Shown in pieces: positions 1-64,000 of a stretch of 64,000 bases of DNA. The notes beneath the pieces were generated by a model. The model had not been told where the DNA came from, did no database searches, and was given only the letters and a program-made list of their open reading frames with translations. Position 1 is the first letter of the stretch; every line of letters starts with the position of its first letter. The position numbers and the translations under genes are program-made. The DNA is from an uncultured Verrucomicrobiales bacterium (GTDB lineage: Bacteria; Verrucomicrobiota; Verrucomicrobiia; Verrucomicrobiales; Akkermansiaceae), in assembly GCA_937951675.1 (NCBI GenBank), contig CALFBI010000017.1, forward strand, positions 1 to 64,000, written 5' to 3'.

Positions 1-216
1 GAACTCTCTTGGTAAAGACTAAACAGCCCTTCAAGGCGTGTCATCTCGGCAACGACTTTAGTCGACAGGGCCTCAAAATCGATTCCCGAAAGCCCCCTTA
101 TCTCGAAGCTCACCTCGGTGCCAAATAGAATTCCTCGCCAGACTTGTTTCTCTGGGCGACGCGAACAACTCAAGGCCGTCGCACTTAAAACTCCTGCGGT
201 AATAGAAAGAAAACGT
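1..216 (-). CDS. apbE: FAD:protein FMN transferase (ApbE family), N-terminal part; 5' of gene lies inside window, remainder runs off the window start
   Basis: Reverse-complement of 1..216 translates to MNKRRFLSITAGVLSATALSCSRRPEKQVWRGILFGTEVSFEIRGL..., a lipoprotein-type signal followed by the conserved ApbE N-terminal motif (GxxMGT/FGT..ixi). ATG at 214-216 (minus strand). Sits immediately upstream of an FMN-binding domain gene, the expected ApbE substrate. Confidence 0.55.
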
Positions 217-223
217 CTCTTAT

Positions 224-994
224 TCATGATCCACTTCCGTTACGCCTCGGCGGCCTCACCCATAATACGATCCCACTGATGCACAGAACTACAATCATGA
301 TCACCACAAAGTCTGCTACTAGCTTTCCAAACAAACCGAAAAAAGCCCCCGAATGAAGGTCTAAAATAAAACGGTTCCAACTCACCATCTCTCCCACAAA
401 CTGAGGCCTGATTTGGCTTGCTTCACTCGCTTTCAATTCCTGCACCGTAACGAGAAAAGAAAAGGCCTCTTTGGCGACTGGCTCATAATCAATTAATTCT
501 TCTGAAAACCGGTAACTCTTCCCAGCCGCGACGACTACGAGCCCCTGCTCAAAGGTGGCCTTCTCAAGAGGTAAAGGAGGCAAAGCCTCTTCCCCCATCA
601 ACTCTAGTTCTTGCCCCGAAGAATCAAGAAGTAAAACTTGCTCTGAGCTCACGAAGGCTACTCCGGCTGGAACTTGAAATCCTCCCAGATAAGTCCCTTG
701 CAGAGAATAAAGCTTTCCCTGCCAAGAAAGTTGATCCTCACAAAAATAAGCTTTCCGCGCTCCTAGCTCCGATTCGTAAATCGGACCTTTTGGTAAAAAG
801 CCATAATGCTTCGCGACCCAAATGGAGCGCACCGGTTTCTGGTCGAGACCGAGCGCGACAGTGTGATTAAGCAACACTCCTGTCACTGCCACAAAAAGCA
901 GAGGAAACACCACCATGATCCCTAACCACCGATGCCACCTCCTCGAAAGGCGGCGGGGACGACGGCGGGTAGATGACGGAGCGCTCTTGGACAT
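224..994 (-). CDS. PepSY-associated TM helix protein (PiuB/PepSY_TM family membrane protein)
   Basis: N-terminal basic stretch followed by TM helix (WHRWLGIMVVFPLLFVAVTGVLLNH). C-terminal motif LDLHSGAFFGLFGKLVADFVVIMIVVLCISGIVLW is typical of the PepSY_TM helix pair. Confidence 0.6.
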   Translation of the reverse strand: MSKSAPSSTRRRPRRLSRRWHRWLGIMVVFPLLFVAVTGVLLNHTVALGLDQKPVRSIWVAKHYGFLPKGPIYESELGARKAYFCEDQLSWQGKLYSLQGTYLGGFQVPAGVAFVSSEQVLLLDSSGQELELMGEEALPPLPLEKATFEQGLVVVAAGKSYRFSEELIDYEPVAKEAFSFLVTVQELKASEASQIRPQFVGEMVSWNRFILDLHSGAFFGLFGKLVADFVVIMIVVLCISGIVLWVRPPRRNGSGS

Positions 995-1008
995 GAACAG
1001 GATTCTTT

Positions 1009-1512
1009 TTAGGAGCGAATCGTATCGAAGTAAAGTGCGAGACGAGCCATCTTAGAAACGGCTCTCACCGAAAGAGTGGCTCCCGCAATATTAGAAACAG
1101 GCCTCGAAAGCTTATCTTTGGGGGTCAGCGTATTCCCCACAAATTGCTTCGTGAAAAAAGATTTTCGGATTTCCCACCCATGACTCTCACGATAGACGAG
1201 CACTCGCATCTCCTTGAGTTTCCCTCCATCAACAATAAAACCAGTGGTAATGGGCTTTGTTTTCCCAATCTCTTCTAGAATCCAGACACTTCGAGAGCCC
1301 TTTTCCCAGTAGCGAATCCGTGGGCGCACCGCGCGCCGCATGATTTTTTCCGCTCGCTTCTGCGCAGACGCATCGAGCGTCAACACTTGGGTCGGCGGCA
1401 AACTTCCTCGGAACGCCTTCTTAATAAAATCAGAAGGCTTTAAATAGACATCTTCGGCATGGGAGAGTCCCATGCCGAAGAGCAAGACACACGCAATAAG
1501 CACCCACCTCAC
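1009..1512 (-). CDS. FMN-binding domain protein (NqrC/RnfG-like, flavinylation target), secreted. Likely GTG start at 1512; track start at 1629 is TTG and overlaps the upstream porin gene
   Basis: C-terminal ...SNIAGATLSVRAV... matches the FMN_bind motif (D-x-ISGAT-x-S/T) whose Thr/Ser receives FMN from ApbE. A GTG start gives the signal peptide MRWVLIACVLLFGMGLSHA. A start at 1593 (first ATG) or 1629 would overlap the porin stop at 1538 by 56–92 nt. Confidence 0.55.
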   Translation of the reverse strand: MRWVLIACVLLFGMGLSHAEDVYLKPSDFIKKAFRGSLPPTQVLTLDASAQKRAEKIMRRAVRPRIRYWEKGSRSVWILEEIGKTKPITTGFIVDGGKLKEMRVLVYRESHGWEIRKSFFTKQFVGNTLTPKDKLSRPVSNIAGATLSVRAVSKMARLALYFDTIRS

Positions 1513-1537
1513 TACGGATGGGACTTGCTGCCAATTT

Positions 1538-2713
1538 TTAGAAAGAGTAACCAATCCCGAAGTTAAATTGATCTTCTTTTGAAGCGCCATCATTTTCCTC
1601 AATGCGCTGATAATCCGCTTTGAGAACAACGTTATCGACAGGCCAATAATTAAGTCCGGTCGAATATTCCGTTTGATCTTTGGCTCTCACCCCATCGAGC
1701 TTGGTGTAACGGGCGAATACGCCAAGTTTTCCTGCTTCTTCGAAATCGAAAGTGTAAGAAGGCTCAATATAACCACCCCATTGGTGATCAGCTCCACTGA
1801 TGTCTGCGGTAGGGTCATCGATGTGCCAGAAAGCATAAAGCCCTTTGAGACCAAAGCCCCCTCTTTTATAAATAAAATGCCCTTCTGTTAACAATGCGGA
1901 AGCTTCGTCAACTGTCACTCCTCCGATATCGTCAGCATAATGCACCGATGCGGCGAGCTCGAGCCCTTCGATCCCCGTATACTTCACCCGACCGGTCACA
2001 GCCCAAGTTGGATCAGAAAATTCGGCTACTTTCTGTCTTCCTGACCGAATCCGGAACGCATTACCGCTAGAAGCGCCAATCCCTGATAAGCCCGAAGTCA
2101 CCGCGAGATCAAACTGAAGACCTGCATTCGTCTTAGCGGTCACCCCAACACCACCTTCCCACCAAGTGGTCGGAATGATTTCTGCTTCGACAATATTACG
2201 CTCGACTCCAAAAAAGGTATCGGGCTCATGCGTCTCATTCAAAATCCCAATCGGAAGAAGGAACAGACCCGCGCGAGCTGTAAAGGCATCGTTGATATCA
2301 TATTCAATATAAGCCTGCTCTAACTCTACCTCACCTGGTTCTCCCTCTCCAGCAAGGGAATGCTCGAGCTCAAGCTCTGAGAAAAGGCGAACCCGGTCAT
2401 TAAACTCGTGATTTACGAAAAGAACATATCGGTGAAAATCAATTTGATCCTTCTCACCTACATTGAGGTGGAGTTCTCCATACCCACCTAAGCTCGTCTT
2501 ATCTGACCAGCGAATGCCCCCACGGGCCGAATCACCAAAAGAAGCATCGATCGATGCCGCGCTTCCTGAAGCCTCTAATTTCCCGAAACGGCTTTCATAA
2601 GCACCTAAGCGCTCTTCGAGAGCAGCTAAGCGCTCTTCAACAGAGGCTCCAAAGACTGAGCTCGCAAGCATCAGGCTGCTCGTGGCAAGAGTAAGTGTGG
2701 TATTCATTTTCAT
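1538..2713 (-). CDS. Outer-membrane beta-barrel porin (phosphate-selective porin O/P-like)
   Basis: Signal peptide MKMNTTLTLATSSLMLASSVFGA, then a coiled-coil segment (EERLAALEERLGAYESRFGKLEA) typical of the PorinO/P family, alternating amphipathic beta-strands, and a C-terminal aromatic residue (…GIGYSF). Confidence 0.5.
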   Translation of the reverse strand: MKMNTTLTLATSSLMLASSVFGASVEERLAALEERLGAYESRFGKLEASGSAASIDASFGDSARGGIRWSDKTSLGGYGELHLNVGEKDQIDFHRYVLFVNHEFNDRVRLFSELELEHSLAGEGEPGEVELEQAYIEYDINDAFTARAGLFLLPIGILNETHEPDTFFGVERNIVEAEIIPTTWWEGGVGVTAKTNAGLQFDLAVTSGLSGIGASSGNAFRIRSGRQKVAEFSDPTWAVTGRVKYTGIEGLELAASVHYADDIGGVTVDEASALLTEGHFIYKRGGFGLKGLYAFWHIDDPTADISGADHQWGGYIEPSYTFDFEEAGKLGVFARYTKLDGVRAKDQTEYSTGLNYWPVDNVVLKADYQRIEENDGASKEDQFNFGIGYSF

Positions 2714-2841
2714 GACGCCGCGGACCCTACTTGCTATTGAGACCCAGTATCAACAATAAAATGGTGAAATTTTACATTTATCCGTTCAGATTCGCTTGTG
2801 GGCTTGCGAAATCTTGAATCTATGGGTAACTAGCCCTCCTC

Positions 2842-4230
2842 ATGTTTTCGCAACTCTCTGACAATTTAGACAAAACTTTTCGGAATCTTCGCGGAGTGGG
2901 CAAAATCTCCGAGAAAAATATTTCTGACGCTCTCCGAGAAATCCGCCTCGCCCTTCTCGAAGCAGATGTCGAATATGATGTTGCTAAAAAGCTCATCGCG
3001 AACATTAAAGAAAAGGCGATGGGTCAAGATGTTCTCAAGTCGGTTAAGCCCGGAGAACAGATTGTCAAAATTTTCCATGATGAACTCGAAGCCCTTTTTG
3101 GAGAAAAAAATGCTCCCATCAACTTAACGGCTCCGGGTCACATTATGATGGTTGGCTTAAACGGAGCCGGGAAAACAACGACCGCTGCGAAGCTTGCGAA
3201 GCGCCTAAAGAAAGACGGTCGTCGCCCTCTTCTCATTGCTTGTGATCTTTACCGGCCGGCCGCGATCGACCAATTAGCCAAACTCGCCGAACAAGTCGAC
3301 GTTCCTTGCTTCACTCCTCCCAAAGACGAAAAAGACGTCATCCGGGCTGCGAAAGCGGCACTCCTCTGGGCCAAGGAGCAAAATGGCACCGTGCTCATCT
3401 TTGACACTGCTGGACGCCAGGAACTAGACGACCGGCTCATTGAAGAACTCAAACAACTTCACACCTTCATCAACCCAGGGGAAACGCTCCTCGTTGCTGA
3501 CGCCGCAACAGGACAACAAGCCGTCTCCGTGGCTCAAACTTTCGATCGGCAAATTGGGGTAAGCGGAATCGTGCTCACCAAACTCGATGGTGATGCCCGA
3601 GGAGGGGCCGCGCTCTCCATGCATTCAGTCACAGGGAAACCGATCAAGTTTATCGGGGAAGGAGAGAAAATGGACCAGCTCTTTGAATTCCACCCGAGCC
3701 GAATGGCGGACCGGATTCTCGGCATGGGAGACATCGTCTCGATGGTCGAACAAGTCTCTGATAAAATTGATGAAAAAGAGGCCATGCAGGCTGCGAAGCG
3801 AATGCAGGAAGGAAAATTCGACTTCGAAGACTTCCTCAACCAAATGCGCATGATCAAAAAACTTGGCCCTCTTGATGGAATCATGGGAATGATGCCAGGA
3901 TTCAATAAAATCAAAAAACAACTTCCTTCCTCGGCCTTTGACGACAAAAAACTTGGTCGGGTCGAAGCGATTGTGCTCTCGATGACTCCTAAAGAAAGAG
4001 CTCGCCCGGAGCTCATCAAAGGCACTCGCCGCAAACGTATCGCCAATGGCTCTGGAACGAGTGTTTTGGAGGTCAATCAGCTCCTCAAACAGTTTGGCCA
4101 GATGCGTAAGTTGATGAAAAACAAAGGAAAAATGAAGAGTATGATGAAGCAAATGGGTGGCCTCGACATGTCCCAACTCGGGAACCTTGATGACCTCATG
4201 GGGGGTAAAGGGGGGAAGCTTCCTTTCTAA
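2842..4230 (+). CDS. ffh: Signal recognition particle protein Ffh
   Basis: N domain (MFSQLSDNLDKTFRNLRG…), SRP54-type GTPase motifs (GLNGAGKTTT, DTAGR, TKLDGDARGG) and a Met-rich C-terminal M domain. Confidence 0.95.
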   Translation: MFSQLSDNLDKTFRNLRGVGKISEKNISDALREIRLALLEADVEYDVAKKLIANIKEKAMGQDVLKSVKPGEQIVKIFHDELEALFGEKNAPINLTAPGHIMMVGLNGAGKTTTAAKLAKRLKKDGRRPLLIACDLYRPAAIDQLAKLAEQVDVPCFTPPKDEKDVIRAAKAALLWAKEQNGTVLIFDTAGRQELDDRLIEELKQLHTFINPGETLLVADAATGQQAVSVAQTFDRQIGVSGIVLTKLDGDARGGAALSMHSVTGKPIKFIGEGEKMDQLFEFHPSRMADRILGMGDIVSMVEQVSDKIDEKEAMQAAKRMQEGKFDFEDFLNQMRMIKKLGPLDGIMGMMPGFNKIKKQLPSSAFDDKKLGRVEAIVLSMTPKERARPELIKGTRRKRIANGSGTSVLEVNQLLKQFGQMRKLMKNKGKMKSMMKQMGGLDMSQLGNLDDLMGGKGGKLPF

Positions 4231-4573
4231 GCTTTTCATTTATTTCCTCTTATTTTAAGCGACTTCTCGAAAAATTCTGTTGCCAAGAAGTCCGGATTTG
4301 CCACTATCTCTTTATCAAGCGTGCGTGATGGAACATTTCCGGTTCTACTCTAATGTTTTTCAGAGGCTGATTCAGTCACTTCTTTCCTAAAACAAAAGAC
4401 GCTAGTGTCCCTCTTCGAGGAACACCTCGCACATCTCCCTGAAGAGAGACTGGTGATACAACTCAGCAACAGTGCGACCCGTATCACCTTTTGATACTGT
4501 TTCTCCCCAACATGGTGAAACAACTCTTTTCTTTCCCCCAATCTCATTAACAAGAATCGTTTCGATCTGCCTT

Positions 4574-6013
4574 ATGTCCTCTGACACAGAGAATTTTACT
4601 CCCGCTTCCGATAATGGTGGCGATCCGTCTCCTGCTCCTAAAGCAAAGAAAACAGCCCAGAAGAAAACGGCCCGAAAAGCGACAAAGAAGACCGCTAGAA
4701 AAGCCGCCACAAAACGAGCTCCTAAAGCCGAACAAGAGGCTCCAGCGCCTCAAGAAGCCAAGGAAGAGAATAAGGCCTCTGTTTCCAGCCCAAAAGACCC
4801 TCCTCACCCGAAAGGAAACGGAAGAAGGCCTCAACATTCACGGCCTGACAGAAAAGGTAAGAAACAAGGCAGGAAAGAAAAAGTCACTGTTTTCACTGGA
4901 CCCGAACTTGAAATCGAAGGCTTGCTTGAAATCGCGCCCAAAGGATTTGGATTTCTCCGAGTTCAATCGAAAAACTATACACAGTGCCGAGAAGACGTTT
5001 TTGTCACTCCCGAAACAATTCGTAAACTCGGACTTCGACTAGGCTCTTGGGTCAAAGGAATTTATCGTCAAGGACAACGAGGCCCTCAACTCATCGACGT
5101 TCAAGCTGTCAACGGCGAAGATCCAGATAAGGCACGTAAAACCTCTTACTTTGAAGAGCTCCGGGCCATTAATCCGGATAAAAGAATCGCGCTCGAAACC
5201 TCTTCTGATTGCGCCACCACCCGGATCATCGACATCATGGCTCCGATTGGCAAAGGGCAGCGAGGCCTTATTGTCGCACCACCACGAGCGGGAAAAACAA
5301 CCGTCTTGATGCATGTCACCGAGGCCCTCATTGAGCGGCACTCTGAAACCATTCACCCGATTGTCCTTCTCATTGATGAACGTCCAGAAGAAGTGACTGA
5401 ATTCAAAAGAAAATTTCCAGATATCGAAATCTATGCGAGTTCCAATGATGACCCTGTGAGAAACCATTGTCGTCTCGCTGAACTGTGCATCGAACGCTCA
5501 AAGCGCCTCGTTGAAAGCGGTAAAGATGTTTTCATCGTCATGGACTCCATCACTAGGCTTGCAAGAGCTTACAATAACAACATGCAGGGCGGAAAAGGTC
5601 GCGGGGTGCAAAGTGGTGGAATTATCGCGGGAGCACTCGAAACGCCAAGACGACTCTTCGCAGCAGCTCGAAATACGAAAGAAGCAGGATCTCTTACTAT
5701 TTTAGCAACCAGTTTAATTCAGACCAACTCTCGCGCTGATGAAGCGATCTTTCAGGAATTTAAAGGAACTGGTAATATGGAGCTCGTTCTTGATCGTCGT
5801 ATTGCAGAACATTACGTTTACCCTGCGGTCGATATTTTTAAATCAGGCACCCGAAGAGAAGAACTCATCCTGCCTGATATCTCTCTTCGAAAAATTCACA
5901 TGATTCGACGTGGGCTTGCTGGACACAAACCTACTGAAGCGATGGAGCGACTCCTTTTCTTCATTAAAAAATTCCCTAATAACGCACAGATGCTGCTCGA
6001 AATTAAGGGGTGA
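4574..6013 (+). CDS. rho: Transcription termination factor Rho with a Lys/Ala/Pro-rich basic N-terminal extension
   Basis: CSD-like RNA-binding segment (GLLEIAPKGFGFLR…), Walker A (APPRAGKTT), Q-loop/R-loop and C-terminal Rho signature (…ELVLDRRIAEHYVYPAVDIFKSGTRREELI). First ATG is at 4574; the track ORF from 4472 starts at a non-ATG codon. Confidence 0.9.
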   Translation: MSSDTENFTPASDNGGDPSPAPKAKKTAQKKTARKATKKTARKAATKRAPKAEQEAPAPQEAKEENKASVSSPKDPPHPKGNGRRPQHSRPDRKGKKQGRKEKVTVFTGPELEIEGLLEIAPKGFGFLRVQSKNYTQCREDVFVTPETIRKLGLRLGSWVKGIYRQGQRGPQLIDVQAVNGEDPDKARKTSYFEELRAINPDKRIALETSSDCATTRIIDIMAPIGKGQRGLIVAPPRAGKTTVLMHVTEALIERHSETIHPIVLLIDERPEEVTEFKRKFPDIEIYASSNDDPVRNHCRLAELCIERSKRLVESGKDVFIVMDSITRLARAYNNNMQGGKGRGVQSGGIIAGALETPRRLFAAARNTKEAGSLTILATSLIQTNSRADEAIFQEFKGTGNMELVLDRRIAEHYVYPAVDIFKSGTRREELILPDISLRKIHMIRRGLAGHKPTEAMERLLFFIKKFPNNAQMLLEIKG

Positions 6014-7313
6014 ACTGCACGAGCAGTTCCTGAAGTTGATCAATCACATAATCTATCTCTTCTTCCTCCATCTTAAAGGGAGGCGTCAATGCTAGCACAT
6101 TGCCATCGGGACCGTCTGCCAGCATCACCACTCCACGCTGCAGCATTTGAGAAAGAATCGGTCCCACCACATCTCCAGCAGGAGCCCCCGAAGGATGTCT
6201 TAATTCGACCCCTAACATCAGTCCTCGACCTCGCACTTCTGAGATAAGGGGACTGATCAACCCTTCAAGTGCTTTCCTCCAATACTGCGAAGCCTCCGCT
6301 ACTTTTTTCTTTAACTCTGGAGACGAATGTAACTTCAACGCGACTAAGGCCATTGCACAACCTACTGGATTCCCTAAAAAAGTTGAAGTATGTAAAGCCT
6401 CCCCACTCGACTCAGGCCAGGCATCCATCAGTGCTGACCGACCGACACAGGCCGAAATAGGGTAACCTCCACTAAGGGCTTTCCCGAGACAAATGAAATC
6501 AGGAAAAACCTCTTCATGATCGCAGGCAAACCATTCCCCAGTGCGATTAAACCCACTATAAATCTCGTCAAAAATGAGAGCAGAACCATTCTCATCACAC
6601 CAGATTCTTAATAATGGAAGAAAATCAGGGTGTGGAACCACTTTCCCTCCCCTCCCCTGAATCGGCTCTACAATCACCGCTCCGACCTGGGAAAGATCGC
6701 TCAACGCAAGCTGCTCCTGAAAAGCCTCCATCTCATCCGCAGTCACTGGAAATGGAAATAGATGCGTGACATCAGATAACTGAGAAGAGACTGGTCTACG
6801 GAAACACTCTAACCCGGTCGCCAAGAGCGCTCCATAACCCAACCCATGGTAACTCTTTTCAAAAGCTAAAATCTCCGGTTTTCCGGACCATACCGTCGCC
6901 GTCTTTAAGGCCGACTCCACTGCTTCAAAGCCAGAGCTTGAGAGAATTGTTTTTCCAATTCCTAGCCCCCATCGTTCAAAAGTGATCCTAGAAAGCTGCT
7001 CGCATAGTTGCGCCTTCAAACGATTCGGATGCACATCACCCATTCCATGCATAAGAAGTGAGGCCTGAGACTGCATCCCTTCCAAAATTTCTGGGTTCGT
7101 ATGCCCCAATCCTGCCACCGCAAAGGCACTCGTCACATCAAGAAAGCGATTCCCATCTACATCCCAAACATGACACCCCTTTGCCTTCTCCCAGAAAATC
7201 GGCCAATCTTCAGCCAGATAGGTCGTATTACGGCACTCATATTGGCGTAAACGCTTGGCCTCTTCTTGAGAAAGAGGGCCCGGAATAGAAGTCTTTAAAT
7301 GTGGTAACATCAC
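6003..7313 (-). CDS. Class-III pyridoxal-phosphate aminotransferase (acetylornithine/GABA/BioA-type; exact substrate not assignable)
   Basis: DEIYSGFNRTGEWFACDHEEVFPDFICLGKALSGGYPISA is the class-III PLP aminotransferase Lys region. Overall length is ~435 aa. Overlaps the rhomboid stop by 4 nt (ATGA), suggesting translational coupling. Confidence 0.8.
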   Translation of the reverse strand: MMLPHLKTSIPGPLSQEEAKRLRQYECRNTTYLAEDWPIFWEKAKGCHVWDVDGNRFLDVTSAFAVAGLGHTNPEILEGMQSQASLLMHGMGDVHPNRLKAQLCEQLSRITFERWGLGIGKTILSSSGFEAVESALKTATVWSGKPEILAFEKSYHGLGYGALLATGLECFRRPVSSQLSDVTHLFPFPVTADEMEAFQEQLALSDLSQVGAVIVEPIQGRGGKVVPHPDFLPLLRIWCDENGSALIFDEIYSGFNRTGEWFACDHEEVFPDFICLGKALSGGYPISACVGRSALMDAWPESSGEALHTSTFLGNPVGCAMALVALKLHSSPELKKKVAEASQYWRKALEGLISPLISEVRGRGLMLGVELRHPSGAPAGDVVGPILSQMLQRGVVMLADGPDGNVLALTPPFKMEEEEIDYVIDQLQELLVQFTP

Positions 7314-8527
7314 ATCGAATCTAAAATTTTAAGCACCGCAAAAACTCCCATCCACAAAAGGAAAATCCCAGCGAAGGAAGCAAACGCCAAATCTAATTTT
7401 GTCGCTTTCGGACGCAGTGCAGAACGGGAAGGAGGAAAAACGACGAGTGAATAAATCGCCCCCGCCACCAGTCCGCCGAAGTGCGCGGCATTATCAATAT
7501 ACAAGAAGCCAACGGCCCCTAAAATAAAAGTGAAAATCATGGCGGCCACCAGCCGGCGGCGAGCAGGTTTCGGGGTCAAACTCGGGTGACAACTTTCAAA
7601 AACTAAGAGAAACCCTAACAAGCCCATGATCCCTCCTGAAATCCCAACAGAAGGAAGACTCGTCCATTCCATCGAAGCATAGGCTCCGCAGTAAATCGAA
7701 ACAAACAAAACCAAAATAAGGTGTGGCCAGCGGGCCAGCGCTTCGACCCTAGCTCCTAAATATAAAAGCCCACTCGCATTGAAGAAAAGATGCATCACAT
7801 TTCCATGCATGAGGGACCCCGTAAACATCCTCCAAGGCTCCTCCCGGGCGCTTGGAACCGAGCCCCCTTCCTTTGTCAACGACGCGGCATCGATCCCGCC
7901 AAAATTAAAAAGCTGCACAAAAAAACCGCCACTTTGCTGAGCGAAAAGCTGAACCACTGCCACGACGCTGATAAGAACAATGAGTGCTTGCGTAAATGGC
8001 TTCTTCTGTTGACTGAGCCAAGTTTCAAACTGAATCGTCGAAACAAGCTGCGCCATCGACGCCTTCGTCATCCTCTTAGATTCCCGGAAACGCTTCCATG
8101 CTTCATAAAAAGGGAACCCTAAGAAAATGAGCAAAAGGAGTAAGAAAATCAAAAATTGCTGAATTCCAGCCCCCTGAAATCCAGATTGGAAAAGCGAGTA
8201 AAGTTGATAAACAAAAATAACGACCCAGATAAGAGACCTCGACTTCAAGCGATCAAGGTCCGATTCCGCCTGAGTCACTCTTCTCGTTTTCACCGATTCC
8301 AGTAGTTCAGGAAAGGCTTCAGGAAGCTGAATCAGTTCCTCTTCTGGAGTCCAAAGGTAGGCAGGTAGCTCGGCTTGGACTTGGGCAATCAGTTCTTCTC
8401 GGCTCGCATATGTTTCGACCCGCTCCGAACTGTAAACAAGCCCGTATGGCGGGGCTTGCGATGGCTTCAAACCAAAAACACCCTCTCGGGCCCATATTGG
8501 CTGAGAAGGCGTTTCAGTCATTATCAA
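7310..8527 (-). CDS. Rhomboid-family intramembrane serine protease with ~190-aa N-terminal cytoplasmic domain
   Basis: Catalytic GxSG (VGISGGIMGLLGF) and downstream His-containing TM (HLFFNASGLLYLG / NAAHFGGLVAGAIY), and multiple TM helices. Confidence 0.75.
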   Translation of the reverse strand: MIMTETPSQPIWAREGVFGLKPSQAPPYGLVYSSERVETYASREELIAQVQAELPAYLWTPEEELIQLPEAFPELLESVKTRRVTQAESDLDRLKSRSLIWVVIFVYQLYSLFQSGFQGAGIQQFLIFLLLLLIFLGFPFYEAWKRFRESKRMTKASMAQLVSTIQFETWLSQQKKPFTQALIVLISVVAVVQLFAQQSGGFFVQLFNFGGIDAASLTKEGGSVPSAREEPWRMFTGSLMHGNVMHLFFNASGLLYLGARVEALARWPHLILVLFVSIYCGAYASMEWTSLPSVGISGGIMGLLGFLLVFESCHPSLTPKPARRRLVAAMIFTFILGAVGFLYIDNAAHFGGLVAGAIYSLVVFPPSRSALRPKATKLDLAFASFAGIFLLWMGVFAVLKILDSM

Positions 8528-8555
8528 TAAAGCAGCTTCATGCTGCAGATCAAAT

Positions 8556-9131
8556 TTAAGGAGAAGGAAGAGTAGGAAGAGCGTTTTTCAATTCCTCCAC
8601 TTTCTCTGAAACAGGTTGTTCGATCGCCTCAATTGCTTCGGCAGCAGCTTCTTTCACCTCTTCGACAACTCCTTCTGGCTCCACTGAAGGAACAGGTTCG
8701 GTTGCTGGGGCTAGCTCTGGAGTGGTTTCAGGCACTTCTGGCTTAGTCGCCGCATCCGTATCTGTATTAGGCAATAATTCGGAAAGAGACTTAGGCTCTT
8801 CGCTCGCTTCTTTTTGAACTTCTTCGGTTGGCGCTTTGCCACCCTCCTCCTGAATTTCAATGCGCTTCCCTTCGTTTTTCTTTCCAATAAGGATAGAAAG
8901 AGCAAGTGCTATGATGAAAAACAACCAGAGCATGTAATTAGTGCCCTTTTGTAAAACATCAGTGGTTTGAGCACCGAAGACTTGATCTGTCATTCCTCCA
9001 CCAAAAGCGGCACCAAGCCCCTCCTGCTTTGGACGTTGCATAAGGACGAGTAAGATGGCCAAAGCCGAAACCACTACAAAAGCGATAATCAACAGGCTAA
9101 TCGCGATATTTAAAAAAGCTCCAAGAATCAT
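8556..9131 (-). CDS. secG: Preprotein translocase subunit SecG with ~100-aa acidic/Pro-rich C-terminal extension
   Basis: Two TM helices flank the conserved SecG loop (LLVLMQRPKQEGLGAAFGGGMTDQVFG). The C-terminal low-complexity E/P/A/T-rich tail is not found in canonical ~110-aa SecG. Confidence 0.7.
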   Translation of the reverse strand: MILGAFLNIAISLLIIAFVVVSALAILLVLMQRPKQEGLGAAFGGGMTDQVFGAQTTDVLQKGTNYMLWLFFIIALALSILIGKKNEGKRIEIQEEGGKAPTEEVQKEASEEPKSLSELLPNTDTDAATKPEVPETTPELAPATEPVPSVEPEGVVEEVKEAAAEAIEAIEQPVSEKVEELKNALPTLPSP

Positions 9132-9187
9132 GGGGCGGGGACTATGATAGAGTCAGAACGGCTTGTAAAGACGATGTTTTGGTTTCG

Positions 9188-9562
9188 TTACACTGAAGGG
9201 CGATCGAACCCGGTGGTTCGGATCACTTCATTGCGCTCATTCAAAACAATTTTCTTCGCCAAAATAGGTTGTTCGGAAAGTCCAAACGCCATAATGGTCA
9301 CTCGCTCCCCCTTCTTGATCCGGTGGGCAGCTCCTCCGTTAATAATGATTTGCTTGGATCCGCTTTGCCCAGGCTGAGCATAAGTTTCGAGCCGATTCCC
9401 AGAAGTCACCGAAGCCACTAAAACTTTCTCGCCCTCTTGTAAACCCGCCGCCTCCATCAGATCGATCGGAATCTCAATACTGCCTTCATACTGAACATCA
9501 GCCATGGTGACCATGGCCCGATGAATTTTTGACTTAAGTAGCTGCCGTAACATTGAACTCAT
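9188..9562 (-). CDS. panD: Aspartate 1-decarboxylase
   Basis: LKSKIHRAMVTMADVQYEGSIEIP… matches the PanD N-terminus including the self-processing Gly-Ser (…YEGSI…) site, with the pyruvoyl-dependent decarboxylase fold at the expected ~120-aa length. Confidence 0.9.
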   Translation of the reverse strand: MSSMLRQLLKSKIHRAMVTMADVQYEGSIEIPIDLMEAAGLQEGEKVLVASVTSGNRLETYAQPGQSGSKQIIINGGAAHRIKKGERVTIMAFGLSEQPILAKKIVLNERNEVIRTTGFDRPSV

Positions 9563-9585
9563 GCAAAGATGAATTCACATCCCCG

Positions 9586-11367
9586 TCAAGAAGGGAAAAT
9601 AAGACGTGGCCCAGAATCGGAGTCTTCGTCAGAAGAAGAGCCCTCAAGGGGCTCTGTCTGCGGAGGGATCATTTTTAAAGGCTTTGTTTTATGAAGTTGC
9701 GCATCTGCGGTGGCTAAAAACGGGTTTACAGGCGATTTAATCGTCCCAAATTGAACAGCCAGCATGCAAACATCATCATCAAAATGATCTGTGTGCGCAA
9801 AATTCAGCACGGCCTGCATGGCATCGTCCAACATCAAGTCAAGTGTTGCACCGGAATGATTCCTGACGACTTGAGCCAGCCTTTCTGTTTCGAAAGCTTC
9901 TCCATTCTCATCTTCACACTCAATGATGCCATCCGTGTAAAGAAGGATGCATTCAAGATCACTTAAGCCCAGTTCTGTATTCCCATAAGGAGCCCCAGGA
10001 AATAGGCCGATCGCGGGTCCCATGGATTGGGGGTCAAGCTTGAGCAACTCCGTCCGGTCCGAGTATCTCGCTACTGGAAGGGGATGGCCTGCGCTTGAAA
10101 TCACCATCGACTGCGCTTCGACATCGACGACCATATAGGACACCGTCGCAAACATTGTCGTCCCTGCGCGCTGTAAAATGGATGCTAAACTGTCATTAAG
10201 AGACGATAAAAAAGTAGCGGGATCAGCGGCATGTTGCTTCTCCTTCTCCAAAAGCCCTCGAATCATCGACACGACGAGAGCTGAACGCACCCCGTGTCCC
10301 ATCACGTCTGCAACGAGCATTCCTATTTTTGTTTCTGAAATAGGAATGAGCTCAAAGAAATCACCTGCCATACCGGTGCTCGGCCGATAACGATGGCTAA
10401 ACGAAAGACTCTGATCTCGATCTTCTGTATTCACCGGAAAACTTGGCAATGCCGAAGGTAAGAGAGCCTGTTGAATTTCTTTCGCTAATTGGAGCTCCTC
10501 TTCAATCATTTCGTTCCGACGCCTGAGTTCTTGCTGCGTCTTCACTAACTCCGTCACATTACTTGAAATCCCGAAAGTCCCGACCACCTTCCCTTGGTGG
10601 TTGCGCCAAGGCATTTTGGTTGTTTGAGCCCAGGTATCGGCACGCCCTTCCCAAGTCTCTTTCTCCAGGCGATCAACCATCGCTTCTCCTGTCCTAATGA
10701 TTTCTAGCTCGTCCTTAAAGGCCTGTTTGGCGTGAACCCCACCAAAAAAATCAGCATCCGTCTTCCCGAGGACGTCATCGAGACTTGGAGCTCCGAGCCA
10801 ATTAACAAGCCTCTCATTCACTAAGAAAAATCGTGACTCCCGGTCCTTAAAAAAAACACTGAGCGGAACATGGTCGATCACCATTCTTAATAAATTTCGC
10901 TCTGTTTCTAATGATTCTTCCGCGCTTTTTCGCTTCGAAATATCGATCATCGAACCCACCAGCCGAACCGCTTCATTAAAATGATTACGGACCACTGTCG
11001 CGCGGATACGAAGCCAAACCCAACTCCCATCTTGATGCCTCAGCCGGCTTTCAACTGCGAAAATATCTCCCTTTGTAATCGCTAATTCATAGGCTCTTAG
11101 GAAATTTGATAAATCGGAGCGGTGAATGTAAGTCTCTACATCCGCAAAAAAGTTAGGAGCTTGAGCTGGATCCCAGTCCAAGAAGGCTAAAATCTTGGGA
11201 GAATAAAAAATTTCTTCTGCTCCAATTTGCCAATCCCATATCCCTTCGTTTGAAGCTTGGAGAGCAAGCTCGAGACGATCCACAGAGGGTTCCATAACTG
11301 GTATTTGAACGGATTTCAGTGAAAAATTCAACCTGATTTCGCCAAACATTGCTTTTTTTAAGCTCAC
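9586..11367 (-). CDS. PAS-domain-containing PP2C/SpoIIE-family serine phosphatase (RsbU-like)
   Basis: Two PAS-like segments (…WDWQIGAEEIFYSPK…, …VIDHVPLSVFFKDRESRFFLVNERL…) followed by a PPM phosphatase domain (MAGDFFELIPI…LVADVMGHGVRSALV…LLYTDGIIE). Confidence 0.75.
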   Translation of the reverse strand: MSLKKAMFGEIRLNFSLKSVQIPVMEPSVDRLELALQASNEGIWDWQIGAEEIFYSPKILAFLDWDPAQAPNFFADVETYIHRSDLSNFLRAYELAITKGDIFAVESRLRHQDGSWVWLRIRATVVRNHFNEAVRLVGSMIDISKRKSAEESLETERNLLRMVIDHVPLSVFFKDRESRFFLVNERLVNWLGAPSLDDVLGKTDADFFGGVHAKQAFKDELEIIRTGEAMVDRLEKETWEGRADTWAQTTKMPWRNHQGKVVGTFGISSNVTELVKTQQELRRRNEMIEEELQLAKEIQQALLPSALPSFPVNTEDRDQSLSFSHRYRPSTGMAGDFFELIPISETKIGMLVADVMGHGVRSALVVSMIRGLLEKEKQHAADPATFLSSLNDSLASILQRAGTTMFATVSYMVVDVEAQSMVISSAGHPLPVARYSDRTELLKLDPQSMGPAIGLFPGAPYGNTELGLSDLECILLYTDGIIECEDENGEAFETERLAQVVRNHSGATLDLMLDDAMQAVLNFAHTDHFDDDVCMLAVQFGTIKSPVNPFLATADAQLHKTKPLKMIPPQTEPLEGSSSDEDSDSGPRLIFPS

Positions 11368-11586
11368 CCATTCAAAAAAGAGTTGCAGGGCTTAGCTCTC
11401 TACCTCATTTAAAAGTCATGCAGATGAACAGAGAACGTGTGATTGCTGGAATTTACGTCTTTTTAGTCGGACTTATTATTGCTTTTATTTTATCTGTAAA
11501 AGCCGTCATCAATCAGGTTGGCCTCTCTTTTTGAGACCTTTTCCTGTTATCATCTGCAGCTAGCTTCTGCCTCGTTTTTTCTCACA

Positions 11587-11619
11587 GGCCTCTTTCCATT
11601 AAGAAAGGAGGCTTTTTTT
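11587..11619 (+). terminator. Hairpin plus U-tract (plus-strand intrinsic terminator-like element) in the intergenic region between the phosphatase gene and the giant ATPase gene
   Basis: GGCCTCTTTCC-atta-AGAAAGGAGGC, ~10-bp stem including one G·U pair, followed by TTTTTTT. Not oriented to terminate either flanking minus-strand gene. Could terminate a short plus-strand transcript (small ORF 11349..11534) or act as an RNA element. Confidence 0.4.
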
Positions 11620-11864
11620 GGGCCTTCATACTTCTTGCCGTGATTCAGCAAGAATTAAAAAACGATGATTGATAAAAAAGAATTTTTTCTCATTTCACTG
11701 TGACTTTCTCAGAGCATTTCTTCTCTATTCATTTGAATATCATTTCACCCCTTTCCCCCCGGAAAAACACTCTGGAATGTTTGTGCGTTCATTTCCAGAG
11801 TGTCATCAAGCTACCGCTTGGGCCCCCGCCCGAGCGGTAGCCTCCACAAACAGAGAGCTCTTTT

Positions 11865-14800
11865 TCAACCTTCTTTTTCTTTCTCCTCTTGAACGGGAGC
11901 CATCCGCACTTCTACCGGCACGGACCAAAGTCGCTCCACCGCTTCTCGAAAATGTTTCACCGTTTCATCAGCAAGTGCTTGCGGCTGACTCGACTTTTTC
12001 GCTACTTCCGCAATTTGTGAACTCATTGAGGAAAGCCCCCCATTAAGCTCACTTAACTGAGCCACGACACGGGCCACAGGATCATTCTCTCCAGAACCTC
12101 CTAGTAGCTTCTGTTTTACAAATTCTTTCTTAATCTCTTCCCACCGAGCTTCTTCTTCTGGAGAGCAAATACCCTCCATTTCTCGGAACTTAAGAAGATT
12201 CGCTTCGGCGCCTGTTGTGAGGGTCTGAGATTCACTCTCGTAATGATCAATCACCAATTCTTTGACCTCTTCCGGAGTCATGAGAGGAACCACTTTTGCC
12301 GCAATCCGATTCATATTCCGGTAGGAACCTTGGAGTTTAAAAGCAGGCTCGGTGCGGTAAGCATCCTCTTGGGCCGCACTGCGAATGTATTCTAAATTCA
12401 CCCGAAGAATCCGATCTCGCACAATGGAAAGGTGCTTCATCACCGTGACCATTTCCTCAATCTCAGCGGGAGAGTAATTGCCTTCGAAATCGACCCCTTC
12501 ACTGCTTCCTTCGCGGGCGATTTGCATGATCGCGTAAACATCCTTTTGACTTCGTGATGCGAGCTTAGAAAGAACCTCATTCGAAGTCAGGCAGTTTTCA
12601 ATATAACTCGCCTCAAAAACAGAGGCGTGCCCTCCCAGGATATCACCCAGGTTATAAGTGTCGGCTCGGTTCGCTAACATATCGGGGATTTGGAACTTAC
12701 CTCCAGTCTCGGTATAGGGATTCCCTGCCATCACGATCCCTACTTTACGACCACGAAGGTCATAAGTTTTCGCCTTCCCATTAAAGACCCCTTCTACTTT
12801 TCGCTGCCCATCACAGAGGCTAATAAATTTCTGTAAGAGTTCCGGGTTCGTATGCTGAATATCATCGAGGTAAATCAAAACATTATCTCCCATCTCAAAA
12901 GCCAAATTAAGCTTTTTCACTTCCTCCCGGGCAGAAAGATTGGGCGCTTCATCAGGATCTAAAGAAACCACCTCATGTCCTAATGCTGGACCATTAATCT
13001 TCACAAAGGTTACCCCTAAACGAGAAGCCACGTATTCCATCAACGTCGTCTTCCCATAACCAGGAGGAGAAACTAGAAGAAGAAGCCCCATCCGATCGGT
13101 GCGAGTATCTGCACCAGCGGCTCCGAGTTGCTTCGCAAAGTTTTCACCAATCAAAGGAAGGTAGACCTCATTAATTAATTGGTTTCGAACAAAGGAACTC
13201 ATCACGCGAGGTTTGAATTCATCCAGTTTAAGAGCCTCCTTTTTTTCTTCGATCAGCTCATGCTTAAGCTCGTGTAACTCCTCATAAGCAGGCACCGCTA
13301 TTGCCTTGAACGAACGCATTTTTTCTCTAAATGCGTAGTAATTTGAAGAAAGACCTCCATCCCGAACCTGGCGATGAGAACCCATTAAGCCATTCACCAC
13401 AAAATCTGTCTCCAAGGCTGATACATTTCGCGCCGCAACCTCTCCAGTAACAAGCTGCACCGCAACTTCCCAGAGCCAGTCATTCATTGGAAGATGCTTG
13501 CTTAGGATTCCTGACGCCTGCACAAAAGAACGCAACCAATCTAACGAGACTCTTAATTGCATCGCTGGGTTTCCTTCGAAAACACTTAATCTTTCTTCAA
13601 ATTCTTTATTCGCTCTTTTTGCAGTGAGTTCATGGGAAAAACCAGCAAGGATTTGGCCAGCCTTGGCACTCATCACAAGAGTAGCTCCCTCACTCAATAC
13701 CTCATAAAGATATTCCGCAGCTTCTGCTGTCACGCCATCATCTGAACCCGACCACACACTACTGAGCTCAACAAAGGCTTTCTCTACGCCTTCTTTCAGC
13801 AAGGCAAGCAGATCTAAGTTCCTCGCGTCACTTCCAAATTTTTTACGAGAAGAACTATGGGCTTTCATATAGTCTACCATCACCTTCCCCGATTCCTCTT
13901 TCTGCATCCGACTCCAGAAGTAAACTCCTAAAGCACGAGCCAATGGCGAATAACGCCCCGCTCCGAGTTCTTGATGCAGAGGCTTCAAAACCATCAAAAT
14001 ACGATAAGCATCCTGATCATGAACTCCTTTTGTGTAAGACTCCTGATACCGTGGCTGCATGTATTCCTGCACCGACTCCAGAGTGACGGGACCACCCTCT
14101 AGATCGTCCTGCAAATATTGATAAGCAAGCCACTCTGCCCGATAAACTTGCGCGTTTTCGCTTACTATCTCCTGCCCCCAAGCTGAATGACTTGAAGACA
14201 CTTTTTCGTGATTAATATCTTCGTAGTAATGAGTTCCCGAAAGGTGGTAATACAAACCTTCTTCTTTCGGGACAATCGAAAGCTCTAAATCTTGCGTATT
14301 CACCGAAAAGGCATGCTTCCCGAATTGAATGATATTCTCTCCCTCCACGAAAAGCTCCTTGCGATCTTTAAGCTGCCGAACAGAGTCTTCTCTAATCGTT
14401 TTTAACTGAGCCTGTAATCCGTCCGCAGAGACTGATTCATTGAGGCCCTGAAGTTCTGCGATCACCTCGCGGACTTTTTCGACCATTAAATCACTCGCGA
14501 AATACCCATTGATTTCGTTAATCTCTGCGAACTGACCCGCTCGATTCCGAACCCCATTGAGAACTCGTTCTGCCGACTTCAAAAGCTGTCGCGCACGTTT
14601 CGTCTTTTGATCTAAAAGCGCCTGCTTTTTCCCTTCGAAAGCATCATGAACCTCTTCTCGTTTTTGGTGAATCTCATCGAGATAATCCTCGAATTCCGAA
14701 AAGCGCCCTTCTAGCTCCTCGACTTGAACCATGAGCTTTGTTTGATAACTCTCGCAGCGTTCTACCGTATCGGACAGATCCAAAAAGTTAACGACAGACT

Positions 14801-16877
14801 GGCTCAAAAGTTTCATCTGCGCTCCAAACTGGGCAGCCCCCTCTTCTTTCGCTAAATCATACCGAGCTTTTTTTAACTCTGCTCGCACCGTATTAAGAGT
14901 GGAATAGAGATTCGAAGCATCTTCGATAATCTTAGTCGTCTGCGTAGCATCTTCGATTTTAAGATTAGAAATCACCTCTATCAGCATTTCTAACTGCTCC
15001 CCATTTTCTGATAACTGCTCTGCAATATCATCTGCTTGGGTGACTTTCTCTATTTTAGAAATCGCCGTCTTTTGTTTGGTGATTTCATCCGCATAGGGTG
15101 TCAGAGCTTCTGGCTTCAAAAGAAAATCAACCGTTTGTTGAGACGTTTTCTCGGTTGCTTCTTGCAGCTGGGATTCCCATTCTTGAACCTTGGCCGCGTC
15201 GACATAACGCAGTTCTTTAAGGCCGATCACTTCTCCGCGACTTCCCCTCAAATCACTAAGGTGACTCACAAACCCAAAAATACCATCTGGAGGAGATCCT
15301 TTAACTTTTCTTAAAATATCACGGCACAATTCCCCAACTCGATTCAACTCTTCCGAGTGAGCCTGACGAAGTGATTGCACTTTTTCAAATTCATCAATCG
15401 CGGATTGAGAGGTTTTACGAATGCTCTCAAGTGGAGTTTTCAGCTCGAAACATTCTTCTTTTGAAAGCCAGAAATAGGAATCTATGACTTCTCCAGATTT
15501 TTGGGTAAGATCATAATAGAGACCTTCATAATTATCCTCTTTCTGAAGTAAGGTGAGAACCTCTCGGCATTCGGCCATTCCACGAACGAGATCTGTATTG
15601 CCTACTTTATAGAGAAATCCGTCCTGAGATTTACCGGCCGACAACATCGCGTCGTCGTCCAAAAACGAAGTTTGCCAGACCTGAATGGCATGGTGTTTTT
15701 GAGGCTGCTCTTCGGTTCGGAAGTAAAGCATTTCTCCTGACCCAAACACCGAATATCCATGACATAAGACCGGCGCTTCGACTTTCCGTGTGATCAAATT
15801 ATAAGAAAGAAGAACATAAACCCCGGACTTACGGTTATAAAAAACATACAGAAAATCTTCGCCATTTGCACTCGGGAGACGTTTCTCAAAATACATCTCG
15901 ATCAGCTCATTTTCGAAAACCTTGACTTCTCCTGTCGTCAAATAATACCCGTTCGCGAAAATCAAACCTTGGTCATCGGGCAGAAGCACACAGGACTCCC
16001 CAATGGCATCTAGACGATGCACCGTTTTTGTTTTTTCGTTATACGCGAGGTAACGATAAAGCTCTTCCCGATACGGAAGAATTTTCAAAAGAATGATAGG
16101 ACCTATTACAGCATAAAACACCTCGGCATCATCTAAACTCTGATCAAAATCTGTAACCGCCTCGGCATAAATCCCTTTTCCTGTAGAAGTGTTATCTTCA
16201 ATCTTAATGGTAAGATCTCCTTTGATCGTCTCAACAAACAAGCGGTCTTCAACCGAAATATGGGGATGCTCTCCTGAGCGATGCATATCTCGATGCGCGC
16301 GAACCCATTCGAATTCTTGCTGATCCGGGTATTGATATTCGTGATCAAACCGATTCCCTAAATATTCAAGAGGCCCTTCTCCGATAAGCCACTTAAAGGT
16401 CTTAATATCATTCAGGGAATGACCCACTCGCATCACCATATAAAGATGAGCACCTCGAGTCATAAATTTTATAAAACTCGCGTTTTTATAGTAGCGGAAA
16501 ACGTATTCAAAATCTTCTTTGAATGCGGGAGCACCTAGAAAATCTTCGAGCTCCAAACGATGGAAGACATGCTCTTCCTTCTCGTAATGATAAACCGAAA
16601 AAATATCTTCAATATTTGTCGTCTTTTTTAAGCCGAATTGAATATTATACCCGAAAAGAAAATGATCTTCCCCAACCGGAATCATATCACGAGGGATACA
16701 ATGATGATCTGTCGTGATCCTTTCTGTTGAGACGAGCTCGGTTTCAACCGCCCCAAAGACCTCTTTGCGTGACGTATTGAGCGACTCTAATCGAGCACGC
16801 AGGTCTTCTCCAGATTTTAGAAGTCGGGTTCGGATGACTTCATAAGCGCCACCTTCGAGTTGTTGTTTTTCAGACAT
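11865..16877 (-). CDS. Giant (1670 aa) cytoplasmic protein. It has an unknown N-terminal domain (~480 aa), a long coiled-coil region (~400 aa) and a C-terminal MoxR/AAA_5-class ATPase domain. It possibly belongs to the poorly characterised 'DUF3686 / DNA-repair-ATPase-like' giant ATPase family
   Basis: Walker A LLLVSPPGYGKTTLMEYV (coded near 13030–13090); Walker-B-like VLIYLDDIQH; MoxR-like sensor segment VGIVMAGNPYTETGGKFQIPDMLANRADTYNL (compare MoxR ...ATQNP.E.EGTYPLPEAQLDRF). A central ~400-aa E/K/Q/L-rich heptad-like region (…EELNRVGELCRDILRKV… through …KQALLDQKTKRARQLLKSAE…) suggests coiled coil. No TM segments. Last gene of a co-oriented flotillin operon. Confidence 0.65.
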   Translation of the reverse strand: MSEKQQLEGGAYEVIRTRLLKSGEDLRARLESLNTSRKEVFGAVETELVSTERITTDHHCIPRDMIPVGEDHFLFGYNIQFGLKKTTNIEDIFSVYHYEKEEHVFHRLELEDFLGAPAFKEDFEYVFRYYKNASFIKFMTRGAHLYMVMRVGHSLNDIKTFKWLIGEGPLEYLGNRFDHEYQYPDQQEFEWVRAHRDMHRSGEHPHISVEDRLFVETIKGDLTIKIEDNTSTGKGIYAEAVTDFDQSLDDAEVFYAVIGPIILLKILPYREELYRYLAYNEKTKTVHRLDAIGESCVLLPDDQGLIFANGYYLTTGEVKVFENELIEMYFEKRLPSANGEDFLYVFYNRKSGVYVLLSYNLITRKVEAPVLCHGYSVFGSGEMLYFRTEEQPQKHHAIQVWQTSFLDDDAMLSAGKSQDGFLYKVGNTDLVRGMAECREVLTLLQKEDNYEGLYYDLTQKSGEVIDSYFWLSKEECFELKTPLESIRKTSQSAIDEFEKVQSLRQAHSEELNRVGELCRDILRKVKGSPPDGIFGFVSHLSDLRGSRGEVIGLKELRYVDAAKVQEWESQLQEATEKTSQQTVDFLLKPEALTPYADEITKQKTAISKIEKVTQADDIAEQLSENGEQLEMLIEVISNLKIEDATQTTKIIEDASNLYSTLNTVRAELKKARYDLAKEEGAAQFGAQMKLLSQSVVNFLDLSDTVERCESYQTKLMVQVEELEGRFSEFEDYLDEIHQKREEVHDAFEGKKQALLDQKTKRARQLLKSAERVLNGVRNRAGQFAEINEINGYFASDLMVEKVREVIAELQGLNESVSADGLQAQLKTIREDSVRQLKDRKELFVEGENIIQFGKHAFSVNTQDLELSIVPKEEGLYYHLSGTHYYEDINHEKVSSSHSAWGQEIVSENAQVYRAEWLAYQYLQDDLEGGPVTLESVQEYMQPRYQESYTKGVHDQDAYRILMVLKPLHQELGAGRYSPLARALGVYFWSRMQKEESGKVMVDYMKAHSSSRKKFGSDARNLDLLALLKEGVEKAFVELSSVWSGSDDGVTAEAAEYLYEVLSEGATLVMSAKAGQILAGFSHELTAKRANKEFEERLSVFEGNPAMQLRVSLDWLRSFVQASGILSKHLPMNDWLWEVAVQLVTGEVAARNVSALETDFVVNGLMGSHRQVRDGGLSSNYYAFREKMRSFKAIAVPAYEELHELKHELIEEKKEALKLDEFKPRVMSSFVRNQLINEVYLPLIGENFAKQLGAAGADTRTDRMGLLLLVSPPGYGKTTLMEYVASRLGVTFVKINGPALGHEVVSLDPDEAPNLSAREEVKKLNLAFEMGDNVLIYLDDIQHTNPELLQKFISLCDGQRKVEGVFNGKAKTYDLRGRKVGIVMAGNPYTETGGKFQIPDMLANRADTYNLGDILGGHASVFEASYIENCLTSNEVLSKLASRSQKDVYAIMQIAREGSSEGVDFEGNYSPAEIEEMVTVMKHLSIVRDRILRVNLEYIRSAAQEDAYRTEPAFKLQGSYRNMNRIAAKVVPLMTPEEVKELVIDHYESESQTLTTGAEANLLKFREMEGICSPEEEARWEEIKKEFVKQKLLGGSGENDPVARVVAQLSELNGGLSSMSSQIAEVAKKSSQPQALADETVKHFREAVERLWSVPVEVRMAPVQEEKEKEG

Positions 16878-16963
16878 CAGAATATCACGTATAATCTGCC
16901 CCTCGCTCCTCTTGATGAGAAACGGGATAAAGGCTTTTTTATATTTCCTTACTTGGGAAATAG

Positions 16964-16988
16964 AGGGGTGGCTATTTCAGCCACCCCT
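16964..16988 (-). other. Stable GC-rich hairpin between flotillin and giant-ATPase genes (no U-tract)
   Basis: AGGGGTGGCT-atttc-AGCCACCCCT perfect 10-bp stem, 43 nt downstream of the flotillin stop and 87 nt upstream of the ATPase start. Not followed by a T-run on either strand. Candidate RNA processing/stability or attenuator element within the operon. Confidence 0.4.
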
Positions 16989-17030
16989 TATGGAATCAAA
17001 CCCAATAAAGAATGAATCCAAGATTCTTTC

Positions 17031-19064
17031 TTAGTTTTTCAAAGAGCTCATCACATCGATCGCGCTTTGGCCATCAATCCCGAATCGCTCTGCGGCACCA
17101 AGAACCCCAATCATCTTCTGACGAGTTTCTCCTTTGGCTTCCCCGATGAGCTTACCGAGAAGAGCGCTTACCGAGAGGTTTTTGAGGTCTTCAGGCGCCA
17201 CTCCGAAATCATCTAACCAGGTAGAAAGCTGACCTTTGAAATATTCTGGATCACCATTAAAGAATGTTTCTTTCACATCAGTAAGAACATGACTGTTACT
17301 TACCATTCGGTCTACGGACTTCCCTTGTGTCACTGATTTCGTAATCCGGTCGAAGAATTCAGCCTCTCCACCTACGATATCAATATTAGAATGTTTAAGT
17401 GCTTCGCCGACTACTTTTGCCTGTTCGGCAGCAACCTGGCGCTGAACATCAATTTCAGCAAGTTCGACCACTTTCTCTTTTTCAAGTTCGAGCTTAAACT
17501 CTTCGTGCTCTTGTCCTGCTTCCTCAAAGAGCTTCATCGCTGCAGCCTTCTGCTTGATCGCATCCGCATCAGCGACTCCGGTTGCTCGAATAACCTCCGC
17601 TTCGCCAAGGCCTACTGCCGCAGACTCTTTCACAACCGCTTCGGCTAATACGATCTTAGCCTCGGCTTCCTTCTCTGATGCAGACTGCTCCGCCTCGGCA
17701 GAGATGATTCTTTCCTCTGCTTTCATCGTAGCGGCCTGACGTGAAGCTTCTGCCTCTTTCACAACAGTGAAGGCGTCCTCTTCCGCTTTAAGGGCCGCGG
17801 CATCTTTACGAGCGGCGGCTTCTTTGACTTCCTTGATGAGAACCTCTTCCGCATCTGACTCAGCCGCCGTAATCGCGACTTTTTTGAGACGATCAGCCTC
17901 TGCAAAAGCTTCGGTGTCTTTGATCATCTCTTGTTCTTTCACAACTGTTTTCTCCACCGAGAGGCGCTCTCTAATCACATCTTGGATTTCCTTCTTCTCG
18001 ATCTCGACTGATTTTTCTTTTTCGATCGACTTGAGGGCCGTGACACGTTCGCGCTCGATCGCCTCGAGAGAGCGATCACGCTCTACTCTTTCAATTTCAA
18101 CGGCATCGGTGCGTTCTTTATTTCTCTGTGCGATGAGAACTTGTCGGTCTTTATTTTCTTCTGCAATCTGAAGCTCTTCTTCTGTCGAAATACGAGCATG
18201 CTCAGATTTATAACGCTCTTCCTCTCTCACCTTATCGGCTTCGGCTTTTTCTCGCAGTTGCACGACTTGCACTTCACGGCCTTGTTTGGCTTCGGTCTCC
18301 GCGAGCTGTCGTTCGAGTTCTAAAATGGCTTCTCGTGCTTCAACATCTTGTTGTTTGATGACTTGCTCGCGGTCGCGCTCAATTTTATTAGTGAGCTTTT
18401 TCTGCTCAGAAGTTCGGTTCGTGATTTTTTTAATCCCTTCCGCATCCAAGATATTATCCGGATCAAGAAACTCAATCGGAGTCTGCTCTAAGTAATCAAT
18501 CGCAGCATCTTCTAATACAAATCCATTAAGATCTGTTCCGATCACATTAATAATCTCATCGCGGAATTTATCACGGTCTTCATAAAGCTGAGTGAAGTCA
18601 AAGCGCTTCCCTACCGTTTTAAGAGCCTCGGAGAACTTTGCGTCAAAAAGGATTCTGATTTCAGACTCGCTCGAGGCTCTTTCACACCCGATCGCCTGTG
18701 CCACACGAAGCACGTCTTCATCTGTCGCGCTCACTTTCACGAAAAAGGCGACCTTGATGTCAGCCCGCATATTATCTTGGCAAATCAGCCCATTCTTCCC
18801 TGTTCGGTCGAGTTCGATCCGCTTGAGTGAAATATCGATCCCTTCTAATCTATGAAGAATAGGGAAATAAACCATCTTATCGAAGGCTACTTTCGTTCCT
18901 CCTTGGCCTGTTCGGATGAGAGCGTTCCCTTTTGATACTTTCTTCAGGAATGTTGCGTAGACAAATCCGACGAGGACGACGATGGCGATCAGGATTCCGA
19001 GTCCAAAGGCGATCACGACGCCGATTTTTTCAACTCCTGCTATTATTGGTATTAGGTTGTTCAT
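17031..19064 (-). CDS. Flotillin-family SPFH/Band-7 protein (YqiK/FloT-like) with long C-terminal coiled coil
   Basis: N-terminal TM hairpin then SPFH core (…LIRTGQGGTKVAFDKMVYFPILHRLEGIDISLKRIELDR…RADIKVAFFVKV…), followed by ~350 aa of E/A/K/R-rich repeats typical of the flotillin helical region. 20 nt downstream of the YqiJ-like gene stop. Confidence 0.85.
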   Translation of the reverse strand: MNNLIPIIAGVEKIGVVIAFGLGILIAIVVLVGFVYATFLKKVSKGNALIRTGQGGTKVAFDKMVYFPILHRLEGIDISLKRIELDRTGKNGLICQDNMRADIKVAFFVKVSATDEDVLRVAQAIGCERASSESEIRILFDAKFSEALKTVGKRFDFTQLYEDRDKFRDEIINVIGTDLNGFVLEDAAIDYLEQTPIEFLDPDNILDAEGIKKITNRTSEQKKLTNKIERDREQVIKQQDVEAREAILELERQLAETEAKQGREVQVVQLREKAEADKVREEERYKSEHARISTEEELQIAEENKDRQVLIAQRNKERTDAVEIERVERDRSLEAIERERVTALKSIEKEKSVEIEKKEIQDVIRERLSVEKTVVKEQEMIKDTEAFAEADRLKKVAITAAESDAEEVLIKEVKEAAARKDAAALKAEEDAFTVVKEAEASRQAATMKAEERIISAEAEQSASEKEAEAKIVLAEAVVKESAAVGLGEAEVIRATGVADADAIKQKAAAMKLFEEAGQEHEEFKLELEKEKVVELAEIDVQRQVAAEQAKVVGEALKHSNIDIVGGEAEFFDRITKSVTQGKSVDRMVSNSHVLTDVKETFFNGDPEYFKGQLSTWLDDFGVAPEDLKNLSVSALLGKLIGEAKGETRQKMIGVLGAAERFGIDGQSAIDVMSSLKN

Positions 19065-19084
19065 TGTGCTTCTTGTTGTTGTTT

Positions 19085-19747
19085 TTAAAGGGAGCGAACG
19101 AGGTATTCTCCTGAATCCCCGTCATATTTATAAATAAGCACCTCTGTGTCCCGAGGTAAGTCCTCGGAGCCTTCTGGTGTTCTTGCGTTGAGATAAGTGG
19201 TTCCTCCTCGGTGCTCGAGCTTCACTTGCCCTCCTCGACTAGAGAGAGAGCTGGTTCGGACAACCGCTGTTTTCCCGATGATAGGGTCTTTCGCTTCATC
19301 TTCTTTGAAGCTTGTAAATAATGGGCTTAAAGGCGCGGTCAACCCTTTCGTCAAGAAGGTTGAGCCGACTAAAGCAGTAAGAGGCCACCATCCCGCGAAA
19401 AAAGGAAGGTTGAGTCCCGCCATCGCCAGATGACCTACCATAATGAAGACCCATAAAACCACGACGAGAAAAGAGAGAACCACCATGACCGGAACATCTG
19501 CCGCGTTCATGAATTTCATCACTCCCTGAATCTGGTCAAGAAAACCAGAAGAGCTAGACGAAGCAGAACCCGCTTCGGCCTCAAGGCCTTCCTGAGAAAT
19601 CTCTGTATCGGATTCAAAATCAATATCTAAAAAATCCAAATCAAGAAGCCCTAACAAACAGAATCCCCAGTAGATAAAAATAGGAGCTAAGAGAATTGTA
19701 AAAGGAAGCACTTCATTGCTCACTGCTAATTCAAGTAAATCTCTCAT
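19085..19747 (-). CDS. YqiJ/NfeD-like membrane protein (flotillin-associated; DUF1449-type with C-terminal OB-fold)
   Basis: N-terminal TMs (LPFTILLAPIFIYWGFCLLGLLDL; VMVVLSFLVVVLWVFIMVGHLAMAG) and a C-terminal beta-rich segment (GKTAVVRTSSLSSRGGQVKLEHRGGTTYLNARTPEGSEDLPRDTEVLIYKYDGDSGEYLV) resembling the NfeD OB-fold. Canonical position immediately upstream of a flotillin gene, as in yqiJK. Confidence 0.6.
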   Translation of the reverse strand: MRDLLELAVSNEVLPFTILLAPIFIYWGFCLLGLLDLDFLDIDFESDTEISQEGLEAEAGSASSSSSGFLDQIQGVMKFMNAADVPVMVVLSFLVVVLWVFIMVGHLAMAGLNLPFFAGWWPLTALVGSTFLTKGLTAPLSPLFTSFKEDEAKDPIIGKTAVVRTSSLSSRGGQVKLEHRGGTTYLNARTPEGSEDLPRDTEVLIYKYDGDSGEYLVRSL

Positions 19748-19954
19748 GACATAAAGATAAAATAGGAATGACGCGTTTTAAGCGATTATAATTCTTCTCC
19801 TTTTTTTTACACCCCTCTCCTCCAAAAGGAAATCCTCTCTTTGAGTAATCAAATCGATCTCTAGCGGAACTTTCAGAGAAGTCAGAGTTCCCATCTTGAC
19901 TCACTCTGCTCATTAATTCATGATGAAAAGTGGCATTAATACTTCTCTTTTATC

Positions 19955-20515
19955 ATGAAATTACACCTTCTTCTAGGAACCGCCTTCTTATTTTACAGCG
20001 CCCTCTTTCTCTCTGCTGAGCCTATCTCAAACTCAGAAGCCAAAATTCAAGCGAACCTTTACCAAGCAGGTCTTACGGCGGTGGATCAAGGAAACCTTTC
20101 CGAGGCAAAGCAGCATTTTTCAAAAATATTACAGCGCAATCCTCAGCATGCCCATGCTCGCTACCAACTTCTCCATCTCAATGATAAAAAGGGACGCGTC
20201 GCGATTAATGCTCGGAAAAGCCGGCTCAAACAAGTCACTCTAACGAAAGTTTCCTTCGATGGGCTCTCCGTCGCTGATGCTGTGGACGGATTTAACCATC
20301 TTGTTTCAGAGGCTACCGGCAACTCATTCTCTCCTAATTTAGTCCTTCGAGACCCTCAGAAAAAACTCGCCTCGAAGAAAATTTCCCTCGAGCTTCAATC
20401 CGTTCCTGCCCATGTTGCTCTCAACTATATTGCTGAGAATATGGGAGCCTCTCTTAAATATGACGAGTTCGCCGTCATCTTATCGCCACTTCCTACCACC
20501 GCGTCGCCAAACTAA
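19955..20515 (+). CDS. Small secreted protein with secretin/TonB N-terminus (STN)-like domain, function unknown
   Basis: Signal peptide MKLHLLLGTAFLFYSALFLSA. The pattern …VTLTKVSFDGLSVADAVDGFNHLV…NLVLRDP…ISLELQSVPAHVALNYIAENMGASLKYDEFAVIL resembles the STN/secretin-N0 motif. Confidence 0.35.
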   Translation: MKLHLLLGTAFLFYSALFLSAEPISNSEAKIQANLYQAGLTAVDQGNLSEAKQHFSKILQRNPQHAHARYQLLHLNDKKGRVAINARKSRLKQVTLTKVSFDGLSVADAVDGFNHLVSEATGNSFSPNLVLRDPQKKLASKKISLELQSVPAHVALNYIAENMGASLKYDEFAVILSPLPTTASPN

Positions 20516-20591
20516 GCCCGAGATCCCATTTTCATGAAAATATTGAGGGTCTCCACTTGTCTGTAGCACCTCTTTTTCTCATGGTTTCTTT

Positions 20592-22292
20592 ATGAACCCC
20601 TCCCGCCTGCGCCGTGCTGGAATTGTCGCCCCGCTTTGGTGCCTTCGACGAGAAGAAGATCATGGGATTGGTGACACCAAGTCTCTGAGGAAACTGATCG
20701 ACTGGGCCGCCCAAACTCGAGTCGGTTTCATTCAATTACTTCCTCTCAATGAGACCGGATCTGATCATAGCCCCTATAATGCGATCAGCTCGATTGCCCT
20801 TGAGCCTTCGTATTTGACGCTCGAGGAAATCCCTTGGCTAACAGAGGAAGAAACCCATCAGGCTCGCGTCGATCTCGGGAGCGGCCCTCTTCATTCCTCT
20901 GCGGTCGATTACGAAAAGGTCAAGACTCTTAAACGCCGTTATCTGCGCCTCGCTTTCGAACGCTTTTGGATAGAAAAGGAAAACAATCAGTCCTACCAAC
21001 AATTCTGTGAAGAAGAAAAGTCTTGGCTACAGGACTACTCTCTCTACCGCGTCTTAATGGATTGCGAAGGAGGAAACGAACAATGGGAGTTCTGGAGCCA
21101 GCAATACAATACTCGTGAAAAAGCCCATACATGGCTTCAGCTCCAACGAAAAAGCTCCCCGCATGAAGTTGAAAAAAATCTGCGGTATTATCAATGGGTG
21201 CAATGGATCTCTTTTCAACAATGGAAAGAAATCCGATCTTATGCTGACGAACGAGATGTCAAACTCATGGGTGATGTCCCGATCGGCGTCTCTTATCATA
21301 GCGTCGATGTCTTTTTCGAGCCGGAATGGTTCGACCTTAACTGGAGTGGAGGGGCTCCTCCTGAAACTGTTTTTAAAGATGACCCTTTTGCCGTAAAATG
21401 GGGACAAAACTGGGGAGTTCCCCTGTATCGATGGGATGTTCTTGAGCAGCACGACTACTCTTGGTGGAGGCGACGAATTGAGAAGCTAACGACTGTTTTC
21501 CAAATGTTTCGGATCGATCATATTTTAGGGTTTTACCGGATTTATGCTTTCCCTTGGCGCCCTTGGCGTAATGCCGAATTTTTAGAACTCGATGCTCACG
21601 AAGCAGCGGCCCGAATGAATGGCCGCCTTCCTGGTTTTGCCCCGCGTGCAGATGACAACCAGGAAAACGCGAAGGCTAACCTCGCAGACGGAGACCAATA
21701 CTTGCAGGCCATCATCAAAGCCGCCAACGGAGCCGAGATCATCGGAGAAGATCTCGGGTTTACGCCTGATTATGTTCCAGATCATTTGAAATCGCTCAAT
21801 ATTGCAGGATTCCGTATTTGCCACTGGGAAATTAATGACAAAGAGGAGCCCACCTTACCGGAGAACTATGAAGAATGTAGTTTTGCCGCTTACTCAACTC
21901 ACGACCACCCCACCATGGCGGGCCTCTGGGAGGAATTTCGCCGTAATGCGCATGATCCCGATGAGGACGTTCGCGCGGGAGCTCACTGGAACCTGAGGGT
22001 TCTTTCTCGATGCGCCAAACAGGATCTACCAGATGACGGGCACTACCCTCTTTACCATGAAGGCCTTAAATGGGGCCTTATTGAATTTCTTCTCCAGACA
22101 CGCTCCCGTTACGCGGCCTGCCTCATCACAGATCTTGATCATAGCACGATTCGGTTCAACATCCCGGGCACCACCGGATCACATAATTGGTCAGCCAGGC
22201 TCAACTTTAGCGTGGAAGACCTTGAATCTGATCCCAGTTTGCAAGAGATCAGCCAACAAATGAAATCACATATCATCCATTCGCTCCGATGA
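20592..22292 (+). CDS. malQ: 4-alpha-glucanotransferase (amylomaltase, GH77)
   Basis: GH77 signatures: …SPYNAISSIALEPSYL…, …FRIDHILGFYRIYAFPW…, catalytic region …IGEDLGFTPDYV…, and length ~560 aa. The 3' end overlaps the next gene by 4 nt. Confidence 0.85.
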   Translation: MNPSRLRRAGIVAPLWCLRREEDHGIGDTKSLRKLIDWAAQTRVGFIQLLPLNETGSDHSPYNAISSIALEPSYLTLEEIPWLTEEETHQARVDLGSGPLHSSAVDYEKVKTLKRRYLRLAFERFWIEKENNQSYQQFCEEEKSWLQDYSLYRVLMDCEGGNEQWEFWSQQYNTREKAHTWLQLQRKSSPHEVEKNLRYYQWVQWISFQQWKEIRSYADERDVKLMGDVPIGVSYHSVDVFFEPEWFDLNWSGGAPPETVFKDDPFAVKWGQNWGVPLYRWDVLEQHDYSWWRRRIEKLTTVFQMFRIDHILGFYRIYAFPWRPWRNAEFLELDAHEAAARMNGRLPGFAPRADDNQENAKANLADGDQYLQAIIKAANGAEIIGEDLGFTPDYVPDHLKSLNIAGFRICHWEINDKEEPTLPENYEECSFAAYSTHDHPTMAGLWEEFRRNAHDPDEDVRAGAHWNLRVLSRCAKQDLPDDGHYPLYHEGLKWGLIEFLLQTRSRYAACLITDLDHSTIRFNIPGTTGSHNWSARLNFSVEDLESDPSLQEISQQMKSHIIHSLR

Positions 22293-23998
22293 ATAAACGC
22301 CTTGTCATTTATCAGCTCTTTGTGCGGCATTTCGGGAACTTGACCGAAACTCAAATTGCGCACGGAACCAAAGACCAAAACGGATGCGGCACCTTTGAGG
22401 ACCTCACCCTTCCCGTTCTGAAGTCTCTACACCAAATGGGATTCAACGCGATCTGGCTTACTGGAATTCTAGAGCATGCTACTGGAACGAGCTCCAGCAA
22501 GCAACCCGCTGACCACCCGGCGCTCTTAAAAGGAGTCGCAGGAAGCCCCTATGCGGTCAGGGACGCCTTCGACCTCTGCCCCGACCTCTTTCGTCATCCA
22601 GAAAACCGCTTTGAGGTTTTCGAAGCATTCATTACCCGGGCGCACCGCTTAGGAATCAAAGTCCTCATTGACTTCATTCCCAATCATGTGGCCCGCTCCT
22701 ATCGATCCGACCAGCGTCCTGACCTCAGTTTTGGCAATGAAGATCAAACAGATCGCTTTTTTGATCTTCACAACCACTTTTATTATCTTCAGTCCGAGGA
22801 CTCTCAAGCTCAACTGTGTCTCCCCCGCCCAGCGAACGAAGATCTCCCCCCTTACCAAGAATCACCAGCCCGAGTGACGGGGAACAACGCGATCACATGG
22901 ACTCCTTCTCTCCATGACTGGTATGAAACGGCCAAGCTCAACTACGGACACGACTTCACCCTCGGCGCGGACTGCCGCTACCTCTCTTCCCTCCAGGCTG
23001 TGCCTCGCACTTGGGAAACGATGGATGAGGTCATTGCTCACTGGCAAAACCTCGGAGTTGATGGATTCCGAGTTGATATGGCGCATCTAATTCCTCCTCC
23101 TTTCTGGCACTGGGCCATCAAACGAGCTCGCGCTCGAAACCAGGAAACTCTCTTCATCGGAGAAGCTTACAATGACGACCCTGCCAAATTGAGCACCGGA
23201 AACATTCTAGACGAGCTCATTGCCGCTGGATTTAACGCCGTCTATGATCATCATTCCTACCAAAATCTCGAAGCCATTTACGAAAAAGGGCATTGGGCCA
23301 ATGATCTCGACCAGCACCTCATTCCAAACGCGACACAGCCTACCCTTCTTCGATACACCGAGAACCATGATGAAGTCCGCCTCGCTCACCCAAAGACCTG
23401 GGGAGGGCTTCCTAGCGCAGTTGGTATTCCAGCCTCCGCAATCCAGTTCCTCAGCGGCACGGGCCCTCTGATGGTTTATAACGGGCAAGAACTTGGAGAA
23501 CGTAGCGAGGGAAGCCCTGGCTTCTCTGGAGATGACGGGAGAACCTCCATCTTTGATTACACTCACCTTCCCGCCCTTCAAAATTGGCTCAAATCATTCC
23601 TCGAAAAAGGGGAGGAAAATCACCCTCTCCGCGACCAATACGCGGAGCTCCTCAAACTCTCACAGACCTCTGTTTTTTCTCACGGAGAATTTTACGCACT
23701 CAACTATGCTCACCAAAACGAATTCCAATTCGGCAAAGATCAAAATGACCCCGTGGCAGGCCACTGGGCTTATCTCTTTGCTCGGCACTACCGCCCTTCG
23801 AGGAAAACAGTGCTTGTTCTTGTGAACCTTTCCCCTGAGCGCCCTCTTGCTCCATTTCTCCCGAACCTTGACCCTCATTTCCGAAAATGGGCCACCCTCG
23901 GAGAAAACATCACGCTCTCTCAAGGCGGTAAAATACAGGCGACCCTTTCGGCTGAGCCTCTAAGTTACAAAATCTACGATTGCGAATCTTTGGGTTAA
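22289..23998 (+). CDS. GH13 alpha-amylase-family glycoside hydrolase
   Basis: GH13 conserved regions: LVIYQLFVRHFGN (region start), GIKVLIDFIPNHVA (region I), GVDGFRVDMAHLIPP (region II, catalytic Asp), FIGEAY (region III Glu) and YTENHDE (region IV). Likely forms a maltodextrin-utilisation pair with malQ. Confidence 0.8.
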   Translation: MNKRLVIYQLFVRHFGNLTETQIAHGTKDQNGCGTFEDLTLPVLKSLHQMGFNAIWLTGILEHATGTSSSKQPADHPALLKGVAGSPYAVRDAFDLCPDLFRHPENRFEVFEAFITRAHRLGIKVLIDFIPNHVARSYRSDQRPDLSFGNEDQTDRFFDLHNHFYYLQSEDSQAQLCLPRPANEDLPPYQESPARVTGNNAITWTPSLHDWYETAKLNYGHDFTLGADCRYLSSLQAVPRTWETMDEVIAHWQNLGVDGFRVDMAHLIPPPFWHWAIKRARARNQETLFIGEAYNDDPAKLSTGNILDELIAAGFNAVYDHHSYQNLEAIYEKGHWANDLDQHLIPNATQPTLLRYTENHDEVRLAHPKTWGGLPSAVGIPASAIQFLSGTGPLMVYNGQELGERSEGSPGFSGDDGRTSIFDYTHLPALQNWLKSFLEKGEENHPLRDQYAELLKLSQTSVFSHGEFYALNYAHQNEFQFGKDQNDPVAGHWAYLFARHYRPSRKTVLVLVNLSPERPLAPFLPNLDPHFRKWATLGENITLSQGGKIQATLSAEPLSYKIYDCESLG

Positions 23999-24037
23999 AA
24001 ATCGAGCAGAATAAAAGCCTTAGGTATCTTAGCGCTC

Positions 24038-24487
24038 TCAGGAAAAGGCACTCCACTCGATCACCTCTCGCCCTTCGGGATGATGTCTCAATTCAAAATA
24101 AATCGTGCCTACCTCTGGAAAAAGGCGAGGGAACAAATCAGCCCATTCCACAATCGTGACCCCTTTGCGCTCTAAAAAATCGTCCCAACCGGTTTCTTCG
24201 ACCTCTTCCATCGATTCCGATCGATAAAAATCATAGTGAAATACGGGTAATTCACCCCCATGATATTCGTTCACTAAAGTGAAAGTGGGGCTCGTGACAT
24301 CTCCCTCATACCCTAAGCCTTTTAAAAGACCTTTGGCGAAATGCGTTTTCCCAGCCCCGAGCTCTCCTTTCAACGCAATGACCACGCCTGGAGTTAACTT
24401 TGAAGCAAGCTCTTTCGAAAACTGAATAAGCGCTTCTGGGGAACGAGTTAAAGTCCGATTTAGGGGTTTTTGCTCTTGTTTTGACAT
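24038..24487 (-). CDS. tsaE: tRNA threonylcarbamoyladenosine biosynthesis protein TsaE (YjeE ATPase)
   Basis: P-loop LKGELGAGKTHFAKGLLKGLG and conserved …VTSPTFTLVNEY…LPVFHYDFYR… motifs of TsaE; ~150 aa. Confidence 0.85.
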   Translation of the reverse strand: MSKQEQKPLNRTLTRSPEALIQFSKELASKLTPGVVIALKGELGAGKTHFAKGLLKGLGYEGDVTSPTFTLVNEYHGGELPVFHYDFYRSESMEEVEETGWDDFLERKGVTIVEWADLFPRLFPEVGTIYFELRHHPEGREVIEWSAFS

Positions 24488-24592
24488 TCTTTTTAAAAAA
24501 ATCTTGCGCTATTTGGAAGGACATGGTGGACTCCCGCCCCCGTGCAAGTAATAACTACTTGCACAAGGAGAAATAATCCAGCCCATTCAATC

Positions 24593-24907
24593 ATGGCTTA
24601 CGCAGTTTTCAAAACCGGTGGTAAACAATACCGCGTCCAAGAAGGTGACAAAATTGATGTCGAGAAATTAGACATCGAAGTTGGCACAAACACTTCTTTC
24701 GAGGAAGTTCTTCTCGTCTCAAACGAAGGTGACACCAAGGTCGGCACTCCCTTCCTTCAAGGAGCAGCGGTGAAAGCCACTGTCGTTGATCAGTTTCGTG
24801 GTAAAAAAGGAGTCGCTTTCAAATTTAAGCGTCGTAAAGGTTACCACAAAACAAAAGGTTTCCGTCGTCACCTCACTCAACTTGAGATCACAGGCATCCA
24901 AGGTTAA
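24593..24907 (+). CDS. rplU: 50S ribosomal protein L21
   Basis: MAYAVFKTGGKQYRVQEGDKIDVEKL… is the canonical L21 N-terminus. First ATG at 24593; the track ORF begins earlier at a GTG. Confidence 0.95.
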   Translation: MAYAVFKTGGKQYRVQEGDKIDVEKLDIEVGTNTSFEEVLLVSNEGDTKVGTPFLQGAAVKATVVDQFRGKKGVAFKFKRRKGYHKTKGFRRHLTQLEITGIQG

Positions 24908-24925
24908 TTCCAATTATCATTTTTC

Positions 24926-25183
24926 ATGGCTCATAAAAAAGGACAAGGTTCCGTCAAAAACGGACGCGACTCACGCAGTAAACGACTTGGCGTCAAGAAG
25001 TTTGGCGGAGAAGCCGTAATCCCTGGCAATATCCTCATTCGTCAGCGTGGCACCAAATGGCATCCAGGTAAAAACGTAGGCATCGGAAAAGATCACACGA
25101 TCTTCTCTCTTGTCGAAGGAAACGTTTTCTTTGATCGCGACGGACGTCGCATCAATGTTGCTACTCCTGAAGTTGCAAACTAA
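24926..25183 (+). CDS. rpmA: 50S ribosomal protein L27
   Basis: [29 protein letters not shown]…[11 protein letters not shown] matches L27, 85 aa. Directly follows rplU. Confidence 0.95.
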
Positions 25184-25207
25184 GTTTTTCTATATTTTTT
25201 AAACAAA

Positions 25208-25239
25208 GCGGTAATGGTCAAACCATTGCCGCTTTTTTG
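25208..25239 (+). terminator. Rho-independent terminator after rpmA
   Basis: GCGGTAATGG-tcaaa-CCATTGCCGC perfect 10-bp stem followed by TTTTTTG, 25 nt after the rpmA stop. Confidence 0.7.
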
Positions 25240-25251
25240 TGATCTCTACTC

Positions 25252-25710
25252 ATGCTCCATGTCGTTCTTTATCAACCAGAAATCCCTCATAATACGGGGG
25301 CGATTGGCAGGCTCTGTCTCGCCACTGGAGCGACGCTTCATTTAATCAAGCCTCTCGGCTTTGATCTTTCCGAAAAAGCAGTAAAGCGAGCTGGGCTTGA
25401 TTATTGGAAAGACGTCTCTCTCAAAATCTGGGATCACTTTGACGACCTTCAGGAAGCGTATCCCGAAAACAACTATTGGTATCTCACAACCAAGACCTCT
25501 CAATCTTACTGGGGCGCTCGCTTTCAAGATGGAGACTTCCTCGTTTTCGGCACAGAGTCACGAGGCCTCCCAGAAAGCTTGCTCCAGACACAAGCCCAAA
25601 GCTGCCTCACCATCCCTATGCAAGCTGGGAGCACCCGCTCTCTGAATCTTGCCACCTCTGCTGGTATCGTGATGTATGAAGCCTTCCGGCAAATCGAATT
25701 TAAAGGATAA
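25252..25710 (+). CDS. trmL: tRNA (cytidine/uridine-2'-O)-methyltransferase TrmL (SpoU/TrmH family)
   Basis: MLHVVLYQPEIPHNTGAIGRLCLATGATLHLIKPLGF…LNLATSAGIVMYEAFRQ, short SPOUT methyltransferase, ~150 aa. Confidence 0.85.
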   Translation: MLHVVLYQPEIPHNTGAIGRLCLATGATLHLIKPLGFDLSEKAVKRAGLDYWKDVSLKIWDHFDDLQEAYPENNYWYLTTKTSQSYWGARFQDGDFLVFGTESRGLPESLLQTQAQSCLTIPMQAGSTRSLNLATSAGIVMYEAFRQIEFKG

Positions 25711-25719
25711 CCTTCTTTA

Positions 25720-28700
25720 TCATTTTACGGTTGAAAGCTGTTTACGCAAATGAACCGCAGTGACCGATCTCTCATGATCACACACTTTTTCTGGGGTGCC
25801 TGCGATCACGATTTGCCCGCCCAAGTCACCAGCCTCAGGGCCCATATCGATTAAGAAATCTGCTTCTGCCATCACCGCCGTATTATGCTCAATCACGACG
25901 ACGGTATGCCCTTCGTCGACCAGTCGATGAAGCACCTCGATCAACCTTTTCACATCTTGTTGATGCAAGCCAATGGTGGGTTCCTCGATCAAATAAAGAT
26001 TCTGCTTCGCCTGCATCATTTTGGCCGGGTTGACTCTCCCCTTCGCTAATTCTGCGACCAACTTCATCCGCTGCGCTTCTCCCCCTGATAAGGTTGGGCT
26101 CGGTTGCCCCAACTGCAAATAACCTAACCCCGTTTCATTGAGTAAGCGAAGGGTTCGACTTAATTTCGGATGATTTTCAAAAACGGCTACCGCATCTGCA
26201 ATCGGCAAACGCAAGATTTCACCAATATGATAACCTCTATAACTAATTTCGAGTGTCGACTCATGATAACGTTCACCGTGACAAGATTCACAAGGCACCC
26301 AAGTCGTGGGCAAAAAATCCATCTCGAGTTTCACACGCCCGTTTCCTTTGCACTCTGGGCATTGACCTTCTTTATTATTAAATGAAAAGCGGCTCGCCGT
26401 ATACCCTCTCATCCGAGACTCTGGAACATTCGCGAAAAGTTTCCGAATATCATCAAAGATTTTCACGTAAGTCGCCGGACACGAGCGCGAAGTCTTCCCA
26501 ATAGGAGATTGATCTACCTCATAACAAGCATGCAAAGAATCAAACCCGCTTAGTGACTTCCAAGTCTTATCGCGAATCGTTTTCTTTCGGCTTAAAACAT
26601 GTTCTGCGGCAACTGCTAGAGTTCCCCGCATTAAAGATGATTTACCACAACCAGACACTCCCGAAATCACCGTGAGCCGTTGAAGCGGAATCTGCACATT
26701 CACCTTTTTCAAATTATTATAAGTGCATCCTTTCAAGGACATCCAGGCCTCTTTTTTTCGCAATGAAGGAAGGGCCCGGCGCTCTCCTCGTAATGGATGA
26801 GCTAAGGGGCTCGCGTAAGAAGAAAGAGTGGGCGATTTTAAATACTTACCTCGCTCCTTAACGCTAAGGTTTTTCGGGGACACTCCCTCATAAACAACTT
26901 CTCCTCCTAATCTTCCCGCACCTGGGCCTAGATCAATGAGGTGACCAGCTCTTTCAATTGTTTCTTCGTCATGCTCGACCACAATCAGAGAATTCCCCTG
27001 ATCTCTCAACGACTCTAAGGTCCCTAACAACCGCTCATTATCGCGAGGATGCAGCCCGATGGTGGGCTCATCTAAAACATATAGAACCCCATTGAGATTC
27101 GACCCAAGCTGCGCCGCAAGACGAATCCTCTGAGCCTCTCCTCCCGATAAAGTCGTCGCACTACGATCAAGCTGCAAATAAGACAGCCCTACCTCTTCTA
27201 AGAAAGAGAGCCGTTGCGAAATTTCAGGAAGAATATCTCTCGCGATCTCTGCTTCCCGCCCTTCAAAACAAAATGATTCAGAGACCTCTTTAGCCTCCGA
27301 AACAGACATTGCAGTCAATTCAGGTAACGAATAGGAATGAATCTTAACCGCTCTTGAAGATGGGTTTAATCGGTTCCCTTCGCAGTCTGGACAGGGCAAA
27401 ATCTCCTCATCAGTTTTCTTTTCATGATTCCGATCAGCGGCTAATTCAGCCTCAAGCGCCGAGTTATAATCCGCTTCTCTAAACGTTTTTTTCCCTCGTG
27501 ATATCGTCCCATATCCTCGACAAGTCAGGCACCACCCACGGGGGGAGTTATAAGAAAAATGGGCCGGGTCTAATTCTTCAAAAGACTCTCCGGTCGCCAA
27601 GCTCACTCGTGAAGTCGATAGAATACGAAGCTTCTTTTTCGAATCAAGAATCCGAACGGCCCCCTTTCCGTGCTTTAAGGCGAGTTCTACGGCACTTGCA
27701 ATTTGCGGAAGCTTGGTCTTTTTAGAAACTTCCGCAATCACCACATCAAGATCATGCTCTTGATATCTCTCCAAAGGCTCAAAATCTTCCACCTGGCAAA
27801 GCATTTGGTCCACTAGTAACGATGTAAATCCCTGCTTTCCAGCCCAAGTTGCCACTTCAGAATGATACCCTTTTTTATTCCTAATAATAGGAGCCATCAC
27901 CATCACCTTTCCGCTCTTCGCCTCACGAAAAACTTGCTGCGTGATCGCATCCGCCGTTTGCGAAACAACGGCTTCGCCCGAAGCCGGGCAATGCTGTATC
28001 CCTACCTTGGCATAGAGAAGTCTCAGAAAATGGTAAATCTCAGTCACCGTTGCCACCGTTGACTTCCCTCCTCCCTGTGAGATGCTTTGCTCGATCGCAA
28101 CGGTCGGAGGAAGGCCTGAAACACGATTCACATCAGGCTTTTCTAGTTGCTCTGCAAATTGACGAGCATACGGTGACATCGAATCTAGAAAACGGCGTTG
28201 CCCTTCCGCAAAAAGAAGGTCAAATGCCAGAGTGGATTTCCCTGAACCACTTAACCCAGAAATAACCACCAACTCATCACGAGGGATTTGAAGATCGATG
28301 TTTTTCAGATGATGTTGACGAGCTCCACTGATTTCAATGACTGCCTTCTTTTTACTGGCTCTCTTTTTTACTGGAGGGGCTGAAGTTTCTTCCCCTTTCA
28401 TCTGAGAAGCTAAATAAGATCCCGTGATTGATCCGGACAAAGCCAGCTCCTGCGGGGTTCCCTCTTGCACTACCCCCCCTCCTTGATCTCCAGCTCCTGG
28501 CCCCATTTCAATGACATAGTCAGAGGCTAAAATAACATCTAGTTGATGCTCAATCACAAGTAGAGAGTGCCCACGCTCGACAAGATCCTGAAACAAATCT
28601 AACAAGTTCTTAATGTCATCAAAATGCAAACCCGTCGTGGGCTCATCAAGGATCATCAGAGTGTTTGACTTCTTTTCTCTCAATAGTTTACAGAGTTTCA

Positions 28701-31269
28701 ACCTCTGGCTTTCTCCTCCGGAAAGAGTGTTCAAAGCCTGCCCCAAGCGCAAATACCCAAGCCCTACTGACAATAGGGACTCCAGCCCTTTAAGAACATC
28801 CTTACGGAGTTTATCAAATTTTTTAGTTCCCTCTTCATCACTCCCTAAATGAGAGAAAAACTCCTGTGCCGAAGTCACCGTCATCCCTAGGATATCAGCG
28901 ACCGACTGCCCTTCGAGTTGATACTGCAAAGTGCTTGTTTGGTAGCGTCTCCCCTGACAATCGGGACAAGTAAGGAAGAGATCTGAAAGAAATTGCATTT
29001 CTATTTTTTCAAAACCATTCCCAGCACAACGCTGACAACGCCCCTGACCTGAATTGAAAGAAAAATACCCGGGCGTTAATCCCGCTGCTTTAGCCTCTGG
29101 AGTCAAAGTGAACAACTGCCTCACCCCGTCAAAAAAACCTAAGAATACTGCAGGAGTTGAACGAGGGGTTCGAGCCAAGGGGGACTGATCTACTAAAAGA
29201 ACCTGATCAACATGATGAGCTCCTTTTAAACCATGAAGATAACCCATTTCGCCCTCCGAATGTTGACCTAATTCCCGCGCCAAATTTTCATACAAAATAG
29301 AATGCACAAGAGTAGATTTCCCCGAACCAGAAACACCTGTCACAGTGCAAAAAACTCCGAGAGGGATTTTCACACTTAATTTTTGAACATTATGATGAGA
29401 GGCTCTGACCATCGAAAGAAACCGCTTCGGCTTTCTTTTTTCTTCCGGGAAAGACAATCTTATTTGCCCTGTGAGATACTTCAAGGTTCTCGATTGAGAC
29501 GACTTCCGACGAGGAGATCCTTCGTAAACGACCTGCCCTCCGTTTTCTCCAGCTTCTGGGCCAATATCGATTAAGTGATCTGCGGATCGCATCACTCTTT
29601 CCTCATGCTCTACCACGACCACCGTATTTCCCTTATCTCGAAGATCATGCATCACTTTGATCAAAGCATCGATGTCTCGAGAATGTAATCCCACGGTGGG
29701 TTCATCGAGCACAAATAAAGTATTCGCTAAAGACGCCCCTAAACATGAAGTCAGATTCACACGAGCCAACTCTCCTCCTGATAGAGTTCGAGTCGGCCTC
29801 TCTAAGGTCAAATACCCTAAGCCTACTTCACAAAGGTATTGAAGCCGGTGCTGAATTTCTTCCAAAATAAGCTTCGTCGTATGGTCTGCCTTTTGGTGCT
29901 CCTTCATTAAACTCTCACTCCATTGTGACAGCTCACTTACTTGCGTTCTCCAAATTTGCGGTAAGGTTTTCCCTGCCACTTGAAAGCAAAGCGCTTCTGG
30001 CTTTAAGCGGGAGCCCCGGCACTCGCCACACTCCGTATAAGAGCGATAACGGGACAAAAAGACTCTAACATGCATTTTATAGGCCTTCGTCTCTAACCAA
30101 TCAAAGAAACCTCTAATTCCATACCATTTCCCCTGCTCCCAAAGTTCCTCACTTTGCTCAAGACTACTTTTTTTCGAGGTATGAGGACGTTCACCATAGA
30201 GAACCCAATCCTTTTCTTCCTCGCTCAAATGCTCATAAGGACTCTCTAGATCAATTTCTACTTCAGAGGCACAACGTCTCAAATCACGTAACGCTTCTTC
30301 ACCTCGCTCGCCTTGGAAAGGTTTGATGCATCCTTCTTGAATCGACAATGATTCATTGGGAACGGCCTTTTTTAAATCAATTCCAATCACTCTCCCAAAA
30401 CCGCGACAAGTAGGGCATGCCCCAATTGGAGAATTAAAAGAAAACAACCCCGAACTCGGAGCCGGGAGAGTAAACCCTGTAGCAGGATTTAACCACTGTG
30501 TTGAAAAAGCTTTCTCTTCGCCTTCGAGATCTACCACGAGACGGCCTTTACCCAAAGTGAGAGCCTGCTCGATCGCCTCACTCAATCTCGACTTCTGCCG
30601 GGAGGAGAGCTTGATACGATCTTGCACAACCATGATCTCTCTCTCTGGAAGAGAAAGGCCTTCGGGCAAAGGCTCATCTGAGCGGTATAGCTTCCCCTTA
30701 ATCAGAAAACGTAAATATCCCTGAGACTGTAAAAAGGGCAGTAATTGATCTGCCTCAACTTTTTCGGGGAGTATCACTGGAAACAAAATAAGAGCGGCTT
30801 TCCCAGCTCTCTCTTTCTCCAGACACCAGGTAAGAATAGAGGCGCTATGATCTGGCTTAATCTCTTCTTGCGTAACAGGATCAAAAGCTCGCCCTAAACG
30901 GGAAAATAAAAGCTTCAAGTAGTCATTCACCTCCGTCAGCGTCCCCACCGTCGAACGGGTGGTGCGAACCTGGTTTTTCTGCTCAATCGCAATGGCAGGA
31001 AGAATCCCATCAATCTGGTCGACCGCAGGCTTATCCATTCGGTCAAAAAACTGTCTCACATATGGAGAAAAAGTCTCTACATAGCGACGCTGCCCTTCTG
31101 CATAAAGAGTCTGGAACGCAAGCGACGACTTCCCTGAACCTGAACGCCCTGTAATCACCGTCAATTGCCCCTTCGGGATTTGAAGGTCAATATTCTTGAG
31201 GTTATTTTGGCGGACTCCTCGCAGTGAAATGAATTCGCGAGAAATTTGATCAGAAAAACAGCTAGGCAC
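25720..31269 (-). CDS. uvrA: Excinuclease ABC subunit A, tandem-duplicated (two complete UvrA units fused; 1849 aa, four ABC nucleotide-binding domains)
   Basis: Four Walker A sites in UvrA context: N-term …[36 protein letters not shown]; ~res 640 …[19 protein letters not shown]; ~res 960 …[37 protein letters not shown]; ~res 1530 …[14 protein letters not shown]. Also multiple ABC signature LSGGE(A/S)QR motifs and Zn-finger Cys clusters ([28 protein letters not shown]). Confidence 0.9.
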   Translation of the reverse strand: [1849 protein letters not shown]

Positions 31270-31322
31270 CTAAAGAACCTAGCCGTGTTTTCGAAGTTTT
31301 CTAATGAAAAATAAAGATCTTA

Positions 31323-32954
31323 TTAAAGAGCTAAAAGCACTCTCGCAAAACCTTCCGGTTTGCCTTTAAAGCCTTGTAAATAGGCTCGAAGCGCACGCAC
31401 CCCTGCTTGGTCTTTAGAAGCTTGAAGTTCCTTCATCTTATCTTCTGCCTGCTTTAGGAATGCTTGGTGAGACTCCGCAAGAGTATTTCCTAGGCCAGTA
31501 AGTTGTTCATCATACATCCCCTTCAGAGTTCTATAACGGTTAAAGAATGAATCAGTAACCCCTGCTTCATCTTTTTTTACTGGCAAGTATGCAAGAGACT
31601 TCAGCGTTTTTATATTCTGAGCAAGTTCCTCTACTTTCTTTTCTAAGTCGGAGCTTCCTGACCGTTTCATTTTCCGAATTTCAGCCCGCTCAAAGCGATC
31701 CATCATTCTTTCCATTCGTTCCGTGAACTCACTTATTTGGGCTTGAGCCTCGTCAGATTTCACCGCTTGCAAATGTGTCTTAGACCAACTTTCCACGTCG
31801 AAATCTGATACCATGACGCTCGGCTCGTTAGACTCTGCTTCAGAGGGTTTTTCTTCAGAACCATTCGCTAAAGCGGTAGGATCTGAACTTGGCTGAGGGT
31901 CGCTAGGCTCTCCTGTTACAGAGGTCTTTTTTTCTGAAGTCAGAGCTTCTTCTATCGGACCAGAAAGATTTTCTTCCTCTGATTTTTTCCCTCCTACGAG
32001 CGCAGAAAGCCCTCCTAAAATAGCAAGTGCAGCCACTCCGGCGCCTACAAGAATCAATTTTTTGACATCCCAAGAGCCATCTTCAGAGGACTTACCTTTT
32101 TTCGCTTTTATTTTTGATTTTCTCTTTCCTTGGACAACTTCAAGAGCTCGATCTAAATCTTCGCTCATTTCTTCACAGCTCTTGTAACGATCCTTACGAT
32201 TTTCAGACATCGCTTTCTCAATGATCGCATCGAGTTCCTTAGGGCAACCCACGACTGTTGAAGGAGGTAAGCCTAACTCTCCTGGGAGTGAACTTGTTAA
32301 AAGCTGATGCAACATGGCCCCCACCGAATAAATATCGGCTCGCAAATCAACATTATCGGGATCATTTACCACTTCAGGAGCTGTATATCCAGCCGTTCCG
32401 AAAATGACGCCGTCGGCATCCGCTGCAGAATCTTTCGAGCTACTCGCGAGCCCGAAATCTCCAATTTTAGGGAGCGCTTTTGCCGAAGTAAGGAAAATGT
32501 TGCCTGGCTTAATATCCCTATGAAGAATATCAGCATCATGGGCATGCCCTAGCCCTAGAAGGACTCCCTTCGTGATTCTAATTGCATCTTCGGGTTCTAC
32601 AATTTGCTCAAATGTCGACTCGTAAAGAGATTTCCCGTCGACATATTCCATGACGATATAGAGCATTCTACCGACCTCTCCGAAATCGTGGAGCGCGACA
32701 AGGTTGGGGTGATTCAACCGAGCCATTGCTTTCGCCTCAGCAATGAATTGCTGCGCGAAAATGCGGTCAGCGGAAAGCTCTTTTGGCAAAAACTTAATCG
32801 CAACAGGGCGATCAATTGATTTCTGACGGGCTTTATAAATGGCCCCCATGCCTCCTTGTGCTAAAAAAAGCTCAAAAGTATAATTAGGGAGTAGAGCTTG
32901 AAGCTCATCCATCGGAGGAATTTCAAATTCCAGGGCTTCTTCAGCTTCTACCAT
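31323..32954 (-). CDS. Membrane-anchored Ser/Thr protein kinase (Hanks-type)
   Basis: Kinase subdomains: GGMGAIYKA…VAIKFL, HRDIKPGNIFL, DFGLA, GTAGYTAPE. A single TM helix (…LILVGAGVAALAILGGLSALVGG…) and a C-terminal extracytoplasmic helical tail. Confidence 0.85.
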   Translation of the reverse strand: MVEAEEALEFEIPPMDELQALLPNYTFELFLAQGGMGAIYKARQKSIDRPVAIKFLPKELSADRIFAQQFIAEAKAMARLNHPNLVALHDFGEVGRMLYIVMEYVDGKSLYESTFEQIVEPEDAIRITKGVLLGLGHAHDADILHRDIKPGNIFLTSAKALPKIGDFGLASSSKDSAADADGVIFGTAGYTAPEVVNDPDNVDLRADIYSVGAMLHQLLTSSLPGELGLPPSTVVGCPKELDAIIEKAMSENRKDRYKSCEEMSEDLDRALEVVQGKRKSKIKAKKGKSSEDGSWDVKKLILVGAGVAALAILGGLSALVGGKKSEEENLSGPIEEALTSEKKTSVTGEPSDPQPSSDPTALANGSEEKPSEAESNEPSVMVSDFDVESWSKTHLQAVKSDEAQAQISEFTERMERMMDRFERAEIRKMKRSGSSDLEKKVEELAQNIKTLKSLAYLPVKKDEAGVTDSFFNRYRTLKGMYDEQLTGLGNTLAESHQAFLKQAEDKMKELQASKDQAGVRALRAYLQGFKGKPEGFARVLLAL

Positions 32955-33052
32955 AATGACTTAGTGTTGTGTTCAATGCGCGTTTTAAAATCTTAAAGGG
33001 TGAAACTATCAGAAAAATCTTTGTCCTGTCAGCGCAAAAAATCTTCTTTTCC

Positions 33053-35662
33053 TCAATTAAGATAGCGAAGAAACCGTTTGGCATCACTCCCAGCCTTCTG
33101 AATTTCTTTTTCAATAGCAGCAACAGTCTGTTTCTGGCCTTTAGCCTTTTGCTTAGCAGCCTCTTCTTTCAACTTTTTAATGTAGAATCTACGGACTTTA
33201 TCGGCCTCTGAGAGGTTACGACTCTCTAGCTTTTTCTGCTGTCGAAGTGCCGCATTAATGATGTCTGCTACTTTTTTAGGAGTTCCAGCAGGAATGACAT
33301 CATTAGGGATTGTTCCATCTTTTCTCACTTTTCCTTCTAATCGGGTAATAGAATTCTTATAGAAACTTGCCTGATTTTTAGGAAGTGAGCCAAGCCACTG
33401 CTCCAGGTTCCAAACATAGCTTTTTGCATTTTGCTTAAGAGCTTTCTGATGCTTCGTGTCCGCTTTTTTTACAATTCCTTTTGCGGCTCTCTTCAGCGCA
33501 TTCACTTCGACAAGACTTCCGGATGGAATCCCTGTTTCATTCCCGGAAGAACCCTTATTAAGATTGTTTTTAACACGGTTCTTGTGATCAGAACTCCATT
33601 CGATAAGAAAATGTTTCACCGTCTTTGAGACATTTTTTTTGCGAGAAACCCATTCTCTATTGATTTGGTAAATGAGACCGTATTCTCCTGACATTTCCTT
33701 ATTTTCCTCCTCTTCGGCCCAATAAGAAATTGAAAATGGCTCTCCTGTCACCCATTTCCAGCTATCTCCCACGAACTCACCGCCCAGCCAGACATAACGG
33801 TTCACTCCTAGGCAATCTATTAAGTAATCATTTAAGATCCCCGCTTCTCTCTCATCCGAGACAACTGCCAAATGCCCACCCGACATTTCGGCAAGTCTTT
33901 TAGCCTCAATCCAACTACACACCTTCGAAGCTAAATAGTAAGTATGCCCGCCGCGCGTAATTGATCCCGCAGGGAAAGAAACCGTCGGCGTTCCATAAGA
34001 TTTAGCTGTGCGGCGCAGTTCTCTTTCAAGCTCTCCTGCCGAGCTTCCTTTTTTCCTCCATTGAATATAGAAAGGAAATTCATTCTTAGGCCCCACTCCT
34101 CTTATCGTTCCTACTTTAGAAAGAATTCCAACATGGCCACTCGGCTTAGAGGTTTCCCAAGGACTTCCATCAACCCAACCCCAATTGTTGCTTGTGGTTG
34201 TTCCTGCTCCCACCCAGACACCTGAGTATTTCTGAATTTTATTAGCTAACCAGCGCTGATCAGCCTCACTTGGCACACAGGCTAAATGCCCTCCGTGTGC
34301 TTCAGCGTAACGAATCGCATCTCCACGAGTCATCGCCTCCTTAATGAAGAAGTAAAAACTATCTCCTCTGTTCTCAACGCCTTTCGGAAATTCTTCGCGC
34401 TCCCCCGCTACCAAAGCAGATTTCAAACGCTCCAAACTTTCTTCACGAGATTCATCTTTGTTTGAGATTCCTGGCTCTTGGTGAGACCCTTTTTTCTGAC
34501 TCTTTGGTGAAGACTCTGAGTTTCCTGAAGCAGATCCTTCCTCATTATTAACCACTCCCAGCTCTGAACCTCCAGACTGATTCTTTTCACCATTCAGTTT
34601 GCCTTGCTTCAATTTAAGCACCTGAAAGGCTCCAAAAATCAAAGCCACAAGGGTCGCTATGATGACAAAATTTTTCATCAAATTCCACCCTCCCCCTGAG
34701 CTTACCATCGAAGAGCTAGATCTAGAGAGAGGGGACGTTACATTGCCTGCACCTCCTACCTTTAATGGAGCCGTAGTGAAGTTTCTAGAAACGGTGATAG
34801 GGCCTTTCCCTGAAGATGAAACTAGTGAGTTTTTAGACCCTAACTTCGCCATTAAATCACGAATCGCTTGCCCTAATTCACTTGCGTCATTGTAACGCAT
34901 TGCGGGGGAAGGATGAATGGCGCGGCGAATGATCTTATCAAATTCAGGATGACAGCGAGCGGCTTGAGAAACAGGCTTATAATTATCGAGAGGGACTTTC
35001 CCTGTGAGTAATTCATAAAGCATCGCACCAAGCGAAAACACGTCTGACCGCTTATCGACCGCATCCGGGTGATTGATCACTTCTGGAGCCGTATATCCAG
35101 GGGTCCCAAACACAACCCCTCCGGCCTCCTCCCTTTCATCGACCGGGCGTGCTAGCCCAAAGTCTCCTAACTTCGGATTCGCCTTTTCATCTAACAAAAT
35201 GTTAGCCGGCTTAATATCGCGATGAAGAATACCAGCATCATGAGCGTGAGCCAGCCCATTGCAAAGATCTGCGATGATTCGGCTTGCCTCTTCTTGGTCG
35301 ATTTGCTTTCCGTAAGCCGAATGATAGAGAGACTTGCCGTAGACAAACTCCATAATAATGAAAAGCATCCCATTGGCTTCTCCAAAATCATAAACCCCGA
35401 TCAAATTCGGATGGTTTAATTTCGCCATTGATTGCGCCTCAGCCTTAAACTGCTCGCGGAAAGATTCGTCTTCTCCTAAATGTTTAGGAAGAATTTTAAT
35501 TGCAATTTCACGGTCTAGAGAAGTCTGCTTAGCTCGATACACCGCGCCCATTCCCCCTTGGGCGATAAATGAAATGATTTCATAACCAGGGAAATATGGT
35601 TGTAACTCCTCTATCTTAGGGGCTTCAAAGTCGATATCTGGAGTAGAATTAGCGTCGCTCAT
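33053..35662 (-). CDS. Ser/Thr protein kinase with TM helix and two extracytoplasmic C-type-lectin-like domains
   Basis: Kinase motifs (GGMGAVYRA…IAIKIL, HRDIKPANILL, DFGLA, GTPGYTAPE); TM (…FVIIATLVALIFGAFQVL…). Two CTLD-like repeats (…YAEAHGGHLACVPSEADQRWLANKI…VWVGAGTTTSNNWGWVDGSPWE… and …RLAEMSGGHLAVVSDEREAGILNDYL…YVWLGGEFVGDSWKWVTGEPF…). Paralogous to the adjacent kinase. Confidence 0.8.
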   Translation of the reverse strand: MSDANSTPDIDFEAPKIEELQPYFPGYEIISFIAQGGMGAVYRAKQTSLDREIAIKILPKHLGEDESFREQFKAEAQSMAKLNHPNLIGVYDFGEANGMLFIIMEFVYGKSLYHSAYGKQIDQEEASRIIADLCNGLAHAHDAGILHRDIKPANILLDEKANPKLGDFGLARPVDEREEAGGVVFGTPGYTAPEVINHPDAVDKRSDVFSLGAMLYELLTGKVPLDNYKPVSQAARCHPEFDKIIRRAIHPSPAMRYNDASELGQAIRDLMAKLGSKNSLVSSSGKGPITVSRNFTTAPLKVGGAGNVTSPLSRSSSSMVSSGGGWNLMKNFVIIATLVALIFGAFQVLKLKQGKLNGEKNQSGGSELGVVNNEEGSASGNSESSPKSQKKGSHQEPGISNKDESREESLERLKSALVAGEREEFPKGVENRGDSFYFFIKEAMTRGDAIRYAEAHGGHLACVPSEADQRWLANKIQKYSGVWVGAGTTTSNNWGWVDGSPWETSKPSGHVGILSKVGTIRGVGPKNEFPFYIQWRKKGSSAGELERELRRTAKSYGTPTVSFPAGSITRGGHTYYLASKVCSWIEAKRLAEMSGGHLAVVSDEREAGILNDYLIDCLGVNRYVWLGGEFVGDSWKWVTGEPFSISYWAEEEENKEMSGEYGLIYQINREWVSRKKNVSKTVKHFLIEWSSDHKNRVKNNLNKGSSGNETGIPSGSLVEVNALKRAAKGIVKKADTKHQKALKQNAKSYVWNLEQWLGSLPKNQASFYKNSITRLEGKVRKDGTIPNDVIPAGTPKKVADIINAALRQQKKLESRNLSEADKVRRFYIKKLKEEAAKQKAKGQKQTVAAIEKEIQKAGSDAKRFLRYLN

Positions 35663-35769
35663 GCTAGATTATTAAAGTCTCTCATCATTGAAAATGAGGG
35701 TAGACATATTACTATTCAGATTTCAAAGTTCTGCAACTACTTTTAGCCTGAAATGTCCTATAAACATCT

Positions 35770-36171
35770 ATGAATGAAGACCAAATCTTTCACGTCATCG
35801 GAAATGAAGGGTTCACTAAACTCGTCTCTATTTTCTACCGTAAAATGCGAGAAGACGACTTAATCGGCCCTATGTATCCTCAAAATGACTGGGAAGGTTC
35901 TGAAGAACGCCTCCTTGGTTTTCTTCTTTTTCGGTTTGGAGGAGACATGACTTACATTGAGCAAAGGGGACATCCCAGATTGCGAATGCGTCACTCTCCA
36001 TTCACTATCGGAACTAGAGAACGAGATCGATGGACTCAAATCATGAACGAATCTCTTGAAGAGTGCGCCTTCCCGATACTCGCGGCCGCTCCTTTAAAAA
36101 AGTTCTTCACGGAGACCGCTGATTTTCTCAGAAACCAACCCGAGCTTCCTGGCTCTTGCCCTATTCATTAG
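35770..36171 (+). CDS. Truncated haemoglobin (group II trHb / YjbI-like globin)
   Basis: ~130-aa globin: …HVIGNEGFTKLVSIFYRKMREDDLIGPMYP…RLLGFLLFRFGGDMTYIEQRGHPRLRMRHSPFTIG… matches the trHbO family (proximal His in RMRHSPF, 2-on-2 helical fold length). Confidence 0.65.
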   Translation: MNEDQIFHVIGNEGFTKLVSIFYRKMREDDLIGPMYPQNDWEGSEERLLGFLLFRFGGDMTYIEQRGHPRLRMRHSPFTIGTRERDRWTQIMNESLEECAFPILAAAPLKKFFTETADFLRNQPELPGSCPIH

Positions 36172-36238
36172 CAATCTCCAGGCTGAATTCTTGATTTAAG
36201 AATGGGCAGATTCTTCTGAACTCGATACATCCAGAATT

Positions 36239-37129
36239 GTGTATGACGAATACCTCACTCTAGGCGCGCTCTTCGCAAGCAGCATTGCCGTTTTTTACCT
36301 TATGGTGCTTGTTTGTTTTCTTTTCAAACAAAAGGGCAGCCACTCTGACAAATCAGGCCAAAGCCTCATTCACCCCCTTGACCTTCTCGTTGCGGGGCTC
36401 CTTTTTTTGTTTTTCGCCGCCAACTGGAAAGCTTCAGGCTCTCCTCAAAAAACGGATCTAACCACCCTCGCTCCGCTCGATCTCGTCTCTCAGCTCATCT
36501 TTAGTAGTGGTATTCAAATCGCGCTCACTCTTTTCGCTTTACTTTATTACCCGCCTCGACGCGCGGCGATCATTCATCACCTCGGCCTACGATCTACTAC
36601 CACTGACTCTTCAAGCAGCATCAAGGTTTCTCGCAACGTCTGGTTTCTTTCTCTCACCTTAGGACCAGCAACTGTCGTAGTGATCTGGTTAATGATGGGC
36701 CTCATGCTTAGCAGCGGACTCTTCGAATGGCTCCAACAGGCTTTTGATCGAGAGATGACCCAAGATTCTGTTAGGCTTCTTCAAGAGACGCAAAGCTTAC
36801 CTGTGCTTCTCACAATGAGCCTTGTTGCGACGATCGCAGCCCCGGTAACAGAAGAACTCCTTTTCCGCGGTTATCTTTATCCTGTAATGCGAAATTACAC
36901 GGGAAAGGCCCTCGGAATTATCTTAAGTGGCGCTATTTTTTCTCTCGTTCACCTTAATATGCCCGTCTTCCTTCCCCTCTTCGTTTTCGGAATGCTCCTT
37001 GCCGTCCTTTACGAAACGACTAAGTCGATCTGGCCCTGTATTACAGCTCACTTCATTTTCAACTTTGCTACTGTAGCGGCACAGCTCGTCGCACGCTTTT
37101 CTCCAGATCTCTTTCCACCCTCTTCGTAG
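36239..37129 (+). CDS. CPBP-family intramembrane glutamic endopeptidase (CAAX protease/Abi-like). Start codon uncertain: GTG at 36239, first in-frame ATG ~36302
   Basis: Motif 1 EELLFRGYLYPVM, motif 2 FSLVHL and motif 3 HFIFN in TM helices, plus multiple N-terminal TMs. Confidence 0.7.
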   Translation: MYDEYLTLGALFASSIAVFYLMVLVCFLFKQKGSHSDKSGQSLIHPLDLLVAGLLFLFFAANWKASGSPQKTDLTTLAPLDLVSQLIFSSGIQIALTLFALLYYPPRRAAIIHHLGLRSTTTDSSSSIKVSRNVWFLSLTLGPATVVVIWLMMGLMLSSGLFEWLQQAFDREMTQDSVRLLQETQSLPVLLTMSLVATIAAPVTEELLFRGYLYPVMRNYTGKALGIILSGAIFSLVHLNMPVFLPLFVFGMLLAVLYETTKSIWPCITAHFIFNFATVAAQLVARFSPDLFPPSS

Positions 37130-37138
37130 AAACCGAAA

Positions 37139-38035
37139 ATGCCCTCTTCTACACGCACCTGTGCCGACATTGGCGAAGACGAACTCATTGCATCTCTTTC
37201 TTCCATCCTCCCCTCCTCAAGCCCAGGAGTTACAGGCATAGGTGATGACTGCGCGGTGATCTCTAGAGAAGACGGGACATCAACCCTTCTCAAAGTCGAT
37301 GCGATCCAAGAGGGTGTGCACTACTTTCCCGGCACCGACCCAAAACTGATCGGACGCAAAGCAGTTGCTCGCGTCGCCAGCGACATGGCCGCCATGGGAG
37401 GATCGCTTGACCATATTTTAGTAACTCTGGCCTGCTCCCCCGAAACTCTAGAAAAGGAACTCCTTAGTATCTACGAGGGGATGCAACAGTTTCTGGCAGA
37501 ATGCGGCGCTTCTATCGTCGGAGGAGAAACCACCTCTCTCGCACCAGGCGCCCCTCTCCTGCTCTCTATTAGCGGAGAAGGAAAAGCCCTCAAACCCATT
37601 CTTCGAAGTGGCGGGCAAGCTGATGACATCCTCTATGTCACCGGAGAGCTTGGCGGAAGCCTCGACGGTCATCATCTCACTTTCCAACCTCGTATCGAAG
37701 AAGGGCAATGGCTTTCCAAAAACGCCCCTCCCTCTGCCATGATGGACCTCTCTGACGGCCTCGCTCAGGATCTCCCCCGCCTCGCCAAAGCCTCCCAAAC
37801 AGGCTATCAAATCGCTCCTGAGAAATTACCTCGAAAGCCACACCTCAGTATTCATCACGCCATGACTGATGGAGAAGATTACGAACTTCTTTTTGCCCTT
37901 TCGCCCTCTCTGACGCAGACTTTAGAGCAACATTGGCCCTTTGACACCCCCCTTACCCGAATTGGCCGTCTAACTACTATTGAAGACAGCACTCCTTTTA
38001 CTCAGACCGGATGGCAGCACTTCACTGATTCATAG
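37139..38035 (+). CDS. thiL: Thiamine-monophosphate kinase
   Basis: …IGEDELIASLSSILP…GIGDDCAVIS…LLKVDAIQEGVHYF… is the AIR-synthase-related N-terminal domain, characteristic of ThiL, ~300 aa. Confidence 0.8.
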   Translation: MPSSTRTCADIGEDELIASLSSILPSSSPGVTGIGDDCAVISREDGTSTLLKVDAIQEGVHYFPGTDPKLIGRKAVARVASDMAAMGGSLDHILVTLACSPETLEKELLSIYEGMQQFLAECGASIVGGETTSLAPGAPLLLSISGEGKALKPILRSGGQADDILYVTGELGGSLDGHHLTFQPRIEEGQWLSKNAPPSAMMDLSDGLAQDLPRLAKASQTGYQIAPEKLPRKPHLSIHHAMTDGEDYELLFALSPSLTQTLEQHWPFDTPLTRIGRLTTIEDSTPFTQTGWQHFTDS

Positions 38036-38049
38036 CACCTTCTTCACTC

Positions 38050-39297
38050 ATGCCCTCTCCACCCAATCAACTCCGTAAGATGAAAGCCCTTGCGACAGGC
38101 TTACTCATCTTCATGCTCCTTTTATGGTTGGTGACAAGACACTTGCTTTTCCCTGGAGTGGAATGGATTCACGCCTTTGCTGAAGCTGCGATGGTTGGAG
38201 CTTTTGCGGACTGGTTTGCGGTCACCGCACTCTTCCGACACCCATTAGGGATCCCCATCCCGCACACTGCTATCGTGCCCAACCAGCAAAAGAAAATTGC
38301 GGCAGGGCTTGGCTCCTTTCTGCAAGGAAATTTCCTCTCGCCCGAGATTCTTAGTAAAGAATGGAACGACCGCAAGGTTCTCCGACAATCACTTCTTTGG
38401 CTTCGAGAAGAAAAGAATTCTCTCCAAACCGCACGGGTTATTTCTCAGGCTATCCCTACCATCCTCTCTCAAATTGACTTCCGAGATAATATTCCCTCTC
38501 TTGTTAAAAATTCTCTTCGAAAGGCCGCAAAAGCTCCTCTTGCCCCTACCCTCATCCACTTACTCGAACGGTTCCATGCTGACCCTGAACATCGACGCCT
38601 GATCGCGGCTCTCCTTGGGCGCTTCGCGAATGTCGTTAATCAAAACAAAGACCGTGTCATCCAAGAAGCGAGAGAGGGAGCCCCTCTTAAAGACCGAAAA
38701 ATTATTGGCAAAATCACGCAAGCCGTTGCCAGCAATTTTTCGACCCAAGCGGTCGACCGCCTAGAGGCTCAGTTTCTCGACGCCAGTGTCGACCTCAATC
38801 ACCCGCTACACGAAAAAATCGACGCGGCGATCATCTCCCAAGCACAGCAATGGCGAACAGATGGCACCATCCAACCCGCCTGGAGAAAACTTTACGAAAT
38901 GGTCCTCAACGACCCCCAAACCGAAGCCTTCCTCTCACAGTTTCTCGCAAACTCGAGCCTCAATCTCATCGAAAACCTCCAGAAACCAGACTCTCCCATT
39001 CACCTCATGCTGCAGAAGCGGCTTCAAACTTGGGTTGAAAAGCTCGAATCCCAACCCGAAACTCTAGCCTGGCTTGAGACCTCTTCTGAAAGATGGATCA
39101 CCCAAATCGCCATACACCATGGCCCCACCTTCCAGAAATTGGTCGAAAACACAGTCAACGCCTGGGACCCATCGACCCTCACTCAAAAACTTGAGCAGCA
39201 AATCGGACCGGACCTACAGTTCATCCGTATCAATGGAACAACGATCGGAGGCCTCATTGGTCTTCTCATTCACAGCGCTGAAAAGCTGCTCCCTTGA
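38050..39297 (+). CDS. DUF445-family membrane protein (YjiN-like)
   Basis: N-terminal TM then conserved …HAFAEAAMVGAFADWFAVTALFRHPLGIPIPHTAIVPNQQKKIA… block, recalled as characteristic of DUF445; C-terminal …INGTTIGGLIGLLIH…. Confidence 0.45.
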   Translation: MPSPPNQLRKMKALATGLLIFMLLLWLVTRHLLFPGVEWIHAFAEAAMVGAFADWFAVTALFRHPLGIPIPHTAIVPNQQKKIAAGLGSFLQGNFLSPEILSKEWNDRKVLRQSLLWLREEKNSLQTARVISQAIPTILSQIDFRDNIPSLVKNSLRKAAKAPLAPTLIHLLERFHADPEHRRLIAALLGRFANVVNQNKDRVIQEAREGAPLKDRKIIGKITQAVASNFSTQAVDRLEAQFLDASVDLNHPLHEKIDAAIISQAQQWRTDGTIQPAWRKLYEMVLNDPQTEAFLSQFLANSSLNLIENLQKPDSPIHLMLQKRLQTWVEKLESQPETLAWLETSSERWITQIAIHHGPTFQKLVENTVNAWDPSTLTQKLEQQIGPDLQFIRINGTTIGGLIGLLIHSAEKLLP

Positions 39298-39313
39298 AAG
39301 AGCTCTGCCCGCC

Positions 39314-40207
39314 TCAAGAAATTAAGGCCAAGGCCACCGCAACGACCATCAGAGTCGAGCCGAATAATTTTTTGCGAATCGAAACGCCTGAAGCATTTCT
39401 CCCAATCAGCCATATCAAAATCACCGCCATCATCCCGCGAGTGCTGAAAATGATATTAATGAGCACCGGCACATTAAAATGACTCAATGAATAGTTCACG
39501 AGCAAGGCTTGAACCCCGATTAAAAAACCCGCTCCGAGGACCATGGCCGCAATCAGTGGTTGGCGTAAATAAACCGTTGCCGTCTTCACCCGGGGAACTA
39601 AGAAAAAGACAGAAACAAGACCACTCCCCAGCATCATGATCACTAACCAACGCACTGGGCCATAACCTTGCGCCCAGAAAGCTGTCATATAGTCGGAAAT
39701 TCCAAAAATAAGACAACTGATCAGGGTGAGCCAAACTGTTTTCTGTGAGCGCCTCCACCCTTCCAAGGTCGCCCCCGCCACGAAATAAACCGACACAATG
39801 GCGAGAATCGTCGCGATCACGATTAAGCCCGAAATCTTTTCGAGCCCGAAAAAGAAAGACAAAAGAGCGACGACAAAAAGCTTCGCCCCCATCGCCGAAG
39901 AATGCACGGCGAGATCCCCTGTCTTAATGGCATGGATTGAAAACCACTGCCCAAAGAAAAACAAAACCCCCACCAAAGCTGGAGCGAGGTCAGCGGAAGA
40001 AAGCGGAAAAATAGAAGGAGCTCCAAACCAAAGATAAAACAAAAGCGCTGAGATCAAATTACTCATTGCCGCCATTAAAATCAGCCCTACCCCATCCTTC
40101 GCCGCACGCTGAATCATCATCCCTAAAACAGGGTGAAGAATAGCACCCAACAGAGGAAAAATGATGACAAGAGGATTCATAAAACTAACGACCTCACCAT
40201 CTGCCAA
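39314..40207 (-). CDS. DMT-superfamily (EamA-like) transporter
   Basis: ~10 TM helices with duplicated EamA-like halves (…GMMIQRAAKDGVGLILMAAMSNLISALLFY… / …FGISDYMTAFWAQGYGPVRWLVIMMLGSGLVSVFF…). Confidence 0.55.
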   Translation of the reverse strand: MADGEVVSFMNPLVIIFPLLGAILHPVLGMMIQRAAKDGVGLILMAAMSNLISALLFYLWFGAPSIFPLSSADLAPALVGVLFFFGQWFSIHAIKTGDLAVHSSAMGAKLFVVALLSFFFGLEKISGLIVIATILAIVSVYFVAGATLEGWRRSQKTVWLTLISCLIFGISDYMTAFWAQGYGPVRWLVIMMLGSGLVSVFFLVPRVKTATVYLRQPLIAAMVLGAGFLIGVQALLVNYSLSHFNVPVLINIIFSTRGMMAVILIWLIGRNASGVSIRKKLFGSTLMVVAVALALIS

Positions 40208-40231
40208 TAAATCGGCGCGTCAAGCGCACCA

Positions 40232-40549
40232 TCACACAAACTTCAAATCTTTCGAGGCATCTGTCTCATAATCACCTCCGATACTTCCCGCCGTATATGG
40301 CATCACCACCTCATGCAGGAATTTAAGAAAATGAGCGTCTTTCTTGATCATTTTTAACCGATCGGTCGTCTCTACTGAAAACGAAACATAGAACCCATAC
40401 TCCTCCTCAGGGTCAACATTTCGCCCAGCGGAAAGCGCCAAAACCTCGGGGATTTTCAGCAAAATCGACCGCGTCTGCCGCATCATCTCGACAACCATCT
40501 CCGGGCTGGTGTCTTTTTTCAAACGGTAATGTGCGACGTGCTGGATCAT
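40232..40549 (-). CDS. Dabb-family stress-responsive alpha/beta-barrel protein
   Basis: MIQHVAHYRLKKDTSPEMVVEMMRQTRSILLKIPEVLALSAGRNVD…FYVSFSVETTDRLKMIKKDAHFLKFLHEVVMPY matches the Dabb (stress responsive A/B barrel) pattern. First ATG at 40549; the track start at 40558 is TTG. Confidence 0.6.
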   Translation of the reverse strand: MIQHVAHYRLKKDTSPEMVVEMMRQTRSILLKIPEVLALSAGRNVDPEEEYGFYVSFSVETTDRLKMIKKDAHFLKFLHEVVMPYTAGSIGGDYETDASKDLKFV

Positions 40550-40596
40550 CAGAAACAATAGGGTTGTCGCTTCGCCCCCTTAAAATAGGAAGAAAT

Positions 40597-40992
40597 TCAA
40601 TTCTTCCAGGTCAAAGCGCCCTTCTTAAGAGCATAAAGATAAGCGACTACTAAAACGAGAGCGAAAATAAGCATACTCCAAAGCGCAGTCCCATCATTCA
40701 TCACAAGCTCCTGAAATTGAACCGCCCATGGATACATGAAAACCACCTCGATATCAAACAGAACGAACAACATCGCGACCAAATAAAACTTCACACTAAA
40801 ACGTGGGGCCCCATCTCCAATCGGCAGCATTCCGCACTCATAAGCAGTATCTTTAATCTGATTCCGCTTCGCTCGCTGCCCGAGCAGGACACTCAGCACC
40901 AAGGCTACCACCGCAAAACCAATCGCAATAATGATTTGGAGAAAAATAGGTAAATAGTCGTTCAGCATCGTCGTTTGTAAAAAAGCCCACAT
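40597..40992 (-). CDS. nuoA: NADH-quinone oxidoreductase subunit A, encoded without adjacent nuoB–N
   Basis: …YLPIFLQIIIAIGFAVVALVLSVLLG…AYECGMLPIGDGAPRFSVKFYLVAMLFVLFDIEVVFMYPWAV… is the canonical NuoA/ND3 core (ECG…KFYLVAM…FD-E). Three TMs, 131 aa. Confidence 0.8.
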   Translation of the reverse strand: MWAFLQTTMLNDYLPIFLQIIIAIGFAVVALVLSVLLGQRAKRNQIKDTAYECGMLPIGDGAPRFSVKFYLVAMLFVLFDIEVVFMYPWAVQFQELVMNDGTALWSMLIFALVLVVAYLYALKKGALTWKN

Positions 40993-41081
40993 CAGATCAT
41001 CCTGATGTGGGCAATAGTTAAAGGTTAATCAGGGCTCGTTTCCAACTAGAAAATGAAGAAAATGAACCCTCTTTTGATCAA

Positions 41082-41381
41082 TTATTGTGCAGCGATATGA
41101 TCACTGTGAGCTTCGCGGATACGCTCAAGCCCCTTATATTCTTTCCCGCCTTTCTCGACTAAACCGCGAGTGACAAGATTTTGAAGTTTCTCATAAGCGC
41201 GTAAACGGAGCATTTCTTCTCCGCCACTAACTGCATTTCTTTCTTTCAGGCGGCCGTAAACGAGCTCAAAAAGCTCATTAAAGCCAAAAAACTTAGGATC
41301 TGTTTCCAAAACATTAACCAGCTCATCTGTGACGTGATCTGGAAGGCGTCTTGAGAAACGAGTTCTTTTTGTTGTAGCCAT
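41082..41381 (-). CDS. Hypothetical small basic/helical protein
   Basis: ORF only; 99 aa, predicted helical, no recognisable motif. Sits in a codon-usage-consistent region with a 90-bp gap to nuoA. Confidence 0.3.
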   Translation of the reverse strand: MATTKRTRFSRRLPDHVTDELVNVLETDPKFFGFNELFELVYGRLKERNAVSGGEEMLRLRAYEKLQNLVTRGLVEKGGKEYKGLERIREAHSDHIAAQ

Positions 41382-41629
41382 AGGAGGGGCAACTTAGCAG
41401 CCCATGAATAAGAAAGCGAGCGCAAATCTTTCACTTCATGATTTTTTTCATCTCCTTACAAGAGGAAATCTTCATTATTTCAGCATCATGAGATGAATGA
41501 CACCCCCATCAAAAGGCATACAGATAAGTGGCAAGCTCATCAATTTGATGACTCTTTGGGAAACTTCAATTGGATACTCTTACCGGGATCTGGGGCGTAA
41601 ACAATTTAACATTCTCTCCATCTCAGAAA

Positions 41630-42124
41630 CTATCTTGATGCATCAGGGTCTTCATCCGCTCGGATCAGAACCACATCATCTGAAGTCTCCGGGGTCTTCA
41701 TCGGTTCCAAATCAACATAAATGAGACCGATATCCTGATTATTAGACCCTTTATCAACGCAGGCACTCCCTGTATAGGCTGCCGTAATCTTGATTTGTTG
41801 ACCTTTGCTCTTTGCAAAAGGTCCTTTCTTTCCTCCTGATTTCGATTTGATTTCTGTGCTCGAGTTCATTTCTGGCACCACTTCAAAGTCGGTGGTGTCA
41901 CTAACCGTCCACTTTGTATCTGCGCAACTTCCGGACCTTGGCTCCCCGTCCTTCTCATCTACTACCGGAAATCTACAACTCGTAGTAAGAGGGGCGGTAT
42001 CAAAAATATTGTTCACATCAGGTTTTTCCATCGTGTAAACATCACATTTGGTTGGCACATTCGCATCTCCGCTTTGAGCATGAAGGTTTATGAACAAAGG
42101 GCACGCTAAGAGCCCTCCAATCAC
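41630..42124 (-). CDS. Hypothetical secreted protein, possibly a lipoprotein, Cys-containing
   Basis: N-terminal hydrophobic signal (MIGGLLACPLFINLHAQSG), 4+ Cys, and a Lys/Gly-rich C-terminal half. No family recognised. Confidence 0.35.
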   Translation of the reverse strand: MIGGLLACPLFINLHAQSGDANVPTKCDVYTMEKPDVNNIFDTAPLTTSCRFPVVDEKDGEPRSGSCADTKWTVSDTTDFEVVPEMNSSTEIKSKSGGKKGPFAKSKGQQIKITAAYTGSACVDKGSNNQDIGLIYVDLEPMKTPETSDDVVLIRADEDPDASR

Positions 42125-42238
42125 CAGAACGCGATACCGAATAAACCTTCTTCCTCCTCAAAGGATCAAACGATTAAAAACTTGTGATGTAGTCGCAAGG
42201 AATGAAAGGAATAATTCACCCCTAGCCAAAAAAATTAA

Positions 42239-42270
42239 AACGATCTTCCCGTCATATTGGGAAGATCGTT
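42239..42270 (-). terminator. Rho-independent terminator after carB
   Basis: AACGATCTTCCC-gtcatatt-GGGAAGATCGTT perfect 12-bp stem. On the minus strand it is followed by TTAATTTTTTTGG. Lies 25–55 nt downstream of the carB stop (42295). Confidence 0.65.
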
Positions 42271-42294
42271 AAAAAGAAACGAAAGCAAATCAAT

Positions 42295-45200
42295 TTACGA
42301 GTGATACTCTTGAATCGTCTTCACCTCGAACGGTAAGGATTGAAGCGAACGAATCGCACGGACGCAGGCGTCAGCAGCAGAAAGGTTGGTGCAGTGGCTG
42401 ATCTTATTCGCAACTGCGGCGCTTCGGATTTCGACTTCGTCTTCGCGAGCTTCATGGCCACTTGGCGTATTGATGATAAAGGTGATTTCACCATTTTTCA
42501 TCATGTCTAACACATTAGGCCGCTTTTGTTCAGCGAGCTTATAGACCCGTTGGCAAGGAACCCCTTCCGCCGCGAGGCGCTTATAAGTTCCTCCGGTAGA
42601 AAAGACTTCGAAACCTAGGTCAACGAGATCACGTGCAATTGGCATCACCCGCTCTTTGTCGTGATCACTCACCGAGAGAAAGACTTTCCCTTCTTTTGGA
42701 AGTGGGTTGAAGGCACTGATCTGACTCTTGGCATAGGCCATTCCTAAGTCTGCATCGATCCCCATGACCTCCCCGGTCGATTTCATTTCAGGGCCAAGCA
42801 CAATATCAATCCCTGGGAAACGAGGCCAAGGGAAGACCGCTTCTTTGACCGCGTAATGACTTGGTTCGACTTCTTCGGTGAAGCCAAGTTCTTTCAGCGT
42901 TTTTCCTGCCATCACCTTGGCGGCAAGTTTTGCAAGCGGCACCCCGATTGCTTTTGATACGAAAGGAACCGTGCGTGAAGCGCGAGGGTTGACCTCGATC
43001 ACGTAAAGTTCTTCATCCTTCACTGCGAACTGGATATTCATGAGGCCTCGGACATTGAGCTCACGAGCTAAGTCTTTCGCCGCAGTGGTGATCTGAGCCT
43101 TCATGGAAGCGCTGAGGCTGTAAGAAGGAATCACACAGGCCGAATCGCCAGAGTGAATTCCAGCTTGCTCAATGTGTTCCATGATCGCTCCTACCACTGA
43201 AGTTTCGCCATCAGAGATACAATCAACATCAATCTCAGTCGCACCTTCTAAAAAGCGATCAACGAGAACTGGACGCTCTGGAGAAGCATCTACGGCATTG
43301 CGCATGTAATGAGCTAGTTCTGTATCATTATAAACAATCATCATCGCTCTTCCTCCAAGAACGAAGGAAGGACGAACCAAAACAGGGTAACCAATCCGAG
43401 CCGAAACTTCGAGCGCCTCTTCTGCGCTCGTAGCGGTTCCTGCCTCAGCTTGCTTCAAGCCAATCTTATCAAGCAGGGCTGAGAAAAACTTACGATCCTC
43501 AGCCAGTTCGATCGACTCTGGAGAGGTCCCAATAATAGGGACTCCATGCGCCTTAAGTTTTGCAGCAAGATTGAGAGGCGTTTGCCCCCCAAACTGAACG
43601 ATCACTCCATCAGGTTTTTCTTGATCACAGATATTGAGAACGTCCTCGAGCGTTAGAGGCTCAAAGAAAAGTTTATCACTGGTATCATAGTCTGTAGAAA
43701 CCGTTTCAGGATTCGAGTTCACCATGATCGTTTCATACCCAAGCTCCTTGAGCGCAAAAGAGGCGTGAACACAGCAGTAATCGAATTCAATTCCCTGACC
43801 GATCCGGTTTGGACCGCCGCCTAGAATCACAATCTTTTTCTTATCGGTGATACGAGCTTCGTTTTCATCACCGTAAGTGGAATAGAAGTAAGGAGTATAC
43901 GCTTCAAACTCGGCAGCGCAGGTGTCAACCAAGCGGTAAGTCGGAATGATTCCTGCGGCTTTTCGTTCTGCCCGAACTTCTTCTTCGGAGACACCTCGTG
44001 AATGAGCAATCTGAGCGTCTGAGAAACCTAGTTTTTTAGCCCGACGTAAATCGGTCTGTGCAAGGTTCAACCCTTCCTTCACAATCTGCTCAAGCTGATG
44101 GAGGAACCAAATATCAATCGTCGTGGCCTCTCGCACCTCTTCTAAAGTCCAGCCCTGCTCGAAGGCGACTTTAATCCAAAAAATACGTTCTGCATTCGGA
44201 ACAATGAGCTTTCGCTCAATCTCTTCACGAGTTGGAGCTTCCGGATCTTTGCCATCAAACCCAAATCCTGCACGGCCCGTCTCTAGTGAGCGAAGCGCTT
44301 TCTGCATCGATTCTTTAAAGGTGCGGCCAATGCTCATTGCCTCCCCCACAGACTTCATCTGAGTTGTTAGGACTGGGTCTGCAGTTGGGAATTTTTCGAA
44401 AGTGAACCGTGGAAGTTTCGTGACAACATAATCAATGGTCGGCTCGAAACTTGCTGGAGTTTCACGAGTAATGTCATTCTTGAGCTCATCCAGGGTGTAA
44501 CCCACTGCTAGCTTCGCCGCGATTTTAGCAATCGGGAAGCCGGTGGCTTTCGAGGCGAGGGCTGACGAGCGAGAAACCCTCGGGTTCATCTCAATCACGA
44601 TGCAGCGTCCATCTGCGGGATTCACCGAGAACTGAATGTTAGAACCTCCGGTCTCTACTCCAATTTCCCGAATGCAGGCAAATGAAGCATCCCGCATGAT
44701 TTGATATTCACGATCAGTAAGAGTCTGCGCTGGCGCTACCGTGATTGAATCTCCGGTATGAACCCCCATTGGGTCAAAGTTTTCGATAGCACAAATGACC
44801 ACGCAGTTGTCAGCGCAGTCACGCATGACCTCCATTTCATACTCTTTCCAGCCAAGCAGGCTCTCCTCGATCAACACCTCTGTCACAGGGCTTAAATCAA
44901 GGCCGCGGGTGACAATCGTCTCAAGCTCTTCTTTATTATAAGCAATCCCTCCTCCTGAACCACCAAGGGTGAAAGCAGGACGAATGATGAGAGGAAACGT
45001 GCCGATCTCTTGCGCAATCTTACGGGAATCTTCCATCGTATGCGCCACTCCAGACTTGGGCAGGTCGAGGCCAATTCCAAGCATCGCTTCTTTGAAACGA
45101 AGACGGTCTTCTCCTTTATCAATCGCATCGGCATTCGCGCCAATCATGCGCACGTTGAGGCGATCGAGCGCTCCGCTTTTGAAAAGATCCATGGCCGCAT

Positions 45201-45501
45201 TTAAGGCGGTTTGACCTCCAAGAGTCGGTAAAAGAGCATCTGGCTTCTCTCGCTCAATAATTTTAATAATCGATTCCGTGGTGATAGGTTCGATATAAGT
45301 TCGCTCAGCCGTCTCGGGATCGGTCATGATTGTCGCGGGATTGGAATTAACCAAAACCACTTCATAGCCCTCCTCCCGTAAAGCCTTACAAGCTTGAGTT
45401 CCAGAATAGTCGAACTCACATCCTTGGCCGATCACAATAGGACCTGAACCAATGACCAAAATTTTCTTAATAGAAGTGTCTTTAGGCATCTGCGGTGGCA
45501 A
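42295..45501 (-). CDS. carB: Carbamoyl-phosphate synthase large subunit
   Basis: Duplicated ATP-grasp halves (…[28 protein letters not shown]… and …[30 protein letters not shown]…) and C-terminal MGS-like domain. 1068 aa. Confidence 0.95.
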
Positions 45502-45666
45502 AATTTGAGATTAGATGCCAAGGCTCAACACGAATGTAAAGACTCTTGCGCAAAAAAGAATCAAATGAATTTCCAGAAGGAGGCGTGACCTCCCTCTAAA
45601 GAGGCGATATCATTAATTTAATCGACTGACTTTAAATAGATTGAGTTTAAAGTCAAACGCCCCCAA

Positions 45667-45966
45667 GTGTCATTGACCCTAAGTGCTGGTCGCAAGCCGC
45701 CTCTTCGCATCATATTCTATCTTTGGAAAAGCGACTCCATCGATGATAACTTTTATTATGGAGCCGGTAACTTCCAGCGCTTTGGTGATATGAGCGACTG
45801 GGCCCAAGTCGTCGAACTACAGATTTCAATATCTGGAAGGAGGCTCCATCGCCCCTACACCGATGACTCCTTCATTGTGGAGCTCAATTTAAGAATCATC
45901 GATCGCACTCTCCTGGTGGTGCCCGAGCCCAGCTCTTTTGCCTTATTTAGGCCCTGGGCTTCGTAA
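45667..45966 (+). pseudogene. Possible degenerate PEP-CTERM-type exosortase-substrate remnant
   Basis: The ORF ends …LLVVPEPSSFALFRPWAS*. VPEP followed by a hydrophobic start resembles the PEP-CTERM anchor, but the TM-plus-Arg-cluster tail is missing and may be disrupted. No confident N-terminal signal. Confidence 0.2.
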
Positions 45967-46011
45967 ATCTGACTCCTCGTCGCCGACGAGTCAGGTAATA
46001 GTAATGAAGAT

Positions 46012-46058
46012 CAAAAAAATGCCGCCTTGAATCAATCAAAGCGGCATTAAAAAAAATT
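46012..46058. terminator. Bidirectional rho-independent terminator (terminates atpC on the minus strand and any + strand read-through)
   Basis: AAAAAAA-ATGCCGC-cttgaatcaatcaaa-GCGGCAT-TAAAAAAAA: 7-bp GC-rich stem flanked by A-runs on both sides (U-tracts on both strands). Lies 12 nt past the atpC stop. Confidence 0.65.
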
Positions 46059-46069
46059 ATGCGATCTTA

Positions 46070-46474
46070 TCAGCGATGCTTCTTCTTCAAATTGAGCTGG
46101 GCCATCGAGTTAGCAATGAGCACCTGAAGTTGTTGCGCCTGTCCTGGATCCACATCAGATCCTTCGAGAGCTTTTTCAGCGCGCTGCATGGCCTCTTCAA
46201 CCGAAGTTTCGTCAATCTCAGCATCACCAAGAGCCATGTCGGTAAGGACGACAACTTTCTCTTGAGTCACTTCAACAAAACCTTTTCCGATTGCCATTTC
46301 CTCGATCTTACCTTCCTTAAGGTAGCGAAGCTCTCCAGGAACAAGAGCTGAGACCATTGCGGCGTGAAGTTCCAAGACGCCCATCTCACCTTCACTGGCA
46401 GGAAGGTAAACGTCTTCAACGATGTCTGAGAAGATTTTCTTCTCAGGAGTTACGATTTCGAGATGGAGTGCCAT
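46070..46474 (-). CDS. atpC: F0F1 ATP synthase subunit epsilon
   Basis: MALHLEIVTPEKKIFSDIVEDVYLPASEGEMGVLELHAAMVSAL… is the canonical epsilon N-terminal beta-sandwich. Last gene of the atp operon. Confidence 0.9.
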   Translation of the reverse strand: MALHLEIVTPEKKIFSDIVEDVYLPASEGEMGVLELHAAMVSALVPGELRYLKEGKIEEMAIGKGFVEVTQEKVVVLTDMALGDAEIDETSVEEAMQRAEKALEGSDVDPGQAQQLQVLIANSMAQLNLKKKHR

Positions 46475-46480
46475 GAGAAA

Positions 46481-47962
<1,482 letters not shown>

Positions 47963-47997
47963 TTAAAATTGATTGGTAGTCCGTAAATTTGAAAAAA

Positions 47998-48894
47998 TCA
48001 CTCCATTGCTTTCATCGCAGTAGTGATCTCGAGAAGCTCTGCAGTAATCGCAGCTTGGCGGAGTTTGTTGTATTTGAGAGTGAGCTCTTTGGTCATCTTT
48101 TTCGCATTATCGGTTGCACCTTTCATGGCGACCATACGAGAAGAATGTTCTGAGGCACGGGCCTCCACGAGCATCTGGTAAACTTGGAAATCGATGTAAA
48201 GAGGCAAGAGGCTATCGAGCACCCCTTGAGCATTCGGCTCAAAAAGATAGTCTTTCTCCAAAGCCTTTTCCTTATCAGTTTCTCCGATTTGGTCTTTCCC
48301 TACCCCTTCGTAATCCTGCTTCTCAGCGAGGGATCCCGCTTCGATTGGAAGGAGTTGCTGAACGTGAGCTACTTGAGTCAAGGTGCTCACAAAGTTCGTG
48401 AAAGCAACACTGACCTTATTAAACTCTCCGCTAAGGAATTTTTCGCTGAGGAATTGTGAAATGATTCGAGCATCTGCGAAAGGCACTGGGTCTTCGATTT
48501 TCCAATCAGCTAAAAGAGCGCGTTGCTCTTTTGCAAAAGTCTGACGGAGTTTTTTACCAACCGTTACGATCTCAGCCTCTTTCGAGACTTCCGCTCTTAC
48601 CCTTTTAAGTAAGTTATTATTAATTGGTCCGCAAAGTCCGCGATCGGTGGAGATGACAAGAATGAGTTCTTTTCCCTCTTCACGAACTTGAAGAAGTGGA
48701 TGAGACTCTTCGCTAACGTTTTCTTTGAGGTTAAGAAGGACTTGGTTCAGCTTATCCGCATATTCACGCCCCGCGAGCGCTTGGCTCTGCGCTTTTTTCA
48801 TCTTCGCAGCAGCAACCATCTGCATGGCGCGGGTGATTTGCGCGGTGCTCTTAACCGATTTGATTCGGCGTCGAATATCTCGAAGGTTGGCCAT
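47998..48894 (-). CDS. atpG: F0F1 ATP synthase subunit gamma
   Basis: MANLRDIRRRIKSVKSTAQITRAMQMVAAAKMKKAQ… N-terminus and C-terminal …ITAELLEITTAMKAME match the gamma subunit. Confidence 0.9.
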   Translation of the reverse strand: MANLRDIRRRIKSVKSTAQITRAMQMVAAAKMKKAQSQALAGREYADKLNQVLLNLKENVSEESHPLLQVREEGKELILVISTDRGLCGPINNNLLKRVRAEVSKEAEIVTVGKKLRQTFAKEQRALLADWKIEDPVPFADARIISQFLSEKFLSGEFNKVSVAFTNFVSTLTQVAHVQQLLPIEAGSLAEKQDYEGVGKDQIGETDKEKALEKDYLFEPNAQGVLDSLLPLYIDFQVYQMLVEARASEHSSRMVAMKGATDNAKKMTKELTLKYNKLRQAAITAELLEITTAMKAME

Positions 48895-48927
48895 AGAGGT
48901 AAGATGTTGCGAAAGCTAATGAAGGAA

Positions 48928-50460
48928 TTATTTCCAAGAAGATTTAAAGTCTTTAATCGCCTGAGTCAGGCCAGCTTTAATGTCGTCGGTGATGACTTTC
49001 TCGTCAGCGATGCTCTGCATGAGCTCTGCTTTGCGAGTGTTGAGGAATTCTTGCAATTCTGCTTGAAATTCTTCTGCTCGCTCAACTTCGACATCATCAA
49101 AGTGGCCATTTTGCATCGCGAAAAGCACTGCTACTGATTCTTCAAGCGAAAGTGGGCTGTATTGCTTCTGCTTGAAAAGCTCTACAATGCGTTGACCACG
49201 CTCGATCTTCGCTTTCGTCGCATCATCAAGATCAGAACCGAACTGAGCAAAAGCCTGAAGCTCACGGAACTGAGCGAGATCAAGTTTTGTGGTTCCTGCT
49301 ACTTTCTTAATCGCTTTCGTCTGCGCTGCCGATCCTACCCGTGAAACGGAAAGACCTACCGAAATCGCAGGGCGAATCCCTTGATAGAAAAGGTCGGTCT
49401 CAAGATAGATCTGACCATCTGTGATCGAAATCACGTTTGTTGGAATGTAAGCAGAAACATCTCCAGCTTGAGTCTCAATGATCGGAAGAGCTGTCAATGA
49501 GCCTCCCCCTGCATTTTCAGAAAGACGTGCTGAACGCTCAAGAAGACGGCTATGAAGGTAGAAAACATCTCCAGGATAAGCTTCCCGGCCGGACGGACGG
49601 CGAAGAATGAGAGACATCTGACGGTAAGCTACCGCGTGCTTAGAAAGATCATCAAAAACGATGAGAACGTCTTTCCCTTGATCCATGAGGTATTCAGCAA
49701 TCGAGCAACCTGAATAAGGGGCGAGAAACTGCATCGTCGCGGAATCTGAAGCAGAAGCGGAAACAACAGTCGTGTATTCCATTGCTCCTGCGTCTTCGAG
49801 AGTTTTAATGGTGCGGGCAACGTTTGAAAGCTTCTGACCTACCGCAACATAAATACAGTAAATAGGCTTATGTCCGGCAAGCTTTCCTGCTTCTGCCGCC
49901 TTGTTCTGACGCGCTTGCGAAATGATCGTATCAACTGCGATTGTTGTTTTGCCGGTAGCACGGTCACCAATGATCAACTCACGTTGGCCACGCCCGATAG
50001 GAACCATGGCGTCGATCGCAAGAATCCCAGTCTGAACAGGAACAGAAACAGATTTACGCTTAATAATCCCTGGAGCAATTTTCTCTACAGGATAAGCAGT
50101 TGTGGCATTAAGGTCACCTTTTCCGTCGATTGGATTTCCGATCCCGTCCACGGTCCGCCCTAAAAGGCTTTCTCCGACAGGAACTTCGAGGAGCTTCCCT
50201 GTCGTCTGACATTCATCACCTTCTTTAATATGCTTATAGTCACCGAGAAGCACGATCCCTACCTCACCTTCTTCAAGGTTTAAGGCCAAGCCAACAACCC
50301 CACCAGGGAAGTCGATCATTTCATTCAGCTGAACGTCGCTAAGACCTTCTACTTTCGCGACTCCGTCCCCGATTTCGCGAACGGTTCCGACGTTGCTCTT
50401 CTCTACAGATGTCGCGACATTTGCGATCTGCTGTTCTAGTTCTTGAAGGATGCTGCTCAT
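48928..50460 (-). CDS. atpA: F0F1 ATP synthase subunit alpha
   Basis: P-loop [11 protein letters not shown] and conserved alpha regions (…[24 protein letters not shown]…); 510 aa. Confidence 0.97.
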
Positions 50461-50502
50461 AGTAGCTTATTATTTAGTGAATGTTTAAAATGAATGAAAA
50501 AA

Positions 50503-50895
50503 TTAGAAAATCTGAGTAAGACGCTCGATACGAGCTTTAACGGAGCCGTCAAAGACATCATTACCAATGCGAATCTTAAGCCCTCCGAGGAGGTCTGGTT
50601 GCACTGAAGTCTCAAAAGTGAGATCGGCTCCGTATTGCTCACAAAGGGAAGCTTGAACACGAGCAACCTCTTCTTGAGAAAGTGGCTCCGCGCTCTGGAT
50701 CGTCACGTTGCGACGCTCGACCTCAAGACGAATAAGACGTCTGAGAGCAACAAGCATGCCCCGATAATCACGAGGCTTCTTGTTAACGATGATTCCAATC
50801 GCCGTGCGTGCTCGACCTTCGTCAAGACGCCCATCGACTTGGCACATTTTGTAAATGCGGCGAGCCGCTGAATAAGCAGATTTAGAAACCTTCAT
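50503..50895 (-). CDS. atpH: F0F1 ATP synthase subunit delta (OSCP), unusually short (130 aa; N-terminal domain truncated)
   Basis: C-terminal …SAEPLSQEEVARVQASLCEQYGADLTFETSVQPDLLGGLKIRIGNDVFDGSVKARIERL matches the delta C-terminal domain. Only ~60 aa precede it, versus ~105 in canonical delta. Located between atpF and atpA. Confidence 0.7.
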   Translation of the reverse strand: MKVSKSAYSAARRIYKMCQVDGRLDEGRARTAIGIIVNKKPRDYRGMLVALRRLIRLEVERRNVTIQSAEPLSQEEVARVQASLCEQYGADLTFETSVQPDLLGGLKIRIGNDVFDGSVKARIERLTQIF

Positions 50896-50914
50896 GGACT
50901 TAAGTAAAAGTGAG

Positions 50915-51439
50915 TTATTTCACCGCTTGAAGCGACGCTTCATTGAGGCGGTTTTTATCATCATCAGAGAGAACCTTCCCTGTGACTTGGGTGGTAGTTG
51001 CGGTCAGTAAACGGCCAAACTCTCCTTTGAGCTCCGCGGCCATCGCTGCGCGCTCTGCCTTGGCGGCCTCTTCTGCCTTGGCCAGAATATTTTGAGCGGA
51101 GGCAATGGCTTCTTGCGTCTTCTGCTCTGACATCACTGCGGCGCTGTCTTTCGCTTCATCAATGAGACGCTGAGATTCTTCGTTTGCCTTAGCAATGGCT
51201 TCGGCAGTGCGAGCTTCACTTTCAGCGAGCTGCTTCTCGATACGCTCAAGCTTTGCTTCACCCTCTTCGATACGCTTCCGGCGCTGTTCGAGCATGGCCT
51301 GAATAGGAGTAAAGGCAAATTTCTTGAGAACAATAATCACCAAGATAAAATTGATCACCTGAGCAATAAACATTGGCAGGTTTACTCCAAACTGATCCGT
51401 CAGTTCGGTAATCACTCCGGCGGCTAAAATGGTCGTCAT
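50915..51439 (-). CDS. atpF: F0F1 ATP synthase subunit b
   Basis: Single N-terminal TM (…MFIAQVINFILVIIVLKKFAFTPI…) followed by a long charged helix (…LEQRRKRIEEGEAKLERIEKQLAESEARTAE…). Confidence 0.8.
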   Translation of the reverse strand: MTTILAAGVITELTDQFGVNLPMFIAQVINFILVIIVLKKFAFTPIQAMLEQRRKRIEEGEAKLERIEKQLAESEARTAEAIAKANEESQRLIDEAKDSAAVMSEQKTQEAIASAQNILAKAEEAAKAERAAMAAELKGEFGRLLTATTTQVTGKVLSDDDKNRLNEASLQAVK

Positions 51440-51533
51440 TATCTTTTGTTATTGGTGATTGATGATGAGAAAGAGAAAAAATTCTGCTGCCGCTATATGA
51501 CAGCAGCAGAATGAAAATAAATAAAATAGAAAA

Positions 51534-51725
51534 TTACTTAGCAACGAAAAGCGTAAGGATGAAAATCCCTTCGCAAAGAGCTGCAAGAATAATTGAAAGC
51601 GTGAGGATAGGGCCAGCGGCTCCAGGGTTACGTCCTGTCGCTTCTGTTGCTTTAGATCCGATGAGACCAATTCCGATAGCTGCTCCGATAGCTGCAAATG
51701 CAATAGCTGCAAATTTAGTTGTCAT
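51534..51725 (-). CDS. atpE: F0F1 ATP synthase subunit c
   Basis: 63-aa helical hairpin …IGAAIGIGLIGSKATEATGRNPGAAGPILTLSIILAALCEGIFIL… with conserved carboxylate (E) in helix 2. Confidence 0.9.
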   Translation of the reverse strand: MTTKFAAIAFAAIGAAIGIGLIGSKATEATGRNPGAAGPILTLSIILAALCEGIFILTLFVAK

Positions 51726-51802
51726 ATTCTTGTATTGTTTTTGTTGTTTTTCTGAAGGCCCCCACGGTCACAATGCTATGAGTCAGCCTTCTGAGATTTG
51801 GT

Positions 51803-52705
51803 TTAGTGATGCTCTTCTCCGTGTTCATCGCTATGCTCACAGATCAGCTTAAGGAAAACAGCACAAAGGAGAGTGAAGACAAGTGCTTGAACACCTCCGA
51901 CAAGTATCTCCATGAAATAAAATGGTAAAGAAGGGAGAAATGCTAACCACTTGCCTCCTAGGCCCATAAGAATCTCAAGAGTTTGCTCACCTCCATAAAT
52001 ATTACCAAATAATCGGAAAGATAATGCCACTGGCCGGATCGCAATCGAAACGATCTCTAGGACACCTACTACCCCGAAAATAAAGATCATAAGAGGAAGC
52101 ATTAAGCCTTTGAACTGACCTTTAGGTGCAAAAATGTGAGCTAAGAAGCCTTTGAAGCCATTTTCTGTAATCGCCCAGTAAAACCAAAGTAACGCAAAGG
52201 TGAAAGCCATTGCTGCCGTCATGTTAACATCCGCATTTCCTCCACGAAGGAGTGGCTTACCACCAACCCACAGAGTTCCTACACCTGGAATGAGTCCTAA
52301 ATAGTTTGTTGTTATGATGAGTAAAAACGTCGCCCCAAAAAACCAAAACGTTCTTTTCACAAGGTGCTCGCCCATGATTCCTCCAAAAAAGTTGTAGAGA
52401 GATTCAATCACCCACTCGGCAAAATTCTGAAACCCTGTTGGAAGGATTCCTAACTTCCCTGCTCCTGCGCGACAAAAAACAATGATGACTAAAACAGAAA
52501 TCCAAACCATGATTGTGGAATTGGAAATGAAGCTGAACTTCTCGTTTATTTTTTCTGCGTAGAGAGGAAGCACATGAGGCCCACTTTCAGCAGAATGCCC
52601 GGAAGCAGCTTCTCCATGGCTATTATCAGCTGCAGAAACTTCCCCAGAAATACAAATTGCTGAGAAAAGCAAAACTAGAGCAAAAAAGATGTTTTTCTTA
52701 GTCAT
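51803..52705 (-). CDS. atpB: F0F1 ATP synthase subunit a
   Basis: Conserved Arg-containing helix LSFRLFGNIYGGE and C-terminal …FTLLCAVFL…; multiple TMs; N-terminal signal-like segment. First gene of the operon. Confidence 0.85.
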   Translation of the reverse strand: MTKKNIFFALVLLFSAICISGEVSAADNSHGEAASGHSAESGPHVLPLYAEKINEKFSFISNSTIMVWISVLVIIVFCRAGAGKLGILPTGFQNFAEWVIESLYNFFGGIMGEHLVKRTFWFFGATFLLIITTNYLGLIPGVGTLWVGGKPLLRGGNADVNMTAAMAFTFALLWFYWAITENGFKGFLAHIFAPKGQFKGLMLPLMIFIFGVVGVLEIVSIAIRPVALSFRLFGNIYGGEQTLEILMGLGGKWLAFLPSLPFYFMEILVGGVQALVFTLLCAVFLKLICEHSDEHGEEHH

Positions 52706-52773
52706 TTGGCTAAATACCCTTGAAGAAGAGTTCGATGTGAATAACGGGACAAAAACTTACGAGCAAGTCTATT

Positions 52774-52789
52774 TGTGAAATTTTTCACA
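52774..52789. promoter_or_regulatory. TGTGA-N6-TCACA palindrome (CRP/FNR-family-type operator) in the atp operon upstream region
   Basis: Exact TGTGAaattttTCACA at 52774–52789, ~70 nt upstream of the atpB start (52705, minus strand) and ~25 nt downstream of the stop of gene 52813..54141. Alternatively a weak AT-rich hairpin. Confidence 0.3.
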
Positions 52790-52812
52790 AGCTCTTACCA
52801 CATTATTCTTAA

Positions 52813-54141
52813 TTAATTTATATTTAATTGGTTACAAGCAAGCTCTCCTTCCACCCATTTTGAGCCCTCGACTCCAAAAATCCCTCGCAATTCGAAACCA
52901 AATTCAGATCGGAGCTGCCGGATCAAATCCTCCGCCGAAAGAGCCAACCTTCCTGACTGGTGATTCAGCTGAAAATAAGCCCCTTCAAGGCCATGATAAG
53001 TGCGATAAATAACAGCGGTGCAAGCCAAGCGATCAGCCTGTCGAAAATCAAAAAGGAAATCATACCTCTTCCCCGCATGAGTGAGAGCTTTTTCCAAGCA
53101 TTGAAGCAGCGCGCCCTCTCCGGCCTTAGGCCTTAAAACCAAACAGGCATCGACTTCCAAAGTTTCCCTCAAAGGCCTTATTTTGACCCCGTCCTTCTTC
53201 GACTCCAGAAAAAGAGCCCCCGCCTCTTTTGTTTGCTCGGGCTCAGAAATTTCTAACCCTAGCGCTTCGCGCTGAACAGAAGAGCCTAGATAAAGGGCCG
53301 CATGAGGCCAGAAACCTGGCAAAAAAAGATTACTCAACGCATCATCATGCCGAGTAATCACGACATCTCCTGGCTCCAAGATCGAGAGTAATTCCCCTTT
53401 AACTTCTTCTGTCACCCGCTTTCCTTCTCCTGGCGCTTTTACATGAGGCTGCTTGAGATCTGCAATCAAAGAGCCACTCGCTCGAAAAAGATGAAAGCTC
53501 ACCATCCTAAAACTCGAATAAGGGCGACGATGCAAAGAAAAAAGGCGGTAGAGAATCCTGCGCCATAAAATAAGCCGCTTCTTGCGGAAAAAGAATTCCT
53601 GCTCTTCTTCGATCAGGGGCAGCAACTCCAACATTTCTGAAGACTCTAAGGCGCCTTGAAAGCGAAAGCGCTGTGAGCGAAAAAATTTCCAGGCGATCCG
53701 AAGCCGCCATTGCTGATGCGGATGAGTGACTCTTTGATAAATTTTCGTAAAGGTTTTCCGCTCGATTCCGAACCTCGGCTCGGCCTCATCAAGCTTCTTC
53801 CAGGTCACCCGGGCAACTCTCGCTAAATCAACCAAATCTAAGCCATACCTTGTTGCTGTTGAGGCCATTAATAAGCATCTTAAAAAAGTTTTTTGATCTG
53901 ACAAACTTCCCATCATCAGCCGCTTCCAGCTCAACTCAAAGAGAAGCTTTTCTAAACTTTCCAGCAAAACGAACCGAACCGAAAGATATTGAGCAAACAC
54001 CTCTCGTAACCGTTCGTCTTCATCGGGATCATAATACCCTCTTTTTTTCGCTTTGAGTGAATCTTCCTTCATCTTTGCCAACCAAGAGTGACCCGGCAGA
54101 GCCCCTAAAGCGGAGGTAATCGTGCGATGTAAAGGATTCAT
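52813..54141 (-). CDS. Two-domain protein: Arg-rich helical N-terminal domain (unknown) plus C-terminal YiiX/YaeF-like permuted papain-fold amidase (peptidase C92 family)
   Basis: C-terminal blocks LEPGDVVITRHDDALSNLF…HAALYLG and AGKRYDFLFDFRQADRLACTAVIYRTY align with E. coli YiiX GDIIFQISRSSQSKAI…HTGMLV and LGKPYDFSFSWSDDRQYCSEVVWKVY (catalytic Cys). The N-terminal ~230 aa is R/L/F-rich with no recognised family. Confidence 0.55.
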   Translation of the reverse strand: MNPLHRTITSALGALPGHSWLAKMKEDSLKAKKRGYYDPDEDERLREVFAQYLSVRFVLLESLEKLLFELSWKRLMMGSLSDQKTFLRCLLMASTATRYGLDLVDLARVARVTWKKLDEAEPRFGIERKTFTKIYQRVTHPHQQWRLRIAWKFFRSQRFRFQGALESSEMLELLPLIEEEQEFFFRKKRLILWRRILYRLFSLHRRPYSSFRMVSFHLFRASGSLIADLKQPHVKAPGEGKRVTEEVKGELLSILEPGDVVITRHDDALSNLFLPGFWPHAALYLGSSVQREALGLEISEPEQTKEAGALFLESKKDGVKIRPLRETLEVDACLVLRPKAGEGALLQCLEKALTHAGKRYDFLFDFRQADRLACTAVIYRTYHGLEGAYFQLNHQSGRLALSAEDLIRQLRSEFGFELRGIFGVEGSKWVEGELACNQLNIN

Positions 54142-54304
54142 GCAAATAAGTTTTTCATTTTTAAGCAGTGAAAACCTAACATAGCAAGACCAGAATACGC
54201 TCTCACCTTAACACCCAAAAACAGCTGGGAACCTGAAAAAATAAGGCTTTGAGAGACTTTTTATCTTTACAATAATCGAAGCTTCCCTCGAAATCATAAG
54301 TGCT

Positions 54305-54580
54305 ATGAATAAAGCCGAATTAATCGAAGCTGTCCAAAAAAATCTTGGCAATGACTCTACTAAACGCGCCGCAGAAGAATCTGTTGCAGCTGTTCTTGAA
54401 GCTCTTGCTAAAGGCATTAAAAAAGACTCCAAAGTCCAACTCATTGGGTTTGGAACATTTGAAGTTAAAAAGCGCGCTGCTCGCATGGGTCGTAACCCTA
54501 AGACTGGTGAGCCGATGAAAATCAAAGCATCGAAGTCAGTTGGCTTCAAAGCTTCATCGAACCTCAAAGCATCCCTCTAA
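54305..54580 (+). CDS. hup: Nucleoid-associated protein HU
   Basis: MNKAELIEAVQKNLG…IGFGTFEVKKRAARMGRNPKTGEPMKIKASK… is the canonical HU/IHF fold with the beta-arm motif RNP-TGE. Confidence 0.9.
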   Translation: MNKAELIEAVQKNLGNDSTKRAAEESVAAVLEALAKGIKKDSKVQLIGFGTFEVKKRAARMGRNPKTGEPMKIKASKSVGFKASSNLKASL

Positions 54581-54605
54581 TAAGATTATCATCTGATTAG
54601 ATTAG

Positions 54606-54645
54606 AAAACCGATCTAGCCTTTTAGGCGGGTCGGTTTTTTTTTA
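54606..54645 (+). terminator. Probable rho-independent terminator after hup
   Basis: AAACCGATC…GGGTCGGTTT imperfect stem followed by a run of 9 T; 25 nt after the HU stop. Confidence 0.5.
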
Positions 54646-54698
54646 GACGAAGTCCTTATTCGACTCAAAACATTTTACCTGCCAGTCTTCGCTTTATC

Positions 54699-55481
54699 AT
54701 GGTTCGAGCCTTAGGTCACTATTTCCTCAATTCTTTAGCTTATTTCGGAGAGCTCTGGGGGCTAACCTTAGAGGTTTTCCAATCTCTCTCGAAAACAAAG
54801 ATCCGCCGCCATGAGCTGACGAAACAAATTGCCGAAATTGGATTTCGATCCCAACCCGTTGTCATCATCACGGGAGCCTTTACTGGAGCGGTCCTCGCAG
54901 CTCAGTCCTTATTCCAATTTACTGCCGTCAATCTAGAAACGGCTGCCGGAGCTCTCGTCAGTGTTGCGATGCTCCGTGAACTCGGCCCAAGTATCACCGC
55001 CCTCATGCTAGCAGGACGAGTTGGATCAGGAATGGCCGCTGAAATTGGAACCATGAAGGTCGCCGAACAAATCGACGCCCTTCGCTCTATGTCGGTTCAT
55101 CCAGTCGACTACCTTGTCACCCCTCGCTTTGTCGCAATGCTTATTTCAGTCCCTCTCCTTATCGCGGAATCTGCTTTATTTGGGATTATGGCAGCCACCC
55201 TTATTGGGGTTCATATGTTCAATGTTCCCGTCGCGTATTGGTGGAGCCATATTGACCATTATACGGAATTATCTGATATTGCCATTTCCTGCTCAAAGGG
55301 CCTTGTTTTCGGGTTTTTGATCGTCATCATTTCATGCCATCAAGGCTTATCCGCTTCAAATGGCGCGGTTGGGGTCGGTAGAGGCACCACTCATGCCATG
55401 GTCTATTCTTCTCTAGCCGTGCTTATTTCTAATTTTTTCCTAACAATGCTTTCCCAGATTTTCTTCCCTTCGGCTTTGTGA
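54699..55481 (+). CDS. mlaE: MlaE-family ABC transporter permease (no adjacent mlaF/mlaD)
   Basis: …FGELWGLTLEVF…IAEIGFRSQPVVIITGAFTGAVLAAQS…ELGP…LAGRVGSGMAAEIGTMKV(A)EQIDAL… matches the MlaE/TGD1 permease family; 260 aa. Confidence 0.8.
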   Translation: MVRALGHYFLNSLAYFGELWGLTLEVFQSLSKTKIRRHELTKQIAEIGFRSQPVVIITGAFTGAVLAAQSLFQFTAVNLETAAGALVSVAMLRELGPSITALMLAGRVGSGMAAEIGTMKVAEQIDALRSMSVHPVDYLVTPRFVAMLISVPLLIAESALFGIMAATLIGVHMFNVPVAYWWSHIDHYTELSDIAISCSKGLVFGFLIVIISCHQGLSASNGAVGVGRGTTHAMVYSSLAVLISNFFLTMLSQIFFPSAL

Positions 55482-55528
55482 AAAACGAAAGAATGGAATA
55501 AGGCTCAGAGATAAACCCTCCTACTTTT

Positions 55529-56089
55529 ATGAACTCTTCTTTCCTACTTTCCTGTCTCATCGGGCTTACTCTCACTCTCACTGCCTGTAGCGAACCCACT
55601 TCACCCATGGAAACAAACGATCAACACCCTGAGCAACCTACTGAAAAAATCATCAAAACAGATGCGGAATGGAAGGCCCTGCTTACACCGACTCAATACC
55701 GGATCCTCAGAAAGGCCGGAACCGAAGCTCCTAATGGAGCAACCTACAAAGCTTTCAACGCTCAAAAAAGTGGAGTTTACTACTGTGCGGGCTGCCAAGC
55801 GGAGCTATTTAGTTCTAAAGAAAAATTTCATTCAGGCTGTGGCTGGCCTTCTTTCTATGACCCTTCGCAAGCGAAAAACGTCAAAGAGAAAAAAGATATT
55901 AGCGCCGGAATGGAACGCACTGAAATCGTTTGCTCCGTCTGTGATGGGCATTTAGGCCATTTATTTCACGGAGAAGGATTCGGCACCCCCACTGACAAAC
56001 GTTACTGTATTAACGGAGCGGCGCTTCTCTACGTTCCAAAAGAACTCCCCGAAACAAAGGAACAATCAGCTCCGAGAGAGGAAGAGTAA
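55529..56089 (+). CDS. msrB: Peptide-methionine (R)-S-oxide reductase MsrB with lipoprotein-type signal peptide
   Basis: Signal MNSSFLLSCLIGLTLTLTAC plus SelR domain: YYCAGCQAELFSS…HSGCGWPSFYDP…CSVCDGHLGHLF…RYCINGAALL (two CxxC Zn motifs, catalytic Cys). Confidence 0.9.
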   Translation: MNSSFLLSCLIGLTLTLTACSEPTSPMETNDQHPEQPTEKIIKTDAEWKALLTPTQYRILRKAGTEAPNGATYKAFNAQKSGVYYCAGCQAELFSSKEKFHSGCGWPSFYDPSQAKNVKEKKDISAGMERTEIVCSVCDGHLGHLFHGEGFGTPTDKRYCINGAALLYVPKELPETKEQSAPREEE

Positions 56090-56148
56090 CAGCTCCCATT
56101 TTTCTTTAAGTAAGAAAAGAGCCTTCTCCCTTACGAAAGCCGCGCCAC

Positions 56149-56892
56149 TCAGGGCTGGAATCGGTAATGACCGATCACTTTATAATCAAAAAGTGTATCT
56201 TCCCAAGTAGGCTGATCACTTAAGTGATGCACCACCCATGGCTTCTCTCCTTGCTGCATTGGGGCTGGAACCACCATTCCAAGATGAGCTTCTCCCCCTG
56301 GAAGTCTCCAAAAAACGAGGTCTCCAAATTGGTAATCTAAAGATTCTCTCGAAGGGGTCATTTCTACGCCATGTCGGCGGAAGAAGCGCTGGAGATTGGG
56401 GACTCGGCGATGATCAATATTAGGATCAGGCTCATTCAGATTCCAAAGTTGGGGATACACTCTGAAATTTTGCTTTATATCTTCGTGAACGAGTTCCTGT
56501 AAATCGACACCCAAATGCCGGTAAGCTCTTATGATTAAATCTGCAGAAGTTCCCTTGTGTAAAGGCACATCACCTAAAGGGTATTCGATAAGGCGATAGG
56601 TAGGATCTAATAAAGTAGGCTCCACACTCAACTTCATCGCGTTTATAGCCAACTTGGTCCCGAAGTCTTCTTCTTGCCCATAGGACTTCACCACCTCTTC
56701 GAGCTGAGACCGATCTGCCTCCTTCTGGCCGGCGCTCAGGTAAGGACGAATGAGAGCTCCCAGCACCAAAATCGCGGCGAGCATTAAAACCCATCCTCCT
56801 AACTGAGGAGATTTACGTTTTTTGGTCGGGCGTGGACCAATATATTCGATTGTTTCGATGCTCATTGCGAATGACGGCTCTTCCCTATACAA
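56149..56892 (-). CDS. DUF1287-family protein (membrane-anchored/periplasmic), function unknown
   Basis: N-terminal TM (…GGWVLMLAAILVLGALI…). Conserved-looking block …GTSADLIIRAYRHLGVDLQ…NIDHRRVPNLQRFF…GDLVFWRLPGGEAHLGMVV… resembles DUF1287. Assignment from memory of the family motif. Confidence 0.4.
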   Translation of the reverse strand: MYREEPSFAMSIETIEYIGPRPTKKRKSPQLGGWVLMLAAILVLGALIRPYLSAGQKEADRSQLEEVVKSYGQEEDFGTKLAINAMKLSVEPTLLDPTYRLIEYPLGDVPLHKGTSADLIIRAYRHLGVDLQELVHEDIKQNFRVYPQLWNLNEPDPNIDHRRVPNLQRFFRRHGVEMTPSRESLDYQFGDLVFWRLPGGEAHLGMVVPAPMQQGEKPWVVHHLSDQPTWEDTLFDYKVIGHYRFQP

Positions 56893-56966
56893 AGAAGACG
56901 AGAGTCCCTTGGAAAGACAAAAACGAATCTGATTCGTTTTTTTTAGAGATAAAGCTCAAAAACCTC

Positions 56967-57287
56967 TCATAATGAGGCACTACAGGATTTCACGACCCAT
57001 TCTCGATAAGCTTCAGAAACCTCCTCGGGGTGAAGCATGATGATCGCAGGGCAGTCATAAGGATGAAGTTCCTGAAGCGTTTTTTCTAACTCTTGCCAAG
57101 CACTTGAGCTCGTCTTCATGATTGCTAAGGTTTCTTGAGAACTCTCTAGTTTTCCCTCCCACCGATAAAGGGACTCCACTCCCGAAATCATGTTAAAACA
57201 GGCAACGAGTTGCTTTCTGACAAGAAGTGTGCCAATCTGGCGCGCCTCATCAGCATTCGGAAAAGAGCAAAGAACCATTTTTATCAT
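56967..57287 (-). CDS. cutA: Divalent-cation tolerance protein CutA
   Basis: …MVLCSFPNADEARQIGTLLVRKQLVACFNMISGVESLYRWEGKLESSQETLAIMKT…HPYDCPAIIML… matches the CutA1 trimeric fold. Start moved to the internal ATG (MIKMVL…) consistent with CutA length ~106 aa. Confidence 0.8.
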   Translation of the reverse strand: MIKMVLCSFPNADEARQIGTLLVRKQLVACFNMISGVESLYRWEGKLESSQETLAIMKTSSSAWQELEKTLQELHPYDCPAIIMLHPEEVSEAYREWVVKSCSASL

Positions 57288-57322
57288 TCCTGCTACCTTC
57301 TCACCATTGCAAACAAGAATCA

Positions 57323-58507
57323 ATGAAAGCTGGATTCCTAGAAAAAATACTCACTCGAATCGACCAAGAAACTCCGGAACAAATCCAGACGCTCTTAGAA
57401 CGCCTAGTGAAAGAAAAAGGGTTCCTAGAAAATGTCTTTGAGTCTCTACAAGAAGGCGTTCTCATTCTCGGGAGTGACGGGGAAATTTCCTTTATGAATC
57501 GAGCCGCTGGCGTTTTTTTTGGGGCAGAAGCCTCCCAGATGATCGGCAAAGAAATCGAACATCTCATCCAAGGGCTCGATTGGAATGACTTACACCGAGG
57601 TGGCGCGAGCACTGTGAGCCGAGACCTCGAAATTTTTTATCCTGAAAATCGGTTTCTTAATTTCTACCTCTCTCCCATTGATGATGAGCTGAAGGGGGAA
57701 GACAGCCTTGGCTACGTCATGCTTATTCGTGATATTACAAAATCACGTGCCGAAACCGCTGAGACGATCGAGACTGAAAGCCTCAATGCACTCACCCTGC
57801 TTGCCGCGGGGGTAGCGCATGAAATTGGAAACCCTCTCAATTCACTCAACATCCACCTGCAACTCCTCAATCGAAAAATCCAAAAGCTTCCCGAGGAAAC
57901 CCAAAACTCCTTAGGTGATCACCTTTCCACTGCGCAGCAAGAAATTCAAAGGCTCGATCACATTTTAAAAGACTTTCTCCATGCGGTTCGGCCTACTTCC
58001 CCGGTTAGAAAACAAGTAGACCTCCACCAAATCCTCGAAGAGGTGCTCAAAAGTATGGCTCCGGAACTCGCAGGCCGAGATTGTAAAATTGCTCTTCATC
58101 TTGATGAATTTCTTCCAGCGCTCGAGCTTGATGCCGGTCAAATTCAGCAAGCTTTGTTCAATCTGATTAAAAATGCCTCACAGGCGACCCCTCTTGATAC
58201 GGGGCTCATTCAGATTAAAACCATCAGTAATGACTATGAGGTAAAACTCCAGGTCATCGACAATGGGGCCGGGATTTCCCCCGAGATCATGGGAACCCTT
58301 TTCGAACCTTACCAAAGCACTAAACAGTCTGGAAATGGCTTAGGTCTTCTCATTGTCCGTCGTATTTTGCGAGAACATGGTGGCGAAATCGAAGTCGAAA
58401 GCGAAAAAGGTTCAGGGACCACCATCACTCTCTATTTCCCGAGAAAAAGTAAGCAAGTCCGTTACTTAGGTGACGAAACCCCTCCCATCGAACTCGAGTC
58501 TCTCTAA
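57323..58507 (+). CDS. Sensor histidine kinase (PAS + HisKA + HATPase_c; NtrB-like, cytoplasmic)
   Basis: PAS segment (…GVLILGSDGEISFMNRAAGVFFG…), H-box LAAGVAHEIGNPLNSL, N/G boxes (…LIKNASQA…, VIDNGAGIS, GNGLGLLIVRRIL). No TM. First ATG at 57323 avoids overlap with cutA. Confidence 0.8.
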   Translation: MKAGFLEKILTRIDQETPEQIQTLLERLVKEKGFLENVFESLQEGVLILGSDGEISFMNRAAGVFFGAEASQMIGKEIEHLIQGLDWNDLHRGGASTVSRDLEIFYPENRFLNFYLSPIDDELKGEDSLGYVMLIRDITKSRAETAETIETESLNALTLLAAGVAHEIGNPLNSLNIHLQLLNRKIQKLPEETQNSLGDHLSTAQQEIQRLDHILKDFLHAVRPTSPVRKQVDLHQILEEVLKSMAPELAGRDCKIALHLDEFLPALELDAGQIQQALFNLIKNASQATPLDTGLIQIKTISNDYEVKLQVIDNGAGISPEIMGTLFEPYQSTKQSGNGLGLLIVRRILREHGGEIEVESEKGSGTTITLYFPRKSKQVRYLGDETPPIELESL

Positions 58508-58513
58508 CCCGCC

Positions 58514-59935
58514 ATGACTTCTCCAGCTAGCATCCTCATTGTCGACGACGAAAAGCCCACTCGGGATGGGCTGCGCATGGCATTAGAAGAAAGGTTTGAG
58601 TGCTTTGTGGCATCCCACCCACAACAAGCTCTTGAGATTCTCAAAACACAGCAAATTAACATCCTCCTGACGGATTTAAGAATGGGAACGGAGTCCGGAA
58701 TGGACCTCCTCGATGAAGCGCAAAAGCTCCCTCAACCTCCTGTGAGTATCATGATGACTGCTTACGGATCCGTTGACACCGCGGTAGAAGCAATGCGTAG
58801 AGGAGCGTGGCACTTCGTCACGAAACCGCTCAACCTCGAAGAAGTTGAAATGCTCGTGCTCAGAGCCTCTCGTTCTCAATCTTTAGAAAAAGAGAACCAA
58901 TCTCTCAAACAAGAGAATCAATCCTTACGCCAAGAAAACAAAACAAGAGAACCTGCTCTCGAACGGCTCATCGGGCAGTCTCCTGAAATGACTGACTTGA
59001 GGAACAAAATTAAACAAATGGCCCCTTCCCGAGCCACCGTCCTCATTCAGGGTGAATCAGGAACGGGAAAAGAGCTTGTGGCGCAATGCCTCCACGCCCT
59101 CTCTCATCGGAAATCCGAAAAACTCGTCACCGTGAACTGTGCCGCGCTTTCCTCACAACTTTTAGAATCAGAGCTTTTTGGGCATGAAAAGGGAGCCTTC
59201 ACTGGGGCCACGCAACGAAGAATCGGGCGTTTCGAACAAGCTCATGGAGGCACCCTCTTTCTAGATGAGATCGGAGAAATCGATGCCTCCACCCAAGTGA
59301 AACTATTGCGCGTCTTATCTGAACGGCAAATTGAGCGAGTCGGGTCAAATACGCCTATTGAAGTCGATGTTCGAGTGATTGCCGCCACTCACCGCCCTCT
59401 CGAAACAATGATCAAAGAAGGCGACTTCCGAGAAGATCTCTACTTCCGCCTTAATGTTCTAATGCTTCGGACTCCAGCATTACGGGAAAGAATGATCGAC
59501 CTCGCTTCACTATCGAAGCGCTTTCTGGATGAGTTCGCGAAAGAAAATAACAAAAGCACCCCCCCGATTGGGCCTCTCGCCTTTAAGGCGCTGCGCTCTT
59601 ACTCTTGGCCTGGCAACATCCGTGAACTTCGGGCTGCTTTAGAACACGCCGTCATTATGAGCCTTGGGGACCGTATTTCGGAGAAAGATTTACCCGAATC
59701 ACTTCTCCGAACAAGCTCTCCTCAGTTACCCATTCCCTCTGAAAACTCACCTCACGGCGAAAACACTCTTGATTCCACGCCCGAATTTAATTTGCATGTT
59801 ATCGAAACTAGATTGATTGAGCAGGCTTTAGCCCATACAAAAGGGAACCGAACTCTTGCGGCCGAACTTCTTGGCATCAGTCGACGCACTCTCCAGCGAA
59901 AACTTAAAGACCTTCCTTCCTCCTCTACACCCTAA
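58514..59935 (+). CDS. Sigma-54-dependent response regulator (NtrC family: REC + AAA+ sigma54-interaction + Fis-type HTH)
   Basis: REC (ILIVDDEKPTRDGL…LTDLRMG), sigma54 AAA+ (VLIQGESGTGKELVA…, GAFTGA, ESELFGHEKGAFTGA) and C-terminal HTH (…AAELLGISRRTLQRKLK). Confidence 0.85.
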   Translation: MTSPASILIVDDEKPTRDGLRMALEERFECFVASHPQQALEILKTQQINILLTDLRMGTESGMDLLDEAQKLPQPPVSIMMTAYGSVDTAVEAMRRGAWHFVTKPLNLEEVEMLVLRASRSQSLEKENQSLKQENQSLRQENKTREPALERLIGQSPEMTDLRNKIKQMAPSRATVLIQGESGTGKELVAQCLHALSHRKSEKLVTVNCAALSSQLLESELFGHEKGAFTGATQRRIGRFEQAHGGTLFLDEIGEIDASTQVKLLRVLSERQIERVGSNTPIEVDVRVIAATHRPLETMIKEGDFREDLYFRLNVLMLRTPALRERMIDLASLSKRFLDEFAKENNKSTPPIGPLAFKALRSYSWPGNIRELRAALEHAVIMSLGDRISEKDLPESLLRTSSPQLPIPSENSPHGENTLDSTPEFNLHVIETRLIEQALAHTKGNRTLAAELLGISRRTLQRKLKDLPSSSTP

Positions 59936-59940
59936 CATTT

Positions 59941-61725
59941 ATGTCCACTCCCGCTCTCATTAGACGATTTGTCTTCCTCTTCGTCATGGTTGGCCTCGCC
60001 TTTCTAAACATCAGCCTTCTCTTCCGAGGGCTGGAGCATCCAAAAGCGATGGAACAGGCTCAAATCGCGCGGGAAATCGCACGCGGAAACGGATTCCAAA
60101 GTAATGTTATTAAACCCATCGCACTCTCCCACTCACTCGAAGCAGGAGAACAAATTGGCATCCTCGAAGCGGCGCGTAAAGACACCTACCATGCCCCTCT
60201 CTACCCCTATATTCTATCTGCGGTCCTCAAAATAGCAGGCGGTGATGATGCTGATAAATGGCGAATGGGGAATAGTGACACCGTTTACGAGCTCGACCGC
60301 ATTATCGCGGCCATTTCATTGCTTTGCTTCCTCATGGCGATTGGAGTGAACTACCTCCTTCTCTCTCGGATCTTTGACACCAAAATTGGGGGCGTCGTGG
60401 CTGTGATGATGCTACTCAGTGACACCTTCTGGCAGTTTTCGATTAGTGGGCTTCCTCAAATGATGATGCTCCTCCTCTTCTCACTTGCGATGCTCTTTGC
60501 TTACCGCGCCACCGAGATCACCACCAATGGGCTTAGCGCCACTGGCTCTGCCCTGGCCGCCGCGATCTTCTTCGCCTTACTCGCGCTGACACACTGGCTC
60601 GCGACTTGGATCCTGATTGGGTATTGCCTTTATGCTATTTTCTTTATCCGACCAAAGGGAATTGCCGCGATTTTCACTCTCTTCTTCTTTGCGATTCCGG
60701 CCGGCATCATTCTAGCTCAATACCACCGTGCCACAGGAGTGCTAGGCATTGGATACTACTCCATCTATAACGGGGTTGGAGGCATCTCTGAAGATCTCAT
60801 TATGCGCACTACTGATGCGGGACAAATTATCAGTTCTAATATCGCAAAAGGCATTCTACTCAACATTGCCTCAACCGTCATCACTCAGCTCAAAGACCTT
60901 TACGCCAATACAGGAGGAGTCCTGGCTGCAAGTGCCTTTTTCTTTGCTCTCATCCATAACTTCAAACGTCCCGGGATTCGTGATTTTCGCTGGTGTGTGC
61001 TCGCGACTTGGGTTCTCGCCTCTATTGGCATGGCGATCTTTGGCCTCCAAGGTAAAGTCGTCTCTTATAATCAACTCCACATCCTATTTACCCCTCTTGC
61101 CGCAGGATATGGCCTCGCTTTTATCACCCTTATTTGGAACCGCATTCCTTTTCCTGAAAACAGCCCTGGGCTCAAAAATGCCCACTTTGTGATCTTGATT
61201 GCATTAGGAGCCAGCTCACTCGTGATCGACATCCCGCAAAAGTTTGTCTCCGGGCTTTATTCCAAAGGAGCCGTCCCCCCTCATTGGCGCCCTTACTACC
61301 CGACTCCTCTTAACACCAAGCTTGCAAGCTGGGTCGACGAAAAAGAAATCATTGTTTCTGACCAACCTTGGGCCGTTGGTTGGTATGCTGATCGCAAAGC
61401 GCTCTGGCTGCCGCGCCTGATCCAAAATTTCGAAAAAATTGAGAAAATAGCGGCCCTAGAGAAAACCCCTTTTGCGGGGATTCACCTCAGCCCTTATTCG
61501 TCCTCGATGAAGCCGCTCCCTAAAGTTCAGCAAGAATACAAGGGATACTTCCCTCTCATTCTTAATGGTTGGGCAGCTAAAGCCACCAGACAAACCAATG
61601 GTAACCTCGTCAAATCTGACCCTCGAACCAGAGCGGTGTTTGCCGAATACCTGACCAATTACACTCCAATGGTTGGTCCCGAAATGGTCTACTACTCTGC
61701 GACCCCTATTCGGTCGCGTAAATAA
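59941..61725 (+). CDS. Polytopic integral membrane protein (≥10 TM), possible GT-C-type glycosyltransferase/mannosyltransferase-like; function unknown
   Basis: Hydropathy shows ≥10 TMs with a large C-terminal soluble domain. Weak resemblance to ArnT/PMT-like GT-C proteins, with no diagnostic motif confirmed. Follows the NtrC-type regulator after a 5-nt gap. Confidence 0.3.
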   Translation: MSTPALIRRFVFLFVMVGLAFLNISLLFRGLEHPKAMEQAQIAREIARGNGFQSNVIKPIALSHSLEAGEQIGILEAARKDTYHAPLYPYILSAVLKIAGGDDADKWRMGNSDTVYELDRIIAAISLLCFLMAIGVNYLLLSRIFDTKIGGVVAVMMLLSDTFWQFSISGLPQMMMLLLFSLAMLFAYRATEITTNGLSATGSALAAAIFFALLALTHWLATWILIGYCLYAIFFIRPKGIAAIFTLFFFAIPAGIILAQYHRATGVLGIGYYSIYNGVGGISEDLIMRTTDAGQIISSNIAKGILLNIASTVITQLKDLYANTGGVLAASAFFFALIHNFKRPGIRDFRWCVLATWVLASIGMAIFGLQGKVVSYNQLHILFTPLAAGYGLAFITLIWNRIPFPENSPGLKNAHFVILIALGASSLVIDIPQKFVSGLYSKGAVPPHWRPYYPTPLNTKLASWVDEKEIIVSDQPWAVGWYADRKALWLPRLIQNFEKIEKIAALEKTPFAGIHLSPYSSSMKPLPKVQQEYKGYFPLILNGWAAKATRQTNGNLVKSDPRTRAVFAEYLTNYTPMVGPEMVYYSATPIRSRK

Positions 61726-61733
61726 ATCCCACG

Positions 61734-61988
61734 ATGGCCTCGGCGAAAAAAAATAAAGAACCAAGCTTCGAGCAAGCCTTGGTCGAACTCGAAGCACTCA
61801 TCCAAGAGATGGAAAACGAACAGCTTCCTCTTGAAACTCTCGTTTCTCATTACGAAAAAGGCGCAAATTTACTCAAGGTTTGTGAAACAGCTCTTGAAAC
61901 ATCCCGCAAGCGCATTGAGGCTATAGAACTCGACACCGATTACTCGTCTAAAGGCGAAACATCTCAAGATGACATCCGACTCTTCTAA
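61734..61988 (+). CDS. xseB: Exodeoxyribonuclease VII small subunit
   Basis: …SFEQALVELEALIQEMENEQLPLETLVSHYEKGANLLKVCETALETSRKRIE… is the canonical XseB helical hairpin. Classic xseB–(ispA)–dxs arrangement, with ispA absent here. Confidence 0.85.
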   Translation: MASAKKNKEPSFEQALVELEALIQEMENEQLPLETLVSHYEKGANLLKVCETALETSRKRIEAIELDTDYSSKGETSQDDIRLF

Positions 61989-63861
61989 TCATTCCCTCGA
62001 CCCTGAGGGCCTTCTTCAGCATATTAATGGCCCTGAAGATGTTAAAAAACTCACGGTCCCCCAACTCTCCGAGCTTGCAGAAGAGGTCCGCGCCGTTCTC
62101 ATTCACTCGCTTTCCGAAACAGGTGGTCACTTAGGCCCTAATCTCGGAGTCGTTGAGCTCACGATTGCTCTGCATTACGTTTTTGATTCTCCCGAGGATC
62201 ATTTTCTTTTCGACGTTTCTCACCAAGGTTACGTCCACAAACTTCTGACGGGCCGAGCCAAAGAAATTCACACCATTAGGCAATACGAAGGGCTCAATGG
62301 ATTCCTCCTGCGCACCGAGTCTAAGCATGATTGCTACGGGGCTGGACATGCTGGCACCGCCTTATCTGCCGCACTCGGAATGGCTGCTGCCCGAGATCTT
62401 AAAAAAGGATCCAACCATGTCGTGGCGGTAGCAGGTGACGCCGCCTTCACGTGTGGACCTACTCTTGAAGCCCTCAATAATATCGAATCGACTACCAAAA
62501 AGCTGATCGTCGTGCTCAACGACAACGAATGGTCCATTGATAAAAACGTTGGCGCGATCGCCAAATATTTCAACGCTCTTCAAACGCACTCCATGTATTC
62601 TTCCGTGCGTCAAAGAACTGCAGATTTGGTCGAAAAGTTTGCGGGTTCAGGAGCTCGAAAATTCGCCCATAAATTGGAGCGAGGAGCTAAGAACCTTATT
62701 TTCCCTAACGTGCTCTTTGAAAAATTCGGACTTCGTTACTACGGGCCGATTAACGGGCATGATGTCGAACTTCTGGTAAACACTTTTGAATACTTAAAGG
62801 AACAAGAAGAGCCTGTTGTCCTTCATATTATTACTGAAAAAGGCCGTGGCTATCAGCCCGCCCTCGACAAACCTGGTAAATTTCACGGTCTCGGTCCTTA
62901 CAAAGTAGAGGATGGATCCACTGCTGGAACAGCTACTCCTACTTACTCGGAAATCTTTGGTCGCTCTATTACAGACTTTGCCAAAAAAGACCCCAATCTT
63001 GTCGCCATTACTGCCGCCATGCCCGGCGGCACCAAACTTGATACTTTCAAAAATGAACTCCCAGAAAGATACTACGATACTGGGATTGCGGAAGAACATG
63101 CAGCTCTTTTTGCTTCCGGTTTAGCAACGCAAGGAATCAAGCCCTTCCTCGCAGTCTACTCCACCTTCATGCAACGAGCCTTCGACATGATCGTGCATGA
63201 CATCGCCTTACAGAATCTCCCCGTTCGTCTCTGCATGGACCGAGGAGGCCTTTCTGGAGATGATGGCCCCACTCACCACGGCCTTTTCGATATCGGATAC
63301 CTGCGCCACATCCCAGGCATCATTCACATGCAAGCAAAAGACGAAGCCGAATTCGTCGACATGCTTTGGACCATGGCGAACTATAATGACGGTCCTACTG
63401 CGATTCGATACCCACGTGGACAAGGTCCTGGTCAGATGAAACAGGGAGCCCCTCAAATTCTCGAAATTGGAAAAGCTGAAGTCATTAGCGAAGGGTCTGA
63501 CGTAACACTCATCGGACTCGGCGACCTCTTCGAAATGGCGGAACGCGTCAAAGTGGAGCTCGAAACCAAAGGGTTCTCAGTTGGCCTCATCAACCCTCGT
63601 TGGATCAAGCCTCTCGATCTTGATGCGATCACTCAAGCCGCTCAAAACAGCACGGTGATTTGCACCTTCGAAGATCATGTTCTCAAAAACGGGTTTGGGG
63701 CCTCTATCATCGAAGCTCTCCATGACTCCTCGATCAGGACCCCGGTCGAAAGAATTGGGTGGCCAGATGAATTCGTTGAACATGGTAAACCTCATGTTCT
63801 CCGAGCTAAGCACGGCCTCACCGCTGAAGCTGCTCTTGAAAAAATCCTCTCCCACCTCTAA
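61969..63861 (+). CDS. dxs: 1-deoxy-D-xylulose-5-phosphate synthase
   Basis: TPP-binding …GGHLGPNLGVVELTIALHYVFDSPEDHFLFDVSHQGY…GDAAFTCG… and transketolase-like domains; 630 aa. Overlaps the xseB 3' end by 20 nt. Confidence 0.95.
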   Translation: MTSDSSNHSLDPEGLLQHINGPEDVKKLTVPQLSELAEEVRAVLIHSLSETGGHLGPNLGVVELTIALHYVFDSPEDHFLFDVSHQGYVHKLLTGRAKEIHTIRQYEGLNGFLLRTESKHDCYGAGHAGTALSAALGMAAARDLKKGSNHVVAVAGDAAFTCGPTLEALNNIESTTKKLIVVLNDNEWSIDKNVGAIAKYFNALQTHSMYSSVRQRTADLVEKFAGSGARKFAHKLERGAKNLIFPNVLFEKFGLRYYGPINGHDVELLVNTFEYLKEQEEPVVLHIITEKGRGYQPALDKPGKFHGLGPYKVEDGSTAGTATPTYSEIFGRSITDFAKKDPNLVAITAAMPGGTKLDTFKNELPERYYDTGIAEEHAALFASGLATQGIKPFLAVYSTFMQRAFDMIVHDIALQNLPVRLCMDRGGLSGDDGPTHHGLFDIGYLRHIPGIIHMQAKDEAEFVDMLWTMANYNDGPTAIRYPRGQGPGQMKQGAPQILEIGKAEVISEGSDVTLIGLGDLFEMAERVKVELETKGFSVGLINPRWIKPLDLDAITQAAQNSTVICTFEDHVLKNGFGASIIEALHDSSIRTPVERIGWPDEFVEHGKPHVLRAKHGLTAEAALEKILSHL

Positions 63862-63867
63862 CTCGAC

Positions 63868-64000
63868 ATGGCTGAGGCAGCCCGCGTCCTCATTGATGGC
63901 CCTTCGGAGCTTGTCTTTAGCTACGGCATCCCATCTGGATGGGCTGTAAAGCCTGGCTGCAGGGTTCGAATCCCGCTTCGCAAAGGAGACTCAACGGGCA
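63868..64000 (+). CDS. priA: Primosomal protein N' (PriA), N-terminal fragment running off window end
   Basis: MAEAARVLIDGPSELVFSYGIPSGWAVKPGCRVRIPLRKGDSTG matches the PriA N-terminal 3'-DNA-binding domain (…VP..L…G.RV.VPFG.R…G). Only 44 aa visible, so the assignment is tentative. Confidence 0.5.
   Translation, partial: MAEAARVLIDGPSELVFSYGIPSGWAVKPGCRVRIPLRKGDSTG

Follow-up and report, generated by a model that had tools for sequence, protein, structure and literature searches.

We wanted to know whether three adjacent genes of an uncultured Verrucomicrobiales bacterium, encoding a small membrane protein, a flotillin, and an ATPase of 1670 amino acids, form a functional unit and, if so, what so large an ATPase might do beside a flotillin. 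The window, i.e. the whole stretch of DNA that was analyzed, is 64,000 nucleotides long. The ORF map and translations confirmed the gene layout given in a preliminary description of this DNA, in which three ORFs follow one another on the minus strand with gaps of 20 nt (YqiJ-like gene to flotillin gene) and 153 nt (flotillin gene to ATPase gene). The features of the locus are as follows.

11865-16877, minus strand: giant AAA+ ATPase gene (1670 aa, presumed cytoplasmic)
11868-12557, minus strand: last ~230 aa, following the AAA+ core; helical in the AF2 model (lid and extension)
12558-13118, minus strand: single, divergent AAA+ core (aa ~1254-1440; Pfam AAA at aa 1266-1358)
14358-15656, minus strand: helical region of ~430 aa (aa ~408-840), with spectrin-like helical bundles and long helices in the AF2 model
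14862-15110, minus strand: DUF7902 (Pfam, aa 590-672), inside the helical region
15471-16805, minus strand: DUF3686 (PF12458, aa 25-469, E 8.5e-180), an N-terminal helix followed by a β-rich domain predicted to be propeller-like
16965-16987, minus strand: GC-rich hairpin in the flotillin-ATPase spacer, GGGGTGGCT-GAAAT-AGCCACCCC, then TCTATTTC
17031-19064, minus strand: flotillin gene, YqiK type (677 aa)
19085-19747, minus strand: YqiJ-like membrane protein gene (220 aa)
19748-19954, minus strand: intergenic region of 207 nt 5' of the YqiJ-like gene, common to the divergent TPR gene
19955-20515, plus strand: divergent TPR gene (ORF map)

The locus is flanked in the window by housekeeping genes (malQ, panD, secG, rho, ATP synthase, carB, and dxs). 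The 207-nt region at 19748-19954 is the presumed promoter region of the operon; a promoter scan, the coverage of which does not extend to verrucomicrobial promoters, gave no convincing σ70 match on its minus strand. Within the 153-nt spacer, the hairpin begins 43 nt past the flotillin stop codon and has a stem of 9-11 bp, and the TCTATTTC stretch directly after it contains 5 T in 8 bases; the spacer as a whole folds with −53.2 kcal/mol (z = −4.63). The hairpin is absent from the output of the terminator scan, and an Rfam search matched no family in the region. The spacer had been described as carrying a GC hairpin and no terminator: the hairpin is there, but the T-rich stretch after it makes it terminator-like, and the absence of a terminator is thus not established. 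The element is possibly a partial terminator or an RNA-stabilizing structure, and cotranscription of the flotillin and ATPase genes in this genome can therefore only be presumed.

Conservation of the gene neighborhood had been set beforehand as the check on the association, and the outcome was decisive. An orthologous flotillin gene lies directly upstream of the ATPase gene, on the same strand, in 58 of the 61 assessable loci (i.e. those with at least 3 kb of upstream DNA), and the pairing occurs in Verrucomicrobiota, Planctomycetota, Bacteroidota, Desulfobacterota, and Clostridia, that is, in at least five phyla; a YqiJ-like gene lies upstream of flotillin in 49 of these 58 loci. In the three exceptions (L035, L038, and L049), the ATPase gene has no flotillin gene nearby, and inspection by eye revealed upstream genes that looked unrelated and no evident substitute SPFH protein; no further flotillin match came from the flanking DNA, 1.6 Mb in all. 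The gap between the YqiJ-like and flotillin genes has a median of ~18 nt. That between the flotillin and ATPase genes varies from −11 nt, in two Clostridia loci, to 2.4 kb; in 13 of 55 loci it does not exceed 36 nt, and small genes are often inserted in it. Further, the pairwise identities of the ATPases and of the flotillins correlate (r = 0.79), the triad is intact in both the window and Oceaniferula while its flanks differ, and annotated Pseudomonas and Streptomyces plasmids have the same gene order (hypothetical-flotillin-ATPase on the Streptomyces plasmid). Flotillin adjacency kept so consistently across phyla goes beyond chance, and these observations support the conclusion that the YqiJ-like protein, the flotillin, and the ATPase are a real functional unit.

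The translation of the 220-residue protein has three hydrophobic segments, the first of them followed by an acidic, D/E-rich linker, and ends in a soluble, β-rich tail. The protein matches nothing in Pfam, including NfeD, or in NCBIfam; its orthologues match PF21001 (YqiJ_N) weakly (E 0.002-0.005), and a pairwise BLASTP comparison with YqiJ was marginal (E 0.004). Because a word-indexed homologue search gave just 5 relatives, the set of orthologues was assembled via synteny. The resulting profile of 54 syntenic orthologues matched E. coli YqiJ from one end to the other (residues 3-195 by hmmsearch, E 1e-14; hhalign 96.9%), and the C-terminal tail aligned to the C-terminal part of YqiJ. The flotillin, which comprises an N-terminal membrane anchor, an SPFH domain, an E/A/K-rich coiled coil, and a conserved C-terminal region, gave no Pfam match to Band_7 (PF01145) or Flot (PF15975) even at E ≤ 10, scored 16 bits against the NCBIfam FloT model (cut-off 700), and found nothing significant in Pfam, NCBIfam, or the PDB; a profile of 18 sequences searched against the PDB was also empty. 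Compared with YqiK of E. coli MG1655, however, the 18-orthologue profile gave an hhalign match of 99.9% (E 2.9e-35, 32% identity over 391 columns) that spans anchor, SPFH domain, and coiled coil, and the orthologues are labeled "flotillin family protein" or "YqiK" by their sources. The earlier identification of the two proteins as YqiJ-like and as a flotillin thus holds, in both cases by profile methods only, and the curated flotillin models appear to miss the subfamily found in the window. The homologous pairs of three-transmembrane (3TM) protein and flotillin encoded by E. coli yqiJK and B. subtilis yuaFG (floT) have the same order and a short gap; in E. coli, unlike in the window, yqiK is followed by sibD/ibsD and no ATPase gene lies downstream, and YqiK is ~120 aa shorter than the window's flotillin, which escapes Pfam Band_7.

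For the ATPase, Pfam (DUF3686, DUF7902, and AAA) and AF2 models roughly bear out the architecture proposed earlier, i.e. an N-terminal domain, a coiled coil, and a C-terminal AAA domain. The AF2 model of the N-terminal 700 residues has a mean pLDDT of 81.7 and places every strand within aa 47-402. The best Foldseek matches of DUF3686 in the PDB are mainly β-propellers, among them prolyl oligopeptidase, the Vps11 WD40 domain, CyRPA, and paraoxonase (E 1e-5 to 1e-4, probability ~1.0, low TM-scores), and the models thus suggest, with moderate confidence, that DUF3686 is β-propeller-like. The C-terminal part contains the family-specific motif FKLQGSYRNMN, with F1513, Q1516, G1517, S1518, Y1519, R1520, and M1522 invariant in an alignment of 34 diverse family members, from which all invariant columns were read. 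We detected neither a protease domain nor a transmembrane segment in the ATPase. One orthologue is labeled "phage shock protein A"; a PspA-like segment inside the ATPase was rejected, since the PspA profile gave E ≥ 0.19 across 85 family members. The family counts more than 4392 homologues; it was found in a minimum of 585 species genomes, and the N-terminal 700 aa fall into 935 clusters at 50% identity.

The AAA+ core carries Walker A (SPPGYGKTT, aa 1270-1278), Walker B (LIYLDDIQH, with D1338-D1339), N1386 at the expected sensor 1 position, and a conserved R1404; the AAA+ motifs are present in 82/85 and 78/85 family members. Most AAA+ proteins have Glu at the second acidic position of Walker B, whereas Asp-Asp rather than Asp-Glu is found throughout this family, which may indicate unusual catalytic behavior. 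The assignment to the MoxR/AAA_5 class made in the preliminary description gained no specific support. The core does score above the AAA_5 cut-off (25 bits against 22), but generic AAA scores higher (34.5 bits), and NorQ is one of several weak structural neighbors: Foldseek placed RuvB first, followed by Skd3/CLPB, NorQ, p97, Lon, and HslU, with similarly weak matches throughout (E 5e-4 to 2e-2), and NorQ is no better a match than any of the other five. Matches in the PDB to VAT, Cdc48, and Rix7 cover only ~60-95 residues (E ~1e-5 or weaker). Unlike the MoxR proteins RavA, NorQ, and CbbQ, the ATPase is five times their length and has no VWA partner in its conserved neighborhood, as judged from gene maps of 82 loci and a comparison of cluster representatives with Pfam.

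The preliminary description had further held that the yqiJK/floT operons described so far do not include a giant ATPase. This does not stand, as an operon of CesT/Tir, PspA, YqiJ/YuaF, Band-7/flotillin, and a β-propeller + coiled-coil + AAA+ protein has been reported by Ravi et al. (mSystems 2024, PMC11237479; preprint 2020), who placed it by comparative genomics in the phage-shock (membrane stress) gene network, found abbreviated operons (flotillin, YqiJ/YuaF protein, and sometimes the ATPase) to be more widely distributed than the long form, and proposed ATP-dependent or chaperone-like assembly of membrane complexes. The window has the same three proteins in the same order and on the same strand: a 3TM YqiJ/YuaF-type protein (by profile match and three hydrophobic segments), a flotillin (by hhalign to YqiK), and an ATPase with coiled coil, AAA+ core, and a propeller assigned with moderate confidence (by Pfam, AF2, and Foldseek), with codirectional adjacency conserved across lineages. 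It differs from the long form, exemplified by ANH61663.1 of Dokdonia donghaensis (PMC11237479), in that the CesT/Tir-PspA dyad and the HTH regulator are missing. The Dokdonia string (divergent cHTH, CesT_Tir, PspA, YqiJ-like, flotillin, ATPase) is reproduced in the Flavobacteriaceae loci L052, L059, L060, L062, L067, and L075-L077, and we infer from matching architecture and from synteny in the same bacterial family, rather than from the Dokdonia protein itself, that the published ATPase belongs to the DUF3686 family. The cluster association is therefore already published, and the window provides a case from Verrucomicrobiota of the abbreviated form, without PspA, of an operon known from comparative genomics; what we add is the quantified synteny, the flotillin subfamily missed by curated models, and the family-wide Asp-Asp Walker B.

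Linkage to PspA varies between lineages. Of 33 Bacteroidota loci, 16 have a PspA/IM30 gene (PF04012, E 2.5e-40) within 10 kb, as do 2 Phycisphaerae loci, where it lies downstream of the ATPase gene; in 14 Bacteroidota loci a divergent HTH regulator, CesT_Tir_1 (E 1e-56), and PspA, in this order, precede the triad. On the Pseudomonas plasmid pQBR103, the triad is preceded by YjfI-PspA-rhomboid-DUF2491-DUF350-DUF1190-glutathionylspermidine synthase-like genes, and in some lineages it is linked to polyamine/DUF350 genes. A literature search for pQBR103 and PspA returned nothing relevant, only one unrelated review. Neither PspA nor CesT_Tir profiles matched anything within the 64 kb of the window or across 25 Verrucomicrobiota loci, and any connection to PspA would thus be in trans or absent here. 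An account of the B. subtilis SPFH protein YdjI describes it as needed to localize PspA at the membrane (PMC8581546).

Based on synteny and predicted domains, we consider it probable, though well short of certain, that the triad uses ATP to build or take apart assemblies of flotillin, and possibly of PspA, when the membrane is under stress. An ATP-driven system on flotillin scaffolds, linked to membrane stress, was the general idea raised in the preliminary description, and it agrees with what Ravi et al. inferred and with the linkage to PspA in our loci. In the arrangement that we infer, as regards topology, physical contacts, oligomeric state, substrate, and triggering stress, the flotillin would be anchored via its N-terminal hydrophobic segment and, through its SPFH domain and coiled coil, would oligomerize into a scaffold lying beneath the membrane on its cytoplasmic side, with the YqiJ-like protein as its membrane partner, as in NfeD-SPFH dyads. 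The ATPase would oligomerize by its AAA+ domain, dock on the flotillin assembly by the propeller and helical region, possibly dock also on PspA polymers where PspA is co-encoded, and, while the membrane is stressed or under repair, use ATP to put these assemblies together, reshape them, or take them apart. Threading and clamp-like action are both candidate modes, as the Foldseek neighbors do not single out one AAA+ clade. The way in which bacteria build and dismantle flotillin scaffolds and PspA polymers is an open question, for which the operon is a concrete and widely conserved candidate.

A more specific version, which we regard as somewhat unlikely, is that the DUF3686 ATPase is a bacterial counterpart of Vps4, disassembling or recycling flotillin (SPFH) cages and co-encoded ESCRT-III-like PspA polymers. 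PspA is a member of the ESCRT-III superfamily, and the likeness to Vps4-ESCRT-III of archaea and eukaryotes is a functional analogy only, namely an AAA+ ATPase genetically coupled to a membrane-remodeling polymer, through the PspA linkage in Bacteroidota, Phycisphaerae, and pQBR103. The ATPase is, however, no homologue of Vps4: it has no MIT domain, its similarity to classical AAA proteins consists of weak P-loop matches, and the constant partner of the triad is flotillin, not PspA. According to a 2025 review (PMC7619361), a Vps4-like ATPase appears absent in bacteria, and the roles of PspA's Band-7 partners are undetermined; if the Vps4 counterpart were real, no nucleotide-driven regulator of flotillin microdomains in bacteria would have been known before it.

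The same synteny would fit equally well an arrangement like that of HflK/C-FtsH, in which the flotillin cage confines or regulates the ATPase and the substrates are other membrane or membrane-associated proteins, extracted, unfolded, or chaperoned, rather than flotillin or PspA polymers. In HflK/C-FtsH, as would be the case in the triad, an SPFH-family scaffold and an AAA+ enzyme act as a pair at the inner membrane, and it is an established precedent for an SPFH cage regulating an AAA+ enzyme; moreover, the unfoldases Skd3/CLPB, p97, Lon, and HslU are among the ATPase's structural neighbors. The triad differs in that its ATPase lacks a protease domain and a membrane anchor, its SPFH protein is of the flotillin/YqiK subfamily, and its scaffold is presumed to face the cytoplasm. 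In addition, no canonical aromatic pore-loop motif is evident by eye after the Walker A helix, and the recurrent partners are PspA and CesT/Tir, with no obvious clients, so that we judge this arrangement unlikely. It is hardly credible, to take the name given to the orthologues by NCBI ("DNA repair ATPase") and the Pfam text on DUF3686 ("ATPase involved in DNA repair") at face value, that the protein is a DNA repair enzyme merely lying beside a flotillin operon. Weak P-loop matches to RuvB point toward repair, but they cover only ~50 residues around Walker A and fall far short of the family cut-off (25 bits against 282, NCBIfam); Pfam detected no DNA-binding or nuclease domain in the protein, and flotillin adjacency extends across phyla. 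Literature searches returned no paper on DUF3686 or PF12458 and none that joins "DNA repair ATPase" to flotillin or backs the name, which is probably misleading.

Assembly or disassembly of flotillin scaffolds under membrane stress also has to be weighed against the sensor-effector or conflict system suggested in the preliminary description. As an anti-phage or conflict system, the triad would have the flotillin and the YqiJ-like protein as effector or sensor at the membrane and the ATPase as NTP-dependent switch. Such a role is suggested by the Oceaniferula triad, which adjoins an E2/E1/JAB ubiquitin-like cluster and a deaminase, by the small nuclease-like inserts (e.g. PDDEXK_3) often found in the flotillin-ATPase spacer, by the copy on the megaplasmid pQBR103, and by a weak PADLOC match to IetA (E 4.6e-4) confined to the P-loop region of the ATPase. 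Beyond this P-loop noise, however, the PADLOC-DB 2.0 models match none of the three proteins, the flanks in the window are housekeeping genes, and the partner genes are envelope-stress genes. The nearest 119 homologues of the ATPase are all 55-60% identical to it, and the named ones are verrucomicrobial with one exception, which suggests mainly vertical descent. We therefore consider a defense role very improbable. Copies were found in 0 of 50,697 phage records and in only 13 of 72,556 plasmid records, the latter mostly of 0.17-2 Mb and three of them chromosome-sized.

The three genes under study lie consecutively and in the same orientation on the minus strand, separated by 20 nt and then 153 nt, as the preliminary description had given. 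Their coordinates, from the ORF map and translation, and those of the nearest downstream gene are as follows.

19085-19747, minus strand: YqiJ-like protein gene (220 aa)
17031-19064, minus strand: flotillin gene (677 aa)
11865-16877, minus strand: giant ATPase gene (1670 aa)
9586-11367, minus strand: PAS-PAS-SpoIIE (PP2C) phosphatase gene, on the same strand as the ATPase gene and 497 nt downstream of it

The GC content of the triad (0.445-0.465) is marginally lower than that of the adjoining DNA. On the 5' side, a divergent TPR gene is followed by malQ and an alpha-amylase-family gene; on the 3' side are the phosphatase gene, panD, and secG; and further genes in the window are rho, carB, dxs, those for ATP synthase subunits, a double UvrA-like gene, and a pair coding for Ser/Thr kinases. 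Because of this gene content, the earlier characterization of the surroundings as housekeeping is fair. In the 81 further loci compared, the phosphatase gene is not a conserved neighbor of the triad. We also noted that the UvrA-like gene (25720-31269, minus strand) encodes an 1849-aa protein with two UvrA domain sets and many ABC/P-loop matches, resembling a duplicated UvrA paralogue, and that the two kinase genes (31323-32954 and 33053-35662), the second with a C-type lectin-like region, come after it. A 594-aa ORF among the housekeeping genes (59941-61725, plus strand) matches no Pfam family at E ≤ 1e-5.

Searches of Pfam, NCBIfam, and PDB sequences gave no significant match to the 677-aa protein, and a precomputed Pfam domain was present in none of its 120 closest orthologues (P0121-P0240). 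A profile of 18 orthologues, named "flotillin family protein" or "YqiK" in their sources, aligned with E. coli YqiK over the membrane anchor, SPFH domain, and coiled coil (hhalign probability 99.9%, E 2.9e-35). The curated Band_7 and Flot models fail to catch this flotillin subfamily, although its members are clear YqiK homologues. The 220-aa protein is fast-evolving, and a word search with it returned only five relatives; a profile of 54 syntenic orthologues matched E. coli YqiJ along its full length (hmmsearch E 1e-14, hhalign 96.9%).

In the 1670-aa ATPase, Pfam matches were obtained to DUF3686 (aa 25-469, E 8.5e-180), DUF7902 (aa 590-672), and a single AAA domain (aa 1266-1358), with the P-loop domain scoring 34.5 bits for AAA, 27.6 bits for AAA_22, and 25 bits for AAA_5. 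Two AlphaFold2 models cover the chain. The model of residues 1-700 (mean pLDDT 81.7) has an N-terminal helix, a beta-rich domain (aa 47-402), and helices thereafter. In that of residues 690-1670 (mean pLDDT 71.4), long helices persist to roughly residue 840 and lead into a small beta unit, after which come a helical domain (about aa 913-1144), the AAA+ core, and a C-terminal region that is also helical. The core is about equally, and weakly, like RuvB, Skd3/CLPB, NorQ, p97, Lon, and HslU, and the MoxR class assigned in the preliminary description lacks specific support. Among 34 diverse family members, Walker A (SPPGYGKTT), Walker B with its Asp-Asp pair (hhYhDDIQH), Asn-1386, Arg-1404, and a C-terminal FKLQGSYRNM motif are conserved; Walker A and Walker B were present in 82 and 78, respectively, of the 85 members encoded at the retrieved loci, the latter as follows.

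12861-12866, minus strand: Walker B Asp-1338 and Asp-1339, with Asp at the usual catalytic Glu position, conserved across phyla

The ATPase family is large, at more than 4392 homologues; the 119 closest share 55-60% identity, and those among them named by their source are from Verrucomicrobiota, except one labeled Paracoccaceae. The N-terminal 700 aa fall into 935 clusters at 50% identity, and the ATPase occurs in at least 585 species genomes (585 among the first 600 pattern matches; 185,579 species genomes searched). For gene neighborhoods, ORFs were called and then searched with profiles in 80 returned loci plus one Oceaniferula locus, from Verrucomicrobiota, Planctomycetota, Bacteroidota, Desulfobacterota, Clostridia, one "proteobacterium" MAG, and one source of unknown origin. 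An orthologous flotillin gene lies immediately upstream of the ATPase gene, on the same strand, in 58 of the 61 loci whose upstream DNA extends 3 kb or more, and a partial one was seen in another nine truncated loci; no match to the flotillin was detected elsewhere in 1.6 Mb of locus flanks. The YqiJ-like gene precedes flotillin in 49 of the 58, at a tight median gap of about 18 nt. Pairwise identities of ATPase and flotillin are correlated (r = 0.79), and the same pattern occurs in annotated plasmid records from Pseudomonas (pQBR103) and Streptomyces. We conclude that the triad is a conserved unit; the lack of association that would have refuted the earlier proposal is clearly not observed, and the functional linkage proposed there stands. 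In one locus (L051:9920-14866), the ATPase is in two ORFs (776 and 887 aa), and in another (L005:7331-9776), the flotillin is in overlapping fragments; each case could reflect a pseudogene or a frameshift in MAG assembly.

The association had been considered undescribed. Ravi et al. (mSystems 2024, PMC11237479; bioRxiv 2020) described an operon of CesT/Tir-PspA and three more genes, for a Band-7/flotillin protein, an AAA+ ATPase with beta-propeller and coiled coil, and a 3TM protein of the YqiJ/YuaF type, and the gene string in their table entry for Dokdonia donghaensis is that of other Flavobacteriaceae loci in our analysis; the association is therefore already published. By architecture and synteny rather than by sequence comparison, we take the ATPase of Ravi et al. 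to belong to the DUF3686 family. In the literature searched, no paper mentioned DUF3686 by name or reported an experiment on the ATPase. The window locus is the abbreviated form of this operon and a further member of a computationally described family, ordinary for its clade.

Ahead of the triad, 14 Bacteroidota loci have a divergent HTH regulator gene together with genes for CesT_Tir_1 (E 1e-56) and PspA/IM30 (E 2.5e-40) proteins. PspA is encoded no more than 10 kb away in 16 of the 33 Bacteroidota loci and, 3' of the ATPase gene, in two from Phycisphaerae; neither a PspA nor a CesT/Tir gene was found in the window or in the 25 Verrucomicrobiota loci. A role of PspA in trans has been suggested in the literature. 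Genes of the DUF4178, DUF350, and spermidine-synthase-like kinds lie 3' of the triad in three Bacteroidota loci. Pseudomonas fluorescens SBW25 plasmid pQBR103 (L083:986-14190) has a ten-gene same-strand cluster in the order YjfI-PspA-rhomboid-DUF2491-DUF350-DUF1190-glutathionylspermidine synthase-like, then hypothetical-SPFH-"DNA repair ATPase", in which the yjfI-yjfJ(PspA) set carries an extra rhomboid protease, so that this megaplasmid fuses the two classes of PspA operon recognized by Ravi et al. Immediately upstream of the triad of Oceaniferula spumae (AP026866.1; L001:953-6521), on the same strand, four genes (arginine decarboxylase, saccharopine-dehydrogenase-family, Orn/DAP/Arg decarboxylase, and arginase-family) look like a polyamine biosynthesis cluster, echoing the connections to polyamines already described for PspA operons. 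In Pedosphaera-like Verrucomicrobiota (L057:8422-12573 and matching genes of L068), the ATPase gene is followed by genes for an opposite-strand acidic coiled-coil protein, a PLD-like protein (PLDc_2, E 3.7e-29), and a large protein with multiple TM segments; earlier, a link to PLD had been reported for "some Proteobacteria".

The best-supported reading of these directly observed gene identities, architecture, synteny, and PspA/polyamine linkage is that the triad is a module for envelope stress or membrane maintenance. The flotillin and its YqiJ-like partner would build a sub-membrane scaffold, onto which the ATPase would dock via its propeller and helical region, spending ATP on assembling, remodeling, or dismantling flotillin assemblies and, where PspA is present, PspA assemblies too; we infer the contacts, oligomeric state, substrate, and trigger in this scheme. 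An HflK/C-FtsH-like arrangement, in which the ATPase acts on other client proteins, is plausible and accommodates the synteny equally well. The conflict system entertained in the preliminary description, i.e. a role in defence, was not borne out by PADLOC, phage-record, or plasmid-record searches, and the sole support for a DNA repair enzyme is the database name of the ATPase. According to a 2025 review (PMC7619361), bacteria appear to lack a Vps4-like ATPase, and the roles of PspA's Band-7 partners are undetermined. We consider the operon family a good candidate for an ATP-driven factor that regulates flotillin and PspA assemblies in bacteria.

The 153-nt spacer between the flotillin and ATPase genes contains a strong GC hairpin (16965-16987, minus strand), followed by TCTATTTC. 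Part of the transcription could end at this hairpin, 3' of the flotillin gene, and the ATPase gene may have a separate promoter of its own. Across loci, the gap ranges from -11 nt to 2.4 kb (≤36 nt in 13 of 55), and the larger gaps frequently contain small inserted genes. The spacer is an insertion hotspot whose inserts vary by lineage, among them genes for nuclease-like proteins (PDDEXK_3) and for a protein of 140-185 aa (neighbor-ORF cluster 35), at the following positions.

L001:9410-9784: spacer insert
L003, L006, and L009: cluster-24 ORFs (124-141 aa) immediately 5' of the ATPase gene
L025, L040, and L041: cluster-35 ORFs
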